From positions 22,213 through 86,212 of IMG/VR virus record IMGVR_UViG_3300021957_000014: a stretch of 64,000 nt of DNA; one strand, given 5' to 3'. The position numbers and the translations under genes were made by a program. The notes beneath the pieces are model-generated. The model ran no database searches and was not told the DNA's origin. It saw only the letters and a program-made list of their open reading frames with translations. Numbering within the stretch: position 1 is the first letter of the stretch; every line of letters begins with the position of its first letter. Positions 1-64,000 of the stretch are shown here, one piece after another. The stretch comes from a virus (lineage: Duplodnaviria; Caudoviricetes).

Positions 1-1593
1 TCTTTCTATACCATTTTTAAATACCTTAATGAAGTTATCATTAAAGAATAGGCTCTTTCCATGGATATCATTTCCATTGAAAAGTGTTTGGTCTGCAATT
101 GCAATGAACTCGTACTGACCAAAAGTTTCGTGGTTTTCTTGAATGACTTCGTCACCCACTGACCCTAAAACACCAGCTGCGCCCGAACCACCTGTGGCAA
201 AGTTATCAAAGACAACCATCTCTCCACCTTCGTAGTTCGTTCCACCAGTTTCAATAAATACTCTTTCAACTCCACCTAGTGACAACCCACTTACGTTGGT
301 TACACATTCTACACTGTCTAGGTTGTCCTTTGCACCGATAAAGTTAATCTTATCAGCATTACTATACATGGAACCAGCATTTCCACCTTCAAGCAGTACA
401 CCACTGCCATCTTCCCATAATAGGTCAAAGTCTACAGGTTCTTTTAAAATTAACCCACCGTCTTCTAATAATGCGTTGTCACCAGTTTCGGTTAGTATAC
501 TACCATCTTCTGAGTCCACACCAACATAAGTTGAAGATGCATCGTGGTTTATAGAATGTACTAGACCTTGAAGTACCCCAGTCTCGATGGTCACACCATC
601 TCTATCGACTAACTCTACCGCTGCACCAGCAGTAAATGTTCCTTTGTGATTGTCTGTAATTTGTAATGAAAATTCATCGTTGCTGAGGTCAAGAACATAT
701 ACGGATTCAACAACTGACTCAGCTTGAATTGTAGTTCTAGTGGCATCTTTGTATTCTACAATTTTATCTGTAGCAACTGGAAGTCTACCTTCCTTATCCA
801 TCTTGACATTTACTCTTCTTTCTTGAGAGTAGTTTGAATCAGATGCAAATATTGTTTCGTTGTAGGGGTAACGCACCTCGGCATCGTCCCCATATAGAAG
901 TCTCATCAAGAATTTTAATGAGTCTTCTGTTCCCTTTTGTTGATATAGGTCTTTGATGTTTTTGATTGTGAGTCTCTTGTTCATTGTGAGACCCAAATCG
1001 AAAGCTGGTGCTAAATCTGTTTGGAAGTAATTTAAAAAATCTTCCGTTGTATGGTCGATATCAGAATAATCTAATAGTCGATTGTTTGCGAGAATTGTAT
1101 TTTCTTTATATGAAACAACGGAAGTTTCTCGTCCACCTTCTCGTCCTTTAATGATTTCACCCTTGGCAAAACCTGTTCCCGATATTGTTTGTAGATACAA
1201 TGTGTTATTATTAATAACTGTTATTTTAGAAACAGTTTTACTTGTGCTACCTACAATGTATTCACCAACTTTATATGGGTCGGTAAATGCATTTGTGCTA
1301 TCATCATAACCATTGTATAATACTTTTGAACTTTCTTGGTCGGGTGATGGCGAGACGGTAGCAGTTTCCAATAACATGGAACCTGTACCGTCTTCATTTA
1401 AAATACCATCTATGTCACTCTTACTGAAATCAGATTTATTACTGACTTCGAAGACTAAGATTTCTGCTTCTAGATACTCAAAGTATGCATTGAGGAAAGC
1501 CTCAAACATCGGAGACTCTTCCTTCAAATACTCGGGAAGTAATGAAGGTAGTCTATGACTTAGTTTATCTATTGAAAATTCTTGGTGTGACAT
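1..1593 (-). CDS. gp7: Baseplate wedge protein gp7-like (partial, runs off the left end of the window)
   Basis: Not in the ORF track. Translated by hand from ATG at 1593: MSHQEFSIDKLSHRLPSLLPEYLKEESPMFEAFLNAYFEYLE...IKNIKDLYQQKGTEDSLKFLMRLLYG, the typical marine T4-like gp7 N-terminus. Lies downstream of gp6. Confidence 0.8.
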   Translation of the reverse strand, partial: MSHQEFSIDKLSHRLPSLLPEYLKEESPMFEAFLNAYFEYLEAEILVFEVSNKSDFSKSDIDGILNEDGTGSMLLETATVSPSPDQESSKVLYNGYDDSTNAFTDPYKVGEYIVGSTSKTVSKITVINNNTLYLQTISGTGFAKGEIIKGREGGRETSVVSYKENTILANNRLLDYSDIDHTTEDFLNYFQTDLAPAFDLGLTMNKRLTIKNIKDLYQQKGTEDSLKFLMRLLYGDDAEVRYPYNETIFASDSNYSQERRVNVKMDKEGRLPVATDKIVEYKDATRTTIQAESVVESVYVLDLSNDEFSLQITDNHKGTFTAGAAVELVDRDGVTIETGVLQGLVHSINHDASSTYVGVDSEDGSILTETGDNALLEDGGLILKEPVDFDLLWEDGSGVLLEGGNAGSMYSNADKINFIGAKDNLDSVECVTNVSGLSLGGVERVFIETGGTNYEGGEMVVFDNFATGGSGAAGVLGSVGDEVIQENHETFGQYEFIAIADQTLFNGNDIHGKSLFFNDNFIKVFKNGIER

Positions 1594-1608
1594 ATTTTTA
1601 GCTTAACC

Positions 1609-2082
1609 TTAAGTTATAGTTGCACCATTCTTTGCCACAACAAACCAAGCAGTACCATTCCACATAAGTAGAACTGACTCTCCACGAGTATCCATCTGAA
1701 TCTGAAGAGTTGTATCTGTGGAGTAACCCCAAGAAGCAACTTGAATCTGAGCTTTATGAGTTGAAGCTGGTTCAGTAGATAGTAGGATAATTTTTAACTG
1801 ACCTACGTCTGTTCCGTTATCCAAAGTGAATTCAACATCACCACTGAATGCAGTTCCATCAATGAACGTTGCAAAAGTTGATGCAAGGTTTGATGCTGTT
1901 GCTGTCAATGTAGCAATATCATCTATCGCTATGTGAGTTGGAATGTTTTCAAACATCTGACCAATGGTCATCTTTTTGTTTACAGGAGTTCCGCCTGGGT
2001 TGTCTACAATGTGCAATAAATCATCAGCACCGATTTCTGAATCGGCAACTGCTGTTAATGCTGTTATTTTCTTATCTGCCAT
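1609..2082 (-). CDS. Virion structural protein (MADKKITALT-type, baseplate or fibre associated)
   Basis: Strong SD (AGGAG). The N-terminal MADKKIT(A/E)L motif is common in phage structural proteins. Beta-rich C-terminus (LMWNGTAWFV). Lies between gp6 and gp7. Confidence 0.6.
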   Translation of the reverse strand: MADKKITALTAVADSEIGADDLLHIVDNPGGTPVNKKMTIGQMFENIPTHIAIDDIATLTATASNLASTFATFIDGTAFSGDVEFTLDNGTDVGQLKIILLSTEPASTHKAQIQVASWGYSTDTTLQIQMDTRGESVLLMWNGTAWFVVAKNGATIT

Positions 2083-2113
2083 TTTTATTTCTCCTAAAAT
2101 TGACTAATTTAAT

Positions 2114-2130
2114 TAAAACCTCTTTCGAGG
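2114..2130 (-). terminator. Probable intrinsic terminator or hairpin after gp6
   Basis: Minus strand reads CCTC-GAAA-GAGG followed by TTTTAA. Confidence 0.45.
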
Positions 2131-2180
2131 AATGCTACTCTAAGCACTGAACCTACAGTCTTAGACCACTCTATGCATAA

Positions 2181-4052
2181 TTAATATGTCGAGGATGATG
2201 TGGATTTGTATCCAACACCAGCACTTGACTCACCACTTGCAATGGTGTCTACTTCACCTGTTACACTAACATCTGTTGGGTCGATATCCACTAGATTACC
2301 TAGTGTTGCAACCACATCATTACCTGCTGGTATAACTGTGAAATCAATCGTTGAATCAGTATTGACCGTTGAGGTAATATTGATGGCATTGATTGTTATT
2401 TTCCCATTCGGATAATCCACTGTACCAGCTGCACTATCCAAATAAACTCTGGCCCCACTTGATAAGTAGAACCGTCTAAGAGTACCCTTACCGTCATCAT
2501 CGAAATAATGAACGTTAACTGTATCTCCTTGAGTATAGAAACCTGTTGTTTGGGTGATACCACCACCCGCTGCATTATATCCACTGTTTGGATTGTATAA
2601 TGCATTACCGAAAGCACTTAAATAACCAGTCTCTTGTCCAGTCTTTATAGTAGTTGCTTTCCTTAATCTGATATTACATGTATTAGATAGTATTGACCCA
2701 TCTGTTTCATCGATAGACTTAACAAGATTTGAATGTCTGAACACTGAATCAAAGTTTGCAAGATTAGTATTATCGAATGTGTTAATTGCACTCGTTACTA
2801 GTGTTACCAATTCTCCGTTAGAATATTGAGTTGCATTCTCGTTATACTTGAATACACATGTGATTAAAATTTTGACTATGTCTGCATCGATGATAGTAGG
2901 TCTAACAGTCAACATGTTTAGTTTGTTGAGTTTGCTTTGAACTAACTTCTTCTCTGTATCAGATAAGTAGTCTGCGTTCTTAGGTTTAAGTGCAATAAAC
3001 ACTTTACCATATTCGGGTGGGTCATTGTCTTCACCACCCCATACTGCAACTGCATCTGCATTCGGATAATACTCACTGACCTTTGCTTTGTAGTCATTCA
3101 GTGTTACCAGTCTGTTTTGAGATGTATAGAACTTCGTTGCTTTAAACTTGATAGAATCTATAGACTCTTTCTCTGCACCACCTGTAGCTGGAATAACTCT
3201 AGTTGTTCTTATATCTGAGAAACCATTGATACCACCCACCATTGTAAATAAGTTAGCACCATCTGCATGGTTTTCATCTACTACAATGTATGTCACTGCA
3301 ATCGAATCCCCATCTTTGAGATTAGCACCAAGAACTCCATCACCAAAGTATAATTCAATATAACCTTCTTCGTTTTCTTGGGTATAGTATACTTTACTCG
3401 ATGTTGTAATTGCAGAGATGTTTGTTGATAAAGCATAGTTAGATGATAAACCACCACTTGTAACTACAACACTCAATTTAGATTTGTCTACCCTTGCATT
3501 ACTAAGTACAAACTTTGAATTTGCAATTTGATTATCAAAAACAAAAATGTCTGTTGCATAAGTTCCTTGTACAAGGTTTACGTCCGTGTAATTGTAAGTA
3601 GTTCCATTCTGGCTAGGTCTTACTGTTGATGATACTACAAAATCGTAGTTAGTTCCATCATACACTGTCTGAAAAACTGTTCCTCTCAATAGTTGCATTT
3701 CAGCTGTAGTTGGAGAAGTACCATTTGCATTTCTAACTCCACTACATGCAACATCAATTGTTGCTTCAGAGGCTGATTCAGACGCTGGAATGAATCCTAA
3801 ATCCTTTGCACGAGATACTACATTCTTTCTCATCTGTGCAGAGTCTAGGAATAATTCCGAAGCTGCTATGTTTGTATTGATTGCACCTATGTGAGATGCA
3901 TATGCGAGAAGGTCAATCAAGACTGACATGTTTGACCCTTCAAAATCATAATCTTTGAATTGAGACTGACCTTTTAGATATCCCTTTAGGTTATCTGAAA
4001 TTGAATCAAAATCTAAATCTGTTACATTTATTTGTGAACTGTTTGTTGCCAT
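2181..4052 (-). CDS. gp6: Baseplate wedge subunit gp6
   Basis: LDFDSI..LK.YLK.Q..FKDYDFEGS N-terminus, FGDGVLG, QNRLVT..DY, WGGEDNDPPEYGKVFI. 623 aa. Confidence 0.95.
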   Translation of the reverse strand: MATNSSQINVTDLDFDSISDNLKGYLKGQSQFKDYDFEGSNMSVLIDLLAYASHIGAINTNIAASELFLDSAQMRKNVVSRAKDLGFIPASESASEATIDVACSGVRNANGTSPTTAEMQLLRGTVFQTVYDGTNYDFVVSSTVRPSQNGTTYNYTDVNLVQGTYATDIFVFDNQIANSKFVLSNARVDKSKLSVVVTSGGLSSNYALSTNISAITTSSKVYYTQENEEGYIELYFGDGVLGANLKDGDSIAVTYIVVDENHADGANLFTMVGGINGFSDIRTTRVIPATGGAEKESIDSIKFKATKFYTSQNRLVTLNDYKAKVSEYYPNADAVAVWGGEDNDPPEYGKVFIALKPKNADYLSDTEKKLVQSKLNKLNMLTVRPTIIDADIVKILITCVFKYNENATQYSNGELVTLVTSAINTFDNTNLANFDSVFRHSNLVKSIDETDGSILSNTCNIRLRKATTIKTGQETGYLSAFGNALYNPNSGYNAAGGGITQTTGFYTQGDTVNVHYFDDDGKGTLRRFYLSSGARVYLDSAAGTVDYPNGKITINAINITSTVNTDSTIDFTVIPAGNDVVATLGNLVDIDPTDVSVTGEVDTIASGESSAGVGYKSTSSSTY

Positions 4053-4053
4053 C

Positions 4054-4473
4054 TTATCGTGCCCTTGTTACTGTGAATGTCAAATCGTTATTTGGAACAC
4101 CCTCGTTAATGTTGTAGAATACTGTTACATCCATATTGTTGTCATCCACATCATCAAATTTTATAGTTACATTTGAGACTCTTGGTTCGAACTTCTCTAT
4201 AGTATCTGCTAAGACTCTTTTCATTCTACGTACCTTTCTATCGGTATCTAATTCGAATAACATGTTTCTGATAGACCCACCAAAGTTTGGTTTAAATGGT
4301 CTTTCATATTTGTTGGTTAGAACAATGTTTCTTACTGCTCTACGTATTGCATCCGTATCCGTTTTAATGGTTACATCACCTGTGACTGGATGAGCTCTCA
4401 TAGTGATATCCATATCAGAGTGTATGTTTTTGTTTGCAACGGTCTTTCCGTTATTTACTAGTTGGTCTGACAT
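4054..4473 (-). CDS. gp25: Baseplate wedge subunit gp25
   Basis: HPVTGD, AIRRAVRNIVLTN..ERPF.P.FG, FEPRV motifs. Confidence 0.95.
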   Translation of the reverse strand: MSDQLVNNGKTVANKNIHSDMDITMRAHPVTGDVTIKTDTDAIRRAVRNIVLTNKYERPFKPNFGGSIRNMLFELDTDRKVRRMKRVLADTIEKFEPRVSNVTIKFDDVDDNNMDVTVFYNINEGVPNNDLTFTVTRAR

Positions 4474-4478
4474 ATATC

Positions 4479-4486
4479 TATTTATA
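4479..4486 (-). promoter_or_regulatory. T4-type late promoter TATAAATA upstream of gp25
   Basis: Exact gp55 consensus on the minus strand, 5 nt before the gp25 ATG. Confidence 0.8.
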
Positions 4487-4501
4487 CTCGCTTACTTATT
4501 A

Positions 4502-5839
4502 CTAACTTGGTTTTTCTGACTCATTCTTTTTACCAGCATTCGTACCTTGACCAGTATCCATAGATATTGTTTTGTGGGTATGAGATGAAAGTTTAGGTTT
4601 ATTATTCTGTAGGGTTTGTATCTCTCCGTCTGCAACTATAGATTTCTTATTAGTCTGAGCTCCAGTGATATGAACCGTACCGTCAACTGTTAGATTTGTA
4701 GTCATTTTTGTAGTTGGTGAAGTGAATGTTGTATTACCCACTACATCTGCATTTAGTGTTCCACCTATCTGTGCATCTACGTTACCTTCGGTCACATCTA
4801 GATTGACATTACCTTTTGATACGGTTGTGAGAACATTTCCTTCTGATACTGTCGTGGTCATGTCTCCCTTCAATATGTCTGTTGTTACATTTCCTTCTGC
4901 TACTGTTGTGTGTACATTTCCTGTATTCACATTGATAGTTACATTACCTTTCTCTACGATTATGTCTGCATTACCAGCTATGAAAATGCTCTCGTTTTTA
5001 CACACTACTTGATAGTGGTCATTTACTATTCTAGAAACTTCTGACCCATCGGGATGTATCTCATGGAATGTTCCCGACCTGTGATGTATGTTTAGTCTTT
5101 CTGCAGTTGGAGTATCATCAACTTCAATTAGATGACCCGACTCTGTTGCTGTAACTTTGTTGTATGGGTAGACTGGTGCTTCTGCACTATCTAAGAATCC
5201 TTCTAAGTTGTCTGATAGTTTATGCTCATAAAGAGTACCCTCTTTAGATACACCTCTTGCAAAACTTGACAAATCAGATTGGTCGGTGTATAATGGATAG
5301 AAAGGCAAATCATCTTCTGTTAGTTCTGTCTCTTCAATGGTTGAACCTGTTGCATCATACTTGATGTCAATTGTTTTGGGTTCTTTGGGTGCAGTATCTA
5401 ATGCACTCGTTAAACCAAACCCTCTTCTAACATCCTGTTTTGGATTGGGCCCATCGGATGTATCATTGTAATCTTCTACGGTTAACTTTCTAGGGTCATT
5501 GAACCCTCTATCAGTTGCCCTACTAATAAGTTCGTCTGTAACAGATTCTTTGTATCCCACTTGAGGGATACCTGCTGTTGTTCCCAGTATGATAGGGTCT
5601 TGTTTTAAATCACCATCTCTGAAATAACCAAATACTGTAGAACCTTCTATAAGTCCGTGTTGAGTTCCTATACCCGAAAGTGCAGCTGCAGTGGTTGGAA
5701 GAACTACTTGACACCACGGTAAATCGGGTGTTGCAATTAACTGTTTGTTGTCGGTATGTATTCCGTGTATACGTACACGAACCCTACCTATCATAAGAGG
5801 GTCTTGTCTGTCTTCGACTATACCATAAAAATAATCCAT
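4502..5839 (-). CDS. gp5: Baseplate central spike gp5 (no lysozyme domain)
   Basis: OB-fold GIVEDRQDPL..GRVRVRI.G.H and DLPW, then YPYNKVT.TESGH..EVDDTP.AER...HRSGTF.EIHPDG, beta-helix repeats and a C-terminal HTH motif. Confidence 0.92.
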   Translation of the reverse strand: MDYFYGIVEDRQDPLMIGRVRVRIHGIHTDNKQLIATPDLPWCQVVLPTTAAALSGIGTQHGLIEGSTVFGYFRDGDLKQDPIILGTTAGIPQVGYKESVTDELISRATDRGFNDPRKLTVEDYNDTSDGPNPKQDVRRGFGLTSALDTAPKEPKTIDIKYDATGSTIEETELTEDDLPFYPLYTDQSDLSSFARGVSKEGTLYEHKLSDNLEGFLDSAEAPVYPYNKVTATESGHLIEVDDTPTAERLNIHHRSGTFHEIHPDGSEVSRIVNDHYQVVCKNESIFIAGNADIIVEKGNVTINVNTGNVHTTVAEGNVTTDILKGDMTTTVSEGNVLTTVSKGNVNLDVTEGNVDAQIGGTLNADVVGNTTFTSPTTKMTTNLTVDGTVHITGAQTNKKSIVADGEIQTLQNNKPKLSSHTHKTISMDTGQGTNAGKKNESEKPS

Positions 5840-7287
5840 TATGTCTCCTTCACTGCTTTGTCACTTGATTCTATGCCCGGCGCATCTGCTATTTCCATTG
5901 TGTAACTTTCTTTAACACACTCTAAATGCATTATACCCGAAGCAGCTGCTGGTTCGAAATTTAAGCTCATGTCCGTAATCAAATACCTGTCATCGTTTAG
6001 ATTGCTACTTACATTACCATCCAATGTTTCTGCGCCTGGAATTTTTAATTTAATAACCGTTCCAGCAGAGATGTCGGTTCTCAATGGTATGGTTACTATC
6101 ATCTTATGTTGTTCAAGAATTTCTAGTAATGCTCTTCTCTCTAGTTTTGCATTGTCTTTGTTTTTAATTCCTTGGAAGACTTCATCTGTTGCAATGGAAT
6201 CTGCATTATCAAATGTGTGGTTTGATGTGTAAGTATAATCTACGATAGTTTTGAATTCTTTATTCATTGCAAGGTCTACATCTACTTCAATTGTATCGGG
6301 TGATGTCCTATCATCTGATTGGTTGTGAGCAGATAGACTAACTTCATCTTCATCTGTTACGATAAGTGGGAAGCCAGAAAGATGTGTTCCTCTTGCCATG
6401 GTTTCCTTGTAATCATAAATCACATCTTCTTCCAATTTTCTAACTGGGTCATAGACTTTCATTGAGGCACCATATGCACCACCAATCATAGCACTAAGAG
6501 TATCCATCAATTGTGGTTTGAAGTAACTTAGAATTCTACTATTAAGACCGCCTGGAGCATTCAAATCTTTTTCATGTGTGTCCACATCTGCAGATGTTGG
6601 TTTAAATGAAAACTCAACTGGAAACTCTCTTTGGAACATTCCATCAATTGACCCGAATCTAAATCCACCATTAAGTGTTTGATAAAAAAACATAGAGTTT
6701 CTCCACCCATCACTTTTTTCTGAATGAGAGGTGGTGATACACCAATCCATAAATCGATTAACTGTCCAGTTAGGACAAATGAATTGATGGTTTGCTGGGG
6801 TAGTCTCTTCCCATAAGTCAAACTCTTCGGGATAGAAATGTGTTTCATCTAATAATGCATCTTGTAGCATTTGACCCTTTGTACCCCTAAAGGTTTTACT
6901 CAATCGTTTTTTGTTTACATAAAATTGTCTAGGGTCACAGAAGAACATAACAAATGTTTGTGTACTCTCTTTAGGTCTCTGAACGTTTTCTACTTTATAA
7001 ACTCTAAATGACTTGTCAATCGTAAATTCCTTTGCAGCCTCTTCATCAAATCCTTCTTTCTGTTTAATAGATATACGAATATATTCTTGACCAGTAAATC
7101 TGTAGTTCTTTAATATGTCTAAGCCATCAAGAATAGATGCTTGACCTGAGCAGAACTTTGAGAATATCGATTCGTATAAGGTTACACCCACAGTCAAAGC
7201 ATCAATAACAACTGACTCTCCATGTTGATTGATTAGTGTGAATGCTTCGATGGAAAACCCACCTTCAACAAAATTACCTTGGGCCAT
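5839..7287 (-). CDS. Putative baseplate hub protein (gp27/late-control-D-like)
   Basis: Position between gp53 and gp5. LYESIFS..CSG...D, FFYQTLNGGFRF and C-terminal AG.VI.L.IP...YLIT motifs are typical of this conserved marine T4-like gene. Confidence 0.6.
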   Translation of the reverse strand: MAQGNFVEGGFSIEAFTLINQHGESVVIDALTVGVTLYESIFSKFCSGQASILDGLDILKNYRFTGQEYIRISIKQKEGFDEEAAKEFTIDKSFRVYKVENVQRPKESTQTFVMFFCDPRQFYVNKKRLSKTFRGTKGQMLQDALLDETHFYPEEFDLWEETTPANHQFICPNWTVNRFMDWCITTSHSEKSDGWRNSMFFYQTLNGGFRFGSIDGMFQREFPVEFSFKPTSADVDTHEKDLNAPGGLNSRILSYFKPQLMDTLSAMIGGAYGASMKVYDPVRKLEEDVIYDYKETMARGTHLSGFPLIVTDEDEVSLSAHNQSDDRTSPDTIEVDVDLAMNKEFKTIVDYTYTSNHTFDNADSIATDEVFQGIKNKDNAKLERRALLEILEQHKMIVTIPLRTDISAGTVIKLKIPGAETLDGNVSSNLNDDRYLITDMSLNFEPAAASGIMHLECVKESYTMEIADAPGIESSDKAVKET

Positions 7288-7997
7288 TATGAACTCATTA
7301 TTTTATCAAACTCTTGCACAACTCTTCGGATGTATTGTGGTCTGATAATTTTTATTAATCTTTTTGTATCGTTTTTATCGAACTCGTCTTGCCAGAGTGT
7401 TACTGCAGTATAACCATTTACAAAAGTGTTAGACCGTAATCCTTCATCATTCTTGTAGTATGATATACCATCAATTTGATTGATTGCACTTAAAATGGTT
7501 GCAGTTTTTTCTGAACCTGTTATGGTGTCTCCACCAATAAAGTCTATTCTACCATCAACACCAATTCTATTATATGTAGGTTCCACTTTAATGACATGTG
7601 CTGTGTTACCAGTATTAGATTTAATTTCTTCTCCTAATAGGAACTTCCCATCTTCATCAATCATATCAGACGTATTACTAAAGGTTAGGTATTGGCCTGG
7701 GTATTTTTCCTTTAGATATGCTTCAAAGGTTGGAGTGTCTTTATGCCAGTCAAAATATGATTCCATTTCATTGACTAGTAGTAGAGTCCAGTGTAAATCA
7801 CCGTTACCATACAATTTGGTTGCAACTACATCGGGTCTTTCTCCATCCTGTAGTTCATAGTATTCATAATCAATAACTTTGTGTAAAGCACCTTGGTCTA
7901 TCTTTGACTTTCTAAAAAAGTCTTTGATGGTAATCCACTTACCATTAGCTAATTTGTATTGAGTTGTTGGAAAATTTTCGAAATATTGATTTGCCAT
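7287..7997 (-). CDS. gp53: Baseplate wedge protein gp53
   Basis: YFENFP...Y and LysM-like DGERPDVVA.KLYG...HW.LLLVN. Confidence 0.92.
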   Translation of the reverse strand: MANQYFENFPTTQYKLANGKWITIKDFFRKSKIDQGALHKVIDYEYYELQDGERPDVVATKLYGNGDLHWTLLLVNEMESYFDWHKDTPTFEAYLKEKYPGQYLTFSNTSDMIDEDGKFLLGEEIKSNTGNTAHVIKVEPTYNRIGVDGRIDFIGGDTITGSEKTATILSAINQIDGISYYKNDEGLRSNTFVNGYTAVTLWQDEFDKNDTKRLIKIIRPQYIRRVVQEFDKIMSS

Positions 7998-8000
7998 AGT

Positions 8001-9137
8001 TTAACCCCCACCACCATTGGCACTTTTATCTCTATTTGATGCTGCAACGGTTTCTTGTCTTCTTTCAGCCAATGAGGTCATCCCACCACCTAAGTCTTGT
8101 TTCTTTGCTGACTTGGATATTGTCTGATAGTTTTCCTGTGTAAGTATTTTGATTTCTGTGAAACTTAGTGACATTTTTGTTGATATTGGATACCCATCTT
8201 CAAATAGTTTGTTTGAATGCGAGACGTTACATGATGTACATACCATGGGTAAGAAGTCATCAAATTTATCTGCAATTGGGCCCTCCCATTCTAATTTAAA
8301 CATGTTGGGATAGTTGAAATAATTTTCAATTGCAGTATCACCTTCTGCTTCTCCATATGTGTCGGGTAACATTGCAGTCTTGAATCCCCATACGATATCT
8401 TTCACTGCAGTTGCTTCGTCACTATTTCTAGGGAAAAACTCATATTCAAAAGAAAAATCTCTGAAACCCACTCCTTCGAACATCTGTTCTTCCATAGGGT
8501 TGGCTGCTCTTCCAGCAAGGAAGTTGTTTGCACCGCCAGTGAGCATAGAACCTAGTTTGTTCATACCATCTTGGACTGCTCCCTCTAATGCAGTTCCAGT
8601 TGCTTGTAATGTTGAACCATCCATTTTACCATTGAATGAATCTTTTATCTCAAGTCCTCGTCTAATACCAGCACCAACACCTTCATTCTTGTAGGTTGCC
8701 TTCACATCCCCTTCACTTATTTCATCGGGAACATATAGTGCAATCTCAACTGATTCTGAGGACAATAAATTTTTGTTATTAGCACCATCTGCGTTTCTAG
8801 CAGTTCTAGGTAAAGTGGTGAATACAAGATAATTCTGTAACTCTTCCCCAATAGGGTACTGCAGTTCTCTAACTCTTGTCTCGGGTGATTTTTTCCCTTG
8901 TTGTTTTGCTTGTTTCGATGCTTTATTCTTCTCTAAAGAAGACCGTCTTTTGTCTAGTGTTGCTTGTGCTTCTTCTGCTTGTTGGGCAAGCTTGTCTGCA
9001 ACATCGGATAATGACCCCGATGCTAGATTTTTTAAGTCGTATCCCTTTCCAGTAAGTTTTGCTTGAATACCCTTAAGAGATTTCACTGCACTTTTAGCTT
9101 GACTTACTTTATTGAGTATTTTGTTGATATTCGGCAT
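8001..9137 (-). CDS. gp48: Baseplate tail-tube cap gp48
   Basis: LQYP, IALYVP, NP..EQMFEGVGFRDFSFEYEFFPRN..EA and LSFTEI motifs. Confidence 0.88.
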   Translation of the reverse strand: MPNINKILNKVSQAKSAVKSLKGIQAKLTGKGYDLKNLASGSLSDVADKLAQQAEEAQATLDKRRSSLEKNKASKQAKQQGKKSPETRVRELQYPIGEELQNYLVFTTLPRTARNADGANNKNLLSSESVEIALYVPDEISEGDVKATYKNEGVGAGIRRGLEIKDSFNGKMDGSTLQATGTALEGAVQDGMNKLGSMLTGGANNFLAGRAANPMEEQMFEGVGFRDFSFEYEFFPRNSDEATAVKDIVWGFKTAMLPDTYGEAEGDTAIENYFNYPNMFKLEWEGPIADKFDDFLPMVCTSCNVSHSNKLFEDGYPISTKMSLSFTEIKILTQENYQTISKSAKKQDLGGGMTSLAERRQETVAASNRDKSANGGGG

Positions 9138-9147
9138 TCAGAATCCC

Positions 9148-9155
9148 TATAAATA
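9148..9155 (+). promoter_or_regulatory. Late promoter TATAAATA for the gp4 operon
   Basis: Exact consensus 29 nt upstream of the gp4 ATG. Confidence 0.75.
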
Positions 9156-9179
9156 GTTCTTGTTAATTATGGTTACTGT

Positions 9180-9187
9180 TATTTATG
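9180..9187 (-). promoter_or_regulatory. Late promoter variant CATAAATA for the gp48 operon, overlapping the gp4 start
   Basis: Minus-strand CATAAATA facing gp48. The same variant occurs at 11621 and 62559. Confidence 0.55.
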
Positions 9188-9634
9188 GCATATTCGGGTA
9201 AGTTCAAACCAAAGAACTACAAAAAATACAAAGGAGACCCCACAAAAATCTACTATAGGTCTTTATGGGAGCGTAGATTCATGGTTTACTGTGATGAGAA
9301 CAGTAATATCTTGGAATGGGGCAGTGAAGAAATCATAATTCCGTACATTTCACCACTAGATAAGAGACCACATAGGTACTTTCCCGACTTCTATATAAAG
9401 TATAAGAATGCAGCAGGCAAAATACTACGTGAAATCATTGAGGTCAAACCAAAGAAACAAACTAAACCCCCAAAACAACCCAAAAGGAAGACACAACGTT
9501 ACTACAAGGAAGTTGCAACCTATGTTGTCAACGAAGCAAAGTTCAAAGCTGCAGAAAGTTTCTGCAAAGATAGGAAACTGGGTTTTCGCATACTAACCGA
9601 AGACCACTTACTACCGAGGAAAGAGAAAAAGTGA
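9185..9634 (+). CDS. gp4: Head completion nuclease gp4
   Basis: MAYSGKFKPKN..KYKGDPT.I.YRSLWER.FM.YCD, W.SEE, HRYFPDF, EVKP. Confidence 0.95.
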   Translation: MAYSGKFKPKNYKKYKGDPTKIYYRSLWERRFMVYCDENSNILEWGSEEIIIPYISPLDKRPHRYFPDFYIKYKNAAGKILREIIEVKPKKQTKPPKQPKRKTQRYYKEVATYVVNEAKFKAAESFCKDRKLGFRILTEDHLLPRKEKK

Positions 9635-10212
9635 AAAAATTATATGTATTTGATTTAGATGGAGTCTTAATTGACTCAAAAAGTAACATGGAGAAGTCAT
9701 TTATCTCCTTACAAACTGGAAAACCATTTGAAGACTACTTCAAGCACATCGGGAAACCCTTCAAAGACATCTTAACTGAGATGGGTATACTCACTGACCA
9801 AGATGAACTGATGGCACAGTACAATAGAGCATCTGCAGAGAACTCCGATATGATAAAGTATTACGATGGTGTCGAATCACACTTACAACATTTAAAGGCT
9901 GAAGGTAAAAAGTTAGCGGTGGTAACTTCAAAGCATTCAGGCAGAGCTCATGTTATTTTGGATGCGTTAGATGTTGAGTTTGATGCAGTCGTTTGTCCCG
10001 ATAATGATTGGAGAGGTAAACCAGCACCCGACCAATTATTGATTGCACTTGCACATTGTAATGTAGACCCAAAAGACGCAGTCTATGTGGGTGACATGCA
10101 AGTCGATATGGATTGTGCAGACAGAGCTGGTGTTGATTTTATTTACGCAGAATATGGATATGGAGATATAGAATGTTGTTGGAACAGAGCAAGTTCAATC
10201 GAGTCGGTTTAA
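9631..10212 (+). CDS. HAD-superfamily phosphatase (phosphoglycolate phosphatase-like, subfamily IA)
   Basis: FDLDGVLIDS motif I, VVTSK motif II, KPAP and YVGDMQVD motif IV. Confidence 0.9.
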   Translation: MKKLYVFDLDGVLIDSKSNMEKSFISLQTGKPFEDYFKHIGKPFKDILTEMGILTDQDELMAQYNRASAENSDMIKYYDGVESHLQHLKAEGKKLAVVTSKHSGRAHVILDALDVEFDAVVCPDNDWRGKPAPDQLLIALAHCNVDPKDAVYVGDMQVDMDCADRAGVDFIYAEYGYGDIECCWNRASSIESV

Positions 10213-10913
10213 TACCTGCCCGTTGGGGTTCATCTAGATTTGAGGGTAAACCCCTTGCATTAATCTGTGGTGAATCTATGATTAAGAGAACCTATGACCG
10301 TGCATCGATGTCGAAGAAACTAGACAAGGTCTACGTGGTTACGGATGATAACAGAATCGAATACCATTGTGAGATATTTAACATCCCTTGTATAAGAGTT
10401 GATGATGATTGTGCAACTGGTACAGATAGATGTGCAATTGCATCTAAACAAATAGACGCAGATATTTATGTCAACATACAAGGTGATGAACCCTTGATTG
10501 ACCCCGAAGCAATTGATAGACTATGTGATTACTTTAACCCCACACTTGGTGTTGCAAATGCATATGTGATAATCAAAGAGCCGTATAAGGTAATGGACAA
10601 CGATGTGGTAAAGGTTGTGTTCGATTCACATCATTGTGCAATGTATTACTCACGTCTTGGTATACCTTTCCCACGAGGTGAGGATGCAAAGGTAAATCAA
10701 CAACTTGGTTTGTATGCATTCAGTAAAGAACGTCTACAAGAATTCTCAACATTACCTATGCAGACTTTAGAGAGAGCTGAAAGTGTTGAGATGTTAAGGT
10801 TCCTAGAACATGGGTATAAGGTTCTAATGGTTCATGTAGATGATGATGGTCTATCAGTAGACACCCCCAAAGATATTAAACTAGTAGAAGAGAGAATTAA
10901 TGGATATAACTGA
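10173..10913 (+). CDS. kdsB: 3-deoxy-manno-octulosonate cytidylyltransferase (CMP-KDO synthetase) family
   Basis: IPARWGSSRFEGKPL, TGTDR, VNIQGDEP, VKVV, YYSR, LERAESVEMLRFLEHG, SVDTPKD. Confidence 0.92.
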   Translation: MLLEQSKFNRVGLIPARWGSSRFEGKPLALICGESMIKRTYDRASMSKKLDKVYVVTDDNRIEYHCEIFNIPCIRVDDDCATGTDRCAIASKQIDADIYVNIQGDEPLIDPEAIDRLCDYFNPTLGVANAYVIIKEPYKVMDNDVVKVVFDSHHCAMYYSRLGIPFPRGEDAKVNQQLGLYAFSKERLQEFSTLPMQTLERAESVEMLRFLEHGYKVLMVHVDDDGLSVDTPKDIKLVEERINGYN

Positions 10914-11616
10914 GGATAAATTACAGAGTGCTTTTGAAGAGAAGTCTAAAACATCTATCCCTAAGTTTGCAACCCTAGGTGAATGTAAGCAATGGCACCC
11001 ATATCATCCTAAGATGTTTGCAAAGAATTTGCTGGAAACTATACATCATAAAGATGTTGCAATCAATAGAACAGATGAAGATAGTAGAAGAAACGAATCA
11101 CAGAAATTAGTGTGGTTAATCGACCAATACAAATCAGTGGGATTTTACTCTACACCCCAAGCTTGGATTAAACCTAATGGTAGGTGGAGAGTACATCCAG
11201 GCTCCGTTCGTGTAAATGCTATGATACAATGTAAAGCTTATGAATCAAAATTCGTCATTTGGGATGACTCAAATTATCTTCCCGACAATAAACAAGTTAC
11301 ATATCAAGAATGGTTAGACCAGTTCCCCATACCCGAAGGTAGGACTGCAAGGTTTTTTGATGTTGAGGGTATGATTGAATTCCACATATCTGAAGACCGT
11401 CCTACAATGTATGAATACTATCTAGACCTTAGAAAATTATATGATGGTAAACGTCCTAAACTGATAGGAACCTGTGATGATAGTATTAAAGATTTATTCG
11501 GAAGTGGCCCAGTGACCGTTCGTGGTCACATCACTGAAGATGAGTTAGGTTCCTTCCTAGAACTAAATCCAAATAACAGAAAAGTTACTGAAACTAATTT
11601 TACTATTGTAGGCTAA
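10900..11616 (+). CDS. Hypothetical protein (possible ParB/sulfiredoxin-like core)
   Basis: Translationally coupled to kdsB. The W.VHPG..R motif resembles the ParB/Srx G.HR site. Confidence 0.4.
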   Translation: MDITEDKLQSAFEEKSKTSIPKFATLGECKQWHPYHPKMFAKNLLETIHHKDVAINRTDEDSRRNESQKLVWLIDQYKSVGFYSTPQAWIKPNGRWRVHPGSVRVNAMIQCKAYESKFVIWDDSNYLPDNKQVTYQEWLDQFPIPEGRTARFFDVEGMIEFHISEDRPTMYEYYLDLRKLYDGKRPKLIGTCDDSIKDLFGSGPVTVRGHITEDELGSFLELNPNNRKVTETNFTIVG

Positions 11617-11620
11617 AATG

Positions 11621-11628
11621 CATAAATA
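11621..11628 (+). promoter_or_regulatory. Late promoter CATAAATA upstream of gp2
   Basis: One mismatch to TATAAATA, 5 nt before ATG 11634. Confidence 0.7.
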
Positions 11629-11633
11629 GTTCT

Positions 11634-12206
11634 ATGGTATCTAAAGTATTATCAACTGTAGCAAAAATGTTACCCGAAGAAATAGAATCGGGAACCGAAG
11701 ATAGTCTGCAATGGTTTAGACAAAACGTCCGTGATTTAAAAATCAAACCAATAAAGATTATGAAAGGATTAGACACAGTCACTAATACTGGACTGAGACA
11801 AGGTGGAGTATACATGTTCCATTATGATGCAAAGTGGAAAGACACATTGCCGTATTGGGATAAGTATCCAATTGTCGTACCATTAGAATTATACAACAAT
11901 GGATTTTTGGGAATCAATATCCATTACATCTCACCTACAATGAGAGTACCTTTGTTAAGTAAGTTATTTGAATTTACTATGGAAGGTGAGGATGATGATA
12001 GAATGCTTGTAGACTATGACTTGACCCAAATAGAAAGTGGTCTAAGAAATGCCGGGCCGTGTATCAAAAGATATTTAACATCTCATATCGGTGCAAGAAT
12101 TGTTAAGGTACCAAGAGAACAATGGGAAACATTAATGATGATGCCAACAGCACAATTTAATGTAAACGCAAACACTGTATATGCAGACAGTAGAAGGAAA
12201 ATTTAA
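11634..12206 (+). CDS. gp2: DNA end protector protein gp2
   Basis: SLQWF, YMFHYDAKWKDTLPYWDKYP, GFLGINIHY, PCIKRYL..H. Confidence 0.92.
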   Translation: MVSKVLSTVAKMLPEEIESGTEDSLQWFRQNVRDLKIKPIKIMKGLDTVTNTGLRQGGVYMFHYDAKWKDTLPYWDKYPIVVPLELYNNGFLGINIHYISPTMRVPLLSKLFEFTMEGEDDDRMLVDYDLTQIESGLRNAGPCIKRYLTSHIGARIVKVPREQWETLMMMPTAQFNVNANTVYADSRRKI

Positions 12207-12991
12207 TGAGTATAACAATAGACACATTTAAAGCAAACTTTGATACAGGTGCAAGAGCAAACCTATTCGATGTTCATCTTATGTCACCATCAAGCCTAGG
12301 GTGGCAATTCTCAGAAGGTGATATGCTTAGATGTAGGTCAATAACTATGGAAGGTTCATCTGTAGGAACCAATACAAGAGACCAATACAATTCGGGATAT
12401 GAAATCCCCGATGGAACTGTAGACCAAGGTGGGTTTGTTGAGATATCATTTCTCTGCGACCAATCATTCCATGACCGTGCATTAATAGAAGCATGGCATC
12501 AATGGATTTACCAAGGAACAGATGCCAATTCCAGAGCTGGGTCAGCACAGATACCAGTAATGAAATACTTAGATAGTTTTATCGGTACAATGGAAGTGTA
12601 TGCATTGAGAAAGGATGAGACAAAGTCAATGAAATATACGTATTATGATGTGTACCCTTCATCATTTGATGCAATGGATTTTGGTGCAGACGAAGAAGGA
12701 ATCTTAGAAATTACTGCAACATTCCAGTATAGGAACTGGACAACCGAATACCTAGTAGAAGAGAGAAAACCAAACAGAAGCTATCAAGAAGAGTATGATA
12801 AGTTACAAACTAAAAGGGAAAAATTGCCTCCGTTGAAAACTATAAATAGAGGTGGACAAGTTTTAGATGGAACGCTTTCAGCATTAAAAGTTGGTGGACG
12901 TTTCAATAAAAAGACTGACGGATACTTTAAGAAGTTAAGTCAAGTCGATTCAGCTGCAAACAGATTTAGAAATATATTTGGTGGCGGTTAA
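12206..12991 (+). CDS. gp54: Tail tube initiator gp54 / gp19-fold protein
   Basis: GARANLFDV, W..WI and Y.YYDVYP..F......F.YR.W tail-tube fold motifs. Lies between gp2 and gp26. Confidence 0.7.
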   Translation: MSITIDTFKANFDTGARANLFDVHLMSPSSLGWQFSEGDMLRCRSITMEGSSVGTNTRDQYNSGYEIPDGTVDQGGFVEISFLCDQSFHDRALIEAWHQWIYQGTDANSRAGSAQIPVMKYLDSFIGTMEVYALRKDETKSMKYTYYDVYPSSFDAMDFGADEEGILEITATFQYRNWTTEYLVEERKPNRSYQEEYDKLQTKREKLPPLKTINRGGQVLDGTLSALKVGGRFNKKTDGYFKKLSQVDSAANRFRNIFGGG

Positions 12992-13010
12992 TTACAATAT
13001 GGAGTAAATT

Positions 13011-13718
13011 ATGGGATTACCAATCCAATCAGCACCCACCTATACGTGTGTGCTACCAAGTAACGGAACTGAAGTAAAGTTTAGACCGTTTCTTGTAAAA
13101 GAACAAAAGGTATTGATACTTGCACGTGAGAGTGAAGACACTGTACAGTCATTAAGAGCTGTAAAGGATTTAATACATGCAGTGACTTATGAAAAGGTAA
13201 ATGCAGATGAACTTGCAATGATAGATTTAGAATATCTATTCTTAAAGGTTCGTTCTGTATCGATAGGTGAAACGATAGAACTATCGTTAACATGTAGAGA
13301 CCAAGAATGTAATGGGACTGAGAAAGTTTTAATTAACTTGGATGAGATTGAAGCAAGCGGGGAACAACCTACAACCAATACAGTCATGATAAATGATACT
13401 GTTGGTATTGAAGTAAGAACACCGTTAGTTAAAGACATCAAGTTAACTAATCAGAATCAAGCCGATGCAGATGTTGGTTTAGATGTAGTTAAAAATTCTA
13501 TCACATCTATTTTTGATGAAGAGCAAGTTTATGATAAGAGTGATATGAGTAAATCTGATTTAGATGACTTCATTGATTCTCTAACTTATAAGCAGTTGGA
13601 GTTATTAGGAGACTGGTTTGATGACCTACCTAAACTTTCTCATACTGCAGAATGGAAATGTAATGTTTGTGAAAGAGAAAACAAAAGAGTATTAGAAGGT
13701 ATAAACTCTTTTTTTTAA
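13011..13718 (+). CDS. gp26: Baseplate hub assembly protein gp26
   Basis: LP....PTY...LPS....KFRPFLVKEQK.L, DLEYLFLK.RS.S.GE, Zn-like CxxxxC and CxxC, terminal LEG..SFF. Confidence 0.92.
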   Translation: MGLPIQSAPTYTCVLPSNGTEVKFRPFLVKEQKVLILARESEDTVQSLRAVKDLIHAVTYEKVNADELAMIDLEYLFLKVRSVSIGETIELSLTCRDQECNGTEKVLINLDEIEASGEQPTTNTVMINDTVGIEVRTPLVKDIKLTNQNQADADVGLDVVKNSITSIFDEEQVYDKSDMSKSDLDDFIDSLTYKQLELLGDWFDDLPKLSHTAEWKCNVCERENKRVLEGINSFF

Positions 13719-13897
13719 TGGCTCTTTCTCATGAGGGATTAGTAAACTATTACAATACTAATTTCCAAATGATGCAACATCACAAATATTCATTGAGTGA
13801 GTTAGAAGACATGATGCCATGGGAAAGAGAGATTTACATTAAGCTCCTTTTGAACCACCTTGAAGAGGAGGCCGAAAGGAATAAACAAAACAGATAA
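13718..13897 (+). CDS. gp51: Baseplate hub assembly catalyst gp51 (59 aa)
   Basis: Below the ORF-track cut-off. Translation MALSHEGLVNYYNTNFQMMQHHKYSLSELEDMMPWEREIYIKLLLNHLEEEAERNKQNR. ATG overlaps the gp26 TAA. Confidence 0.9.
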   Translation: MALSHEGLVNYYNTNFQMMQHHKYSLSELEDMMPWEREIYIKLLLNHLEEEAERNKQNR

Positions 13898-13914
13898 TAT
13901 TAGAGGACACACTA

Positions 13915-14295
13915 ATGAGCGAAATAGATAAATTCTCGGGGGACATGAGTCGTAACGAGGTTGAAATTGACTTGAAGAAGTTCATGGCAATGGTAACAGA
14001 GATTGGCGAACTTAAACAAGAAATTTTTGAATTAACAAACGAAGATAGAAAGAACCCTTGGCAGAAATGGATATTTGCAGCCAAGACAATTGATGCATGG
14101 AGAATTATACCTCGTGCATTCCTAGGTATTTACATGTACCTACTTTATTATGCAACATTTTGGTTCATGGACTTAGCAGACCCAACACTAGAACAGTCGG
14201 GATTGATTTCCGTACTAGTCGGTGCTGGAGCAGCTTGGTTTGGACTATACACTTCAAGTGCAGCGAAAGAACACGGTGACACAAACCCCAATTAG
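13915..14295 (+). CDS. Small two-TM membrane protein (holin-like candidate)
   Basis: SD GAGGA. IDAWRIIPR followed by two hydrophobic helices ending GAAWFGLY. Confidence 0.5.
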   Translation: MSEIDKFSGDMSRNEVEIDLKKFMAMVTEIGELKQEIFELTNEDRKNPWQKWIFAAKTIDAWRIIPRAFLGIYMYLLYYATFWFMDLADPTLEQSGLISVLVGAGAAWFGLYTSSAAKEHGDTNPN

Positions 14296-14305
14296 GATAT
14301 AACCA

Positions 14306-16714
14306 ATGGCAGGAAGAGACAAAGGAATTACTGAAGCAGAAAAAGACCAGCAACGCAAATTAGAAACATTAAATACCAACTTGGAGAAAGCTTCGGGTAA
14401 ACTTAATGGTACTTTTGCTAATCTTGTAGCTAATGTTGCTGAAACGAATAGAGAGTATGCTCTTGAGCTTGCAGAAAAGCGTCTAGAGACTCGTGCTACA
14501 TTCTCGGGATTTCTTGCAAGAAGTAAACTTGCTGCACACACTAGAGAGTTTCTGGCAGATAATGCTGACTCAGAGAAGGAAAGAGCAGAATTAAAAGCAA
14601 AACTTCTAAATGACGAGAAACTTGAAATTAATCGTAACAAATCACTAAATGCAATGAAAGACAAAGTGTTTAGTAAGCAGTTCTCTATTGATAACAATAT
14701 CACTATGGGTATTGAAGACCGTCTTAAGAAACAAACAGAGATTGACGCGATACAGCAAGAGGTTGATGCAAAGGAATCTGAAATTAAGAAGTTCCGTGCG
14801 AAACAATTTGCAAAAATTAGTAAAGAAGAAGAACAAGCACAGGAAGATTATACAAAGATGCTTAATGAGGCTTCTAAAAGTGAGGACTTTGATAAGTTTT
14901 CGGGTTCAGTAAAGAACCTTACAGGTGGTCTTCTAGATATCGGTGGTATGCTTGATGACGTTGTTAAGTTCGGTGAAGATTTACAAAATGTTGCCAAAGG
15001 GATTCAGAGTGCATTTGGAAAGATTTCCGAGCTCAGTAATAAACTTGGTAACTTTATTGGTGACAGTCTTAAAAGCTTTGCAAGTGAGATAGGCAATTTC
15101 TTCAAAGCTGGATATGCGAAACTTGAAGACCTACCAATAGTTGGTGGTGCTTTCACCAAATTGAAAGATATAGTCATGAGTCTCATAGGTTCTATTGGTG
15201 CTTTATGGTTAACCATGAAAACTAAGATGAAAGATTTAGTGAGTGGTATTAAAACTAAAGTTAAAGATGGTACATCTAAAGTCGGTGAGAAGTTCAAATC
15301 TGCAAAGGAAAGTATTACTAGTAAAGTCGGAGAGAAGTTCCAACCTGTTAAAGATGTGTTCTCTGAGAAAGCAAAACTCTTTCAAGGTAAGATGTCTGAC
15401 TTAGGTAACACTATGAAGAACGGTGCAAAGACTATGGGTGGTAAAGGACTCAAAGCAATTAAGATGGCACCTAAGATGTTAATGAAAGGTGCAACAAGGT
15501 TTGTATCTCTACTTGCACGAATCCCAGCAATGTTAGCTGCAATCCCAGCATTACTTGCATCACCGTTTGTATTAATCGGTGCAGCGGTTCTACTTCTTGC
15601 AATTGGTTTAGTTCTCGTATGGATGAAGTTCAAAGACCAAATCATGGAAAAATTTGAAATGATGAAGACTAAGGTGACGGAAGTAGTTACCAACATTGTA
15701 GATGGTTTCCTAGATGTCTGGCAAAGAGTAAAGAACTGGTTCTCTGATAAGGTGTTCGGTATTAGAAGTTTCTTAGGTCTAACCTCTGAGGAAGAAGAAG
15801 CAGAACATGCTAAACAAGAGGTAATCAAAGAAAAAGAAAAAGAAAAGGAAAGACTTAAAGAAGAACAAAAAGAAATCGCCATGCAGGCAAAAGAAGCTGA
15901 AATCGATGCACAGTTAAAAGCAGAGTTTGGTGAAGACGCTCTCAACTGGGGCTGGGGTAGAGGTGACTCTGATGCAAAAGATATGAAGAAACAGATGATG
16001 GAACAAGCAGAAGCTGACATTGACCAAGACATGGCAATGGATGATATCTCCTCTAAGGATTTACTTAAAGAAAGGAATCAATCTGAAGATGATTATGATA
16101 ATGTTCAAAATGTCATAGATGCAAGACAAAAAGAAGTTGAGAATAAGGTTAAATTTAGTAACTTAAAAATCAATGGTGAGGATGCAACCGAAGAACAGAA
16201 GAGAGAGTACTTTCAAGAACAAGCAGACAAGGGACAGTTAGATGGTCGACTGGGCGGTGGACTAGAAAGATTCGAAGGAACAAAAGGAGTAACCACTCAA
16301 GAGCTTCGTGAAGAACAAGCAGCCGAAGTCTTAGATATTAATAGAGCTCAGAAAGAACTCGATACAAGAGAAGACTACATCCCAATGAACAGGGGTGACA
16401 ATGCCACAATAGCGAGAAGAAATGAACTCCAAGGAATACAATCAGATGATGAGGTCTTTGGTGATGGTGAAGGTCTTACAGAAAAAGAGAAGATGGAACT
16501 GACTCGTTTAGAGAGAGACCAAGGTGATAGGATTAAAGACTCAGCAGACCGTGCTAAAGAAATGGGGCCCAAGAGACCCGACCCTAGTATTAATACATCT
16601 GTTGCACAACAAAACACTAATAACAATGTAACTAACAATACGATATCTGCATCACCTAATCCTAGACCCACAGATAGAACTATTAATAGAACTGCTACTG
16701 TAAATCAGAATTAG
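14306..16714 (+). CDS. Tape measure / gp29-like baseplate hub protein
   Basis: 802 aa of helical coiled coil with a central hydrophobic stretch (IPALLASPFVLIGAAVLLLAIGLVLVW), a repeated TSKVGEKF and an Asn/Thr-rich tail. Follows gp26-gp51. Confidence 0.7.
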   Translation: MAGRDKGITEAEKDQQRKLETLNTNLEKASGKLNGTFANLVANVAETNREYALELAEKRLETRATFSGFLARSKLAAHTREFLADNADSEKERAELKAKLLNDEKLEINRNKSLNAMKDKVFSKQFSIDNNITMGIEDRLKKQTEIDAIQQEVDAKESEIKKFRAKQFAKISKEEEQAQEDYTKMLNEASKSEDFDKFSGSVKNLTGGLLDIGGMLDDVVKFGEDLQNVAKGIQSAFGKISELSNKLGNFIGDSLKSFASEIGNFFKAGYAKLEDLPIVGGAFTKLKDIVMSLIGSIGALWLTMKTKMKDLVSGIKTKVKDGTSKVGEKFKSAKESITSKVGEKFQPVKDVFSEKAKLFQGKMSDLGNTMKNGAKTMGGKGLKAIKMAPKMLMKGATRFVSLLARIPAMLAAIPALLASPFVLIGAAVLLLAIGLVLVWMKFKDQIMEKFEMMKTKVTEVVTNIVDGFLDVWQRVKNWFSDKVFGIRSFLGLTSEEEEAEHAKQEVIKEKEKEKERLKEEQKEIAMQAKEAEIDAQLKAEFGEDALNWGWGRGDSDAKDMKKQMMEQAEADIDQDMAMDDISSKDLLKERNQSEDDYDNVQNVIDARQKEVENKVKFSNLKINGEDATEEQKREYFQEQADKGQLDGRLGGGLERFEGTKGVTTQELREEQAAEVLDINRAQKELDTREDYIPMNRGDNATIARRNELQGIQSDDEVFGDGEGLTEKEKMELTRLERDQGDRIKDSADRAKEMGPKRPDPSINTSVAQQNTNNNVTNNTISASPNPRPTDRTINRTATVNQN

Positions 16715-16932
16715 ATTAAGTCTGGGCCTCTAAGGATATCTGCTTTAGATACCTTTCGATTGTATTTGGTTTTGTCTTTTTGGACTTGAGTAAGTCCATG
16801 TGATGGTGTAGTCTTTCTAACCTTTATTTCAGTTTTCTTCTTACCAAAGATTGCTTCCCAATTATCTGAGTATGCTTTCTCGTTAGAATTTCTACGTTTA
16901 GAACCTTTTCCGCCATGCCATTGTTCTGCCAT
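16711..16932 (-). CDS. Small basic hypothetical protein (WHGGKGS.RR family)
   Basis: GGKGSKRR...Y.DNWEAIF motif. Follows bS21. Confidence 0.6.
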   Translation of the reverse strand: MAEQWHGGKGSKRRNSNEKAYSDNWEAIFGKKKTEIKVRKTTPSHGLTQVQKDKTKYNRKVSKADILRGPDLI

Positions 16933-16936
16933 AATC

Positions 16937-17182
16937 TCAACCTAACGGCCCTCTGAATCCACGTCTACCCATTGATGCTCTCTTAGCATCTAACTTCTTA
17001 CGTCTTTTTAGTTGTTGGTTCTTTTCGTTTTTGATAGTGTTAGGTTTGATATGATACTTCCTATCCCTACACTCTTGAACTATATTTGCCCTTTCACATT
17101 CCTTTTTGAATCTGCGAAGTAGTTGGTCGAACCCTTCTACGTTCCGATTCTTTGGATTTATTTTTGGTGTTACACTTGGCAT
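16937..17182 (-). CDS. rpsU: Ribosomal protein bS21
   Basis: MPSV...EGFDQLLRRFKKECERANIVQECRDRKYHIKP followed by a basic tail matches the S21 signature. Confidence 0.9.
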   Translation of the reverse strand: MPSVTPKINPKNRNVEGFDQLLRRFKKECERANIVQECRDRKYHIKPNTIKNEKNQQLKRRKKLDAKRASMGRRGFRGPLG

Positions 17183-17197
17183 AATTGTTCTCTTAAA

Positions 17198-17362
17198 AAG
17201 TGTGATTTCGCCCCGCGCCTTACAGCAACCCGCTCTTCACCGACCAACCCGCTATATGCTGTTAGTCTTTCCCTTACTGAGTACCCCCAATTTTTTTCCA
17301 CGGTCTCAGTGATGCAGTCGTCTTTTTTCAAGGACACATTTTGAATATACACGACTGCCCCA
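17198..17362 (-). ncRNA. Putative structured RNA or leader between gp32 and rpsU
   Basis: GC-rich non-coding island with three consecutive stems: 17314-21/17351-58 (8 bp), 17276-81/17305-10 and 17222-27/17257-62. TATAAT lies immediately upstream. Confidence 0.5.
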
Positions 17363-17380
17363 TTATAAGAAACTTAACTA

Positions 17381-18280
17381 CTAACTATCAGCAGCCAGTT
17401 TCTTAAAGTAGTCCATCGCATCATCTTCCGTATCAATCGGAGTAGATTCAGCTGATGCAACTACAGGTTCATCAGCAACTGACTCTTTGTTTACATCTGC
17501 CCAAGGAACTTCTTCCATGTCATTTGCAACTGATTCAGCTGTTGAGTTAGTTACTGCACCTGTTAATCCAAGAACTCTATCGAGTTTCTCTTTTAACTCT
17601 TCGTAAGATTTAAACTCACTTGGTGCAATAATTCCACTTAAGCTATGTAGGTTGTTTACCACATCTACAAGCTTTTGCTCATCATCAAATAAAGGTGCTT
17701 GTGTATCAAATTCAGATTTGTCATAGTTCCAGTAACCATCTACCTTTCTAATTTTAATCTTAAAGTTTGCACCTTCTTCTCTGAGGTCAAAAGGATTGAT
17801 TGCTTTCTCATCTTCAAATGCTGGTGAGATTGCTTCCTTGAGTGCTTCAAAGATTTTTTTACCGTAACGATATTTGAATACTTTACCTTCGTTAGCAGGA
17901 TTTTTAGGGTCTGAGATAACAAGGATGTTAGACACATAATGTAAACGTCTTTTCTGTTTACGTGCTTGGTCTTTGTTTGCCTCAACACCAGTATTCCATA
18001 ACTGAGTATTGTATTCAGACACAGGGTCTTGTTTATTGACAGTCGTTAAAGACTTCTCAATATACCATCCGCCTGGGCCTTGGAAACCGTGGTCGAAATA
18101 AGATACCCATGGCATCTCTTCTCCCTCGGGGGTGGGTAAAAAACGAACTACAGCGTAACCGTTACCACTCTTATCGAGTTCGGGTTTCCACATAGTATCG
18201 TCTGAGTAGGATTTTTTTTCTCCGCCTGTTGGGGAAGCTGTTTCCATTGCAGCTCTTAGTTTATCTAAACTACTTGACAT
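17381..18280 (-). CDS. gp32: Single-stranded DNA-binding protein gp32
   Basis: WKPELDKSGNGYAVVRFLP, HGFQGPGGWYIE, YGKKIF, NYDKSEF and an acidic tail DDAMDYFKKLA. Confidence 0.97.
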   Translation of the reverse strand: MSSSLDKLRAAMETASPTGGEKKSYSDDTMWKPELDKSGNGYAVVRFLPTPEGEEMPWVSYFDHGFQGPGGWYIEKSLTTVNKQDPVSEYNTQLWNTGVEANKDQARKQKRRLHYVSNILVISDPKNPANEGKVFKYRYGKKIFEALKEAISPAFEDEKAINPFDLREEGANFKIKIRKVDGYWNYDKSEFDTQAPLFDDEQKLVDVVNNLHSLSGIIAPSEFKSYEELKEKLDRVLGLTGAVTNSTAESVANDMEEVPWADVNKESVADEPVVASAESTPIDTEDDAMDYFKKLAADS

Positions 18281-18330
18281 TGTATTCTCCTATTGTATTA
18301 CAATTGTATTTGCATTTTATCGCATTATAT
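18279..18330 (-). promoter_or_regulatory. Candidate gp32 translational operator (3x AATACAAT around the SD)
   Basis: ATTGTATT on the + strand at 18279, 18292 and 18303. AU-rich unstructured leader flanking AGGAG. Confidence 0.5.
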
Positions 18331-18378
18331 CAAGATACTCGTAAGTATCCATTCTTCACTACTTTCATAGTATAATTC

Positions 18379-18407
18379 ATTATAGTCTACTTTCATGAAA
18401 CCGTCAA
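18379..18407 (-). promoter_or_regulatory. Sigma70-type promoter for gp32
   Basis: TTGACG-N17-TATAAT. Confidence 0.7.
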
Positions 18408-18457
18408 TAGGCTTTTTCAATAGACTGTAATGTATTATTTAGGTAAAGCTAAAACTC

Positions 18458-19051
18458 TTATGTAGAACATATTTCTAGAAGTTTTGCTTTGTATTTCTTT
18501 TGGTCGTATGTTACAAACGACTTGTATTTGTTAATTCTAATGTGTAAGTCGGGATAGACTACCTTCTCTGAGATAAGTCTTTCCCAATCTTTAGTGAAAC
18601 CAATTATCTCATCCATGATGCAAATGGTTTCTAAACTTACATCCTTACTCATGTAAGCTTTCAGTAGTCTAGGGTGTTGACCATCTACTACCTTAAGTTG
18701 TGTTTGAATCTTGAACTTTCGTATCAAGTCATTCACCTCTGTTTCAAACATATAACCAAGCTTCTGATTTCTCTTCTTCCATTCCTTATATCTCTTATCA
18801 CATTCTTTGTCTAGAAGGTCACCCGCCCAGAAATCTTTGTAAGATAGATTTGCAATGTAGAAGTCTTGTAGTTCTTGTTTATATGTTCTGAACAACTTAC
18901 CAAAATGGTATTTGTCTTTACGTTTAAGAAAGGATTTGATATCCGACTTTACTTTTCCGTTGTACTTGACGAAATCATAATCCTTAGAGTGGAAGTGAAG
19001 TTTTATACCTAAGTATAAAGTGTACGCATCATATCCTTCTCTAGAAGTCAT
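18458..19051 (-). CDS. gp59: Helicase loader gp59
   Basis: Y..YLGIKLHF....YDFVKYNGK.K....SF.KRKDKY.F.KL and VSLET. Confidence 0.93.
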   Translation of the reverse strand: MTSREGYDAYTLYLGIKLHFHSKDYDFVKYNGKVKSDIKSFLKRKDKYHFGKLFRTYKQELQDFYIANLSYKDFWAGDLLDKECDKRYKEWKKRNQKLGYMFETEVNDLIRKFKIQTQLKVVDGQHPRLLKAYMSKDVSLETICIMDEIIGFTKDWERLISEKVVYPDLHIRINKYKSFVTYDQKKYKAKLLEICST

Positions 19052-19359
19052 TAAGTAATAATCTTCTTCTCTGCTGGAACTTCAACTCTAGGAGCTTCTT
19101 TCTTTCCTGTTGCAATGTCATATGCGTCAGCAACACCTTTGTTTGATTCTGTCACAAACACATAGTTGTTAAACACAATCGACTCGGGAGCTTCACATCC
19201 TGTTACCGCTACACCTCTTGCAAATCCCATCCCACCATCGGGGTTTGAAACTATCATTTTTGGTTGAGTCAATGTAATAGTTGTATCCAACTGACTGTCG
19301 AACTCACCTACGTACTCACCACTAATTGCCACTACTGTGACTGTATCACCTTTTTTCAT
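19051..19359 (-). CDS. Hypothetical protein (Sm-like beta fold)
   Basis: GDTVTV...SGEYVG and a terminal KIIT. Coupled to neighbours. Confidence 0.55.
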   Translation of the reverse strand: MKKGDTVTVVAISGEYVGEFDSQLDTTITLTQPKMIVSNPDGGMGFARGVAVTGCEAPESIVFNNYVFVTESNKGVADAYDIATGKKEAPRVEVPAEKKIIT

Positions 19360-19365
19360 AATTAC

Positions 19366-19602
19366 CTACTTGTTAAAGAAACCTGTAATGGTTCCTTGTG
19401 CTGATGAACCCCTGTTTATCATTTTCAAACCAGTTGCTTCTGCTTCTAATTTTTCTTTGAGAGGTTGGGATATTAACCTCTTTGCTGATTCGGGTTCGAC
19501 CTTGTTGTCGTCACAAACTTTTATGATTGCTCCCATAACATCTGTCTTACCACCTATCAATAACTTTTCCACTTGTTCCGTAAATTCTTTTTTACTTATC
19601 AT
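19366..19602 (-). CDS. gp33: Late transcription co-activator gp33
   Basis: F...VE, AI...C....VEPE....LIS.PLKEKLEAEA..L. Adjacent to gp59 and gp32. Confidence 0.9.
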   Translation of the reverse strand: MISKKEFTEQVEKLLIGGKTDVMGAIIKVCDDNKVEPESAKRLISQPLKEKLEAEATGLKMINRGSSAQGTITGFFNK

Positions 19603-19934
19603 CGGTACAGTGCCTCTCCGTCTTTGATAAACGAATGTGTAACTTCTGTAAAACCTTTTCTATCTGAAATCCAATCCTCTTCATCATCAAATGTTTCTGA
19701 ATACTCGATGAGTTCTCTAATAGCATCATCAACATGATAACCATTGAGGTGTGCATAGTTTGGGTCAATTACGTTTTCTATTTCAAACCCAACTTCAACT
19801 TCTCCATCCTCGATGAACTCTTCAATCATGGTATCACATATACCTAAAACTTCTAGTGCTTCTGCACTGATTCTCTTTTCTTTTATTAATGAAACATGAT
19901 GTCCTTCATGCACTCTTATTCTGATATCTTCCAT
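19599..19934 (-). CDS. Acidic hypothetical protein
   Basis: ORF coupled to both neighbours. Confidence 0.6.
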   Translation of the reverse strand: MEDIRIRVHEGHHVSLIKEKRISAEALEVLGICDTMIEEFIEDGEVEVGFEIENVIDPNYAHLNGYHVDDAIRELIEYSETFDDEEDWISDRKGFTEVTHSFIKDGEALYR

Positions 19935-19935
19935 A

Positions 19936-20604
19936 TTATACTCCGTGAAGGTTACCGTACTGTTCTCTTAACTTATATAAATCTTCAACATAGTCCATAG
20001 GGTCTGCTGAGAAGATTTGAAAGCTCCCGTTTTCTAGACTCACAATAGCAGTAATCTCTTCGATTGGTGTTCCTGTAAGTTCTTCCACCATAACTGCATA
20101 TGCAGTCATTTGATAGAACCAAGGTTTTGCCATATACTCTTCCTTAAAAGAAGCTGAGGTCTTGAAATCTATAATGGATAATGCATCTTCGAACACTCCG
20201 ATGCAATCCACACGTCCAGCCATTTCCAAGTGCCTAGAGAGCAATGGTGCCTCTAAAGCAATCGGTACTATTTCATCTAGTACTGGTTGAACTCCTTTAA
20301 ATCTGTTTTCTTCGATGATGTCGGTAAAGGTCAATTCCTTTCCTTCATATCTTAGGTAGTCTTCTACGACTTGGTGGAATGATGTACCACGTTTGGCTGC
20401 ACCAGTTGATATACGATTGGCTGTATCTTCACCAACTCGTTCTCTCCACAATTTGATATGTTCTCGATTGAGTAAACCAACAACGGTTGTTACACTTGGA
20501 TAGTGAAAGTCTTCATCACCATTTGTGTAAAATCTCTTACCGTCTTTTTGAACGGTATGTAAATCTAAGTGTTCTAATTCCCACAGTTCTAATAAATTAC
20601 TCAT
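19936..20604 (-). CDS. PD-(D/E)XK exonuclease (Cas4-like, cyanophage-type)
   Basis: YPSVTTV, W.ERVG, RGT.FH, AGRVDCI, IIDFKTS, Q..AYA.M.EE. Confidence 0.88.
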   Translation of the reverse strand: MSNLLELWELEHLDLHTVQKDGKRFYTNGDEDFHYPSVTTVVGLLNREHIKLWRERVGEDTANRISTGAAKRGTSFHQVVEDYLRYEGKELTFTDIIEENRFKGVQPVLDEIVPIALEAPLLSRHLEMAGRVDCIGVFEDALSIIDFKTSASFKEEYMAKPWFYQMTAYAVMVEELTGTPIEEITAIVSLENGSFQIFSADPMDYVEDLYKLREQYGNLHGV

Positions 20605-20610
20605 AAGTCT

Positions 20611-20639
20611 ATTCTACTTCTTTCTTGATTGAATGTCTA
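20611..20639 (-). promoter_or_regulatory. Sigma70-type promoter 6 nt before the exonuclease ATG
   Basis: TAGACA-N17-TAGAAT-AGACTT-ATG. Confidence 0.55.
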
Positions 20640-20922
20640 GATGCTTTTTAACTATTTCTTTAGTCTTAACTTCTTTGACTCCACGTTGTCTATGTCTGTC
20701 CATAGGTGAGCCTGGGTTTGCAGAAGAAATTTTATTGAGGACTTCTTTGAAGCCATTATCAAGTTTCACCCTGTCACCATGACCACCAACAATGCTTGGC
20801 GTTCCAAGTATAACTTGTTTGAGGTGTGGGTTGTCTTCTTTGAATTGGTCGAGTTTGGTATAAGACATATTATGCTCTTCAATCTCACCAGTTTCATTAT
20901 TTAAAAAATCATATAGAGGCAT
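20614..20922 (-). CDS. FmdB-like small regulatory protein
   Basis: Start re-called at MPLYDF..NETGE. D.GFKEVL.KI motif. Confidence 0.65.
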   Translation of the reverse strand: MPLYDFLNNETGEIEEHNMSYTKLDQFKEDNPHLKQVILGTPSIVGGHGDRVKLDNGFKEVLNKISSANPGSPMDRHRQRGVKEVKTKEIVKKHLDIQSRKK

Positions 20923-21445
20923 ACATAAACTCGGGTGTTGGTCTTGCAGTCCATACTGCAAAATCTTTTTTGTATTTGTTGTAGTATTTATGGTAACCAT
21001 CTATAGATGATTTCATTTTGACATCATCGGGCATACATTGAGGTGGTTCTCTCCACGCACAAAGGTCAATATTGTTTGGTAACTGGTTTAGTAAATCCAG
21101 TAGTTTTTCCTGCGTTAAATGGGCCCTGGCATAACGATGGGTGTACTCCTTACACAAAGCTGCAAATAGGTCATATACAAATTGGTAGTGAACTGCGTTC
21201 TCTCGAACCCATATATTGGATGGGTGGTTGACGTGTGAAGCCTTGTATAAGTTTTCCATTTCACCTTCAAGTCTCCATCTTTGAATTCTACGACCACTCG
21301 AATCGTCAATATAATGTTTACCATCTAACATTCTATGTGCAGTGGACAAAAGCTGAGCGTATTCTATAATCATTTTGACTACATGTTTGTCGCAATGTAG
21401 TTCAGCTGCAATTTCGGGTTCTTCGTGTAAGTAAAATATATTCAT
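20909..21445 (-). CDS. Pyrimidine-dimer DNA glycosylase (DenV)-like protein
   Basis: MNIFYL......A..HCDKHVVKM..E.AQLLSTAHR, YK..H.NHP..IW, EYT.RY, PPQCMPD. Confidence 0.8.
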   Translation of the reverse strand: MNIFYLHEEPEIAAELHCDKHVVKMIIEYAQLLSTAHRMLDGKHYIDDSSGRRIQRWRLEGEMENLYKASHVNHPSNIWVRENAVHYQFVYDLFAALCKEYTHRYARAHLTQEKLLDLLNQLPNNIDLCAWREPPQCMPDDVKMKSSIDGYHKYYNKYKKDFAVWTARPTPEFMYASI

Positions 21446-21945
21446 TTGTAAAAGATGTGGTTGTTAATAGTTACAGTCTCATTCAATGAGTCTGCCCAAT
21501 ACGGATGTACACTGTCATTATGATAATGTGTGGCACCCTCGGTGATATCACCGTAATTATTCCATATAACTGCCCTTGCAGTCATAAGTGCAATATCCCA
21601 TGTGACACTATCTTCGGGTATATCGGATTTACCATCACAAAACCACGAAAATTGACACATATGCCTCACTGGCATTGGATTGCCTTTCCAATTGGTGGCC
21701 CACTTGGCCTGAAAAACAACTGCACAAATATCATCGGGGTAATCTCTACTTTTTACTCGATTTTGCACGACTTGTGCTACTGCAATTTTACCAGCTACCG
21801 GCTGATTACCTGCTTCGAAGTAGATATTCTTTGCCATGCAGAAAATTTCACCATTTGGGTCGGAGGCCTGAACCTTCTGAGAGAAGGAACCAGTCAAAAA
21901 CCCTAAAATTGCACCAAAAACTAAATAGTAATGTCTCATTTTCAT
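21442..21945 (-). CDS. Cell wall hydrolase, SleB / Hydrolase_2 family
   Basis: N-terminal signal or TM segment, then C.A.NIYFEA..Q, AVA.V..NRV, CQFSWFCDG, GATHYH, P.WA, HIFYK. Confidence 0.9.
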   Translation of the reverse strand: MKMRHYYLVFGAILGFLTGSFSQKVQASDPNGEIFCMAKNIYFEAGNQPVAGKIAVAQVVQNRVKSRDYPDDICAVVFQAKWATNWKGNPMPVRHMCQFSWFCDGKSDIPEDSVTWDIALMTARAVIWNNYGDITEGATHYHNDSVHPYWADSLNETVTINNHIFYK

Positions 21946-22148
21946 GATTTATACTCCACCCAAGCCTTAAAAACTGTTTCTGCCTGTTCCCTAGAAAAAC
22001 CGAAGTTTTCCCTTAACCATCTTGGGGCTCCAAACATGTTAATTTCACCACTTTCCTGTAATAGGTCTAATTCGGGAAACCATTCTGCTGGTTCGAACGG
22101 CAAATCTGCCGATGATAGTTGATTTTGGTTCAAATGAAAATTACTCAT
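21942..22148 (-). CDS. Hypothetical protein
   Basis: LQESGEINMFGAP motif. Coupled ORF. Confidence 0.6.
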   Translation of the reverse strand: MSNFHLNQNQLSSADLPFEPAEWFPELDLLQESGEINMFGAPRWLRENFGFSREQAETVFKAWVEYKS

Positions 22149-22390
22149 AAGTTTTCTATCTCCTTCAGATGGAACTCAACGTCCTCGTCTGATAAATGTC
22201 CTAAGACATCACTAGTTACACTAGTATTATAACACAACTCACCGTTTTTGAGAACCGCCAATTCCCATAAATCGTTTTTTCCGCCATATGACATGTCATG
22301 CTTGACTACACTGGCACCGTAACCATTATGAAACTGGTGTACAATCTGTACACCGTTCAATTCTAACATTGTGTTCTCTTCAACAATCAC
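22145..22390 (-). CDS. Hypothetical phage protein
   Basis: F.NGYGASVV....SYGG...LWELAVL motif, recurrent in phages. Confidence 0.65.
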   Translation of the reverse strand: MIVEENTMLELNGVQIVHQFHNGYGASVVKHDMSYGGKNDLWELAVLKNGELCYNTSVTSDVLGHLSDEDVEFHLKEIENL

Positions 22391-22554
22391 GTGTTGTCGC
22401 CATCTTTATATTTGACATCATCTTTGTCAAACTGTTTACGTTTTTCCCATGGAAACGGTTTATTAATGTGTAAACCTGCGAAGGTTAAGGACGCCATAAT
22501 TACACATAAGAGAAACCCACCAATCGCACTAATTTGTACTACTTCCTGTTCCAT
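22387..22554 (-). CDS. Small single-TM hypothetical protein
   Basis: Start re-called at MEQEVV. One hydrophobic helix. Confidence 0.5.
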   Translation of the reverse strand: MEQEVVQISAIGGFLLCVIMASLTFAGLHINKPFPWEKRKQFDKDDVKYKDGDNT

Positions 22555-22555
22555 A

Positions 22556-22768
22556 TTAATACCCACTCGTTGTGTGAGCGTATTCATCGGGACAAGCTTC
22601 TTCCCCACAGATGCATACGTTCTCATCAAATTCCAATTCCGTTTGGAATGGATTCATATCAGCAGCGTTGGTAGTACCATACGTTGCTAGATTCATGACA
22701 TCGTCGGCTGTCAATTTACCTTCTGTACGTTCTGCAATTAGTTTTGCACTTTCGTAATCTAAACTCAT
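22556..22768 (-). CDS. Hypothetical protein with C-terminal CxC..C..H motif
   Basis: SD AGGAG. CICGEEACPDEYAHTTSGY. Confidence 0.6.
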   Translation of the reverse strand: MSLDYESAKLIAERTEGKLTADDVMNLATYGTTNAADMNPFQTELEFDENVCICGEEACPDEYAHTTSGY

Positions 22769-22777
22769 ATTATTCTC

Positions 22778-23137
22778 CTATGAATTTGCATTGTAGTCGG
22801 CTTTGATATTACCACCAACAATTAGGTTTACTAAATCATCTGCAATGTAGGACTTTCCACCTACATGCCATTGACATTCGTTTAGAGGGACATGTCCGTC
22901 CTTCCAGTTATAAATCGTGACCAGTTCACGGTCATAGTCATAGTCTTCCATACCTTCTTCTTCGAAGTACTTGACATTCAGCACCCACTCGCAATTAACC
23001 TTTGCATATGGGTCTGCATCTGTGTAGGTTGGTTTACCAAACAATGACACTAGAGTGTCATAACAAGTGGTTACATAACCTTTGAGTGATGTCCCGCCGA
23101 CACCCTCTGATTCAATTTCGTATTCTTTTATTATCAT
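22778..23137 (-). CDS. Hypothetical phage protein
   Basis: GTSLKGYV...Y..L...FG.P, TIYNWK and WHVGG motifs. Confidence 0.65.
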   Translation of the reverse strand: MIIKEYEIESEGVGGTSLKGYVTTCYDTLVSLFGKPTYTDADPYAKVNCEWVLNVKYFEEEGMEDYDYDRELVTIYNWKDGHVPLNECQWHVGGKSYIADDLVNLIVGGNIKADYNANS

Positions 23138-23487
23138 ATTGCATTTACCTCGCTAATTAATTCTGACACATCGCCCACCCATGTAGGATTGTCGATTTCA
23201 TCGGAACGGAAAGTTCCCTCGATTTGTTCAATCGAAGTGATGTAGTCGAATGAACCATTCAACCCATTATACCTATTGACATGTTTCATGACCAATGCAG
23301 CTGCACTAGCCTCAGTCAAACTAGGTGCATGGTAGTAAGAGTGTTCGCCCTCACCATAAGCATTCTCCTCGTACACGAGGGTTTCGACATCGAACCCAAT
23401 GACGTAGTCTGACCCGCCCTTGAACTTATGGAAGTTGTCTCCATACTCTTCAAGATTTTGGGTGGTGATTACATATTGGTTTCTCAT
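23134..23487 (-). CDS. Hypothetical early protein
   Basis: Start re-called at MRNQYV behind SD AAGGA. KFKGGSDY motif. Confidence 0.6.
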   Translation of the reverse strand: MRNQYVITTQNLEEYGDNFHKFKGGSDYVIGFDVETLVYEENAYGEGEHSYYHAPSLTEASAAALVMKHVNRYNGLNGSFDYITSIEQIEGTFRSDEIDNPTWVGDVSELISEVNAI

Positions 23488-23519
23488 AATTCTTTCCTTT
23501 GTTTTTTCATTATATACAT

Positions 23520-23549
23520 AGTATATCAAAAAGCCAGGGCCATTGTCAA
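23520..23549 (-). promoter_or_regulatory. Early promoter, 18-bp-spacer class
   Basis: TTGACA-N18-TATACT, with GCTTTTTGA before the -10. Confidence 0.8.
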
Positions 23550-23789
23550 GGCATTCTTAATTAAAAATAGTAGACCTACTGCATTGAGTAGTATCAATGC
23601 CCTGTCGTTCCATATAAAGGACACCCACAACCACAAAGTAATTCCAATCATAGAAAGACCTAGGTCATAGTGTGCCATACCCTCGATACCTCTTAGAGAC
23701 ATCGCTGCAAGAACGAATACACATGCAGCCCACTTAACATACCAATCAGTGGTATGCTTAGGGGTTACACTTTTTTTCAACTTTTTCAT
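23526..23789 (-). CDS. Small three-TM membrane protein
   Basis: Start re-called at MKKLKK. KW.A....L, G..LWLWVS..W.DRALI.LN. Confidence 0.6.
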   Translation of the reverse strand: MKKLKKSVTPKHTTDWYVKWAACVFVLAAMSLRGIEGMAHYDLGLSMIGITLWLWVSFIWNDRALILLNAVGLLFLIKNALTMALAF

Positions 23790-24160
23790 TTCAGATAATC
23801 CGGCCCGTACTTTCTCATTCCAGTGATTTTGTATCCACCGTCCATGAAGAGATTTCCTCTTGCTGAATTTAATGCTGGGGTTGCCCATCCAGCAGACATA
23901 AGAACGTCACCACACAAAAAGGTAGTATCTTTCTTATTAGTCCATTCTGACTTATTAATGAAACCCCAAACTGATTTTTGGTTTCCACTGTCGGTGATAA
24001 TCTTAATATACTTCCTAGACACTTTATAAGAGTAGGAATAATCAGTAAGAGTTGGGAACTGCTCAAGATGAGCAGCCGTCAAGTCTTCAACCAAGTTGTC
24101 ACACAATTGAAGCAACTCTTGTTCTTGGTTTACTTCGTTCACTAGTGCTGACAATTTCAT
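23786..24160 (-). CDS. Hypothetical phage protein
   Basis: RKYIKI, SVWGFI and GDVLM.A.WATPA..ARGN motifs. Confidence 0.65.
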   Translation of the reverse strand: MKLSALVNEVNQEQELLQLCDNLVEDLTAAHLEQFPTLTDYSYSYKVSRKYIKIITDSGNQKSVWGFINKSEWTNKKDTTFLCGDVLMSAGWATPALNSARGNLFMDGGYKITGMRKYGPDYLK

Positions 24161-24411
24161 TACGCTGCCTCCAACATAGTTAAAGGAACTGAATATCTAC
24201 CCTCTGGCAGTTCTACAGTTGCTCTTGATATCTTGACTTTAATTAAAGTCCCCAAAGTCCTTTTAGTCTTTTGGACTACGTAGACTTTTGCACCTTCGAC
24301 CAAAGAGGTCTTGGCATTCAGTTTCTTCACTTCATTACAAAGTGCGATAACTTCATTCAACTCTGCAAGAGAGCTTAAAGAAGTGATTTTGGTTTTTAAT
24401 GATTGGTTCAT
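24160..24411 (-). CDS. Hypothetical protein (SH3-like C-terminus)
   Basis: Start re-called behind SD AGGAG. Directly downstream of a promoter. Confidence 0.6.
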   Translation of the reverse strand: MNQSLKTKITSLSSLAELNEVIALCNEVKKLNAKTSLVEGAKVYVVQKTKRTLGTLIKVKISRATVELPEGRYSVPLTMLEAA

Positions 24412-24441
24412 AGTGTCTCCTTGATTTTTCATTATATACAT

Positions 24442-24471
24442 AGTATACCAAAAAGCTTAGCCTGCTGTCAA
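24442..24471 (-). promoter_or_regulatory. Early promoter, 18-bp-spacer class
   Basis: TTGACA-N18-TATACT. Leader nearly identical to that of the 23520 promoter. Confidence 0.8.
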
Positions 24472-24738
24472 GGCCTCACGCTCTTTAATATATGCAAGTA
24501 CTGAATCTTGTTCAAGGGGGGTTAGGTCGTTCACTGTCTTGAACCTCGAATAGGTCAACCCTATCGTGGTCATTTTATTGCCTGCTGTGACCGCTGCATT
24601 CCATAGACGTAGTGACTCTTCGTCATTGCCTGGATGTAGTTCACCCATCTCACAGGCGGTTATAATCTCCCTACCTAACTTAACAATGTGCATTTGGGAT
24701 TCGGGGGACGTGTATATACTATCACGATGTTTTCTCAT
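24457..24738 (-). CDS. Hypothetical early protein
   Basis: SD AGGAG. Has its own promoter. Confidence 0.6.
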   Translation of the reverse strand: MRKHRDSIYTSPESQMHIVKLGREIITACEMGELHPGNDEESLRLWNAAVTAGNKMTTIGLTYSRFKTVNDLTPLEQDSVLAYIKEREALTAG

Positions 24739-24773
24739 GTTTAACTCCTAAAGTTATTTCTTTATTGGAGTAC

Positions 24774-24803
24774 AGTATATCAAAAAGCGGGGGGTGCTGT
24801 AAA
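24774..24803 (-). promoter_or_regulatory. Early promoter, 18-bp-spacer class
   Basis: TTTACA-N18-TATACT with GCTTTTTGA. Confidence 0.75.
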
Positions 24804-24809
24804 GGCCTT

Positions 24810-25055
24810 TTATAAACTCTTTTGTATGTCGTCTAGTTCTTTAAGTTTCTTATTGATGATGTCTACTCTATTGGGCCAATAGATATAGTCCTTGTCTGAA
24901 TCCTTTGCAAGATTCTCAAGTAGGGGTCTCACAAAATTATCAAGTTTGTTGATTACATCCGTTGCAGTTGTAGTCTTCTCAATAATCTTTGTATCAATGG
25001 CTGCAAGTTCATCTGCATCCATCGCTGTAAATCCGAAATCGTTGTATTCTGTCAT
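24810..25055 (-). CDS. Conserved T4-like hypothetical protein (DFGFTA...DYIYWPNR)
   Basis: Recognisable motif pair. Late promoter directly upstream. Confidence 0.7.
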   Translation of the reverse strand: MTEYNDFGFTAMDADELAAIDTKIIEKTTTATDVINKLDNFVRPLLENLAKDSDKDYIYWPNRVDIINKKLKELDDIQKSL

Positions 25056-25060
25056 AGTAT

Positions 25061-25068
25061 TATTTATA
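25061..25068 (-). promoter_or_regulatory. Late promoter TATAAATA
   Basis: Exact consensus 5 nt before ATG 25055. Confidence 0.8.
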
Positions 25069-25660
25069 ACGAATCAGTGTGTAAATGATAGTAAACTTCC
25101 TTTAAAGTTTCCTTGTCACTCTGCACGTCTTGGTAGTTTGCATGTGCTTGTAGTGTCACGTCTGCAATCTCATAGTCGGGATAGGACGTAATCAGTTTGT
25201 AGATAAGTCCAGCAACGTCTTGGTGTTTGACACTAGGTAGATTCTCATCGTTGAGAAGACCTAAATTGATTGTGGTCATTTTATATCTCTTCTTAGAATT
25301 GTATTGTAGATTATTTGCAAGGTGATTGAGTTGTGCTTTCTCTGATGCGTAAACAAATCCTTTTGAAATATTCGGCTGGGCTGCTCGACTTGAGATATTG
25401 ATAATAGTCTTAGACTTGTCTGTCTCCCATGCCTTATGTGCAATCGATAGAATCTTAGATTGGTCTACATGTGCAAGATTGATTAGAACATCACAAGGTC
25501 TATGACCGCTGCTGAATAACCAGCAGTTAGTTCCATTCATTGTAATGTCTTCACAACGAATTGTGTCTACTGTAATAACCTCTCCTTGAAAGGGTGTTGC
25601 TTCTAGTGTGTCTTTGATTGTCTTTGCAAGACCACTACTTCCTGTTATTGCTACTCTCAT
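25064..25660 (-). CDS. Short-chain dehydrogenase/reductase-like protein
   Basis: VAITGSSGLA Rossmann motif, DVLINLA, IINISS and catalytic YASEK (YxxxK). Confidence 0.8.
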   Translation of the reverse strand: MRVAITGSSGLAKTIKDTLEATPFQGEVITVDTIRCEDITMNGTNCWLFSSGHRPCDVLINLAHVDQSKILSIAHKAWETDKSKTIINISSRAAQPNISKGFVYASEKAQLNHLANNLQYNSKKRYKMTTINLGLLNDENLPSVKHQDVAGLIYKLITSYPDYEIADVTLQAHANYQDVQSDKETLKEVYYHLHTDSL

Positions 25661-26633
25661 AATATTCACTCACTATGTCGAAAGATTGCTTGCCGAACAA
25701 GCTGCCATCGACACTGCACTTGTTACAGGGGGACATAGACCTGTCACCCTTCATTAATTTCTTTCTAATCTTATTCATAGGTTTAGAGAACCATACATTA
25801 TGTAGGGTCTCTGATAACAAGTTGCCTACAACATGTTCTCTACCCCAGTCATTGGAACAGAATAAAACATCACCATTCCAATCAACAAACATTTTATAAA
25901 AAGGATAATGACACGGTTTACCTTGTAACGCTTCAATTGTACTCTCCTCAATTCCTACCCAATCCATTACACCACTTCTATTGTTTAGTATCAATCCATG
26001 ATTTGCCATGTCACCCCAATGCATACGATACTTGTATTTCGTTTCGGGAATCGTTTTCATTATCTTATCGAAGTGTTCCATCTGTTCGATACCATCATAT
26101 AGATTGATGTAGAGTAAATCCAATCCACTAAATTCGAATAACTCTTCTGCATATTCTCTAGTGAGTTTATCTCCGTTCGTGTTGCATTCTATTGTTGCAT
26201 AAGGAACTGCTGACCTAAAGGTATGAACGATTTCTCTGAACCTTGGGTTAAGTAGATTCTCTCCGTATCCACTTAAAGATATCTTCCCTCTAAATCCATT
26301 CTTATGTAATTCATCTCCAATGGTCTTTGCAGCCTTGGGAGTCATATGTAAATTTCTATTTGGGAATACTTCGGGATTTGCACGTGGACAAAATGAACAT
26401 GTCCTGTTGCATAACTCTGTAGTGTTAACTTCAACTGTAAGAATAGAACTGAGTTCATTCAGTTGGTCTTGTCGACTCCAATGTTTCTCTTCCTGTTCTC
26501 TACGATGTTCTAGAAAGTCGTATTGGTCTACTGCTTTAATCGGTATGTTACGTATCGACACGCCTGCACCTAATGTGTCTTTCTTCTCCATCCAAAACCT
26601 GTTCTTGGTAAGAAAACTCGATTGTGTCGCCAA
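25635..26633 (-). CDS. Radical SAM protein with SPASM/twitch domain (true start probably near 26560-26590)
   Basis: CNRTCSFC (CxxxCxxC), SGYGE.LL, NTNG, C..PF....VDWNGDV.FC..D, GNL and terminal C..C. Confidence 0.9.
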   Translation of the reverse strand: MATQSSFLTKNRFWMEKKDTLGAGVSIRNIPIKAVDQYDFLEHRREQEEKHWSRQDQLNELSSILTVEVNTTELCNRTCSFCPRANPEVFPNRNLHMTPKAAKTIGDELHKNGFRGKISLSGYGENLLNPRFREIVHTFRSAVPYATIECNTNGDKLTREYAEELFEFSGLDLLYINLYDGIEQMEHFDKIMKTIPETKYKYRMHWGDMANHGLILNNRSGVMDWVGIEESTIEALQGKPCHYPFYKMFVDWNGDVLFCSNDWGREHVVGNLLSETLHNVWFSKPMNKIRKKLMKGDRSMSPCNKCSVDGSLFGKQSFDIVSEYYESSNNRK

Positions 26634-27048
26634 TGTCGATTACTCCTTCAGTAAAGTATTGTGGTATGATAAAAAACTGTGCTGATTTGTCTTCTGAAAT
26701 CATACAACTTTGTGGGTCACCATGTCTATTATAAAGATATGGTCTAATGTGTAATCCGTCTGTTTGCCTGTCGTGTGCTGAGAAAATTAACTCACCATCT
26801 TCAAGATAGAGATTTACAAAGGGGGTATCGTATTGGATTCCTAAGCGGATTGTATATTCAAGGGGAAAGTTTAAACGTAGAACGTCATCTTCAATATCGT
26901 GAAAACGTTCTACGTATCTGTGACTTACTTTGTCTAATTCAAGGGGTAGTACTTCTGATTCCTTAGAAGTAACCACCGTCTCGCACAGTATCATTGTCAT
27001 TATCATTTCCTTCATCACTGTCGACTGCTGATACGAATGACCCATCAT
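26548..27048 (-). CDS. Hypothetical protein (true start probably near 26970)
   Basis: Fills the gap between the acidic protein and the radical SAM gene. Confidence 0.5.
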   Translation of the reverse strand: MMGHSYQQSTVMKEMIMTMILCETVVTSKESEVLPLELDKVSHRYVERFHDIEDDVLRLNFPLEYTIRLGIQYDTPFVNLYLEDGELIFSAHDRQTDGLHIRPYLYNRHGDPQSCMISEDKSAQFFIIPQYFTEGVIDIGDTIEFSYQEQVLDGEERHIRCRRVDT

Positions 27049-28450
27049 CCTGTAGTGATTGTATTAATTCATCTGTTTGGTCTTGAAATGATTCAATCAA
27101 TTGTGCTTTTGTTTGAGACTTATCAAGTGTAAAGTTTAAATCCGTTCCAGCTTTAATAATAGCACTCTTAGTCATTGCATCTAATTCTGCACTAGACGGA
27201 ATTGTAATTTCGTCATATACTTCTTCTTCTTCAATGTCTGTTTGTGCATCAATCTTTGCTTGTGCAGCTGCAAGTAATTCTTCTTCACTATCATATGAAG
27301 GGATTGTCTTTTCAGCTGGTGCCTTTACTGAGTCACCTGTCTGTAGAGTTTCTGCTCTTGGTTTAAAATTACCACCAGTGATTACTGGTTTTGCTAAGGA
27401 CGATTCAGTTCTAGTATCTTCTTCCTGTACTGAGAACTCTGAACCTAATGGTTCTACTTCGTCTGATACTTCAAACCCTTGGTCTTCTTCAATCTCTTGT
27501 CTGAATGCCTGTTTGGTTTCTTCTACCCTTGCATTGAAATCTGCATCGGTTGAGATTGCTTCATCCCACTCTTCGGGTGTTGCATCATTGATTGATTTGT
27601 AGGACTCATCCGTAATCACTTCGTCAGCAAATGCAACTTCGTTAACTCTATCAACTTCATCAAAGAAAGACTCGGTTGTATTCCCTTGTGGTTGATATCT
27701 TGTATCAGACTGTGGTGTATCTAAAGGAACGAAAGGTTCGACTTCTGTCGGGTCAACAAATGTTGTTTCATTTACTTCTACGTCTGTTCCAACATCAACT
27801 GTATCTTCTGTAGCAGGATTCATTGCACGTGCAAGACCCATGTTACCTGTTGCCTTACTAGGTTTTGCTAGAGGGGTTTGTTGTACAGGTGCTGGTTGTG
27901 GAATTTCGTATCCATGTTTCTTGGCAAGTATTGCGACTTCGTCAGCAGACATTTCAACAAAACCATCTTTGTTTAATGTACCTTGTTTAACACCGATAAC
28001 TCCGTCACCGTTTAAGTCAACACCAATCCCATGTGATGCAAGAACAGCTTCAAGTTGTGCAATCTTATTGTTTGCTTCTTTCCTTGCAATCCTTTCGTCT
28101 GCAAGTCTTTGCTGTTGTTCTTGTTGTGATTTTTCAAATGCCTGTGCCTTTGCAAGTTGGTCAGCAGCGATAAGTTCTTGAGACCTACGTTGTGCATTCT
28201 CGACAATCTGATTGTACTCTGCTAATCCAGCAGCGTATTCTTCGGTTACAGTATGCAATGGTACAAGTTCACCTTGGGTGACCTTACCACTTTGTAGATG
28301 TGATTGAATCAGTGCATTAACAACCCCAGCACTGTTGACGGTAAATCCTACTTTGTAGTCAGCAATTCTTTGTTGAATTCTTTCTAACTCTGTAGGTTCG
28401 GGTTTTTCTTGTGCAAACTGTGACACAGTTTGATTTTCATTTGTTGCCAT
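26963..28450 (-). CDS. Large acidic, partly disordered protein with coiled coil, DLNGDG loop and C-terminal Rho-N/HeH-like motif
   Basis: Q/E coiled coil, VDLNGDGVIG, a long D/E-rich region and LDAMTKSAI...LDKSQTKAQLIE. Confidence 0.6.
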   Translation of the reverse strand: MATNENQTVSQFAQEKPEPTELERIQQRIADYKVGFTVNSAGVVNALIQSHLQSGKVTQGELVPLHTVTEEYAAGLAEYNQIVENAQRRSQELIAADQLAKAQAFEKSQQEQQQRLADERIARKEANNKIAQLEAVLASHGIGVDLNGDGVIGVKQGTLNKDGFVEMSADEVAILAKKHGYEIPQPAPVQQTPLAKPSKATGNMGLARAMNPATEDTVDVGTDVEVNETTFVDPTEVEPFVPLDTPQSDTRYQPQGNTTESFFDEVDRVNEVAFADEVITDESYKSINDATPEEWDEAISTDADFNARVEETKQAFRQEIEEDQGFEVSDEVEPLGSEFSVQEEDTRTESSLAKPVITGGNFKPRAETLQTGDSVKAPAEKTIPSYDSEEELLAAAQAKIDAQTDIEEEEVYDEITIPSSAELDAMTKSAIIKAGTDLNFTLDKSQTKAQLIESFQDQTDELIQSLQDDGSFVSAVDSDEGNDNDNDTVRDGGYF

Positions 28451-28498
28451 AATTTAGGTTTCTCCATGGAGCAGAACTAGACTAGAAAGTTGTTTACT

Positions 28499-28518
28499 GA
28501 AGTTGATATATCAACTTC
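28499..28518. repeat. Perfect 20-bp palindrome GAAGTTGATATATCAACTTC
   Basis: Self-complementary. Lies in the leader between a CTAAATA late-like promoter (about 28554-28560) and ATG 28450. Confidence 0.85.
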
Positions 28519-28560
28519 CCTTTTTAATATGTATAGTCTCGGTCTACTGTAATTATTTAG

Positions 28561-29076
28561 TTAACAATTAATCTCGGGAAAGGCTTCTTTCACGATATTT
28601 GCTGTGATATTTGGGAATGCCCAAGTACCGTCTTTAACGAGGTCAAGCAGTTCTGCTTCTTCTTTAGGGATGCCTTCAAGAAGACCAATCCACATTGCCT
28701 CTCTCTTAGTTGCAGAGATTTGTTCCGTAACAAAATACTGGAACAACCTATGTTCAAATCTAAGTGATGTTTCTGTTAAATCAGAGCTAGGTGCTGAGTT
28801 CTCTCTGTAAGGTGTTTTGCCTTCGGGTAAGACGGTTGTAATATTCTCATCGAATTGCCACTGCAATACTTTCTTAACTCCACCGTTAGTTTCATTGAAT
28901 ACTTTCAATCCGTTAACTGCTTTTGCTGAATCAGTCTCAGCAACGATATTTGCTTGACATAGTATTTCATATACGTCTGCATTTTTCTGAAGCTTTACTC
29001 TTTCGGTAATCAACTTCATTTTAGGTTTATTGGGAGCTCCCTTCGGTCTTCCTCTTCCTCTTTTTTTCTCGGTCAT
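28561..29076 (-). CDS. Conserved T4-like hypothetical protein (RNase H-linked) with N-terminal AT-hook
   Basis: KKRGRGRPK, LPEG..PY and KRE.M.I.LLEG....EAELL..KD. Confidence 0.7.
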   Translation of the reverse strand: MTEKKRGRGRPKGAPNKPKMKLITERVKLQKNADVYEILCQANIVAETDSAKAVNGLKVFNETNGGVKKVLQWQFDENITTVLPEGKTPYRENSAPSSDLTETSLRFEHRLFQYFVTEQISATKREAMWIGLLEGIPKEEAELLDLVKDGTWAFPNITANIVKEAFPEINC

Positions 29077-29915
29077 AATGTAAAATCCTCTACATGGTTT
29101 AACAACTGGTCTAGTCGATGTGTTCTTAAATAATCAAAGACTTTACCCTTTACTGGTGCTGTCTTTTCAAACTCATCTAATATATTCTTTTCTATATCAG
29201 TTGGTATAAACTCTAAATCAATTAGAGTTTGGTTTCTTAAATAGTTACGATAGTATTTATCGTCACTCTCAATTGTAATTCTTAAGTACTTATCTTTGAC
29301 AGGCTTCCTTAAAGGTGTTTGTCTAATACCTAAGTCCAAGCAATCATCATTAGATAGAATGTTTGGAACTCCGTCTGACTTATCACCAGTAAGAATATGT
29401 TCTCTCAAAAATAAATCGGGGTCTTCAACTGTAATAAGTTTATTAAGGTTGGGACTCCATTGAGTTACGTACTTGTATTTATGGAGTTGCTGAAAGTCTT
29501 TATCTCCACTTACTATCATGACCTTCTCTCCGAAGGGTGCATGTTTAGTTAACACTGCAATGATATCATCAGCTTCACACTTCTCGACATACATATAACG
29601 GTATGGAAAGTTCTCTTTGATTTCCATCTTCACCTTATGAAGTGTATCAAATATTAATCCCCAGTCTTTGTTATCTGCTTCTCTAGACTTCTTACGATTT
29701 GCTTTGTACTGTGGGAAGTAGTCTCGTCTCCATGGATGTGATGCATCCGTACAAAGAGTAATCTCTCCATACTCTGCAGCGTACTTCCTTTGATATCCTC
29801 GAACTGAATTGAGAATCATGTGTCTTAACATGTCCTCACTTACTTCTCCGTTGTTCATTTTTAGTTGAACCATTAAACCAGCAATGATGGTTTGTGTAAA
29901 GTCTATTAGAATCAT
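29073..29915 (-). CDS. rnh: T4 RNase H / 5'-3' flap exonuclease
   Basis: MILIDF.Q, WRRDYFPQYKANRKK, EADDIIA, SGDKDF.QL, GDKSDGVPN, RN..LIDL. Confidence 0.95.
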   Translation of the reverse strand: MILIDFTQTIIAGLMVQLKMNNGEVSEDMLRHMILNSVRGYQRKYAAEYGEITLCTDASHPWRRDYFPQYKANRKKSREADNKDWGLIFDTLHKVKMEIKENFPYRYMYVEKCEADDIIAVLTKHAPFGEKVMIVSGDKDFQQLHKYKYVTQWSPNLNKLITVEDPDLFLREHILTGDKSDGVPNILSNDDCLDLGIRQTPLRKPVKDKYLRITIESDDKYYRNYLRNQTLIDLEFIPTDIEKNILDEFEKTAPVKGKVFDYLRTHRLDQLLNHVEDFTL

Positions 29916-30625
29916 TTTACCACTTTCAATAATAATGTATTTTTGGTAATCAAGTCGTTTCCGTCTTTCAACTTCGACCTAGGAATCTCATCCATAAATC
30001 CACGAGCAATAATATTACCACCTGTTACTAGTCTATCAAGCAACTTGTAATCTGTCAAGGTCTTTTCTTTACATGAGTCATACCCAGTAATTCTAGAACC
30101 TTTGACTGCAAGATGTCCACTGAAGTGTGTAAACTTTTTAGATGCAGTATTGTATGTGAACAAGTCTAATGCTCTTGGTATCTCTTCCTTGTCTATAGAC
30201 TTGTAACCTTCCCACTCTTCTAAGAACGGAAGCTTCCTTACCATTCTCTTAGGGGTCATAGGTCTGACCTTACGAACTGGTTTGTACTCGTCACAATACT
30301 TATCGATATCGGATTCGATACCCTCTAAGAATTTGATGTAGTTTTTCTTTTGTGTTTTAGTGAGAAAGTTAAAGGCCTCTTCTAATTGTTCACAACCTTC
30401 TTTGTTCTTAACTTCGAGTTGTGCTTGAAGTGTTTTACCTTTCATGAAGGTAATTACTTTAGAACTATAATCTAGTTGCTTAAGATATTTGTACATTGAG
30501 AAGGAGCTCTTCTTATCGTCCATAAAGGAATCGATTTGGAACTCAACTTCATCATAGGCATCGATTGCTTTCTCACGCATTCGGTCTTGGATATTTATTT
30601 TTTTGGGTTCAGTTTTCATAATCAT
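29912..30625 (-). CDS. Conserved T4-like hypothetical protein
   Basis: Start re-called 6 nt after the -10 box. NIQDRM, YNT..K, VKGS.I.GYD...KTL. Confidence 0.65.
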   Translation of the reverse strand: MIMKTEPKKINIQDRMREKAIDAYDEVEFQIDSFMDDKKSSFSMYKYLKQLDYSSKVITFMKGKTLQAQLEVKNKEGCEQLEEAFNFLTKTQKKNYIKFLEGIESDIDKYCDEYKPVRKVRPMTPKRMVRKLPFLEEWEGYKSIDKEEIPRALDLFTYNTASKKFTHFSGHLAVKGSRITGYDSCKEKTLTDYKLLDRLVTGGNIIARGFMDEIPRSKLKDGNDLITKNTLLLKVVK

Positions 30626-30631
30626 GTGAGC

Positions 30632-30661
30632 AGTATATAATAAAGCCAGGGGCGTTGTCAA
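30632..30661 (-). promoter_or_regulatory. Early promoter, 18-bp-spacer class
   Basis: TTGACA-N18-TATACT-N6-ATG. Confidence 0.75.
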
Positions 30662-30674
30662 GTTGATTTATAAA

Positions 30675-32057
30675 TTAACTATCATCCCTTTCATCACGTT
30701 TGTTTGTAATCATGAACTTACGTGCTGGGTTTATCATTAAGTTTGCACGTTGCATCAAGTCACGGTTCGCAAGAAACGGTATTGCACCTCTAGTATCTAA
30801 ACTAACTTCTTGTTCGTATATAGTGTTTAGGAAATTTAACTCAAGTTCTACGACTGGTCTGTCTTCAGCTGGTTTCAATAAAGTAACCATTCTCTTTAAT
30901 GGTTTCTTATACTTAACACCCTCTGTTGTCCATGTAACTATCTTACCCTTGACCTTTAAATCTTCTGCATGAAGTGAACAAGCTGAAACTGAATTACCTG
31001 TATCTAACTTCACTGTCATCTCTTGACCTTCAATCTCTATGGTTTCTAATACACCACACTCTGTTGGTGACTTCTTCCATATGTCTCGGTCTTTGTAAAT
31101 CTTAAGAACCATCTTAACAATGTCCTCACCGATAACACTAGAGATTCCTTCAGTGCCTGGCGAATGATTTACTTCCAATAGGTATGGTGGTTCGGTCTTT
31201 CTGTTTTTGCTAGGAATAAAGTCGACACCACACCATTGTCCGTTGACGGCTTTGCTAGCTCTTAGACAAATATCTTTTTCCATCTCTGTCAATGTAACTG
31301 ATTGTGCATCTGCACCTTGGGATACATTACTTCTGAAATCATCTGTAATTTTGTTTCGTCTCATTGCACCAACGATTTCTCTGTTGACAATGACTACACG
31401 TACATCGTAATCTGATTCGATATACTCTTGTAATAGAATATCACAGTAAGGGTCAATCTTATAAATCAAGCTGACCTGTGATTGTAATGAACGTTCTGTT
31501 TCGATTAATAGAACACCCACACCTTTAGAACCCTGTAATGTTTTAAGTATCATCGGGAAGTTATTATCTAATGCTTCGTGAGCTCTATCTACAGTCTCGG
31601 GTTCATCGTTTGGAATCAATACGGTACGTGGTTGGTTTAGACCTATCTCTTGCAGTCTCAGATACGTTCTAAACTTGTCTGAACAAACTTCGATACATTC
31701 CCTAGGGTTACACGTTGCAATGCCGTAGCGTTCAATCTGAGAGATTAAATCGAGGTAGGAATCTTTAGTGTTTACTGCACCACGAATCATAACTAATGTG
31801 TCTGCATCAATCTCGAATCCTTTCTCATCGTCTGCATTGTGAATAGTAATCTCACCACTATCCTCATCACGTTCTAAGTATGCACCATTGATACGCACGT
31901 TGTAAACATCCATGCCCATCTTCTCTGCAACACTAACTATCTTACCACTGGTAGATTTCTTTGATTGTTTCTTAGGACGTTCTGCAAGAACGACAAGGCG
32001 ATAGGGGTCGGACTTCTTAATGTCTTCTTCGACTATTAATTCTTGAAATGATTTCAT
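30675..32057 (-). CDS. rimK: RimK-family ATP-grasp ligase fused to a RimB-like (retropepsin-fold, DTG) protease
   Basis: DKFRTY, P.T, FPMILK...GSKGVGV, LLQEYI..DVRV, FRSNVSQG, GVDFI and LEVN.SPG. C-terminal KLDTGN....LHA..., RPVV and L.NR..M. Confidence 0.88.
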   Translation of the reverse strand: MKSFQELIVEEDIKKSDPYRLVVLAERPKKQSKKSTSGKIVSVAEKMGMDVYNVRINGAYLERDEDSGEITIHNADDEKGFEIDADTLVMIRGAVNTKDSYLDLISQIERYGIATCNPRECIEVCSDKFRTYLRLQEIGLNQPRTVLIPNDEPETVDRAHEALDNNFPMILKTLQGSKGVGVLLIETERSLQSQVSLIYKIDPYCDILLQEYIESDYDVRVVIVNREIVGAMRRNKITDDFRSNVSQGADAQSVTLTEMEKDICLRASKAVNGQWCGVDFIPSKNRKTEPPYLLEVNHSPGTEGISSVIGEDIVKMVLKIYKDRDIWKKSPTECGVLETIEIEGQEMTVKLDTGNSVSACSLHAEDLKVKGKIVTWTTEGVKYKKPLKRMVTLLKPAEDRPVVELELNFLNTIYEQEVSLDTRGAIPFLANRDLMQRANLMINPARKFMITNKRDERDDS

Positions 32058-32434
32058 TTCTTTAATCCCACCTGTATGGCTTGTTCTTCTAATGGGGTTA
32101 ATGGTTTCTTATGCAACTCTACAAAGTATTCTGCATCCACCAACACCAATGGTTTACTTCTATTTCTTTTAATCACAACAATGGGTTCGTACTTACCACA
32201 ATTGCTTTCTGCTTGTGTATATGCATTCCACACGTTAACTGCTTCTTGGTTCTTGCACTCTACACTGTATGGAAATAATCTTCGGGACTCTGTACCTAGG
32301 ATGATGTCCTCGCCTTGAGAACCCATAGGTCTTGATTCAGAATCTTCGGGGTCTAAGTCTAACTTCTCTACAAGTAAGTCCCTAAACCACTGTTGTAGTT
32401 TACGACCTTTAGCTTTTGCTGATGATGTCTTCAT
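32054..32434 (-). CDS. Holliday-junction-resolvase-like PD-(D/E)XK endonuclease
   Basis: SAKAKGR.LQQW, SRPMG..GEDI, SVECKNQE, P.VVIKRNR. Confidence 0.7.
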   Translation of the reverse strand: MKTSSAKAKGRKLQQWFRDLLVEKLDLDPEDSESRPMGSQGEDIILGTESRRLFPYSVECKNQEAVNVWNAYTQAESNCGKYEPIVVIKRNRSKPLVLVDAEYFVELHKKPLTPLEEQAIQVGLKK

Positions 32435-32735
32435 TAAATTTTATACTCACTCCACAACCACAACTGGCTTCTTCATTTGGATTCTGAAACGTAAATGTTT
32501 CATTCAATCCTTGTTTCTCATAATCTAGTGTCATTCCATTTAAAAAAGGTTGACTCATTGTATCTATTAAAAATTTAAAGTTACCGTAATCTAATTCTAA
32601 ATCACCGTCTCTGAATTCATCTTCTACAAAAACATATTCATAACCACTGCAACCACCACCAGTAACACCCATTCTAACTGAGTCTACTTTCTTCTCTATA
32701 AGCTTTGCAATTGCAATGTCTGTGACTTCTATCAT
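32409..32735 (-). CDS. iscA: HesB/IscA-family Fe-S cluster carrier
   Basis: GGGCSG.EY, LDY, F.NPN...SCGCG.S. Confidence 0.93.
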   Translation of the reverse strand: MIEVTDIAIAKLIEKKVDSVRMGVTGGGCSGYEYVFVEDEFRDGDLELDYGNFKFLIDTMSQPFLNGMTLDYEKQGLNETFTFQNPNEEASCGCGVSIKFNEDIISKS

Positions 32736-32741
32736 AAGAAG

Positions 32742-32749
32742 TATTTATA
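32742..32749 (-). promoter_or_regulatory. Late promoter TATAAATA heading iscA-endonuclease-rimK
   Basis: Exact consensus 6 nt before the iscA ATG. Confidence 0.8.
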
Positions 32750-33395
32750 CTTCTGACTCCCACACACCATCTTGTTCTGCATCATTTTTTAAATCTTTTG
32801 ATTTCTTAGGTCGAATTAATTCGTATGGAATACCATCTGGCTGGTCTTCGGGTACGTAAAGGAATCCAATGTCGGAACGATTACATGTGTCGACTGCATC
32901 AAAGATTGTTTCCACTAGAGCTTCTCCACCTAAATTAAATGAAGTATTAAATATAATGGGGGTGCCATTCTTTTCACCCAAGGCTTTAATTAAATTGTAA
33001 TAATTTTTATTCTGCTCTTGAGTAACAGTTTGAATACGACATGTTCCGTCTGCATGAACGATAGCAGGAATCTCTTTGTATGCTTTCTCTTTGCATTGAA
33101 TTGCAAACGACATATAAGGTGACTCTTCTAACTGCAACATCTCAAAATATTCATGTGCATGTTCTTTTAATACAGTACCAGCAAACGGTCTATAATATTC
33201 TCTCTTCTTAATTGTATTTACAATTTGCTTTGCATCGGGATTAGTAGGGTCAAATAAAATACTACGATTACCTAATGCACGTGGGCCCCATTCAGAACTA
33301 CCTTGGAACATTGCAACAACTTGTTTCTCTTCAACCAGTAATCTAATTACTTCGTCTTGGTCTCTAATGATTTCTAATATTCTATTCTTACTCAC
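32745..33395 (-). CDS. Carbamoyltransferase (CmcH/NodU) C-terminal domain, stand-alone
   Basis: FQG.SEWGPRALGNRSIL, KKREYYRPFA, SPYM, H.DGTCRIQTV, NTSFNL.GE. GTG start re-called at 33395 behind GAGG. Confidence 0.9.
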   Translation of the reverse strand: MSKNRILEIIRDQDEVIRLLVEEKQVVAMFQGSSEWGPRALGNRSILFDPTNPDAKQIVNTIKKREYYRPFAGTVLKEHAHEYFEMLQLEESPYMSFAIQCKEKAYKEIPAIVHADGTCRIQTVTQEQNKNYYNLIKALGEKNGTPIIFNTSFNLGGEALVETIFDAVDTCNRSDIGFLYVPEDQPDGIPYELIRPKKSKDLKNDAEQDGVWESEV

Positions 33396-34656
33396 TGTCT
33401 GTTTCCTCTGTTGTTGCTTCTTCCTTGTATGGATGGACTGGTGCTTCTGCACTATCTAAGACTCCTTCCTTTACTGGTTCGAAGTATTCGTTTTCTAAAT
33501 GATAATGTAACCAAAATGCAGCTCCAACTGCAGTACCACCATCATGGGGTACAGGGTCAACGAATATATTTAATTCGGGAAACTCTTGTAGGTATCTGTA
33601 ATTGTTTGTACAGTTTAATGAGAAGCCACCACTGAGAACTAAGTTCTTACAGTCGGGATTTAATTCTACTGCACGTCTGATAACATTACATGCATTCTTA
33701 AATGATTCTTCCTCACACATCTGTGCAACGATATGTCTATCAAACCTATCGGGTCTGTCTTCGTATAGTCTTCCGTATGATGCCATACCCATGACTTTAC
33801 CCGCTGCACGTCCATGAATGTCTGCACCGAAGGCATAACTCATGTTACTGAAGTTCATACCGCTAGAAGGGAAGCTAGTGAACGTAACAGGCAGTCCATC
33901 AATCTCTGTCTCTAAGTCTGTGAGACAATGAGCTGAGTCGTAGTACATGTTAGGAAAGAACGTATTGGATACGTCACCTAACATACGGTGATTAGACATC
34001 TTCTTCCACTGGGGAACAATAGTCTTAGTGTCAAAGTCACACTTCCAAATAGATTCAATCTCTTGATAGTTCGGATGTGTTTCATGATAACACTTAGCAC
34101 CACCACCATCCCATGCAATAGCCATTGCATCCTCACCCTTGTCAAAGAAAGGACTGAGATAATATCCACTGTATGCATGATACATGTGATGTTCTGTGTC
34201 AAAGTGATACTGGTCTACATCAAAGAACTGTTTACACATCTCATCATGAATGGTTTCATCCATTTCTTCGTGCCAGTCTTGTTTGAGTCCCACTTTGGGA
34301 TAGGCTTTAATTAATTCTTGGATTCTTGCTTCGGTTAATTGTTCCTTTGCAAGTTCATCTGCAAACTCTTGTGCAATGAGACGATTATCCATAAGATAAT
34401 CTAAGTCCATTTCAAGTTTCATGTCACGTCTATCGAACGATGCAAAGATTAACTCTCCCTTTACATTGCCTTCATCGTCTACCAATGAGTCTGCAAGACC
34501 TTTAGAGTCGATTACATGTAGGTGGGGGGACTCTAAAGTCGGTGAATAATACTTATCACGTCTTTCTCTTTCTTCTTCGAAGAGTTCTACGACTTCTCCG
34601 TCTTCCATAATACATAAACTGGTATCATGGCTGGAATTAATTCCAATTATTCTCAT
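33388..34656 (-). CDS. Carbamoyltransferase (CmcH/NodU) N-terminal Kae1-like domain, stand-alone
   Basis: IIGIN.SHDTS, EEER..R.K, HH..HA, WDGGG, GKVMGMASYG, SGG..LNC..N, P.P.DGGTAVGA. Confidence 0.9.
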   Translation of the reverse strand: MRIIGINSSHDTSLCIMEDGEVVELFEEERERRDKYYSPTLESPHLHVIDSKGLADSLVDDEGNVKGELIFASFDRRDMKLEMDLDYLMDNRLIAQEFADELAKEQLTEARIQELIKAYPKVGLKQDWHEEMDETIHDEMCKQFFDVDQYHFDTEHHMYHAYSGYYLSPFFDKGEDAMAIAWDGGGAKCYHETHPNYQEIESIWKCDFDTKTIVPQWKKMSNHRMLGDVSNTFFPNMYYDSAHCLTDLETEIDGLPVTFTSFPSSGMNFSNMSYAFGADIHGRAAGKVMGMASYGRLYEDRPDRFDRHIVAQMCEEESFKNACNVIRRAVELNPDCKNLVLSGGFSLNCTNNYRYLQEFPELNIFVDPVPHDGGTAVGAAFWLHYHLENEYFEPVKEGVLDSAEAPVHPYKEEATTEETDSE

Positions 34657-34677
34657 AATATATCCTTGGTGTTGTTT

Positions 34678-34851
34678 CTACTTTTCTTTTAATCGTTCGT
34701 AGAAGGTTATTATTTGCTGTGGGTCGACAATATTGTCGTCCATGAGCGTTTGAAGTAGTTCTGCATGTCCATGTTTGACACCACTACGGTGTACGAAATA
34801 GACTAGTGCTAGGATAAATCCTAAATGAATCAATATTAATTCTATACTCAT
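34678..34851 (-). CDS. Small single-TM protein (57 aa)
   Basis: Below the track cut-off. SD AAGGAG. Translation MSIELILIHLGFILALVYFVHRSG... Confidence 0.6.
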   Translation of the reverse strand: MSIELILIHLGFILALVYFVHRSGVKHGHAELLQTLMDDNIVDPQQIITFYERLKEK

Positions 34852-34976
34852 GGTTTTATTTATCTCCTTAAAATTTAAAGTATTTTTTGATTAAATAATC
34901 AATGTAAAATACGAGACCAACCCATGCAACACCGCTACCGACAAATGCAATGACATAAAACGGTAACAAATACCAA

Positions 34977-35144
34977 TCAAAGATACTCATTATCGAGAAA
35001 CTCCCTTATTTTTGTAAGATTATAGTACAATGAAGAGTAGACTCGGGTACTATTCGGTGTCTCCACAATAAAACGTGGAATGCCAGCGGGTGAACGGTCT
35101 TGAAATATCCTACAACCTAGGTAGGATTCTAATAATAGTCTCAT
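34977..35144 (-). CDS. Hypothetical protein
   Basis: Start re-called at MRLLLE. Part of a coupled small-ORF run. Confidence 0.5.
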   Translation of the reverse strand: MRLLLESYLGCRIFQDRSPAGIPRFIVETPNSTRVYSSLYYNLTKIREFLDNEYL

Positions 35145-35145
35145 G

Positions 35146-35334
35146 TTATACTTCCTCATCGATGATTGAACCCTTGGATGGTACGTCTGCACCAATTTCA
35201 TTTATATAGGGGACTTTATTTTGATTATACATTGCTTCATGTTCTTTATTCATTCTATCTGCTGTTCGTTGCATACTTTCTTCCAACATTTTTTCGAAAT
35301 GTTTATCTAATTTTGCAAGTATCCAACTGAACAT
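35146..35334 (-). CDS. Hypothetical protein
   Basis: SD GGAG. Coupled. Confidence 0.55.
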   Translation of the reverse strand: MFSWILAKLDKHFEKMLEESMQRTADRMNKEHEAMYNQNKVPYINEIGADVPSKGSIIDEEV

Positions 35335-35336
35335 GA

Positions 35337-35639
35337 TTATCTCCCTATGTGTTTCACCTCTGAACGTGGTATCACTTGGTAGGCACCCTTATTATAAGAC
35401 GGTGCAATGGTATACTCGGACGAGATACGTTGTCGTTCTTCTTTACTTAGGGTATTTAGAGTCTTAGGACTGTCCACACCACACGCCGACGGATAGTATA
35501 CACTCTCACGCACGTAAGGAGCTACCGTTTTCACACTCGTCTCCCAATTATAATCCTTAGCGGTCTTAGTACGAACCTTCCAAGCATTCGTCTTACGTTT
35601 CTTACCACTAAAAGAGTGTGTCATAGAACCCTGTCTCAT
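35337..35639 (-). CDS. Conserved T4-like hypothetical protein (AP.YNKG.YQ family)
   Basis: YTIAPSYNKGAYQVI motif. Confidence 0.7.
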   Translation of the reverse strand: MRQGSMTHSFSGKKRKTNAWKVRTKTAKDYNWETSVKTVAPYVRESVYYPSACGVDSPKTLNTLSKEERQRISSEYTIAPSYNKGAYQVIPRSEVKHIGR

Positions 35640-35640
35640 A

Positions 35641-35943
35641 TTATTTCCCCTGTACACACATAGTGTACTGTTCTAGAGTGCCTGGTCTTATTAACCACTC
35701 ACACCTCTGAGTATTCTGTTTGTAATCTTTAGGTTTATGGTAGGGTGATACCAAGTCTTTATGCAATGTATCTAATATTATTATAGAGTCTTTGATATCT
35801 TTAGGTTTCGAAACGTCTTCGAGTATCTTCACACTACGTTCTAAACGTTTAAGGTCTTCCACAGCATCCAATACATCCCAAAAGTCTGCATAAGAATGGG
35901 TAGGTATCAGTAGCAATGTAAGTATTAATAATTTGTATTTCAT
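35641..35943 (-). CDS. Hypothetical secreted protein
   Basis: Signal peptide MKYKLLILTLLLIPTHSYA. ATG lies 6 nt after TATAAT (35950-35955). Confidence 0.6.
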   Translation of the reverse strand: MKYKLLILTLLLIPTHSYADFWDVLDAVEDLKRLERSVKILEDVSKPKDIKDSIIILDTLHKDLVSPYHKPKDYKQNTQRCEWLIRPGTLEQYTMCVQGK

Positions 35944-36054
35944 AAGTCTATTATACCATAAAACTGGGGGGATGGGAATACGGTTTCACGCATGTCGTGT
36001 AAGTATTTGTGGACTTGGTGATGTTCGATTCCCTGTCCCCTTCCCGAGTGAGTG

Positions 36055-36285
36055 CTATGATGCACCACCCCTATTATAAAAATGTCTACGTATGATATAC
36101 ACACGTGTGTATGCAACGACTGTCATCCATGCAGTGATAGTAGTACCTATCTGCAGTGGGGAAGTCATTTCTAGTCTCTCTATGCATATGTATAACCCAA
36201 ATAGATTCAGTGGGTAATTAATTAACAAGCCAGTGAAGACTGTAGTAAATGTTTCTTTGTGTATTCTTCGTGATTTCTCTGACAT
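36055..36285 (-). CDS. Small two-TM membrane protein
   Basis: Start re-called at MSEKSR. E....V..G.LIN....R.Y..RR.F pattern. Confidence 0.55.
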   Translation of the reverse strand: MSEKSRRIHKETFTTVFTGLLINYPLNLFGLYICIERLEMTSPLQIGTTITAWMTVVAYTRVYIIRRHFYNRGGAS

Positions 36286-36417
36286 ATAAAAAGGTCTTAA
36301 GGTTAAAAATTTACCCGAAAAAAAAATTCTCGGTAGTAGTATAGAATGCTTCACAGAGCTATAGAGGTAGGGGGTTGAGTTGCTGCCCAGATACCCTAGG
36401 AGTCCCACAGCACTGTT

Positions 36418-36591
36418 CTAAGAGGCTTTCCGTAGTTCGACTACGTGTTTGTACTCCTCTAACTCTGCACACAGTCTGAGCGCCTCTGAGAGACTCACAG
36501 GTTTCACCGTACGCTTAAGCAGTTCATGTGACCCATCTATGTTGGTCACCTTCGTATCTATACTGTATACATCTACAGTATTCCATTGCAT
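36418..36591 (-). CDS. Small early protein (57 aa)
   Basis: Below the track cut-off. SD GGAG directly after the promoter at 36605-36633. Begins MQWNTVDVYSIDTK. Confidence 0.55.
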   Translation of the reverse strand: MQWNTVDVYSIDTKVTNIDGSHELLKRTVKPVSLSEALRLCAELEEYKHVVELRKAS

Positions 36592-36604
36592 AGGTTAACT
36601 CTCC

Positions 36605-36633
36605 ATTATAACATACTTTGATGCTCTTGTCAA
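36605..36633 (-). promoter_or_regulatory. Consensus sigma70 promoter
   Basis: TTGACA-N17-TATAAT with an extended TG. Confidence 0.85.
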
Positions 36634-36778
36634 GGCCCTCGTAAACCCTTATATAGCAGGGCCTAGAGGGGTGGCGCTTCTCATCGCCACGCGTGCTTTC
36701 GGTAACAACCCACTGAGACTTAACTCATAGCAATCCACGGTACAATTCTCAGTTCAACTCCCGTACATATAAAGTATA
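36634..36778 (-). ncRNA. Putative small structured RNA with its own promoter
   Basis: No convincing ORF. Stems at 36712-18/36747-53, 36671-76/36685-90 and 36634-39/36658-63. Promoter at 36784-36812. Confidence 0.45.
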
Positions 36779-36783
36779 CACCT

Positions 36784-36812
36784 AGTATAACATATCAGCA
36801 CCTGCCTGTCAA
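36784..36812 (-). promoter_or_regulatory. Sigma70 promoter
   Basis: TTGACA-N17-TATACT with an extended TG. Confidence 0.8.
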
Positions 36813-36819
36813 CTGGCTC

Positions 36820-37029
36820 TTAGTGGAATACACGCTTGATTCCATCCAGTACCAACCAATCGATGTCTATAGCACCAATGACTCTTATGCCAGTACGGTC
36901 TTCAACCATCTCCATAGCGGTATCCCAGCCGTCTGTACTCTGCATAACATAGTGAACTTCCCACTCATTCAATTCAATCTCTACAGGCTGGTTAGTAGCA
37001 ATGTGAGTACCAATAATTCCGTGTCTCAT
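36820..37029 (-). CDS. Small early hypothetical protein
   Basis: SD AGGGG. Coupled to the upstream 32-aa ORF. Confidence 0.6.
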   Translation of the reverse strand: MRHGIIGTHIATNQPVEIELNEWEVHYVMQSTDGWDTAMEMVEDRTGIRVIGAIDIDWLVLDGIKRVFH

Positions 37030-37124
37030 AGTATTTCCCCTAGCGTAATAAGAACCAATAGTCCTATAACAGGTTGAATGAAGTCTGCATCAAGCAGTCC
37101 GTGTTGTTTAATAATCTTTATCAT
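37026..37124 (-). CDS. 32-aa hydrophobic peptide
   Basis: MIKIIKQHGLLDADFIQPVIGLLVLITLGEIL. ATG lies 6 nt after TATAAT and the stop overlaps the next ATG. Confidence 0.5.
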   Translation of the reverse strand: MIKIIKQHGLLDADFIQPVIGLLVLITLGEIL

Positions 37125-37130
37125 ACGCAT

Positions 37131-37159
37131 ATTATACCAAGATAGCGGTGCATTGTCAA
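37131..37159 (-). promoter_or_regulatory. Consensus sigma70 promoter
   Basis: TTGACA-N17-TATAAT with an extended TG. Confidence 0.85.
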
Positions 37160-37254
37160 GGCTTCTCGCCGAAGTTCTGCGGATTTCTTTGCAGTGCTAG
37201 ATGACCAGCACGACAGGCACTCGGAGTTTCCCTAGCGAAATCAATGCGCCAGCC

Positions 37255-37283
37255 TTGCTATTACGGGCTTTCTGTGTTATACT
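37255..37283 (+). promoter_or_regulatory. Divergent sigma70-type promoter
   Basis: TTGCTA-N17-TATACT with an extended TG, pointing at the lone + strand gene. Confidence 0.6.
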
Positions 37284-37455
37284 GTAGCCCCTCTGAAACC
37301 CTCTGAGGTGCCTTGACTCCGAACTAAATCTCTGATTAACCTCTCCGAACACAAGCACTCAAACCCACTTTATTCCACTTTCTCCCATCAAGTCTAAATA
37401 CCATTATTATTACACACTTTACCACACTATACCACACATTATATTAGAGACCACC

Positions 37456-38094
37456 ATGATACCCTTTGAATTATATTCCATATCCCCTTCTATCAACGAT
37501 TACGGACACATATACTCCATACCTAACTACTACACCCCCTCTGAGATGTCTTCTGTACAGTCTCAAATACAGTCTCATATGGACAAAGCATCCTATAACT
37601 CAGTACCCTTAGAAGCATGGCCGTCTCTACGTGTTGACCTATTTGATAACAAACAACCATTCGTTTCTGAGAAGTCTCAATGGTTATTAGATAATTGGTC
37701 TGAGATACATGAGTTGACCTATACGGATGATATAGAGTACTTTAGGAATGGGTCATGTGTACCCGAACATGTACAAGAGTCTGCACGTGGTACTGGTGGT
37801 GGTAATCGTTTGTATCCCTCTCATAATGATAGAGGTGCTTTGAAGTTATTGACTATTCTAGTTCCTCTCGTTGATGTTGGATGTCCTACTCGCTTTCATG
37901 GTCGTAAGGAAAATTCTCAGCTCGAGTCTCGTGTATGGTGTCACGAATGGGCGTTGAATAATGCGTATATGTTTAGACCTTCTGAGAGGTCATATCATTC
38001 GTATCAGAATACCATGGGTATTGATAGGTGGATTAGTAATATTAATTTGTGTGGTCGACTTGAGAATGGTCAACAAGTCAATGATGGGTATTAG
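37456..38094 (+). CDS. 2OG-Fe(II) oxygenase-fold protein
   Basis: HND (HxD), KLLTILV, N.AYMF, SYHSY and a distal R. Only + strand gene between 16.7 and 64 kb. Confidence 0.65.
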   Translation: MIPFELYSISPSINDYGHIYSIPNYYTPSEMSSVQSQIQSHMDKASYNSVPLEAWPSLRVDLFDNKQPFVSEKSQWLLDNWSEIHELTYTDDIEYFRNGSCVPEHVQESARGTGGGNRLYPSHNDRGALKLLTILVPLVDVGCPTRFHGRKENSQLESRVWCHEWALNNAYMFRPSERSYHSYQNTMGIDRWISNINLCGRLENGQQVNDGY

Positions 38095-38804
38095 TCTCTA
38101 CTGACTTCTATATGGAGAAAGTTACGTAGCCCTTCCACGTGGTTGTATACTTCTTTGGATTCTAGGGATGTATTCGTGAAGTGTCCGTCTAGGTGTATGT
38201 CGAATGCTTGAGACATTCTAGGCTCCTGTCTCGTGTTAGAGTCTACGGAATGCACGATGAGTGGACTGAATAGATGCAAGTCACCTCTGATATTCTCTAC
38301 CCAACCTTTGCCTTGATAGTAAGTACCGTATTCTCTATGGTCGTTATCACTAAGGAATACATTACCGCTAATCATGTGTTGTCTACAATCGTCTTCTGCG
38401 TGTTTATGTTCTTGAATAGTTACCCATTCGTATTGTCCTGTCTGTTCCATATCCATCGCTGCATGTCGATGGGGTTTAATGCCTTCTCCTTTGTCCCATA
38501 GGTTGCACCATGATTTTATAAACACATCGTTCACGTCTCGTGTGTCTATCTGTTCCATGATTCTTTGTACTAGGTTGATACCTAGGTTGTCTTCTATGAG
38601 GGGTATCCAGTTGAAGGTTGAATGGAGTGCGGTGAGTCCTGTGTATCCATTCGAATCAGCCCATACAGACGAATCGGGAGAATGCTCCCGAATTAAGTCG
38701 TCTGAATGTTCTGAAATAAGTTCACAGATTGAATTGCATTCTTGGTCTGTATAGAACTTGGGGATGACTATGTGATAGTCTTCGGATTGTCTTATAGAAC
38801 CCAT
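38091..38804 (-). CDS. 2OG-Fe(II) oxygenase (HxH type, TIGR02466-like)
   Basis: SWCN...GE.IKPHRH, ISGNVFL, GDL.LF....HSV, RMSQAFD. Confidence 0.75.
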   Translation of the reverse strand: MGSIRQSEDYHIVIPKFYTDQECNSICELISEHSDDLIREHSPDSSVWADSNGYTGLTALHSTFNWIPLIEDNLGINLVQRIMEQIDTRDVNDVFIKSWCNLWDKGEGIKPHRHAAMDMEQTGQYEWVTIQEHKHAEDDCRQHMISGNVFLSDNDHREYGTYYQGKGWVENIRGDLHLFSPLIVHSVDSNTRQEPRMSQAFDIHLDGHFTNTSLESKEVYNHVEGLRNFLHIEVSRD

Positions 38805-39667
38805 AGTTGTAGATATCTATCCGTAGTAGGACACGCATCACCTTTAAGATGTACGAAACTACATTGTTGACTGATATCTCTGTACTCGTGTTCGAACTCG
38901 ATGAACCTTGCTTGTTGGTCTCCACCTAGTCCTCTCCATTCTCCTTCATTCTCGAATGATGGTCGTACATTGGTTTCCCATTTCTGATTCATGTCGATGT
39001 TTGCAAACTCATCACCGATTACATATTGACCTACGATACCATGGTTAGTGTTTAACACCATACCGCTGTTCTCTGCAATTTGGTCTTCGATGTATTGCTG
39101 TACGTTTGAACCATACTTTTCTTGAATGCCTGCTTTGTCGGCTAGGAAATTGTCAATAATGTATTTTGCATCACCTTGTACCCATCCACAGAAATGTGGG
39201 AAATACTGAGTATCACCGTCTTCCATCCAGTTTCTTTCTTGATAGAAGAAAGAGGTGTTGTTCTCTTTGATGGATGCTGTTTCTTCATCGGTGAATGTGA
39301 AATTGCATTCGTCTGTAGTACCTTTAGAAGGTAATCCTTCATAGATAACAGATGTACACATTTGTCTTGCAACAACTTTTGCATTGATATATGTGCATTT
39401 GGATTCATCTCTGAGTCCTTTCATGTCACCGTCAAATAACAAAGCCTGATACCATTCATCATGAATGATTTCGGGGTCTTTCATTAGTGGGATGACTCGG
39501 ATGCCTTCGTCAAGACCTGTAGGGTCATCAGTATAACAAGACAACCTTGCAATAGTCATACCGTCATTGGATAGACTTCTCTGTCTATCAAGAGACAGCT
39601 TCAATCGGTTTACATCATCGGATGTAACACCTAGACCATCGGTCTTAATCGTAATCACTTCAAACAT
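38792..39667 (-). CDS. Glycosyltransferase-A-fold-like protein, apparently degenerate
   Basis: VITIK...DDVNRL, CYTDDPTGL and GDQ resemble a phage GT family. The expected DxD is replaced (YINAKV). Confidence 0.5.
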   Translation of the reverse strand: MFEVITIKTDGLGVTSDDVNRLKLSLDRQRSLSNDGMTIARLSCYTDDPTGLDEGIRVIPLMKDPEIIHDEWYQALLFDGDMKGLRDESKCTYINAKVVARQMCTSVIYEGLPSKGTTDECNFTFTDEETASIKENNTSFFYQERNWMEDGDTQYFPHFCGWVQGDAKYIIDNFLADKAGIQEKYGSNVQQYIEDQIAENSGMVLNTNHGIVGQYVIGDEFANIDMNQKWETNVRPSFENEGEWRGLGGDQQARFIEFEHEYRDISQQCSFVHLKGDACPTTDRYLQLWVL

Positions 39668-39721
39668 TTAAAACTCCTATAAAAATAATATATTTGATTT
39701 GTTCCATTTATTTAGGGATAT

Positions 39722-39771
39722 AAAAAAACCCTTCATACTTCTATTATAAGATATATGAAGGGTCTCGTCAA
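39722..39771 (-). terminator. Terminator-like hairpin with an embedded sigma70 promoter
   Basis: ACCCTTCATA (39728-37) pairs with TATGAAGGGT (39754-63), followed by a T-run on the minus strand. TTGACG-N17-TATAAT at 39771-39743. Confidence 0.65.
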
Positions 39772-39775
39772 TTGG

Positions 39776-39889
39776 CTATTTAAACATTTCTTGTACAAGA
39801 ACGTGTACGTCACCACTCTTCATCATATCGTTAAATTTGTCTGCTAGTGTCCTAAGATACGAGGCAGACAATGATGCGTAATGTTGCAT
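39776..39889 (-). CDS. 37-aa small protein
   Basis: SD AGGAG. MQHYASLSASYLRTLADKFNDMMKSGDVHVLVQEMFK. Confidence 0.55.
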   Translation of the reverse strand: MQHYASLSASYLRTLADKFNDMMKSGDVHVLVQEMFK

Positions 39890-40019
39890 TTTTATCTCCT
39901 ATATTTGTTGTAGCAATCTGATACTCGGACTTCGAACTTAATCTACTTACTCTTGTATCGTACTTGTTACATAAGTGTGACATTTATGTGCCACACTTAT
40001 ATATAGGTGAATCAACAAC

Positions 40020-40661
40020 TTAGAAGTTGTATAGTAATCCTACTGATATACTATCTGCAACTTGGTCTTCGAACACATCTTGACCAATTAAACCTGTTAA
40101 GGTAAAATTCTCATTCAAGTCATAACTCACATTGAGTTGACCGAATGTATCTTCACTGTCATATAGACCACCAATCAATGTTACGTCCACTACTGGAATG
40201 AACCATAGGTCATATCCAATCTCAGCGTAGTTATCATTCGTATCAATATCTTGATAGTATGATAAGGATAGATTGCCTATATATGCAGCTGCATATAACT
40301 CTTCAAAAGATTCCACTGACCCATCGTATGTATATCTGATATACCCAACGTTCAATGTTACCTTGTCGGTTATAGGTAGTAATAGACCACCATAGAAATC
40401 CGTCTCACTGGTTGCATCATCAAACTCAACGTCTGAGTTCCATGCACCAACATATAGTCCAGTTCCCTCGTGAAGAACCATACCACCGACTGACAATGCT
40501 GGTTGGTTTCCTTGTGAGACACCTCTCCATACATAGTCTGATTTATAACCTATCTCACCAGTGAAAGAAAATGATGGTGTTGATTCCACTACCTGTCTTT
40601 CATTTGCTAAGACTCCAAATGACATTACTGTAAACAATAATGTTGCTAATATATTTTTCAT
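40020..40661 (-). CDS. Outer-membrane beta-barrel protein (TorF / TIGR02001-like putative porin)
   Basis: Signal peptide, [10 protein letters not shown]...PA..., G.YVGAW.S.V, E.DFY.G and a C-terminal aromatic YNF. Confidence 0.85.
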
Positions 40662-40693
40662 ATATTCTCCTTTCTTATTAATTTGATTACTAC

Positions 40694-40769
40694 TGGTGGA
40701 GCTAGAGGGAATCGAACCCCCGACCTACTGATTGCAAACCAGTCGCTCTCCCAACTGAGCTATAGCCCC
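40694..40769 (-). tRNA. tRNA-Ala(TGC)
   Basis: GGGGCTATAGCTCAGTTGGGAGAGC...TTTGCAA...GGTTCGATTCC..TAGCTCCACCA. G3:U70 pair and encoded CCA. Confidence 0.96.
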
Positions 40770-40774
40770 AAGTA

Positions 40775-40951
40775 TTAACCGTTATTATTTATGTTTGGTT
40801 TGTACGACTTTTTCTTAGATTTGTAAACTCTCTTTTTTGACTCATCAACATCGGGTGTTGATTTATCATCAGCAATGTAACGACCTTTCTCGTCTCTTGC
40901 TCTAACAGTTTCGAATCCAAGGAAGTCTGTAAACTTTGTCCAAAATCCCAT
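40775..40951 (-). CDS. 58-aa basic protein with [13 protein letters not shown] motif
   Basis: Below the track cut-off. SD GAGG. The motif recurs in marine phages. Confidence 0.6.
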
Positions 40952-40964
40952 AAATTACCTCGTT

Positions 40965-41378
40965 TTAATATCTGAACCCAAATGGATTCTTATATTGTAA
41001 TGCATCGGGTGTATCCTTTGCATCTCTTATACACCAATATAATGGTATAAAGTTTAAGAGTGGTATTGGAAACAATAATTGCCACCAACCACTACGACCT
41101 CTATCATGCAATCTTCTTGCAGTCAATGTAATACTCTGTACTAGTGTTCCTAGTGTAAACAAGGCTACTAATACTCCACTCTCTCGTAGTTCTCCGAATG
41201 GTTCAAGTATACTAAAGAATGTATATCCTATTACATAATAGTCTAACGCCATCAGTCCAACCAAAATGATGGTTGCGTATAAAGTGAACCACCAAAATTC
41301 GGGTCTGTCTGACCTTCCGTCAATATCTGTTGCTCTATCGACCAACACCGTCTTCAATGTGTCAATAATATGACTCAT
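40965..41378 (-). CDS. DUF805 (YhaH-like) inner-membrane protein
   Basis: GRS.R.EFWWF and RRLHD.GRSGWW.L. Confidence 0.9.
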   Translation of the reverse strand: MSHIIDTLKTVLVDRATDIDGRSDRPEFWWFTLYATIILVGLMALDYYVIGYTFFSILEPFGELRESGVLVALFTLGTLVQSITLTARRLHDRGRSGWWQLLFPIPLLNFIPLYWCIRDAKDTPDALQYKNPFGFRY

Positions 41379-41388
41379 AATTATCTCC

Positions 41389-42018
41389 TTACGTCTGAGC
41401 GTAATGTATATTTCCAGCTACCGATATCCTTTCACCTTGTGGGTCATGGAATGGGTAGACGGAATGATTCAACCACGATGGGAAGATTAGTATATCTCCT
41501 TTCTCGGGGTAATGATGCATGGAAGTCCAGTTCATAAACTGAGTCTCTCCATAATGCAAGTCTATATGACCCGCAAGTGCTTTTGATTCACTAGTTATAT
41601 TTCTGTCGAACATATTGTCCGTAGCATCTTCTCTAGTGATTGTGTTTTTGGTATAGAATACAAAACTAAACATACCATCATGTGCATGGATAGGATTGTA
41701 TTCAAATTCTTTCTGAAGGTTAACCCAAAGGCCCTCTATTTGCAGCTGTTCTGTATAGATTTCCATACCAATACTCTGGGCCCATGTCACTGCATGGTCT
41801 AGAATGTGGGTCTTTGTAGTGTCTGACACTACATCTTCGATGGTTATCTGTTCTTCTACTCTGCCTGCTAGTAAATCAGCACCTATTTTGGATTTAGGGT
41901 CACCTCTGCGTGATTCGATAATATCGTTCACATCATTGATGATATCCTCATCCAACTTACCGACCCATACTGGTGGGCCGAAAGGTGAAATGATTTCACC
42001 TTGGGGTCTAGTTTTCAT
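41389..42018 (-). CDS. 2OG-Fe(II) oxygenase (TIGR02466-like)
   Basis: WVN.Q...EYNP.H.H, SFVFY, P..GD..IFPSWL.H.VYPF, RIS.AGN. Confidence 0.88.
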   Translation of the reverse strand: MKTRPQGEIISPFGPPVWVGKLDEDIINDVNDIIESRRGDPKSKIGADLLAGRVEEQITIEDVVSDTTKTHILDHAVTWAQSIGMEIYTEQLQIEGLWVNLQKEFEYNPIHAHDGMFSFVFYTKNTITREDATDNMFDRNITSESKALAGHIDLHYGETQFMNWTSMHHYPEKGDILIFPSWLNHSVYPFHDPQGERISVAGNIHYAQT

Positions 42019-42244
42019 CTACCGTTCCTGTAAGGGTTGCAAATGGTAATCCATTCTTTCTTCTTCTCACGAACTCGTTTGCAATCTTCTGACGCAATTT
42101 ACCTTTCCCTCGTTGTGTAAGTATCCTATTGTATTCTTCAATAAGCTCTTTCAGTGGAGTAGATTTCATATAATAATGTGTTACTGAAACTTTTCCTGTT
42201 CCACGTGCAACGGTTTTTTGGGTTGGTTTAAATTTTGTCGGCAT
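42008..42244 (-). CDS. Small basic hypothetical protein
   Basis: Start re-called at MPTKFKP behind AGGAG. Confidence 0.55.
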   Translation of the reverse strand: MPTKFKPTQKTVARGTGKVSVTHYYMKSTPLKELIEEYNRILTQRGKGKLRQKIANEFVRRRKNGLPFATLTGTVDEN

Positions 42245-42401
42245 TTTGCTCCTTGGTTCGGGGTTTATGTTTAACATGCCAGTCGTGACTACAATATGCA
42301 TCACAAAAAACATGCACTGGTTTTTGATTAGTTGGTGTGTGGTATTTTACTTGGTTCACGTCTAGTTCTTTTTTACACTCACTACATTTAATCTTGTTCA
42401 T
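42228..42401 (-). CDS. Small zinc-finger protein (CxxC...FCxxxC, TRASH/MYM-like)
   Basis: Start re-called at MNKIKCSEC. VFCDAYCS. Confidence 0.6.
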   Translation of the reverse strand: MNKIKCSECKKELDVNQVKYHTPTNQKPVHVFCDAYCSHDWHVKHKPRTKEQNADKI

Positions 42402-43029
42402 CGAAGTCTTCCTCTTCGTTATGTTGTTTGAACCATATCGCAAAGACGTATCTCTCTCCACTGAATATAGGTTCTACACCATGCCACCTTTCGGTGGAAT
42501 TGTTGAATGCAACCATGGTACCCTGTCTTGGTAGTATCGTATGTCCTTCGACATTCAATCTACCCCCTTCGTATGTATCATTCAACATAAAGATAGCGGT
42601 TCCTGTATCATCTTGGTCTGCTTCATCTTTATGCCATTGGAACATTGTATCCGTTGGATACCTCATTATCGTAGCATAGGTTATCTCTCCAAAATCAGCT
42701 GATTTGGGTAGATATGCTTCAACTAAGTCCATGACTTCTTCGAATGGTGCAGTACCTTGTTGTAGTACAGCAACATCGTGACCTGTCTGTGGGTGGTCAT
42801 ATCTCCATGACCTTTCCATGACTTGTACGTTGTCAGCACATATCTGACCATTATCCTTTTGATGCACAGAAGTTGTCTCTAATCTGTCCATAGTACTAAT
42901 TATAACATCACATGTGTCTTGAGTCAAGACACTATCTGCAATCATTAGTAAGTTAGAAGACTTGTTCTCATATAGATGAGCTTCATCTTTCTGTTCTTGA
43001 CTCTGAACTACTATTTTTCTTACTGGCAT
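42388..43029 (-). CDS. 2OG-Fe(II) oxygenase, prolyl-4-hydroxylase-like
   Basis: RY....FQWHKD, LNDTYEGG.L, WHGVEPI..GERY...W. Confidence 0.9.
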   Translation of the reverse strand: MPVRKIVVQSQEQKDEAHLYENKSSNLLMIADSVLTQDTCDVIISTMDRLETTSVHQKDNGQICADNVQVMERSWRYDHPQTGHDVAVLQQGTAPFEEVMDLVEAYLPKSADFGEITYATIMRYPTDTMFQWHKDEADQDDTGTAIFMLNDTYEGGRLNVEGHTILPRQGTMVAFNNSTERWHGVEPIFSGERYVFAIWFKQHNEEEDFDEQD

Positions 43030-43030
43030 A

Positions 43031-43723
43031 TTATCTTCTTCTTGGTTCGGGATGGAAGAATCTCACGTATGAGTATCTCCATTTGTCTTCACAGTATTTG
43101 GTGTAATCATCTATCCATGCACCGTGTAATTTGTTTCCTGTAAAGATAACACATGTATTGTATTGTGCTGGTATGATGTAATCAATCTCAAAGTCTTCCT
43201 CAACTGGATATAGAACACCCATGTGTTCCATGTTGGTAATCCACTCACCTTTGTATACTGCAGTTCCACCGCTCTCTTCTTTATCCATGTATACTAACAT
43301 ATTCAATGTGGACTTATCATCGGGTGTGATGAACTCACTATCGATGTGTGGGTAATGTTGCATCTTTGGGTCAAACTCTGTTATAGTTTGGAAACAGTTG
43401 AATTCATGTATGTGCTTATATGAATATTTCCCTGTCCACCAGTATTTTCTGCATATGTCTAACACCCTTTCCATTTCATTCACGCCTACTCTAGTAGGGT
43501 GACCTATCTTATCTGTAATACGGCAGTCGTTGTATACAGTACCATTAGGTGAGTTTCTTTCTGTAGAATACTTCCACATAGGATACTGTCTGTTCTGAAG
43601 ATGCTCGTAGATATCATCGGGGTTCTCAAAGAAATTGTGTATAGTGATAACACCATTCTCATATGTGTGTTCAATCTTAGGGTTTACTGCAAAGAGTTCA
43701 TCTAATGCATATGTCTTTTTCAT
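43031..43723 (-). CDS. 2OG-Fe(II) oxygenase-like protein (DUF6445-like)
   Basis: Start re-called at MKKTYA. I.NFFENPD, PHID, LVYM....GGT..Y, YN....F....LH. Confidence 0.75.
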   Translation of the reverse strand: MKKTYALDELFAVNPKIEHTYENGVITIHNFFENPDDIYEHLQNRQYPMWKYSTERNSPNGTVYNDCRITDKIGHPTRVGVNEMERVLDICRKYWWTGKYSYKHIHEFNCFQTITEFDPKMQHYPHIDSEFITPDDKSTLNMLVYMDKEESGGTAVYKGEWITNMEHMGVLYPVEEDFEIDYIIPAQYNTCVIFTGNKLHGAWIDDYTKYCEDKWRYSYVRFFHPEPRRR

Positions 43724-43881
43724 AACCAGTCCTTTATAATATTTACCATAATTAGAATACCACATAGTACGTTAATTCCTACGATGACGGTTCTAATTAT
43801 TGCAATCTTGTTTTCGTTTAGAGGGTTGTATCCGTCCTCTTCGTCAAATGCCCCAAGTGCATGTTTCCAAATTTCCCACAT
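43720..43881 (-). CDS. 53-aa single-TM protein (W.IWKHALG family)
   Basis: Below the track cut-off. MWEIWKHALGAFDEEDGYNPLNENKIAIIRTVIVGINVLCGILIMVNIIKDWL. Confidence 0.65.
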   Translation of the reverse strand: MWEIWKHALGAFDEEDGYNPLNENKIAIIRTVIVGINVLCGILIMVNIIKDWL

Positions 43882-43892
43882 TGTAATAGTAT

Positions 43893-44648
43893 TTATTTCC
43901 TTTCAAAAACATGACTGTACGACATGTTGTCACCAGTGTGATTGCTGTTGAATTGTTCTCTTAGTTTAAGGTTGAATGATAATGAATATCTTGGGTTTTT
44001 GCTTTGTGATTCCATAGAGGGTGGAACAGCATGCATCAGATAAGACGGCCAAAGTAGGAAATCGCCAGCTCTTGGATAGAACTGCATATCAGAATGAAAT
44101 CCAGTACATCCAGTGAATGACATATCAGGCTTATCATTATCGTGTCTTAAATCCTCAACTCCATTGTGACCATAAACAGCTGCCATGTTTGGATTCCAAA
44201 ACTTGATTGGTCTATCCGTATCATTGACATAGTATGTACCACTCATATGTGAATCTACGTGATTGTGTATTTCGTGTTGATGCTCTGAGTCATATCTGTT
44301 GACCCATGCAAACAGATGTATATCATCTCTGCAATACTGTCTAATGTCTCTATTGAATTGTGTTTTAACAAACTCGATGTAGGTGTCTTTGATGATGTTA
44401 GAGAAATCTCTGAACCATCCTAACTTGTGTGTTTCTTCCCTTACATCATTATCAAAATATGACGTGTAGTTGCACAACTTATTTTTGTCGTCCATGTCTT
44501 TAACTTTATCGACTATTCGGTCAATATCACGCATCACCATAGATGATGGAAAGTCTAACTCACCCCTCAAGAATGGAGTTGAAAACATAGGTATCACCCT
44601 ATGTCGTGCTGGTTGAAACTTCTGTTGGTCGTGTTTCGCTGGTTTCAT
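43893..44648 (-). CDS. 2OG-Fe(II) oxygenase (TIGR02466-like)
   Basis: FSTP, WVN.Y....H..HNH..S.MSGTYYV, P..GD.LLWPSYL.H.V, RYSLSFN. Confidence 0.88.
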   Translation of the reverse strand: MKPAKHDQQKFQPARHRVIPMFSTPFLRGELDFPSSMVMRDIDRIVDKVKDMDDKNKLCNYTSYFDNDVREETHKLGWFRDFSNIIKDTYIEFVKTQFNRDIRQYCRDDIHLFAWVNRYDSEHQHEIHNHVDSHMSGTYYVNDTDRPIKFWNPNMAAVYGHNGVEDLRHDNDKPDMSFTGCTGFHSDMQFYPRAGDFLLWPSYLMHAVPPSMESQSKNPRYSLSFNLKLREQFNSNHTGDNMSYSHVFERK

Positions 44649-44845
44649 AATTTAATCGCCAATAATAAAAAGATTGCAATGAGAAGAATGTTTGTCATGA
44701 AGATGCCTATTGCAAGAATTGTATGATACCATATCCATCTTGTCTTGTATGCGTTATCTACTGATAATTCATCGGGGTCTGGCCCGGCATCATAGACATC
44801 GGTTTTGGGATTCTGTTTCCACAGTATTTCCCACCACTTAGTCAT
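44645..44845 (-). CDS. Small single-TM protein
   Basis: C-terminal hydrophobic helix. Directly follows the spanin-like pair. Confidence 0.6.
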   Translation of the reverse strand: MTKWWEILWKQNPKTDVYDAGPDPDELSVDNAYKTRWIWYHTILAIGIFMTNILLIAIFLLLAIKL

Positions 44846-45383
44846 CTGCCTTCTCTATTTTAACTGCAACCCCCTTCTCATTTCCTTTCGGGGTTTTGAT
44901 AGTTACGTTTCTATAGTATACAACTACTTCACCTATCTGTTTGATGTATCTTTTAAGTTCTTGCATGTTTGCACTCATGACCTCATAGTCGCCTATGGTC
45001 GTTGCAACGAATACAACTTCACCACCATTCTGTTCTTTCATTTCGTCTAAGAAATAGTCAAGGTGTGTGTAACCAACTGGCCACTCGGGGTTGTCTCTGT
45101 CTTCGAGATTACATGTCTTAGGACGTTTGAGTTGTTCTACACCATCCTCACCAAACTTCTTAGGGTCAAATGATAAGGTCTTTCTACACAGATTATCCTT
45201 CTTTGCCTCTGATACAACAAACCATGTAGGTGCTGTCATTTCAATAGGTCTTGGTAGTGTGGGTTGAATGATATCTATTTCAATAGGTGCAGATACAACC
45301 TCAATTTGTTTTGTTCCTAATAAACTGCAACCACTAATCGTCGCGATTAGACTCGTCAAGATTATAAATTTCTTGTGTATCAT
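44838..45383 (-). CDS. Putative o-spanin (outer-membrane lipoprotein)
   Basis: Lipobox ISGC, Pro-rich segment, DYE.MS.N..EL.RYI.Q. Overlaps the upstream TM coiled-coil gene. Confidence 0.65.
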   Translation of the reverse strand: MIHKKFIILTSLIATISGCSLLGTKQIEVVSAPIEIDIIQPTLPRPIEMTAPTWFVVSEAKKDNLCRKTLSFDPKKFGEDGVEQLKRPKTCNLEDRDNPEWPVGYTHLDYFLDEMKEQNGGEVVFVATTIGDYEVMSANMQELKRYIKQIGEVVVYYRNVTIKTPKGNEKGVAVKIEKADD

Positions 45384-45717
45384 CTTCTATTCCCTCAAAT
45401 ACTCTATCTGTTCCACGATTGAACTTACCTGTCATGATACCAGGCTTTGCAACTGCAAGAGCGTTTAAATTATGTCTTTGGAATATCTGTAGATACTCCG
45501 CCTTTTCTGCTTCAATCGATGCATTTTTACGACTCATGTTCTGTAATGCTTTCCCTTGTTTTTCAAAGTTCTCTTTCATCACTTCCATGGCACGTTGTTG
45601 TTCTTCTACTGCAGCTTCTAACTTAATGTTGTTTTGTGTAAGTGTTTGATTCTCGTTATACAAAAAGAAACAAAACAATCCCACTGCTACTAGAAGACCC
45701 ATAGTTAATTGATTCAT
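45334..45717 (-). CDS. Putative i-spanin
   Basis: N-terminal TM plus coiled coil and LA.AKPG. Overlaps the lipoprotein gene. Confidence 0.65.
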   Translation of the reverse strand: MNQLTMGLLVAVGLFCFFLYNENQTLTQNNIKLEAAVEEQQRAMEVMKENFEKQGKALQNMSRKNASIEAEKAEYLQIFQRHNLNALAVAKPGIMTGKFNRGTDRVFEGIEDDTQEIYNLDESNRDD

Positions 45718-45977
45718 TAATCTATCTCCTCTATTTTTACTTCAAGTCCTAGAACTGAACGTATCTCTACAATGTTCTTTGTTTCGTAGTCTTTGAATTT
45801 TAAATGTTTCGGTTTATTTACCATGATACTTCTTGATACATATTCCGACTTGTACATATTACCACCTTCCGATTGTCGGTAGATTGTAATCTTGTATTCT
45901 GCTTTGAATAGGGATTTCAGCCATTCCCAAATGACCCATACCCCTCTACGCATGAATACTCCTATCTTTTTAAGCAT
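45717..45977 (-). CDS. Hypothetical protein
   Basis: Coupled ORF with an amphipathic N-terminus. Confidence 0.55.
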   Translation of the reverse strand: MLKKIGVFMRRGVWVIWEWLKSLFKAEYKITIYRQSEGGNMYKSEYVSRSIMVNKPKHLKFKDYETKNIVEIRSVLGLEVKIEEID

Positions 45978-46596
45978 AGTCTATCCATCCTGTTATTATT
46001 TTCTTCTCTCCCTTCAATGGTGGGTTACCTCTATGCATATGCGTAAAACCAGCAGGCCACAATACAATGTCACCTCTCTTTGGTTTGATACGTAATGATT
46101 GGTATAGGAATTCTAACTCACCCCCCTCTTCCACGTCATTTAGGAAGATTGCCCAGGCCAGTAGGGATTTACTGCTTGATGGACAATTACAATGTTCACA
46201 ATGCCAGACATGATATCCTTGTTGTGGTAATGTCTTTTGGATTTTTGCACCACTGACCATAAGACCCCTGTAGTTGTCTCGGACTGGGTACTTGTCAAAC
46301 CAGTTATCAATTACACCATTTTGGTCTTCGAAGATTTCTAGTAATTGATTCATCTGACCACCGAAATATGATTCGGGTACTGAAGTGATGCTGATTGCAT
46401 CGTCTGATTTGGATGTAATGATTTGTGTATCGTAGGACTTTCTTGGTAGTGTTAAGCCACGGTCTTCACACTTCTGATATATCTCTAAGACATAGTCAAT
46501 AAACGCATCCGTGGTGAATCCTTCATATAACAGAACATGTTCACCCAAGTCTGTTATCTCTCTTTCTTGTCGTTGTTGTTGTATTTCTCGTCTCAT
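45970..46596 (-). CDS. 2OG-Fe(II) oxygenase (cyanophage P4H-like, HxE)
   Basis: KIQKT.P..GYHVWHCE, LNDVEEGGE.EFLYQ, WPA.FTH.HRGNPPL..EK.I.TGW. Confidence 0.92.
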   Translation of the reverse strand: MRREIQQQRQEREITDLGEHVLLYEGFTTDAFIDYVLEIYQKCEDRGLTLPRKSYDTQIITSKSDDAISITSVPESYFGGQMNQLLEIFEDQNGVIDNWFDKYPVRDNYRGLMVSGAKIQKTLPQQGYHVWHCEHCNCPSSSKSLLAWAIFLNDVEEGGELEFLYQSLRIKPKRGDIVLWPAGFTHMHRGNPPLKGEKKIITGWIDYA

Positions 46597-46660
46597 AATT
46601 TTTATATACCAAAAAGTATGGAATTAATCCATACTCTTATTTAGTGTCACTGTAAAACGG

Positions 46661-46737
46661 TGGCACCCCCGAGAGGACTTGAACCTCTAACCTACAGCTT
46701 AGAAGGCTGTTGCTCTATCCAGTTGAGCTACAAGGGC
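46661..46737 (-). tRNA. tRNA-Arg(TCT)
   Basis: GCCCTTGTAGCTCAACTGGATAGAGCAACAGCCTTCTAAGCTGTAGGTTAGAGGTTCAAGTCCTCTCGGGGGTGCCA. Confidence 0.94.
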
Positions 46738-46738
46738 A

Positions 46739-47242
46739 TTATTCACCGTTTCTTAACTCTTTTAACTGTGTAATAGTATCAGCAGCACTAGTGTGTAAGA
46801 TACCAATTCCACCATGTTCTATCCATGCATCAAGGTTCTTTTGTCTGTCATCAATAAGGACACTCCCTTTGATTGCAAACATACCTTTCTGACTACCAGT
46901 CATAGTACAAGTGACTACAACACTTGGACTGACATATTCTCTAATCCACTCGTTCTTATCGAACACTACCAATTCTCTGTTAATCACACCAGCTGCAGTT
47001 AGGATTTCCCAAGGAAGTCCAGTGTGTCTGACATATGCAATCAAGTCGTACATATCAGGCATAGGTGGTAAGTTTCTGAACAATCTCTTGTTCGTTAACT
47101 CTTCCTTCCTTTCGTCATAATCGTTATGACCTTGGTCGGTGTTAGGGAACTCTCTCCCTGTCAACGTTTCAACTCCAGTGTTGAAATCAGCTAGTACTCC
47201 ATCCATATCGATGAAGATTCTCTTTACTCTTTTATTTTCCAT
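46739..47242 (-). CDS. 5'(3')-deoxyribonucleotidase-like HAD protein
   Basis: IFIDMDGVLADF, F..LP.M, ILTA, K..W, LIDD...N...W...GG.GI.H. Start re-called 6 nt after the -10. Confidence 0.85.
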   Translation of the reverse strand: MENKRVKRIFIDMDGVLADFNTGVETLTGREFPNTDQGHNDYDERKEELTNKRLFRNLPPMPDMYDLIAYVRHTGLPWEILTAAGVINRELVVFDKNEWIREYVSPSVVVTCTMTGSQKGMFAIKGSVLIDDRQKNLDAWIEHGGIGILHTSAADTITQLKELRNGE

Positions 47243-47248
47243 ACGTAT

Positions 47249-47278
47249 AGTATAACCTAAAAGAGGGGCCATTGTCAA
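47249..47278 (-). promoter_or_regulatory. Early promoter, 18-bp-spacer class
   Basis: TTGACA-N18-TATACT-N6-ATG. Confidence 0.8.
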
Positions 47279-47290
47279 GGCATTTAAGGC

Positions 47291-47734
47291 CTATTCCCAA
47301 AATATTTTGTATAGTTTTTCTTCCTTTGCATATGCCTCACGTTCCCATGGTTGACGGCTATAAGGGGTTGTGGAATAGTCCTTTTTCTTCCAATTCTGTT
47401 TAATTGGACTCAATTGTCCTGTAATGAACTGTTTTGCATGGACTAATTCGTGTGCAAGGTTCAACATCTGCTCTTCTAAAGAGAACTTTAGATGCCCTGA
47501 GCATCGTGCTAGGTCGATTTGAACACCATTTCGGTCTCCATAACAGTGTGCATAAGCTGATTCTTCTAGGGTGGTTAGAACGTTTAGTTCTATTCTTACG
47601 TCTTTACGTAATCTGGGCGATAAATAGGCAATACATGACTTAATATAGGTTCTGATACGCCGTTTTTGTGCAATTTGACCATTAATTTGTATGTCAATCA
47701 AAGGGTATATTTCCTTTCTCTGTAATCGTGCCAT
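47291..47734 (-). CDS. Zincin-like metallopeptidase (true start likely TTG near 47701)
   Basis: LAHELVHAKQ (HExxH) and Y...PWE.EAY. Confidence 0.75.
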   Translation of the reverse strand: MARLQRKEIYPLIDIQINGQIAQKRRIRTYIKSCIAYLSPRLRKDVRIELNVLTTLEESAYAHCYGDRNGVQIDLARCSGHLKFSLEEQMLNLAHELVHAKQFITGQLSPIKQNWKKKDYSTTPYSRQPWEREAYAKEEKLYKIFWE

Positions 47735-47735
47735 A

Positions 47736-47765
47736 ATTATATCAAAATTGCTAGGTCATTGTCAA
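47736..47765 (-). promoter_or_regulatory. Early promoter, 18-bp-spacer class
   Basis: TTGACA-N18-TATAAT with TTTTGA before the -10. Confidence 0.8.
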
Positions 47766-47769
47766 GGCC

Positions 47770-47919
47770 TTATTCGTCTTCTTCTAGCTCCTCTTGCATG
47801 TCTTCATCAACGTCTCCACCACAGAATGGACAATGGTCTACTCCGTATGGGTGTGCATCCATCTCATGAATGACTAAGCATTCAGATTTACAATCCGAAC
47901 AATGTACTCTAATCCTCAA
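47770..47919 (-). CDS. 49-aa zinc-ribbon protein with acidic tail
   Basis: Below the track cut-off. TTG start behind AGGAG. CSDC...CPFCG then DEDMQEELEEDE. Confidence 0.7.
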   Translation of the reverse strand: MRIRVHCSDCKSECLVIHEMDAHPYGVDHCPFCGGDVDEDMQEELEEDE

Positions 47920-48154
47920 TTTTATCTCCTACTATTTCATTAAAAAAGTTGTCATTTGACTTGGGTTTCCCATCAATAACACCATAAGGCAGTGTTCTAC
48001 CTTTGGGTATGTCATTATTGAAGAAATCCTCTCCACATGTATATACTCTGACTTCGACTAAGTCCTTATCGACTGTACGTGCAATATGCTCTAATCTCAT
48101 ATCATCAGCCGTTTGTTGGTGTGGTCTTTGTAAGTATACGTGAACAGACTTCAT
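47909..48154 (-). CDS. Hypothetical protein (possible degenerate glutaredoxin-like)
   Basis: GEDF....P..RTLP...IDG echoes the adjacent glutaredoxin but lacks CxxC. Confidence 0.5.
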   Translation of the reverse strand: MKSVHVYLQRPHQQTADDMRLEHIARTVDKDLVEVRVYTCGEDFFNNDIPKGRTLPYGVIDGKPKSNDNFFNEIVGDKIED

Positions 48155-48408
48155 TAGTCTTCCCAAACGTCTCCGTGTTTTACATACTCTACTAGTTTGT
48201 CATACCCACCTATGTAAGTGAAAGAATGTTCTGAATCTCTGACTCTAATTTGTGGAAAGGTTCTTGCAGTTGGAAACTGGTCAAAAAGATAATCTCTATC
48301 GAAATCATCACCTAGTTGTGAGTATGTGTATTCTAGTCCTTCCTTCTCACATAAAGCTTTTGCTTTGTCACAGAATGGACATTGTGTTTTTCCAAATATT
48401 TCTATCAT
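48154..48408 (-). CDS. nrdC: Glutaredoxin
   Basis: CPFC, ARTFPQI, IGGYD. Confidence 0.93.
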   Translation of the reverse strand: MIEIFGKTQCPFCDKAKALCEKEGLEYTYSQLGDDFDRDYLFDQFPTARTFPQIRVRDSEHSFTYIGGYDKLVEYVKHGDVWED

Positions 48409-48409
48409 A

Positions 48410-49021
48410 TTAAAATCCCGTTATTCTTGTTAAATGTTTAAACTCCACACACTTATCACATTCTCCACATTGATTTGGATATCCCAAAGAACATGAATTG
48501 ACTAGTGTTCTGATTTCTGACGGTATTGAGTTCCACTGATTTAACTTAGTCTGACCACCTAATGGTGGGTAGAGTCTGTAGTTGTGATTCTTATTCATCA
48601 ATCTCGCATAGAACTCAAACACCATTTGGAATTCCCATGCACGTGGTACCCACGGCCAATCAGAATGGTGTTTATGGTCATCAGCATAATTTATCATTCC
48701 ACTGTTGACACCCCAATAGTATTCCTCTATATGTGGGAACTGAGTCAACGCACTTAAGCATGCGACTGACCAGTGTCGTGCAGAATGAAAGTATTCTTCT
48801 GACCTTTCTTCATGGTCATATTTAGGATGCTTATGAGTAATCAAATCTACATCTAATATGTCACAGATTTCTGCAATATTACTATGTAGTTGATTTGCTG
48901 TCGTGATAGGGTTGTCCCATAGTGAATGCAGGGCAATAGGTTTCTTACCTTTCTCTACACACCAGTTCAATAATGCAGTGGATTCAACTCCACCACTAAA
49001 CATAACAACACAATCGTGCAT
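48410..49021 (-). CDS. QueC-like PP-loop ATPase
   Basis: VVMFSGGVEST PP-loop, P.....K and a C-terminal SC......CGECDKC Zn site. Confidence 0.72.
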   Translation of the reverse strand: MHDCVVMFSGGVESTALLNWCVEKGKKPIALHSLWDNPITTANQLHSNIAEICDILDVDLITHKHPKYDHEERSEEYFHSARHWSVACLSALTQFPHIEEYYWGVNSGMINYADDHKHHSDWPWVPRAWEFQMVFEFYARLMNKNHNYRLYPPLGGQTKLNQWNSIPSEIRTLVNSCSLGYPNQCGECDKCVEFKHLTRITGF

Positions 49022-49329
49022 TAATCTTCCTTAATAAAAATCCCATCGACCATACGTCCCTTACGGTCTTTGATGTCATGATACGCAACGTTTAGACAAT
49101 GTTGTAACGTTAAACCATTTCTGGCTGCAATGTTAATTAATACGACAATGATGTCACCAATATCATCGGCTACATCTCTCTCTTTACAGACGTTGTCCGA
49201 TAGTTCACCCACCTCTTGGATAAGTTTACATACTTGGTCTTTGTCTGTTGCACCTAAAATAAGGTTTCTGTCGTAGTGCCATGTTTCTATTCTATTAATT
49301 ACTGCTTCTAAGTTAAAGTCGGTATTCAT
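49021..49329 (-). CDS. mazG: MazG-like nucleotide pyrophosphohydrolase
   Basis: W..DRNL, Q..KL..E.GEL, D.IGD..VVL, CL..AY..IKDRKG. Confidence 0.88.
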   Translation of the reverse strand: MNTDFNLEAVINRIETWHYDRNLILGATDKDQVCKLIQEVGELSDNVCKERDVADDIGDIIVVLINIAARNGLTLQHCLNVAYHDIKDRKGRMVDGIFIKED

Positions 49330-50426
49330 TATAATTCGAAATCCTCAAATGTAGAATCATCTACGTCCTGTTTGATACCACCTATGAGATAGGATTCAAT
49401 CTCCGTCTCTTGTGGTGCGTTTTGCAATCCTCTACTGTTGAACCAGTGATTAGTCCATGGTAGTGGGTTGTTCGTTGATGAGATATCGAACAGTGGGTTG
49501 AGTCCCAATGCACGTAATCTCTTGTTTGCTGTGTACTCTACGTACTGACCAAGCAGTGCAGTAGATAGACCAATCATAGAACCATCCTTAAATAAGAAGT
49601 CTGCCCATTCTTTCTCTTGGTCTACTGCATCACGGTACATTGCATATACCTCATCCTCAGTCTCTTTCATAATCTTCAACATATCTTTGTCGTTCTCTTG
49701 GTTCTTATATGCTTTCAGAATGTGTTGTGTGATTGCTAGATGTTGTGCTTCATCCCTTGCAATAAGAGAGATAATCTTTGCACTTCCTTCCATCTGTTTT
49801 AACTCTCCGAATGCAAATGAACATGCAAAGGATACGAAGAATCTAATTCCTTCTAAGATGTTAACTGATACCAGTGCAAGGTATAATGCTTTCTTAAGCT
49901 CATAATCATCTACTTTAAGACCTAGTAATTTACGTCTTCCTAGTTCAATAAACGTGTCGTATTTTTCTGTTACCTGTTCTGCTCTAGCCACAATTGCTGG
50001 TTCATCTAGAATTGTGTCAAATATCTGACTAGGGTCACTATAAACATTCTTTATAATATGAGTGTAACTTCGTGAATGAATAGTCTCCATGAAGTCCCAT
50101 GTAATAATACAAGACTCAAGTTCAGGCAAGCTCACAAACGGTAAAAATGCTATGGATGGAGCTCTTCCTTGAACTGAGTCGAGTAAAGTTTGATACCTCA
50201 AGTTAGAGGTAAAGATGTGTTTTTGTGCATCAGATAGATTCTGATAATCACTTCTATCTTTCTGTAAGGATACCTCTTCGGGTCTCCAAAAGAATGATAG
50301 TTGTGTTTGTGTTAGTTTGTCAAATATAGGATACTTGAATGTGTCAAATCTTTGGGTGTTTAACTCTTCCCCGAAGAACATAGCTTCTTTCGTGAAGTCT
50401 ACGTTCTTTTTATTAAATACTGTCAT
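49329..50426 (-). CDS. nrdB: Ribonucleotide reductase class Ia beta subunit
   Basis: FFWRPEE, QTLLDSVQGR, ETIHSRSY, LEGIRF.VSFAC, RDE..H, APQETE. Confidence 0.98.
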   Translation of the reverse strand: MTVFNKKNVDFTKEAMFFGEELNTQRFDTFKYPIFDKLTQTQLSFFWRPEEVSLQKDRSDYQNLSDAQKHIFTSNLRYQTLLDSVQGRAPSIAFLPFVSLPELESCIITWDFMETIHSRSYTHIIKNVYSDPSQIFDTILDEPAIVARAEQVTEKYDTFIELGRRKLLGLKVDDYELKKALYLALVSVNILEGIRFFVSFACSFAFGELKQMEGSAKIISLIARDEAQHLAITQHILKAYKNQENDKDMLKIMKETEDEVYAMYRDAVDQEKEWADFLFKDGSMIGLSTALLGQYVEYTANKRLRALGLNPLFDISSTNNPLPWTNHWFNSRGLQNAPQETEIESYLIGGIKQDVDDSTFEDFEL

Positions 50427-51369
50427 CTTTCTTTCTTCCGCGTGTGTCTAGTTCAAACCTATCATAATTATTTACGTAAGGTGCTTTTTTCTCTAGGTGG
50501 TTGAAGTATACATCATTAAATTTAGTAAATGCTTTCTTTGATTCTTCTATCACCTCGTTATCATTCTCGTCTGCATATCTGTGTGGTCTTCCATCATATG
50601 ATAGTGCCTTATGGTCTAAGCCAATATCTGTATGAAATGCATCTATCTCATTCATCAGACCATCTTCATTGAAGAAATGTAGGAACATATGATAGGAGTA
50701 ATCCCCAACCAAGTAGTCTCTCCAGTGAATAACATTAGGGCCTTGATATAGTAAAACATCTCCTACCTCTAATACTATTGGGATTCCTCGTCTTTGTCTG
50801 TGTGGTAGTGCTTGAGATATTTCAAACACTTCATCCATACTTGGAGAATCAACATAGTTACCATCGTTTTGTACCCATATAGTCCATGGTGCATTATCAT
50901 CTGTTTGATAGTCCAAACAAATAGTTGCACTTATCTCACATGAAGGTCTATCTGTATGAGCCTTTAGATATGCACCTCTATCATACTTTCTAGTGTATGA
51001 ATAAGTTTCTCTTAGAGACATGTCGATTCTACTATCTAATTTATCTCTTAGCCATCTATGTAGGGAAACTGCCATTGGAGTACAATAGTTTGCACGTGAT
51101 TTTCCTAGTGAGTCTTTTGGTGAATTTTGAGTGATTTCATGCTCTGTTTTAAATATACACTCATCCCACTCTTTGTTATGTTCGATAGCTTTCCAACTAT
51201 CTAATGACATATTGATGATGTCTTTAGGTATAAAGTTTCTAAGAACTACAAACCTATCCTTCATAAGAGACCATGTCTCGGGATTGGTTCTACTAGTTAA
51301 TTTTTTACCGTCTTGTTCATCATCAGCAACACAATAGTTTACTGTCTTTTCTTCAAATGGCACAGGCAT
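50413..51369 (-). CDS. 2OG-Fe(II) oxygenase inserted between nrdA and nrdB
   Basis: TYSY.R.Y..G..L..HTDRPSCEIS.T, GD..LY.G....HWR, FLH. Start re-called at MPVPF. Confidence 0.85.
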   Translation of the reverse strand: MPVPFEEKTVNYCVADDEQDGKKLTSRTNPETWSLMKDRFVVLRNFIPKDIINMSLDSWKAIEHNKEWDECIFKTEHEITQNSPKDSLGKSRANYCTPMAVSLHRWLRDKLDSRIDMSLRETYSYTRKYDRGAYLKAHTDRPSCEISATICLDYQTDDNAPWTIWVQNDGNYVDSPSMDEVFEISQALPHRQRRGIPIVLEVGDVLLYQGPNVIHWRDYLVGDYSYHMFLHFFNEDGLMNEIDAFHTDIGLDHKALSYDGRPHRYADENDNEVIEESKKAFTKFNDVYFNHLEKKAPYVNNYDRFELDTRGRKKDDSI

Positions 51370-53641
51370 CGCAATCTTCCTCACTTTCTGTAAAGTCACT
51401 CTGTGCAAGAGGTTCCTCTACTACATCTTCTACTTTACCGTCCATAGTATTTTGGTAATAAGAAGTTTTCCATCCATACTTATATGTATTCAGTAAATCT
51501 CTAGCCATTACTGAAACTGGTACTTCACCCTTATCATAGTTCTCGGGATTGTAAGACCAATTACCACTAATTGCTTGGTCAAAGAACTTTTGCATCACTG
51601 CAAGTACTTTGATATACCCTTCGTTACTCTCCATGTCCCATAATAACGTGTAACTATTCTTTAATAAACTATATTGTGGAACTACCTGTTTTAAGGTACC
51701 TTTTTTACTTTTCTTAACTGAAAGGTAATCTCTAGGGGGTTCTACTCCATTTGTTGCATTAGAGACCACGCTAGAGGACTCTGAAGGCATCTGTGCAGTC
51801 AATGTGGAGTGTCTTAGACCATGTACTTTGATACATGTTCTTAGTTTATCCCAGTCACAGTTTAACACATTTGGTGTGATACTGTCAACATCCTTTTTGT
51901 AGGTGTCGATAGGTAGTATACCCTGTGAATACTTAGTTCTATCGAAGTAATCACACGCACCTTTCTCAGATGCAATTTGATTAGATGACTTCAGCAATTC
52001 GTACTGGAATCTCTCCGTTAGTTCATGTACTAATTTATGTGCTTCGGGGTCGTCATACTTGACCTTGTTCTTCGCAAGGAAATGTGCTAGACCAATGTAA
52101 CCAATACCTAGTGACCTTCTTGCAAGTGTTGACCTTTCTGCAGCGACAACTGGATATTGTTGATAATCTATTAGTTCTTCTAACCCTCTAACTGCAAGGT
52201 CACATAGACTACCAAGCTCATCATAGTTCTTGATAATGCCTACGTTAATTGCAGATAGAATACATAACGCAATCTCACCTTCCCCATCGATATGACTGAT
52301 AGGGTCGGTGGGTAGTGTTATCTCTTGACATAGGTTACTCATGTTAACCTTGTCGACAAAACTACTATGCGTATTGCAATGGTCGATATTCATAATGTAA
52401 ATACGGCCAGTCTCTGCTCGTTCTTTTAATAAACTTGTAAATAATTCTCTTGCACTAATTTTCTTCTTAGGAATACTAGTTGCACGTTCGTACTTTTCAT
52501 AGAGGTCGTTGAACTCGGGTGTACCAAATGCTTCATACAACCCTTTAACATCATGTGGAGAGAACAATGTAATCTCCTCATTCTTTAGAAATCTTTGATA
52601 GAAAAGTTCTGACAACTGTATAGAGTAGTCTAGCTTTCTTACTCTGTTGTCTTCGGTGCCTTTGTTGTTTTTAAGTACCAAGATGTCTTCGATTTCTGCA
52701 TGCCAGATTGGAAAGTGTACCGTTGCGCTTCCACCTCTGACTCCGTTTTGGGTGCAGCTTCTAACGGTTGCTTCAAACTTTTTAAGAAATGGTATGACTC
52801 CAGTATGCTGGACTTCTCCGCCTCTAATTTTACTACCAAGTCCCCTAATTCTTCCTGCGTTGATTCCAATACCAGCTCTCTGAGCAACGTACTTACCGAT
52901 TGCCATGTCACTGGAGAAGATTGAGTCGAGGGTGTCGTCTGAGTCAACGAGAACACAACTTGCAAATTGTCGAAGTGGTGTTCTAACCCCTGCCATAATG
53001 GGGGTTGGGATGTTAATTTTAAATTGTGATATTGCATCGTAATATCCTTTGACATATTGTAACCTACTTTCTCCATAGTTTCTGAATAATGTCATAGCAA
53101 TCATCATATACATGAACTGTGGTGTCTCATATAATGTACTGCTAGACCTGTCTTGTACCAAATACTTATCTACTATCTGTTGTAGACCAGCATAAGTAAA
53201 ATCTAAATCTCTGTTGTGTCTGATAAATTTAGCACACTGTTCTATCTCTTCATCTGTGTAGTGGTTAAGGATGTCCTTATCATATACACCGATTTGAATG
53301 TTTCTTTTGATGATGTCTAATAGTGGTGGATAGATTTCTGAGTCTTTCCATTTAGTATTGAACACCTGTTTCTGCACTCCAAACAATAGTAATCTGGCTG
53401 CAACGAACTGATAGTTCGGGTTCTCTAGTGATATCAAATCACTTGCACTCTTCACTAGAATTTGTTGAATGTCCTTTGTGGTGATTCCATCAAAGAACTG
53501 TAGACCACTGTTCATTTCTACAGATGACTCTGATACACCTGTAATTCCTTTACAAGCTTTCTCCATCATTCTATGGATTTTATCTAAGTTGATATTGGCT
53601 TTACTACCATCGGACTTAATTACTTTAAACTCTGCATTCAT
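51353..53641 (-). CDS. nrdA: Ribonucleotide reductase class Ia alpha subunit
   Basis: N-terminal ATP cone, PTP.MAGVRT, SCVL, SNLCQEI, MPSESSS and terminal CDACAI. Confidence 0.98.
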   Translation of the reverse strand: MNAEFKVIKSDGSKANINLDKIHRMMEKACKGITGVSESSVEMNSGLQFFDGITTKDIQQILVKSASDLISLENPNYQFVAARLLLFGVQKQVFNTKWKDSEIYPPLLDIIKRNIQIGVYDKDILNHYTDEEIEQCAKFIRHNRDLDFTYAGLQQIVDKYLVQDRSSSTLYETPQFMYMMIAMTLFRNYGESRLQYVKGYYDAISQFKINIPTPIMAGVRTPLRQFASCVLVDSDDTLDSIFSSDMAIGKYVAQRAGIGINAGRIRGLGSKIRGGEVQHTGVIPFLKKFEATVRSCTQNGVRGGSATVHFPIWHAEIEDILVLKNNKGTEDNRVRKLDYSIQLSELFYQRFLKNEEITLFSPHDVKGLYEAFGTPEFNDLYEKYERATSIPKKKISARELFTSLLKERAETGRIYIMNIDHCNTHSSFVDKVNMSNLCQEITLPTDPISHIDGEGEIALCILSAINVGIIKNYDELGSLCDLAVRGLEELIDYQQYPVVAAERSTLARRSLGIGYIGLAHFLAKNKVKYDDPEAHKLVHELTERFQYELLKSSNQIASEKGACDYFDRTKYSQGILPIDTYKKDVDSITPNVLNCDWDKLRTCIKVHGLRHSTLTAQMPSESSSVVSNATNGVEPPRDYLSVKKSKKGTLKQVVPQYSLLKNSYTLLWDMESNEGYIKVLAVMQKFFDQAISGNWSYNPENYDKGEVPVSVMARDLLNTYKYGWKTSYYQNTMDGKVEDVVEEPLAQSDFTESEEDCDACAI

Positions 53642-54675
53642 ATTTTCTTGTACTCCATTAGTTTTAGTTTTGCCGAAAGACCTTCAAATGTACAAGTATT
53701 AATGATATCTACTATTTCACTTTGTTCCAATCCACTTACTATCATATCGTTTATATCTTTACAGTCTGCAATACGTTTGTCGTCCCATATGCAAACTTTA
53801 TAACCTAACTCAATCACCTCTTCTAGCTTCTTGAGTATCTCTTCATTACGTGGTTCATTATCATAAATGATAATTGAATTATCTTTGATACCATCGTCTA
53901 TTTTCTTAAAGTCACTTCCCCCGACTGCGATACTGTTGGGAAGGAATAAACTATCTATAGGGCCTTCGGTGACATAGATAGTTTTTGTTTTGTCCACATT
54001 CTGTATGTTATAGATGAGTGGAACGTCATCTAGGAGTCTCATAGTAAGATATCGTAACGGTGAGTCATTGATTGCTCTACCCGATACTCCTACAAGTTCC
54101 CCATCCTCTCTAAAGAATGGTATTACTATCCGTGGGTCGTTTCCAAGGACTCTATCCTTATACTTATCTGACAGCAAACTTAGAGTTTGTGCAGAGTCGA
54201 CATACCACAGCTCAGCAATCTTGTCACTAGGAACCAGTCTCTTTTCGAGGTAGTCACGTGCAACATGTTTCTCTTTTGCTGGAAACATAATTGCTGACAA
54301 GTCAACTTTCTTCATATTTAGTAATTCTGTTTTTGGAGTGAACTTGAATGCATTCGAACTGGGCATCTTATGATTGGATGCATGTTTCTTAGGTTTCTTA
54401 CCACTCTCTTTTAACCATTCTTTAATGTACTCTTTATGTAGTACAGGGAAATGGTCTTTGATAAAGGTCACACTTGAAGTAGATTTACCACAATTATGAC
54501 ACTTAAATATAAAACTTTGTTCTACGACAAAGTGATATCCACGAGCCTTATGCTTATTTTTCTGTGAATCACCACAGTATAAACACCTGTGATTCAACGT
54601 TGTGTCTCCCTTCCATTTTGCAAGTTCTAACGAACCTACACACATGGAGAGGTATTTTCTCTCTAACCATAGCAT
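53638..54675 (-). CDS. gp61: DNA primase gp61
   Basis: RC..CGDS.K...KARG, CHNC, EGP.DS.F..N, DNE.RN, KD.ND. Start re-called at MLWLE. Confidence 0.95.
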   Translation of the reverse strand: MLWLERKYLSMCVGSLELAKWKGDTTLNHRCLYCGDSQKNKHKARGYHFVVEQSFIFKCHNCGKSTSSVTFIKDHFPVLHKEYIKEWLKESGKKPKKHASNHKMPSSNAFKFTPKTELLNMKKVDLSAIMFPAKEKHVARDYLEKRLVPSDKIAELWYVDSAQTLSLLSDKYKDRVLGNDPRIVIPFFREDGELVGVSGRAINDSPLRYLTMRLLDDVPLIYNIQNVDKTKTIYVTEGPIDSLFLPNSIAVGGSDFKKIDDGIKDNSIIIYDNEPRNEEILKKLEEVIELGYKVCIWDDKRIADCKDINDMIVSGLEQSEIVDIINTCTFEGLSAKLKLMEYKKI

Positions 54676-54681
54676 ACATTC

Positions 54682-54710
54682 ATTATACACGAATCCATGC
54701 TAAATTACAA
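54682..54710 (-). promoter_or_regulatory. Sigma70-type promoter 6 nt before the primase ATG
   Basis: TTGTAA-N17-TATAAT-GAATGT-ATG. Confidence 0.65.
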
Positions 54711-54727
54711 GGTGTTTTTTAGGATTA

Positions 54728-54913
54728 TTATCCGTCTATAAGTGCTTGAACACGTGCTACTTCGGTGTCCCAAGCAGCTTTAGATGTGTCATAAGATGTC
54801 TGAGCAAGAGCTCTTCCATCTGTTCCTTCAGCAGGAGCTCCGTCCATAGAAGGTTCATTTGCTACCAAATGTGCCATAAACTCTTCCGATGTCATATTTT
54901 CTGAAATTGCCAT
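54728..54913 (-). CDS. Small hypothetical protein
   Basis: SD GGAG. Coupled. Confidence 0.6.
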   Translation of the reverse strand: MAISENMTSEEFMAHLVANEPSMDGAPAEGTDGRALAQTSYDTSKAAWDTEVARVQALIDG

Positions 54914-55362
54914 TATGCCTGTTCTCCAGTTGTTGATTCCATTTCTTGTTCCATTTCTTCGATAGGTGCCATGTAAGAGACCCAGTCATTTGACCAGTCA
55001 TCTTCTTCACATCTCATCCACTCACCTGCTACATTGTCGTAACAAGCATCTGTATCGATGTTAGTAGACAAGTTATACTCATCTTCTTCCATGTCATTTG
55101 GTTGCATCCAACACTGGTAGATACAATCCCAATATGCCTCATCACTAAACCCTTCTGGGCATGGGTGAGTAGGTGTTTCGGGATGGATGTAATCACCTTC
55201 AGTAGACTCTACGAATACACATGTGTAATCTTCAACGTTCTCTTCTTCGTGTGGTATATTACCAAGTGTATGTTCAATATCTAATAACATTCCACGAATG
55301 TCATATATCATTTGTTCTATCTGTAGACGTGGGTCTAAGTTAGGTTTGTTTGTGTCGGCCAT
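54913..55362 (-). CDS. Very acidic Cys/Trp-rich hypothetical protein
   Basis: Late promoter TATAAATA at 55379-86 and SD GGAG. Six Cys and many D/E residues. Confidence 0.6.
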   Translation of the reverse strand: MADTNKPNLDPRLQIEQMIYDIRGMLLDIEHTLGNIPHEEENVEDYTCVFVESTEGDYIHPETPTHPCPEGFSDEAYWDCIYQCWMQPNDMEEDEYNLSTNIDTDACYDNVAGEWMRCEEDDWSNDWVSYMAPIEEMEQEMESTTGEQA

Positions 55363-55393
55363 TGATTTCTCCAAGAAATATTTATACTTTTAT

Positions 55394-56569
55394 TTAGTCT
55401 TTTTGAAGGTTCTTCACCTTCTTTTTTGGTACTTGTAGCACAATTCTTTGTGTCTCTCTTAATTTTTTTGTATTACCCTTACCCTGTATCAGTCCTAATG
55501 ATGTGACCAATAACAAAATTGCCAGCGGGTCAAATACAAAGATTAGCATGTAAATTACCCATCTTACGGCGTTGTCAAGGTACTTGACACTATCCTCTTG
55601 TCCATACATTACCTCTGCAATGTATTTGATTGGGCCCACTTCACGTTCTAATGAGAGTATAATCTGTTTACTCTCGAACATCTCGTCTTTGTATCCATCT
55701 ATGATATCATAAGACTCATCAATTAACAAGTTGAATTCGTCTGTTTTTACAATAATATCATCTGCATCCCCTGTAGAGGATTGTTGTAACCTTTTAATCT
55801 CTGCATTTGCATCATCGATTGTCTTCTGTGCTTGCAATCTATAGCGGTCAATGTTTGATTGTTGTTCTGATATGTCATCCCTTAACTCTTCTCTCTGAGA
55901 TGATTGTTGGTCAAATAAGTCGTTTGCCTGTGCAACATAGTCTATGGTTTCTGATTCACTCTGTCTAAAAACACCACCTTCATCTAGAGTGATGACTTCC
56001 ACACCTTTGTTCCTAAGAGTGCTTACAGCCGTGTCTAAGGATGTCACAGTACCCCTTAGAGATGTTATCTGACCTTGTGCATAGTCTATATCCCCTTGAA
56101 CTCTGTCCCATGCACCATCTCTGATAGTTTCCTGTTGTTTAATAGACTCTGATACATCTACCTTTGCACCCCCAAGACTCTCAATCCTATCTGTATAGGT
56201 TTGTATCTTGTTTTCTTCTCTTGCAATCTGACTCTCAATCCTATCAACGATAGATTGTGCTTGTGCAGTATCACCTGTTTGTTCTGAGTGTGCTTTTGAT
56301 AGGTATCCAAATATACCTAGTGATGTGATTAACATGAGAACAAATACTGCAAACACTAGATAGTATTTCATGTAGTTGAGTTTTTCCCATGCAAGATGCA
56401 GATAGGCTGCAGTGACAACTTTACCGAATTCTAAAGCACCTGCCATAATTACGATACCCATGAAAGCACCAGCAAATATTGTTGCAAGTCCTAACACTGA
56501 GAAATATGCAGCTATAGATGCAATTCCTAAAGACGTAATTACCGCGAGGTAATTCAAAAATCTGTTCAT
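55394..56569 (-). CDS. Membrane-anchored coiled-coil protein conserved in marine T4-like phages
   Basis: Three N-terminal TMs (LE.GK.V, LM.ITS.GIFGYLSKAH), a long coiled coil, EVGPIKY and a C-terminal TM VFDPLA. Confidence 0.75.
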   Translation of the reverse strand: MNRFLNYLAVITSLGIASIAAYFSVLGLATIFAGAFMGIVIMAGALEFGKVVTAAYLHLAWEKLNYMKYYLVFAVFVLMLITSLGIFGYLSKAHSEQTGDTAQAQSIVDRIESQIAREENKIQTYTDRIESLGGAKVDVSESIKQQETIRDGAWDRVQGDIDYAQGQITSLRGTVTSLDTAVSTLRNKGVEVITLDEGGVFRQSESETIDYVAQANDLFDQQSSQREELRDDISEQQSNIDRYRLQAQKTIDDANAEIKRLQQSSTGDADDIIVKTDEFNLLIDESYDIIDGYKDEMFESKQIILSLEREVGPIKYIAEVMYGQEDSVKYLDNAVRWVIYMLIFVFDPLAILLLVTSLGLIQGKGNTKKLRETQRIVLQVPKKKVKNLQKD

Positions 56570-56572
56570 AAT

Positions 56573-56767
56573 CTATCTCTTAATGTTTCTTCTCAAGAGA
56601 CCGAATAGAGCATTTGGTTCATACTTCTTATTCCTCTTCTTGAAACCGATACTACTTGCATCAGTTGAAACAGCTGCACCTGTGGCATTCATAGGTGCAT
56701 CTTCGGTCTGAAGATTGTCTTCAACCTTCTTCTTGTTCACATCAAATAGTGTACTAATATACGTCAT
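56573..56767 (-). CDS. Small hypothetical protein (EDAP.N motif)
   Basis: TEDAPMNATG motif, typical of T4-like head-associated proteins. Confidence 0.5.
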   Translation of the reverse strand: MTYISTLFDVNKKKVEDNLQTEDAPMNATGAAVSTDASSIGFKKRNKKYEPNALFGLLRRNIKR

Positions 56768-57338
56768 TTTCTGTTACCAATACCCTGTCTTCGTTTACGT
56801 AGCCGATATAAACATCAATGCCGAAGACTTTTGAATGATGTTCTGTTATTTCGACTGCAGTTTTATGTGGATGTACCACATCTAATTGTTCGAGTGTTCT
56901 TCTCAAGTGATACTGACCACCAACATGGAGTTTTCCGACTGACATGGATTCTTCTAGAACCTCTGCATCAACCTTACCCAGTTCTTTTAGGTGTCTGTAA
57001 AACTTTTCACACAGTTCTTCCATTTGGGGTTCATCTAACTCATTTGTTTCTTTTAACATGAGTAATGCAACAGCATATGATGCAAATTGGGATTTACCAA
57101 ATGGTACCTTGTTTATGATTTTCTTTAGATTCCATACTAAACGATGGAGAGGTGTCAAGGAAGCTTTCTCTGCAGCTGTTTCGGGGTTGTTGTCGACATT
57201 CTTACCATCGACTTCTATCTTTTTTATCCTCGTTCCGTTCTTGTCGATAAACCCAAATTTATATGCCTGCATTTTCTCCCAAGGTGTAGTCAACATCTTG
57301 AGTATTCTAAAGACTATTAAAGTATCTATGATTCTCAT
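56754..57338 (-). CDS. Conserved T4-like late protein
   Basis: D....FR.LK.LTTPW....AYK.G.ID..G and RLV.NLK. CTAAATA lies 5 nt before the ATG. Confidence 0.7.
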   Translation of the reverse strand: MRIIDTLIVFRILKMLTTPWEKMQAYKFGFIDKNGTRIKKIEVDGKNVDNNPETAAEKASLTPLHRLVWNLKKIINKVPFGKSQFASYAVALLMLKETNELDEPQMEELCEKFYRHLKELGKVDAEVLEESMSVGKLHVGGQYHLRRTLEQLDVVHPHKTAVEITEHHSKVFGIDVYIGYVNEDRVLVTENDVY

Positions 57339-57363
57339 ATATCTATTTAGGTGATTTGAGCAG

Positions 57364-57439
57364 TGGAGCTCCCAAACCGATTCGAACGGTTGACCTACTG
57401 ATTACAAATCAGTTGCTCTACCAGCTGAGCTATGGGAGC
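57364..57439 (-). tRNA. tRNA-Thr(TGT)
   Basis: GCTCCCATAGCTCAGCTGGTAGAGCAACTGATTTGTAATCAGTAGGTCAACCGTTCGAATCGGTTTGGGAGCTCCA. Confidence 0.96.
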
Positions 57440-57811
57440 TTACAATTCTCTCAATCTTTGTGCAATCACATCATCAATTGGTAGTTCAGGCATGAAATCC
57501 TGTGTGATGTAATCTAAGTATAGTAATAGAGTTTTGATTGAAGACCAGTATCTATCTTCTTTAATTTTAAATTTTAACATTCTCATACATGCATCGTATC
57601 CAAATACATTGAATAGACATATGAGATGATTGAGTAACAGGCGTTCTCTTAGTTCCCCACTTTCATGGTATCTAAAGAGTAATCTTTTAAGGTATCTAAA
57701 TCTACGTAAGTCCTCTTGGAAGTCTTCCATGTCCTCACATTGAGGGTCATCATAGTGCTTCAGAGCAAATGCAGAAAAGTTTTTAGCAGTTAGTTTGTCA
57801 AATAGACTCAT
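57440..57811 (-). CDS. Conserved T4-like hypothetical protein
   Basis: FA.K.YD.PQC....F.EDL.RF.Y.KRL and L.ERL.LNH.I.L.NVFG. Confidence 0.75.
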   Translation of the reverse strand: MSLFDKLTAKNFSAFALKHYDDPQCEDMEDFQEDLRRFRYLKRLLFRYHESGELRERLLLNHLICLFNVFGYDACMRMLKFKIKEDRYWSSIKTLLLYLDYITQDFMPELPIDDVIAQRLREL

Positions 57812-57825
57812 AATGTATTATAAAG

Positions 57826-57861
57826 TTAGTTGGTCTACCAGTATTTAGTAGACGCAACTAA
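57826..57861 (-). promoter_or_regulatory. Hairpin with a late-like promoter CTAAATA in its loop
   Basis: TTAGTTG/CAACTAA and GTCTAC/GTAGAC arms enclose TATTTAG (57842-48). Confidence 0.6.
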
Positions 57862-57866
57862 AGGAG

Positions 57867-58265
57867 TTAAACCAATGAACCGTATACTTTATAGCTGTTG
57901 TTCATCAATCTCTCATATTTCACTTTGAGTGAAATTATTTTTTCTTCTTTTTCAAACTCATCGATAGGGGTATCGACTGTCTTCCCGAAAGTCTCACCAT
58001 ATTGAGAAAATGAAAGGTCAAACTCACCACTTTCATTGAACTCCATGTCATCATATTGCTTACATGATAGTCCTACGTGAGAAAGTTTTGCCTTCATTTG
58101 TTCTACTGCAGCTTGTGGGTTCATGTATTCTGAACTAGCACAATGTCCTAGTACTGCATTAATTTTTGCTTTCACAGATGAATCATCAATGTCGTATGGG
58201 GCATGCTCATCGCCAGGCCAAGCATTGAATTGCTGTTCTGCCATGAATTGATTGAATTTTTTCAT
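57867..58265 (-). CDS. Probable internal head protein (capsid-targeting-like N-terminus)
   Basis: MKKFNQFMAE resembles the T4 internal-protein CTS MKTYQEFIAE. Confidence 0.6.
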   Translation of the reverse strand: MKKFNQFMAEQQFNAWPGDEHAPYDIDDSSVKAKINAVLGHCASSEYMNPQAAVEQMKAKLSHVGLSCKQYDDMEFNESGEFDLSFSQYGETFGKTVDTPIDEFEKEEKIISLKVKYERLMNNSYKVYGSLV

Positions 58266-58277
58266 AATTTTTTCCTA

Positions 58278-58505
58278 TTATTGATTGTCGTAGTAGTTTT
58301 TATTTAACTCACCACGAACTATTGTTTCACCGACTTTTCTACACTTAATGTAGACTCTCTCTGTATTACCGCCAATCGATGTAAACGTTCTAATACCATT
58401 TGCTACAGTTCCATTGGATTCGGAGTATGTATCTGCAGTTGATTTATCTGCAGAGTTTTCATACTCCCAAATTCCGTTAGAACCCGATACTGCCACCCAA
58501 GCCAT
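58278..58505 (-). CDS. Small probable virion protein
   Basis: Coupled in the late block. G/S/T-rich. Confidence 0.5.
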   Translation of the reverse strand: MAWVAVSGSNGIWEYENSADKSTADTYSESNGTVANGIRTFTSIGGNTERVYIKCRKVGETIVRGELNKNYYDNQ

Positions 58506-58514
58506 TTAAGACTC

Positions 58515-59075
58515 TTATGCTACTGCAGTAATCGTTCCAGCTGCGGTACCGATACCTGCGACTGAAGTGATTGTAGAAACTGTTGAAGTTCCTTTATCTT
58601 TAATTGTACCACCATTCAATGCAACTGCGTTAGCACCGATTGAAAGTACATCACCAGCAGCGATTGCAGCGTTTGCAGCACCGTATGCAATTGAGAAAGT
58701 AAGTTCGTTAGAACCTGTTCCACTTGCATATGATAGTACGTGTGGGCCTCTTCCGCTTCCATTGTTAGCAACAGATAGTTGAGGTGTTCCAGTAACGTCT
58801 ACTGCTTCGTTGAATACTACCTTAGCAGATAGTGTTCCACCAGCAGATACATCCCATGCAGTTGATACCCAATCGATATCAGTGATATCAGCAGCACCCA
58901 AAGCAGTTGTTAGACCAGAGCTTGACCATGCCACTAGGACTTCAGTCAATGTTCTACTTCCTACAATCTTCTTCAGTTCCCAACCGTGCGGTTTTGCTGA
59001 TGTGTTTGTTTTATCCGCTTCACTTAACCAGTTAGGTTTTGATTCAGTTCCACTTGTATGTCCCCATAGTGCCAT
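58515..59075 (-). CDS. Virion structural protein (MALWG family, Ig-like domain)
   Basis: MALWG...H.GW...E.LVA and V.FNEAV.VTGTP.L...Y.SG.G...LTF Ig-like repeat. Confidence 0.7.
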   Translation of the reverse strand: MALWGHTSGTESKPNWLSEADKTNTSAKPHGWELKKIVGSRTLTEVLVAWSSSGLTTALGAADITDIDWVSTAWDVSAGGTLSAKVVFNEAVDVTGTPQLSVANNGSGRGPHVLSYASGTGSNELTFSIAYGAANAAIAAGDVLSIGANAVALNGGTIKDKGTSTVSTITSVAGIGTAAGTITAVA

Positions 59076-59088
59076 TTTAATTTCCTCT

Positions 59089-59634
59089 TTATTTTGCGAC
59101 TCTTAATATAGTATCAAAAGTCTTTTTAAATGTTTTTACATCTTTTTGTAATAGACGAGAGTATTTATCTCGCAAGGCAGGCTTAACAGACATTAAAGCG
59201 TTATAAACTTTCTCTGCATCCGCTGCTTTCACCTTTAACTTTTTCATGTCATCGGTTCTAATCTCGGTATCACGTTTAGTATCAACCATTTTTGATAGTT
59301 GTACTAAGATGTTTGCATCGGGTCTTAATTGCATTCCCGCTGCTTTTGAGTTAAAAGCATCGATGGCTCTATCGATAACTTCATCCTCTTGTGCTTCCGA
59401 ATACTTTCCACCAGCCATAGTGCTGATTTTCTGTATCATGGCACGCAATTCTTTTTCTGATTTTGCCTTTGATACTGCACGTGCAATCTTCTTATTGCCA
59501 CCGTCACTCATCATTGCAAAATCTGAAGCCTTCTCCATTACGGCATTGGTCTTCTTTGCAGCGTCTTTGATGTACCCTAACTTCTTAAGTTTTTCCTTAA
59601 AAAGTTTGTATCTTGCATCACCTTTGACACTCAT
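59089..59634 (-). CDS. Lys-rich probable head/core protein
   Basis: D.R.K.FKE..KKL and NI.VQL.K..D motifs. In the late block. Confidence 0.55.
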   Translation of the reverse strand: MSVKGDARYKLFKEKLKKLGYIKDAAKKTNAVMEKASDFAMMSDGGNKKIARAVSKAKSEKELRAMIQKISTMAGGKYSEAQEDEVIDRAIDAFNSKAAGMQLRPDANILVQLSKMVDTKRDTEIRTDDMKKLKVKAADAEKVYNALMSVKPALRDKYSRLLQKDVKTFKKTFDTILRVAK

Positions 59635-59637
59635 TGC

Positions 59638-60636
59638 CTACTTCTCGTCAAAGTGTGTTATTGTTGAAGGGTCACCATATGATGATTTACCCCTTGCAAC
59701 TGCATCAAAGTCTCTGAGTTTCTTCTTAGTTCCACTCATAACGATTACTGTATCTTTCTTACCTTTGTCCATAGTAATCTTTAGACCCATCATTTTAGCA
59801 GAACGAATGAATTTTTGTTCTTCGGGTTTCTGCATTCCTTTAACTCTGTAAGTAATCATTTCTTCTGCAAACATGTTTAGGTATGATTCACCTATGTTAT
59901 CACCTTGCTTAAGATATTTCTTTGCCTTAACTCTGTCATGGTACATGAACTGGTAATTCTTCTTAGTCTTGTCATCTCTTACGATGTAACTCTTTGGGCC
60001 CATCTTAGTGACTTTACCCATGTACTTTGCACCGTCTGCTTGATAGTAATCTATTTCTGTACCAACTTTGATTGAGTTCTTAGTCTCTGCACCCATACCA
60101 TGTTTTGCAAGAACTCTATAGTTCTCTGATATAGTACTTTCTTTGATTTTACCTTTAACTAAATCGTCAAGGTTACTATCTAACCAGTCAATGAATTCGT
60201 CTTCATCGTCTCCACGAATCTCACCACTGGAACTTGCCCAATTACTAAGTTCGTCTTCTGCTTTCTTAGATAGGTCTAGGTTACCACTTCTCTGTGCTTT
60301 CTGAAGTTCTCTTTTGTGTTTACGAACTATGTCTTGTATCTTCTTACCTTCTGATACAGTCTCTTCGTTTGCATACTTAAGTGCAGACTGTACTTCTTTT
60401 GATTTAAGAATCTTATCACCAAAGAACTTCTTAATTTCTTTAGCTGCAATATCCATTGCACCACTCATGTCAAGTGCAACTTCTACTGCTTTCTTGACTT
60501 CGGGGTCACTAACTTTGTTTCTTCTGAAGTAGGTAGAAACTTCTCTACCAGTAAGTTTCATCTTACCATAAGGGCCTAAAGGATTAACCTTTCCATCCTT
60601 GTCTAGTACCTTCTTTGCTTCGTGAAATAAATTCAT
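59638..60636 (-). CDS. Modular Lys/Glu-rich probable internal head protein
   Basis: Short modules separated by hydrophobic-X-E sites (FHE, VSE, IKE, ISE, IGE). Confidence 0.55.
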   Translation of the reverse strand: MNLFHEAKKVLDKDGKVNPLGPYGKMKLTGREVSTYFRRNKVSDPEVKKAVEVALDMSGAMDIAAKEIKKFFGDKILKSKEVQSALKYANEETVSEGKKIQDIVRKHKRELQKAQRSGNLDLSKKAEDELSNWASSSGEIRGDDEDEFIDWLDSNLDDLVKGKIKESTISENYRVLAKHGMGAETKNSIKVGTEIDYYQADGAKYMGKVTKMGPKSYIVRDDKTKKNYQFMYHDRVKAKKYLKQGDNIGESYLNMFAEEMITYRVKGMQKPEEQKFIRSAKMMGLKITMDKGKKDTVIVMSGTKKKLRDFDAVARGKSSYGDPSTITHFDEK

Positions 60637-60637
60637 T

Positions 60638-61996
60638 CTACTCTCCAAATATTGCGTATGATAGAATCACATCTTGCATGATGATTTTTGCCATGTCTTC
60701 TCTAAATGCAGTGTCACCATCAAATTTAAAGTTAGAATGTTGTTTGTTTGTCATAACGATATTTTCATCATAACCCATTACTTCTAACTTTTGTAATTGT
60801 TTTATTACTGTCTCACCTTGTTTTTTAGAATCTTTGAAACCTGCTTTGACTTCATCTTTGATGAGTTTTTGTAGTTCCTTTACTATTTTATTAAGTTTAG
60901 GTGACTTGTATATAAATGCTTTTTCTTCACCATGTTTAGAGATTAAAGCATCTGCTTCTTTGTAGTAATCTCTTGATGATTCTGAAACTACTTCTTCTGA
61001 TTGAAGTTTAGCAATTTGGTCTTTCATCTTTTTGAACTCAGAACTACCGTGTTTCACATCCATTAACTTATTATATAAGTCAATGATTTGTTCCTGCTTC
61101 TTAGGATTTAGTTTCTCAATCGTTAGATTTTTTTTTTCGTCACCAAGTTTGATAAACTTCTTACTTGGTTTTGCTTCGTCTAAACCTTCACTGAATGCAG
61201 CCATAAGAATTTTTTCAAATCCTTTGTCTTCTTTAATACCTAATTTTTTGATTTCAGATGCAATCTTCTTGTTAATGTCACCAACTTCTTTTGTTGCAAC
61301 TGGGCCTTGTGCAACTAGTCTTGCTTTTTGCATAAGAAGGTCTGAGTATTTTGCATACTTTCCAGCCTTCTCGTTAAATGTTTCTGATTCTGCGACACCG
61401 TCAATTGGTGTTGGTAAGACTTCTTCAATTTTAACTGATTCGTTTTTCGTTGGCCCGTTTACCTTACCCTTATACTTTTTAACAATCTTTTGTACATTTC
61501 TATCAGAAATAAATTTGTCTAAAGACTTTTCGTCACCGTAAAATTCTAAAGAATTTGGTTCATCAGATGCACCATCAAAACTAGTTACATGCATTTTCCT
61601 AATTTTACTAATTAGTTTATCTATAACTGTTAATTCATCTTTGGAAATTTTACCCTTTGTTTCGATATATAAACTAGCTTCATGACCTCTACGGTCTTTA
61701 TTTTTGAAGTTTTTCATATCTCGAACATCTTCGTCTATCTTTGACTCGTGTGCATGAGGTTTTTCACCTTTCTTTGAATGATGTTCCTTTGTCTCATCCT
61801 TACCATCCCAATTCTTATCGATGTAGTCATAGAATTCTTTCTCTTTGTCACCCTTAAGTTCTGCTGGTGATGTAACACCAAACTTCTTAAGTGCAGCTTG
61901 GAAAAACTTCTTGTAGTCTCCACTCTCTAATACAATTGCATTGGCAGCTGCAAGTAAGTCTGCAGATAAACCGTGTCCTAGTCCTTCAAATTTCAT
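60638..61996 (-). CDS. Modular Lys/Glu-rich probable internal head protein
   Basis: YKKFF..ALKKFGV.SPAEL....KEF..Y.DKNW module. VLE, IDE, IEE, IKE, LDE and VSE sites. Confidence 0.6.
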   Translation of the reverse strand: MKFEGLGHGLSADLLAAANAIVLESGDYKKFFQAALKKFGVTSPAELKGDKEKEFYDYIDKNWDGKDETKEHHSKKGEKPHAHESKIDEDVRDMKNFKNKDRRGHEASLYIETKGKISKDELTVIDKLISKIRKMHVTSFDGASDEPNSLEFYGDEKSLDKFISDRNVQKIVKKYKGKVNGPTKNESVKIEEVLPTPIDGVAESETFNEKAGKYAKYSDLLMQKARLVAQGPVATKEVGDINKKIASEIKKLGIKEDKGFEKILMAAFSEGLDEAKPSKKFIKLGDEKKNLTIEKLNPKKQEQIIDLYNKLMDVKHGSSEFKKMKDQIAKLQSEEVVSESSRDYYKEADALISKHGEEKAFIYKSPKLNKIVKELQKLIKDEVKAGFKDSKKQGETVIKQLQKLEVMGYDENIVMTNKQHSNFKFDGDTAFREDMAKIIMQDVILSYAIFGE

Positions 61997-62553
61997 TGTT
62001 CTAATTCCCCTTTTTCGAAGTAGTCAAACATTTTTTCTTTACCTTGTTCATCAAGACGTAAAGACTTTGCAAGTCTGCCTAACATGTTTTTTTCTGTTAA
62101 TTTTTCAACTGTCTTTTCGAGAGATGTGTTCTCTTCTTGGACTTCTTCTTTATTTAAAGTCTTTTGAGTGTTTACTTTACCAATCAGTGTGAAGATGACA
62201 TCTCTTGCTTTAAGGACTGCTTCGTAATCTTTGTTGTACTTCTTATCCTTAAGTTCTTTATCACCCATTCCAACAATCTTCTGATAACCTTTTAGAACTG
62301 CCTGCATATCCTTAGATAATTTCTTTAATGATTCAACTTCTTTTTGTTGAACTTCATCCAGGCCTTGTTCAAACTCTTTTATATCCTCTACTTCGGGAAG
62401 TGTATCTTCCGAGAAGTAAGTTGATAATTCTTGGTCAATTTCATCGGAAATAATTTGCTCAGCAGTCTTTTCTACTGTACCTTCTTTACGTGGTTCAATA
62501 TAGTTACGAACCTCGTCTAGTTTTTCTTTCCAATTTTCTGATTTATAACTCAT
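61993..62553 (-). CDS. Glu/Lys-rich probable head protein
   Basis: Late promoter CATAAATA (62559-66) lies 5 nt before the ATG. W.E.L.EV N-terminus. Confidence 0.55.
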   Translation of the reverse strand: MSYKSENWKEKLDEVRNYIEPRKEGTVEKTAEQIISDEIDQELSTYFSEDTLPEVEDIKEFEQGLDEVQQKEVESLKKLSKDMQAVLKGYQKIVGMGDKELKDKKYNKDYEAVLKARDVIFTLIGKVNTQKTLNKEEVQEENTSLEKTVEKLTEKNMLGRLAKSLRLDEQGKEKMFDYFEKGELEQ

Positions 62554-62561
62554 AGTCTTAT

Positions 62562-62849
62562 TTATGTAATTCGTATCCTAACAACAAGATTTCCTTGTCC
62601 TTTTAACAACCTGTGGTAGGTCATTTTGGGGATATAATACTCTTCTCCTTGGTTTAATTGTATGGGTAACTCATCATCGTGCTGTAGTTGCCACCCAGTT
62701 CCACTTAGAACATTGACCACCCTTGATTCTTTATCACGGTGCCATACTAGTTCTTCATTTTCGACACTTTCTGTGAACTCTCTGATAACATATGGTACAC
62801 CTGTACCATGTTGTTCTTCTATTCGTTCTGTGTATGGTTTAGTCGTCAA
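62562..62849 (-). CDS. Cupin-fold small protein
   Basis: ELVWHRD...R.V....GW.LQ.D.ELP, IPK..YHRL.KG. TTG start re-called. Confidence 0.7.
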   Translation of the reverse strand: MTTKPYTERIEEQHGTGVPYVIREFTESVENEELVWHRDKESRVVNVLSGTGWQLQHDDELPIQLNQGEEYYIPKMTYHRLLKGQGNLVVRIRIT

Positions 62850-63099
62850 GTCCTTTAACATAGTTGTCTGTCTTCTCCTTATATCCATAGTATCCAAAGT
62901 CATTTGGTTCTAAATCAAATATCTTATCAACATAGTTCTCTGCGACATTCTCAGCATATGTTTCTGAGTGGTCGTGAACCTTCCTTGTTGCATATTCGTT
63001 ACCTATTGAACTACTAAGGTCTACTTCCCAGCCCTTGTCTGTCTTATAGACTTCTGCCTTTCTATCATCTCTTAAATAACTGTGATATAATTCTCTCAT
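62839..63099 (-). CDS. Hypothetical protein
   Basis: Start re-called at MRELYH. HSE.YAE..AENYV motif. Confidence 0.6.
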   Translation of the reverse strand: MRELYHSYLRDDRKAEVYKTDKGWEVDLSSSIGNEYATRKVHDHSETYAENVAENYVDKIFDLEPNDFGYYGYKEKTDNYVKGLDD

Positions 63100-63124
63100 A
63101 ATATAACCTACACCTATATTTAGA

Positions 63125-63661
63125 CTACCAAAAAAAATCTCCCCCACCACTCAAACCTAATTGTTTTGCGTAGTATGGTAATCGACATGCCCAATAGCCT
63201 GCCGTAGTCTTATCGTTCTTTGTGTCACATTGGTGTCTTGCAACAAAAGATGCTCTTGCCTTCTTGTTATTCAGTTTTACTTTCAACCCTGTAGTATCTC
63301 CCCATGATATCTTCTTAATCTTATCACCGTCTTTTACATAGACATAGTATTTTTTGGAGCCACCGACCTTTGGTGAGTTCAGTTTAACGTCTTTCTTGTC
63401 ATCTTCTTCCATAATCATAGGACAATCTAGAGGAACCATGTTACCCTCATAGACCTCAAACTCACCTAAGTCTGTCTCTAGGATTTGTTTATCAACCTCT
63501 GTAAGTACGTATCTATCTTCACTTAATCTCTTCCTTGCCTCATTGATGACTTCAAAATACATCATAGAACCCAATCTAAAAGGATTGTCGGTTATATTAG
63601 TGTTAGTCTCTTGTAAACTATCCACTGTCTCGTGTATAGCCAGTTCATGAAAGGTTTTCAT
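63125..63661 (-). CDS. Conserved T4-like protein with CTS-like N-terminus
   Basis: MKTFHELAIHE, KK..VYVK...KK.SWGD, ARASF.ARH.C, AGYWAC. Confidence 0.7.
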   Translation of the reverse strand: MKTFHELAIHETVDSLQETNTNITDNPFRLGSMMYFEVINEARKRLSEDRYVLTEVDKQILETDLGEFEVYEGNMVPLDCPMIMEEDDKKDVKLNSPKVGGSKKYYVYVKDGDKIKKISWGDTTGLKVKLNNKKARASFVARHQCDTKNDKTTAGYWACRLPYYAKQLGLSGGGDFFW

Positions 63662-64000
63662 TAGTCAAGCTTTCCGCTCTCAATAGCATCAACATATTCG
63701 TCTAAAGCTCTTCTAGCGTCTACAATACCATCATTGCATTTTCTCAGATAGAGAGATTTACCATTTTGTAATTTGTTCATACTTTTGTATGCACTCTCTA
63801 GCATTTTATCAAGTTTCTTAACATCTCTTAATTCGGGGTTAGGTCTAAATGCTTCTTGTAATTTCTCTTCATTAGATTCAGTTTCCTCTTTCTGATAAGG
63901 ATATCCCTTTAATGGATTAGGATACTTAGTAGAGAAGTGTTTCTTTTGTACTGCTTCGTTAACTTCTTTAATTTGTGATAGATATTTTTCTACCTGTTGG
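63661..64000 (-). CDS. C-terminal part of a Glu/Lys-rich probable head protein (runs off the right end)
   Basis: Open frame ...SQIKEVNEAVQKK...KLQEAFRPNPEL...ESGKLD* ending at 63661. Confidence 0.6.
   Translation of the reverse strand, partial: QQVEKYLSQIKEVNEAVQKKHFSTKYPNPLKGYPYQKEETESNEEKLQEAFRPNPELRDVKKLDKMLESAYKSMNKLQNGKSLYLRKCNDGIVDARRALDEYVDAIESGKLD

What the first reader, a model, noticed from the sequence alone, without database searches (positions are those of the whole stretch)
30675..32057. RimK-protease fusion with a T4-type capsid-targeting sequence: a possible virion-delivered ribosome-modifying enzyme
Seen: the protein starts MKSFQELIVE|E, then carries a complete RimK ATP-grasp domain and a C-terminal KLDTG protease-like domain. 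It is the last of three coupled genes behind the late promoter TATAAATA at 32742. Established: T4 internal proteins are packaged through an N-terminal CTS (MKTYQEFIAE) that gp21 removes after I/L-X-E. RimK polyglutamylates bS6, and RimB is a polyglutamate protease encoded beside rimK in Pseudomonas. Inference: a writer and eraser on one polypeptide is made late, packaged and injected with the DNA, so it could edit host ribosomes or another target before any phage gene is expressed. Two other genes here (57867, 63125) have similar N-termini.
Basis: partly seen in the sequence, partly recalled or inferred. Interest (0 to 1): 0.85.

Follow-up and report, generated by a model that had tools for sequence, protein, structure and literature searches.

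The report
Head-targeted glutamate ligase-protease fusion in phage
A marine T4-like phage makes an enzyme that adds and trims glutamate tails on proteins, and the enzyme starts with the short tag that phage T4 uses to load proteins into its head, so it is probably carried in the virus particle and injected with the DNA.

Summary
ORF 30675-32057(-) encodes 460 aa with three parts: an 18-residue N-terminal appendage, a RimK-family ATP-grasp glutamate ligase, and a RimB-like retropepsin domain with a conserved DTG.

The capsid-targeting reading is well supported by sequence.
- The leader is conserved at residues 4, 7, 8 and 10, the positions T4 genetics found critical.
- A profile built only from this family's N-termini ranks T4 IPIII, IPII and IPI in the top 4 of 282 T4 ORFs.
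- In cyanophage S-CREM2 its top 5 of 230 ORFs are all in the published virion proteome.
- 70 cellular RimKs and two cyanophage RimKs lack the leader.
- The predicted structure leaves the leader disordered.
- The operon sits behind a NATAAATA late-type promoter of the class used by this phage's baseplate and tail-fibre-like genes.

Still unshown are packaging of this particular protein, its cleavage, and its target. The bS6-ligase equivalog model is not met, so ribosome editing remains a hypothesis. In relatives Mosig and Melnitz the gene lies in the replication module.

The scan noted similar leaders earlier on other DNA (e1-5699655, e1-6006006). Verdict: a new cargo type and a new range for a known mechanism. 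Interest 0.72.

The parts
30675..32057 (-). Whole ORF, 460 aa: leader + linker + RimK-family ligase + RimB-like protease
32028..32057 (-). Residues 1-10 (MKSFQELIVE): CTS-like leader. F4 and L7 sit at the T4 targeting positions. I8 and E10 sit at the T4 processing positions. The inferred cut is after E10.
   Evidence: pLDDT is below 50 for residues 5-15.
32004..32027 (-). Residues 11-18: variable acidic/lysine-rich linker between the leader and beta-strand 1
   Evidence: alignment; low information content
31074..32003 (-). Residues 19-328: RimK-family ATP-grasp alpha-L-glutamate ligase
   Evidence: TIGR00768 scores 167.8 bits against a cut-off of 143.4. Model residues 19-327 superpose on RimK crystal chains residues 1-291, Z 30-31, rmsd 2.4-2.8 A.
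30690..31073 (-). Residues 329-456: RimB-like retropepsin-type aspartic protease domain
   Evidence: PF05618 scores 22.3 bits in this protein. It matches 43 of 54 family members, best E 1.8e-19. A retropepsin RloA3 model gives E 1.8e-6.
30996..31004 (-). D352-T353-G354 catalytic-type motif
   Evidence: at least 90% conserved in 54 homologs; DTG with a catalytic Asp in RimB (PMC11957791)
32742..32749 (-). TATAAATA late-type promoter element, 6 nt before the ATG of the first gene of the operon
32409..32735 (-). First gene of the operon: IscA-like Fe-S biogenesis protein (108 aa)
   Evidence: PF01521 at 54.7 bits
32054..32434 (-). Second gene: PD-(D/E)XK / RusA-like nuclease (126 aa). It overlaps both neighbours.
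   Evidence: phrog_244 E 2e-20; PF24608 at 24.6 bits, below its cut-off
57867..58265 (-). Unrelated 132-aa ORF with the same leader (MKKFNQFMAE, 19.2 bits). Its homolog in pelagiphage HTVC008M starts MKSFKDF.
63125..63661 (-). Unrelated 178-aa ORF with a weaker leader-like N-terminus (2.3 bits). Its C-terminal domain recurs at the end of Melnitz gene 18, which itself carries a strong leader.
62559..62566 (-). CATAAATA late-type element 5 nt before the ATG at 62553. It heads the co-directional gene run that ends with the 57867 ORF.

Best explanation
The gene encodes a cargo enzyme of the phage head.

How it most likely works:
1. It is transcribed with two upstream genes from a late-type NATAAATA promoter.
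2. Its first ten residues act like the T4 capsid targeting sequence. They bind the protein to the scaffolding core of the prohead.
3. A gp21-type prohead protease then removes them after Glu10 (I-V-E|E).
4. The trimmed ~51-kDa protein stays in the DNA-filled head and enters the next host cell with the DNA.
5. There the RimK-family ATP-grasp domain adds alpha-linked glutamates to the C-terminus of a protein (bS6 is the leading but unproven candidate) or makes free poly-alpha-glutamate.
6. The fused RimB-like retropepsin domain trims such tails and/or stimulates the ligase, as free RimB does for RimK.

Shown here: the domains and their catalytic-type motifs; the leader's position-by-position likeness to the T4 CTS; its restriction to phage N-termini; its presence on unrelated proteins; and that proteins with this leader are found in purified virions of a related marine phage.

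Inferred: packaging, cleavage and injection of this protein, and its substrate.
For: (1) Domains.
- RimK family model is above its cut-off.
- The fold superposes on RimK crystals from their residue 1 at model residue 19.
- All 54 of 54 homologs match RimK and 43 of 54 match PF05618. DTG is at least 90% conserved.

(2) The leader is an appendage.
- Residues 5-15 have pLDDT below 50 and the fold begins at residue 20.
- Some full-length homologs start directly at beta-strand 1.

(3) Information content in the family's N-termini peaks at residue 4 (3.3 bits), 10 (3.5), 7 (2.2) and 8 (2.2). T4 genetics places targeting at residues 4 and 7 and processing at 8 and 10 (PMC9026906 sect. 2.6, passages).

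(4) Cross-recognition in T4.
- A profile made only from this family scores T4 IPII and IPIII at 15.7 bits, above every one of 147,554 internal positions in four marine genomes (maximum 14.3).
- In T4 it ranks gp61.1, IPIII, IPII and IPI as the top 4 of 282 ORFs. The chance of the three IPs falling in the top 4 is 1.1e-6.

(5) The same leader sits on unrelated proteins.
- The window's 57867 ORF.
- Melnitz genes 17 and 18, and ORFs at 12203 and 21306.
- Cyanophage cytidylyltransferases of S-N03, S-RIM2 and P-RSM4 at 13.9-15.4 bits.

(6) Experimental link to virions.
- In S-CREM2 the five best-scoring of 230 ORFs are all among the proteins detected by MS in CsCl-purified virions. The background is 50 of 230, p = 4.1e-4. 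At 8 bits or more it is 3 of 3, Fisher p = 0.0098.
- One of them is cytidylyltransferase gp154 (18.3 bits).
- Its family, T4-GC 190, is called an experimentally determined virion protein in PMC3037559 (passage; the GC number comes from the P-RSM4 record).

(7) gp21-family protease PF03420 is present in Mosig, Melnitz, HTVC008M, YerA41 and S-CREM2, 5 of 5.

(8) Specificity.
- 70 of 70 scored cellular RimK loci have no leader (best score 0.3).
- Two cyanophage RimK-only proteins score -20.6 and -27.9.

(9) Promoter.
- 13 of 26 ATAAATA sites in the contig lie within 60 nt upstream of ORF starts in orientation.
- 9 of them lie at 4-6 nt, including baseplate and tail-fibre-like genes and this operon.

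(10) The YerA41 homolog is annotated as a structural protein from particle LC-MS/MS.
Against: - No proteomics exists for this protein or its leader-bearing homologs.
- The YerA41 evidence is weak. 63 proteins, including polymerases, were found in particles (PMC7354516), and the record's own notes flag ribonucleotide reductase as present in the particle. The YerA41 homolog lacks the leader (best score -3.9). Table S2 could not be read.
- In Mosig and Melnitz the gene lies between regA and the DNA polymerase gene. The nearest late-type element is 20 kb upstream in Mosig, and none was found in Melnitz.
- This phage's own head module and protease are not on the 86-kb contig, which is 47% complete.
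- The leader is also a conserved feature of this RimK family itself, so a family-specific role cannot be excluded.
- The S-CREM2 test rests on few ORFs and on my own ORF calls (50 of 52 table entries matched).
- The bS6-ligase, LysX, MptN and CofF equivalog models are all far below their cut-offs, and ArgX/LysX tie with RimK in the fold comparison. The substrate is therefore open.
- The cellular RimBK hybrid did not glutamylate Pseudomonas RpsF (PMC11957791).
- The window-wide count of TATAAATA is at chance level.
Confidence: 0.6

Rival explanations
1. This is an ordinary intracellular auxiliary gene. The enzyme is made during infection and works in the infected cell, like the plain RimK of cyanophages. 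The N-terminal peptide has another role, such as oligomerisation, regulation or turnover, and only resembles the T4 tag.
For: - The replication-module context in Mosig and Melnitz, between regA and the polymerase gene.
- No nearby late-type element there.
- Leaderless cyanophage RimKs show that phages also use RimK as a cytoplasmic gene.
- The leader is conserved within the family down to about 30% identity, as an intrinsic element would be.
Against: - The same leader sits on unrelated proteins of the same and related phages.
- It is predicted disordered and is absent from some full-length family members.
- The family-derived profile picks out the T4 internal proteins and the S-CREM2 virion proteins.
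Confidence: 0.25
2. The protein is packaged, but its target is not the ribosome. It belongs to a module with the leader-bearing cytidylyltransferase-like enzyme. It acts on another acceptor (a carrier protein of LysW type, a cofactor or a nucleotide-linked compound), or it simply makes poly-alpha-glutamate, for instance as a polyanion against host DNA-binding defences.
For: - Among the 150 listed cluster representatives, at least 11 long homologs carry an N-terminal FGRFNPPTxGHE nucleotidyltransferase domain in front of RimK-RimB.
- That domain alone carries the leader in Melnitz and in the cyanophages; in HTVC008M it scores weaker, 8.6 bits.
- The bS6 equivalog is not met, and MptN scores higher than the bS6 model.
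- ArgX and LysX tie with RimK structurally.
- RimK makes free poly-alpha-glutamate in vitro (abstract of PMC10375531 in the listing).
Against: - No acceptor candidate was found. No ORF of the window contig has an acidic Glu-ending C-terminus or a run of 5 or more Glu.
- The fusion with a RimB-type protease, whose only known substrates are polyglutamate tails on proteins, fits a protein target (PMC11957791).
Confidence: 0.3
3. The protein is packaged but acts inside the prohead or virion rather than in the next host, for example on acidic scaffold-derived peptides.
For: Only the general fact that T4 head maturation produces Glu-ending peptides (gp21 cuts after Glu; review passages).
Against: The ligase needs ATP and free glutamate, and a role for it inside a sealed head is hard to see. 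Nothing in the calls supports this reading.
Confidence: 0.05

Closest known systems
Capsid targeting sequence (CTS) of phage T4 internal proteins IPI, IPII and IPIII, removed by prohead protease gp21
   Same: A 10-residue N-terminal peptide with the same spacing: aromatic residue at 4, hydrophobic residues at 7 and 8, Glu at 10. T4 IPII and IPIII read MKTYQEFIAE from the T4 record. The tag is found on unrelated proteins, and a gp21-family protease is present in relatives.
   Different: The cargo is a 50-kDa two-domain enzyme, not a small basic protein. The host range is marine pelagi- and cyanomyoviruses. Packaging and cleavage are not shown for this protein.
T4 Alt, an enzyme packaged in the head and processed by gp21
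   Same: It is a precedent for an enzyme delivered with the DNA. The review passage says both Alt termini are propeptides cut by gp21. That Alt is an ADP-ribosyltransferase is recalled, not taken from a call.
   Different: The chemistry and the targeting peptide differ, and there is no homology.
RimK / RimB of the Pseudomonas RimABK system
   Same: A RimK-family ATP-grasp ligase plus a retropepsin-like DTG protease of family PF05618 (PMC11957791).
   Different: Here the two are fused in one chain and carry an N-terminal leader. No RimA was looked for. The bS6-ligase equivalog model is not met.
Cellular RimBK hybrid (Desulfotalea psychrophila DP2392; Flavobacteriales, Rhodobacterales)
   Same: The ligase and protease are on one polypeptide, mostly in marine organisms (PMC11957791).
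   Different: The domain order is protease-ligase there and ligase-protease here, so the fusions are probably independent. The hybrid has no leader. One such B-K protein was seen in a Campylobacterota contig (L081).
Cyanophage 'ribosomal protein S6 glutaminyl transferase' (S-RIM8, S-CAM8, phrog_2599)
   Same: A phage-encoded RimK-family ligase in T4-like marine phages.
   Different: It is 292-296 aa, has no leader (-20.6 and -27.9 bits) and has no protease domain.
Cyanophage core cytidylyltransferase (T4-GC 190; S-CREM2 gp154)
   Same: It carries the same leader (13.9-18.3 bits) and is detected in purified virions. It is fused to RimK-RimB in some metagenomic homologs.
   Different: It is an unrelated enzyme fold.

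Membership tests
RimK family alpha-L-glutamate ligases (TIGR00768 / PF08443) | Family HMM above the curated cut-off | tested here: met
   TIGR00768 scores 167.8 bits against 143.4. PF08443 scores 120.3 against 21.
RimK family alpha-L-glutamate ligases (TIGR00768 / PF08443) | ATP-grasp fold superposable on solved RimK | tested here: met
   Chains 7qys, 7qyr, 5zct, 5zk6 and 4iwx give Z 29.6-30.9, rmsd 2.4-2.8 A, 286-289 aligned residues. ArgX and LysX are tied with them.
RimK family alpha-L-glutamate ligases (TIGR00768 / PF08443) | Conserved nucleotide- and metal-binding residues | tested here: met
   K128, K172, D279 and E295 are invariant and N297 is at least 90% conserved in 54 homologs. The roles of these residues are recalled, not tested.
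30S ribosomal protein S6--L-glutamate ligase (RimK sensu stricto, NF007764) | Equivalog HMM above the cut-off | tested here: not met
   93.7 bits against a cut-off of 331
30S ribosomal protein S6--L-glutamate ligase (RimK sensu stricto, NF007764) | Glutamylation of the bS6 C-terminus | not testable with these tools
   Needs a biochemical assay. The host and its bS6 C-terminus are unknown.
RimB / PF05618 retropepsin-like aspartic protease | Family HMM | tested here: inconclusive
   The window protein scores 22.3 bits against a cut-off of 27. 43 of 54 homologs match at E <= 0.001, best 1.8e-19.
RimB / PF05618 retropepsin-like aspartic protease | D-T-G active-site motif | tested here: met
   D352-T353-G354 is at least 90% conserved. 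The motif is defined in PMC11957791.
RimB / PF05618 retropepsin-like aspartic protease | Retropepsin fold | tested here: inconclusive
   The rows of the fold comparison cover only residues 16-329. The C-terminal domain was not folded and searched alone.
T4-type capsid targeting sequence | About 10 residues at the extreme N-terminus, with targeting residues at 4 and 7 and processing residues at 8 and 10 (Glu) | tested here: met
   The window has F4, L7, I8 and E10. Family information content peaks at these positions. The T4 definition comes from PMC9026906.
T4-type capsid targeting sequence | Shared by unrelated proteins of the same phage | tested here: met
   The 57867 ORF scores 19.2 bits. 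The 63125 ORF is weak at 2.3 bits. More cases occur in Melnitz, HTVC008M and cyanophages.
T4-type capsid targeting sequence | The phage encodes a gp21-type prohead protease and a scaffolding core | tested here: inconclusive
   They are not on the 86-kb contig, which is 47% complete. PF03420 is present in 5 of 5 related or compared phages.
T4-type capsid targeting sequence | The tagged protein is present in virions with the tag removed | not testable with these tools
   Indirect only: the top 5 of 230 S-CREM2 ORFs by the profile are all MS-detected virion proteins.
Cellular RimBK hybrid | RimB domain N-terminal to RimK | tested here: not met
   The order here is RimK (19-328) then RimB-like (329-456).

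The most novel reading that the evidence does not exclude
The phage carries a ready-made ribosome editor in its head. The trimmed RimK-RimB enzyme is injected with the DNA and rewrites the polyglutamate tail of host bS6 (or another translation factor) before any phage gene is expressed. This retunes translation for the phage's leaderless late-type and SD-poor mRNAs, in concert with the phage-encoded bS21. More broadly, the T4 CTS would be a conserved address code across marine Kyanoviridae and pelagimyoviruses that loads a changing set of enzymes (nucleotidyltransferase, kinase, SAM hydrolase, glutamate ligase) for delivery.
Probability: 0.2. Interest if true: 0.9.

Novelty: new variant of a known kind. 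Interest (0 to 1): 0.72.

Why it matters
If this holds, the T4 capsid-targeting code is not a peculiarity of coliphages. It would be a conserved loading signal in some of the most abundant phages of the ocean, and it could be read directly from sequence. That would let anyone predict the injected protein cargo of uncultured T4-like phages from genomes alone.

It would also explain why metabolic-looking enzymes keep appearing in cyanophage virion proteomes.

A packaged glutamate ligase-protease would be the first case of a protein-tail-modifying enzyme delivered by a virion. It offers a directly testable route to very early host takeover at the level of the ribosome.

Tried and rejected
- Megablast of 12 kb around the gene against phage records gave no match.
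- A sigma-70 promoter and terminator scan of 28-36 kb gave 29 and 5 sites against 24.9 and 4.4 expected, so no signal.
- The plain count of TATAAATA is at chance level. Only its position relative to start codons was informative.
- I searched four phage genomes for phage-encoded acceptors (acidic Glu-ending C-termini, or runs of 5 or more Glu). None is in the window contig. Four acidic Glu-ending C-termini turned up in the three relatives and were not followed up.
- I considered a DNA-hypermodification role because YerA41 has T-modified DNA (abstract of PMC9023294 in a listing). I dropped it because nothing links the ligase to DNA.
I repeated the computation by reading the alignment file.
An 11-sequence alignment worked.
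- Foldseek 'pdb' was busy three times. VIA-align on Foldseek's list was used instead. It tested only the ligase domain, so the fold of the C-terminal domain remains unconfirmed.
- Literature searches: 'capsid targeting' + 'cyanophage' gave 1 paper, a T4 review. 'RimK' + 'phage' + 'virion' gave 23 papers, none about a virion RimK by title or abstract. 'capsid targeting sequence' gave 21 papers, 18 listed, none on marine phages by title.
- Supplements were closed: YerA41 Table S2 and Table S8 of PMC3037559.
Full report
**What is there**

The window is part of an 86,212-bp virus contig that CheckV puts at 47% complete. It belongs to a T4-like marine myovirus.
- PHROG scans of 86 ORFs give baseplate and tail genes, gp32, gp59, RNase H, primase and ribonucleotide reductase. 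They also give many 2OG-Fe(II) oxygenases and a ribosomal protein bS21.
- The nearest cultured relatives are Pelagibacter phages Mosig and HTVC008M and Methylophilales phage Melnitz, all Kyanoviridae.

ORF 30675-32057(-) is real. It is 460 aa and starts MKSFQELIVEE. It is the third of three overlapping genes, after an IscA-like Fe-S protein and a PD-(D/E)XK/RusA-like nuclease. These follow a TATAAATA at 32742-32749 that ends 6 nt before the first ATG.

**The enzyme**

The ligase part is secure.
- Pfam RimK covers residues 126-318 (E 9.5e-35).
- NCBIfam's RimK-family model is above its cut-off (167.8 against 143.4 bits).
- An AlphaFold2 model built on 54 homologs has pLDDT 88.4 and pTM 0.80.
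- Model residues 19-327 superpose on RimK crystal structures from their residue 1 to about 291 (Z 29.6-30.9, rmsd 2.4-2.8 A).
- ArgX and LysX score the same, so the fold does not fix the acceptor.

The specific equivalog models all fail by wide margins:

| Model | Score (bits) | Cut-off (bits) |
|---|---|---|
| bS6 ligase | 93.7 | 331 |
| MptN | 141.1 | 350 |
| LysX | 104.8 | 275.6 |
| CofF | 80.2 | 300 |

The protein is therefore a RimK-family alpha-L-glutamate ligase of undetermined acceptor.

The C-terminal 130 residues are RimB-like.
- PF05618 scores 22.3 bits in this protein, under the cut-off of 27. It matches 43 of 54 homologs, best E 1.8e-19.
- A retropepsin model gives E 1.8e-6.
- D352-T353-G354-N355 are at least 90% conserved.
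- RimB is a retropepsin-like DTG protease that removes polyglutamate tails and stimulates RimK. A cellular RimB-RimK hybrid is known, with the protease first (PMC11957791, passages). The phage protein has the opposite order.
- I did not confirm the fold of the C-terminal domain. The fold rows cover only residues 16-329.

**The leader**

Residues 1-18 are extra relative to solved RimKs. They are predicted disordered, with pLDDT below 50 for residues 5-15.

Conservation among homologs:
- Of the 120 closest homologs (65-98% identity), 117 show the x-F-x-[ED]-hydrophobic start by my reading of the list. The other three have different or truncated starts.
- Of 53 diverse full-length homologs down to 25% identity, 36 align without gaps through residues 2-11. 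Several others start directly at beta-strand 1.
- Information content peaks at residue 4 (3.3 bits, Phe), 10 (3.5, Glu), 7 (2.2, Phe/Tyr/Leu) and 8 (2.2, Leu/Ile/Val). The following linker is variable.

These are exactly the positions that suppressor genetics identified in the T4 IPIII capsid targeting sequence: 4 and 7 for targeting, 8 and 10 for processing (PMC9026906 section 2.6, passages). The T4 record gives MKTYQEFIAE for IPII and IPIII.

**Tests of the leader reading**

I built a 10-column profile from the family's N-termini only, leaving the window's own protein out, and used it in five ways.

(a) Four marine genomes: the window contig, HTVC008M, Melnitz and Mosig.
- Scores of 12 bits or more occur at 5 of 763 ORF N-termini and at 7 of 147,554 internal positions. 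Fisher p is 2.7e-9, or 2.2e-7 without the window's RimK.
- The non-RimK hits are the window's 57867 ORF and three Melnitz proteins.
- Melnitz gene 18 is a cytidylyltransferase-like multi-domain protein. Its last domain is homologous to the window's 63125 ORF.

(b) Positive control in T4.
- The top four of 282 ORFs are gp61.1, IPIII, IPII and IPI.
- The chance of the three IPs falling there is 1.1e-6.

(c) Negative controls.
- 70 of 70 scored cellular RimK loci, all Campylobacterota, start at beta-strand 1. Their best score is 0.3.
- The RimK-only proteins of cyanophages S-RIM8 and S-CAM8 score -20.6 and -27.9.

(d) Experimental cross-check in cyanophage S-CREM2, which has a published proteome of CsCl-purified virions: 52 proteins, Table 3 of PMC10665884 (I read section 18 in full).
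- My ORF calls matched 50 of the 52 table entries among 230 ORFs.
- The five best-scoring ORFs are all in the proteome (p = 4.1e-4). At 8 bits or more it is 3 of 3 (Fisher p = 0.0098).
- They include cytidylyltransferase gp154 (18.3 bits; the record notes it as a virion protein), the 'SAM hydrolase' ORF6 and ORF136.
- The same cytidylyltransferase family carries the leader in S-N03, S-RIM2 and P-RSM4. The P-RSM4 record labels it T4-GC 190. PMC3037559 lists that cluster among experimentally determined virion proteins (passage).

(e) The gp21 family (PF03420) is present in Mosig, Melnitz, HTVC008M, YerA41 and S-CREM2.

**Expression**

The count of TATAAATA is at chance (6 against 5.3 expected). 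Placement is not.
- Of 26 ATAAATA sites in the contig, 13 lie within 60 nt upstream of an ORF start in orientation (p = 2.6e-11).
- 9 of them lie at a fixed 4-6 nt from the start codon (p = 5.7e-18).
- This class includes tail-fibre-like and baseplate genes, the operon that holds this gene, and the head of the gene run that ends with the 57867 ORF.

The operon therefore uses the same element as the structural genes. The spacing suggests leaderless late mRNAs. I note that only in passing.

**Against the reading**

- Nobody has looked for this protein in virions.
- The YerA41 homolog is annotated 'structural protein' from particle LC-MS/MS. That list has 63 proteins, including polymerases (PMC7354516 passages), and the record's own notes flag ribonucleotide reductase as present in the particle. 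The homolog lacks the leader, and the table is in a supplement I could not open.
- In Mosig and Melnitz the gene lies between regA and the DNA polymerase gene, with no late-type element near it.
- This contig lacks the head module.
- The leader is also a family feature, and the 63125 ORF's leader is weak (2.3 bits).
- The acceptor is unknown. The published RimBK hybrid did not glutamylate Pseudomonas RpsF, and no phage-encoded acceptor turned up.

**Verdict**

| Reading | My odds |
|---|---|
| The protein is a head-packaged, gp21-trimmed cargo enzyme | about 0.6-0.7 |
| It is an ordinary cytoplasmic auxiliary gene | about 0.25 |
| Its target is bS6 | about 0.2 |

Many metagenomic homologs fuse a leader-bearing nucleotidyltransferase in front of the ligase and protease. 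This points to a shared, still unknown pathway, so a non-ribosomal acceptor is a serious alternative.

The mechanism itself (CTS, gp21, injected enzymes such as Alt) is known from T4. What is new:
- the cargo;
- the reach of the code into abundant marine phages;
- the agreement with published virion proteomes, which I did not find stated in the papers searched.

Earlier notes of this scan describe similar leaders on other DNA.
- e1-5699655 describes a nucleotidyltransferase-RimK-RimB polyprotein.
- e1-6006006 gave me the lead to the cyanophage proteomes, which I then tested myself.

Noticed in passing
window 4479-4486(-), 25061-25068(-), 32742-32749(-), 55379-55386(-), 62559-62566(-), about 11621-11628(+); also upstream in the contig: NATAAATA sits at a fixed 4-6 nt before the start codon of 9 genes, including baseplate and tail-fibre-like genes. 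If transcription starts as at T4 late promoters, these late mRNAs would be leaderless or nearly so.
   Followed up: partly
window 16937-17182 (-): A phage-encoded ribosomal protein bS21 (PF01165, E 5.1e-12; phrog_21469). It is a second ribosome-related gene in the same phage.
   Followed up: no
window 32745-33452 (-) and 33388-34656 (-): The carbamoyltransferase is split into N-terminal and C-terminal halves in two ORFs that overlap by 65 nt. This could be a frameshift, a sequencing error or a real split. The stop of the C-terminal half lies inside the TATAAATA element.
   Followed up: no
L050 (T4 NC_000866 18966-19130, gene 61.1): The 54-aa T4 hypothetical protein gp61.1 has the best CTS-like N-terminus in T4 by my profile (21.5 bits), above IPII and IPIII. 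I did not check whether this is known.
   Followed up: partly
proteins P0151, P0162, P0165, P0169, P0175, P0203, P0207, P0227, P0234, P0236, P0240; L024:14914-16866; L021:7721-9511: A domain network. A cytidylyltransferase-like FGRFNPPTxGHE domain is fused in front of RimK-RimB in long metagenomic homologs. In Melnitz and HTVC008M it is fused to DUF5824, and in Melnitz also to the domain of the window's 63125 ORF. The leader-like N-termini of these proteins range from strong to weak.
   Followed up: partly
L027:6155-6823 (Melnitz 65855-66523): A Zeta-toxin/AAA_33-type P-loop kinase starts with a leader-like MKTFAELQEG. It scores only 4.7 bits.
   Followed up: no
window 25635-26633, 38091-38804, 41389-42018, 42388-43029, 43893-44648, 45970-46596, 48410-49021 (all -): A radical SAM/SPASM protein, five 2OG-Fe(II) oxygenase-like ORFs and a QueC-like ORF. 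These suggest nucleic-acid or metabolite modification pathways.
   Followed up: no
L081, L112 (Campylobacterota contigs): Among the cellular loci are a 472-aa protein with a RimB-like N-terminal part ahead of RimK (B-K order) and a separate small RimB-like ORF beside rimK.
   Followed up: no
L002 (YerA41 25508-34626): Eight genes downstream of the YerA41 RimK-RimB homolog lies a gene annotated as similar to the carrier protein LysW. ArgX and LysX, which act on LysW, tie with RimK in the fold comparison.
   Followed up: no
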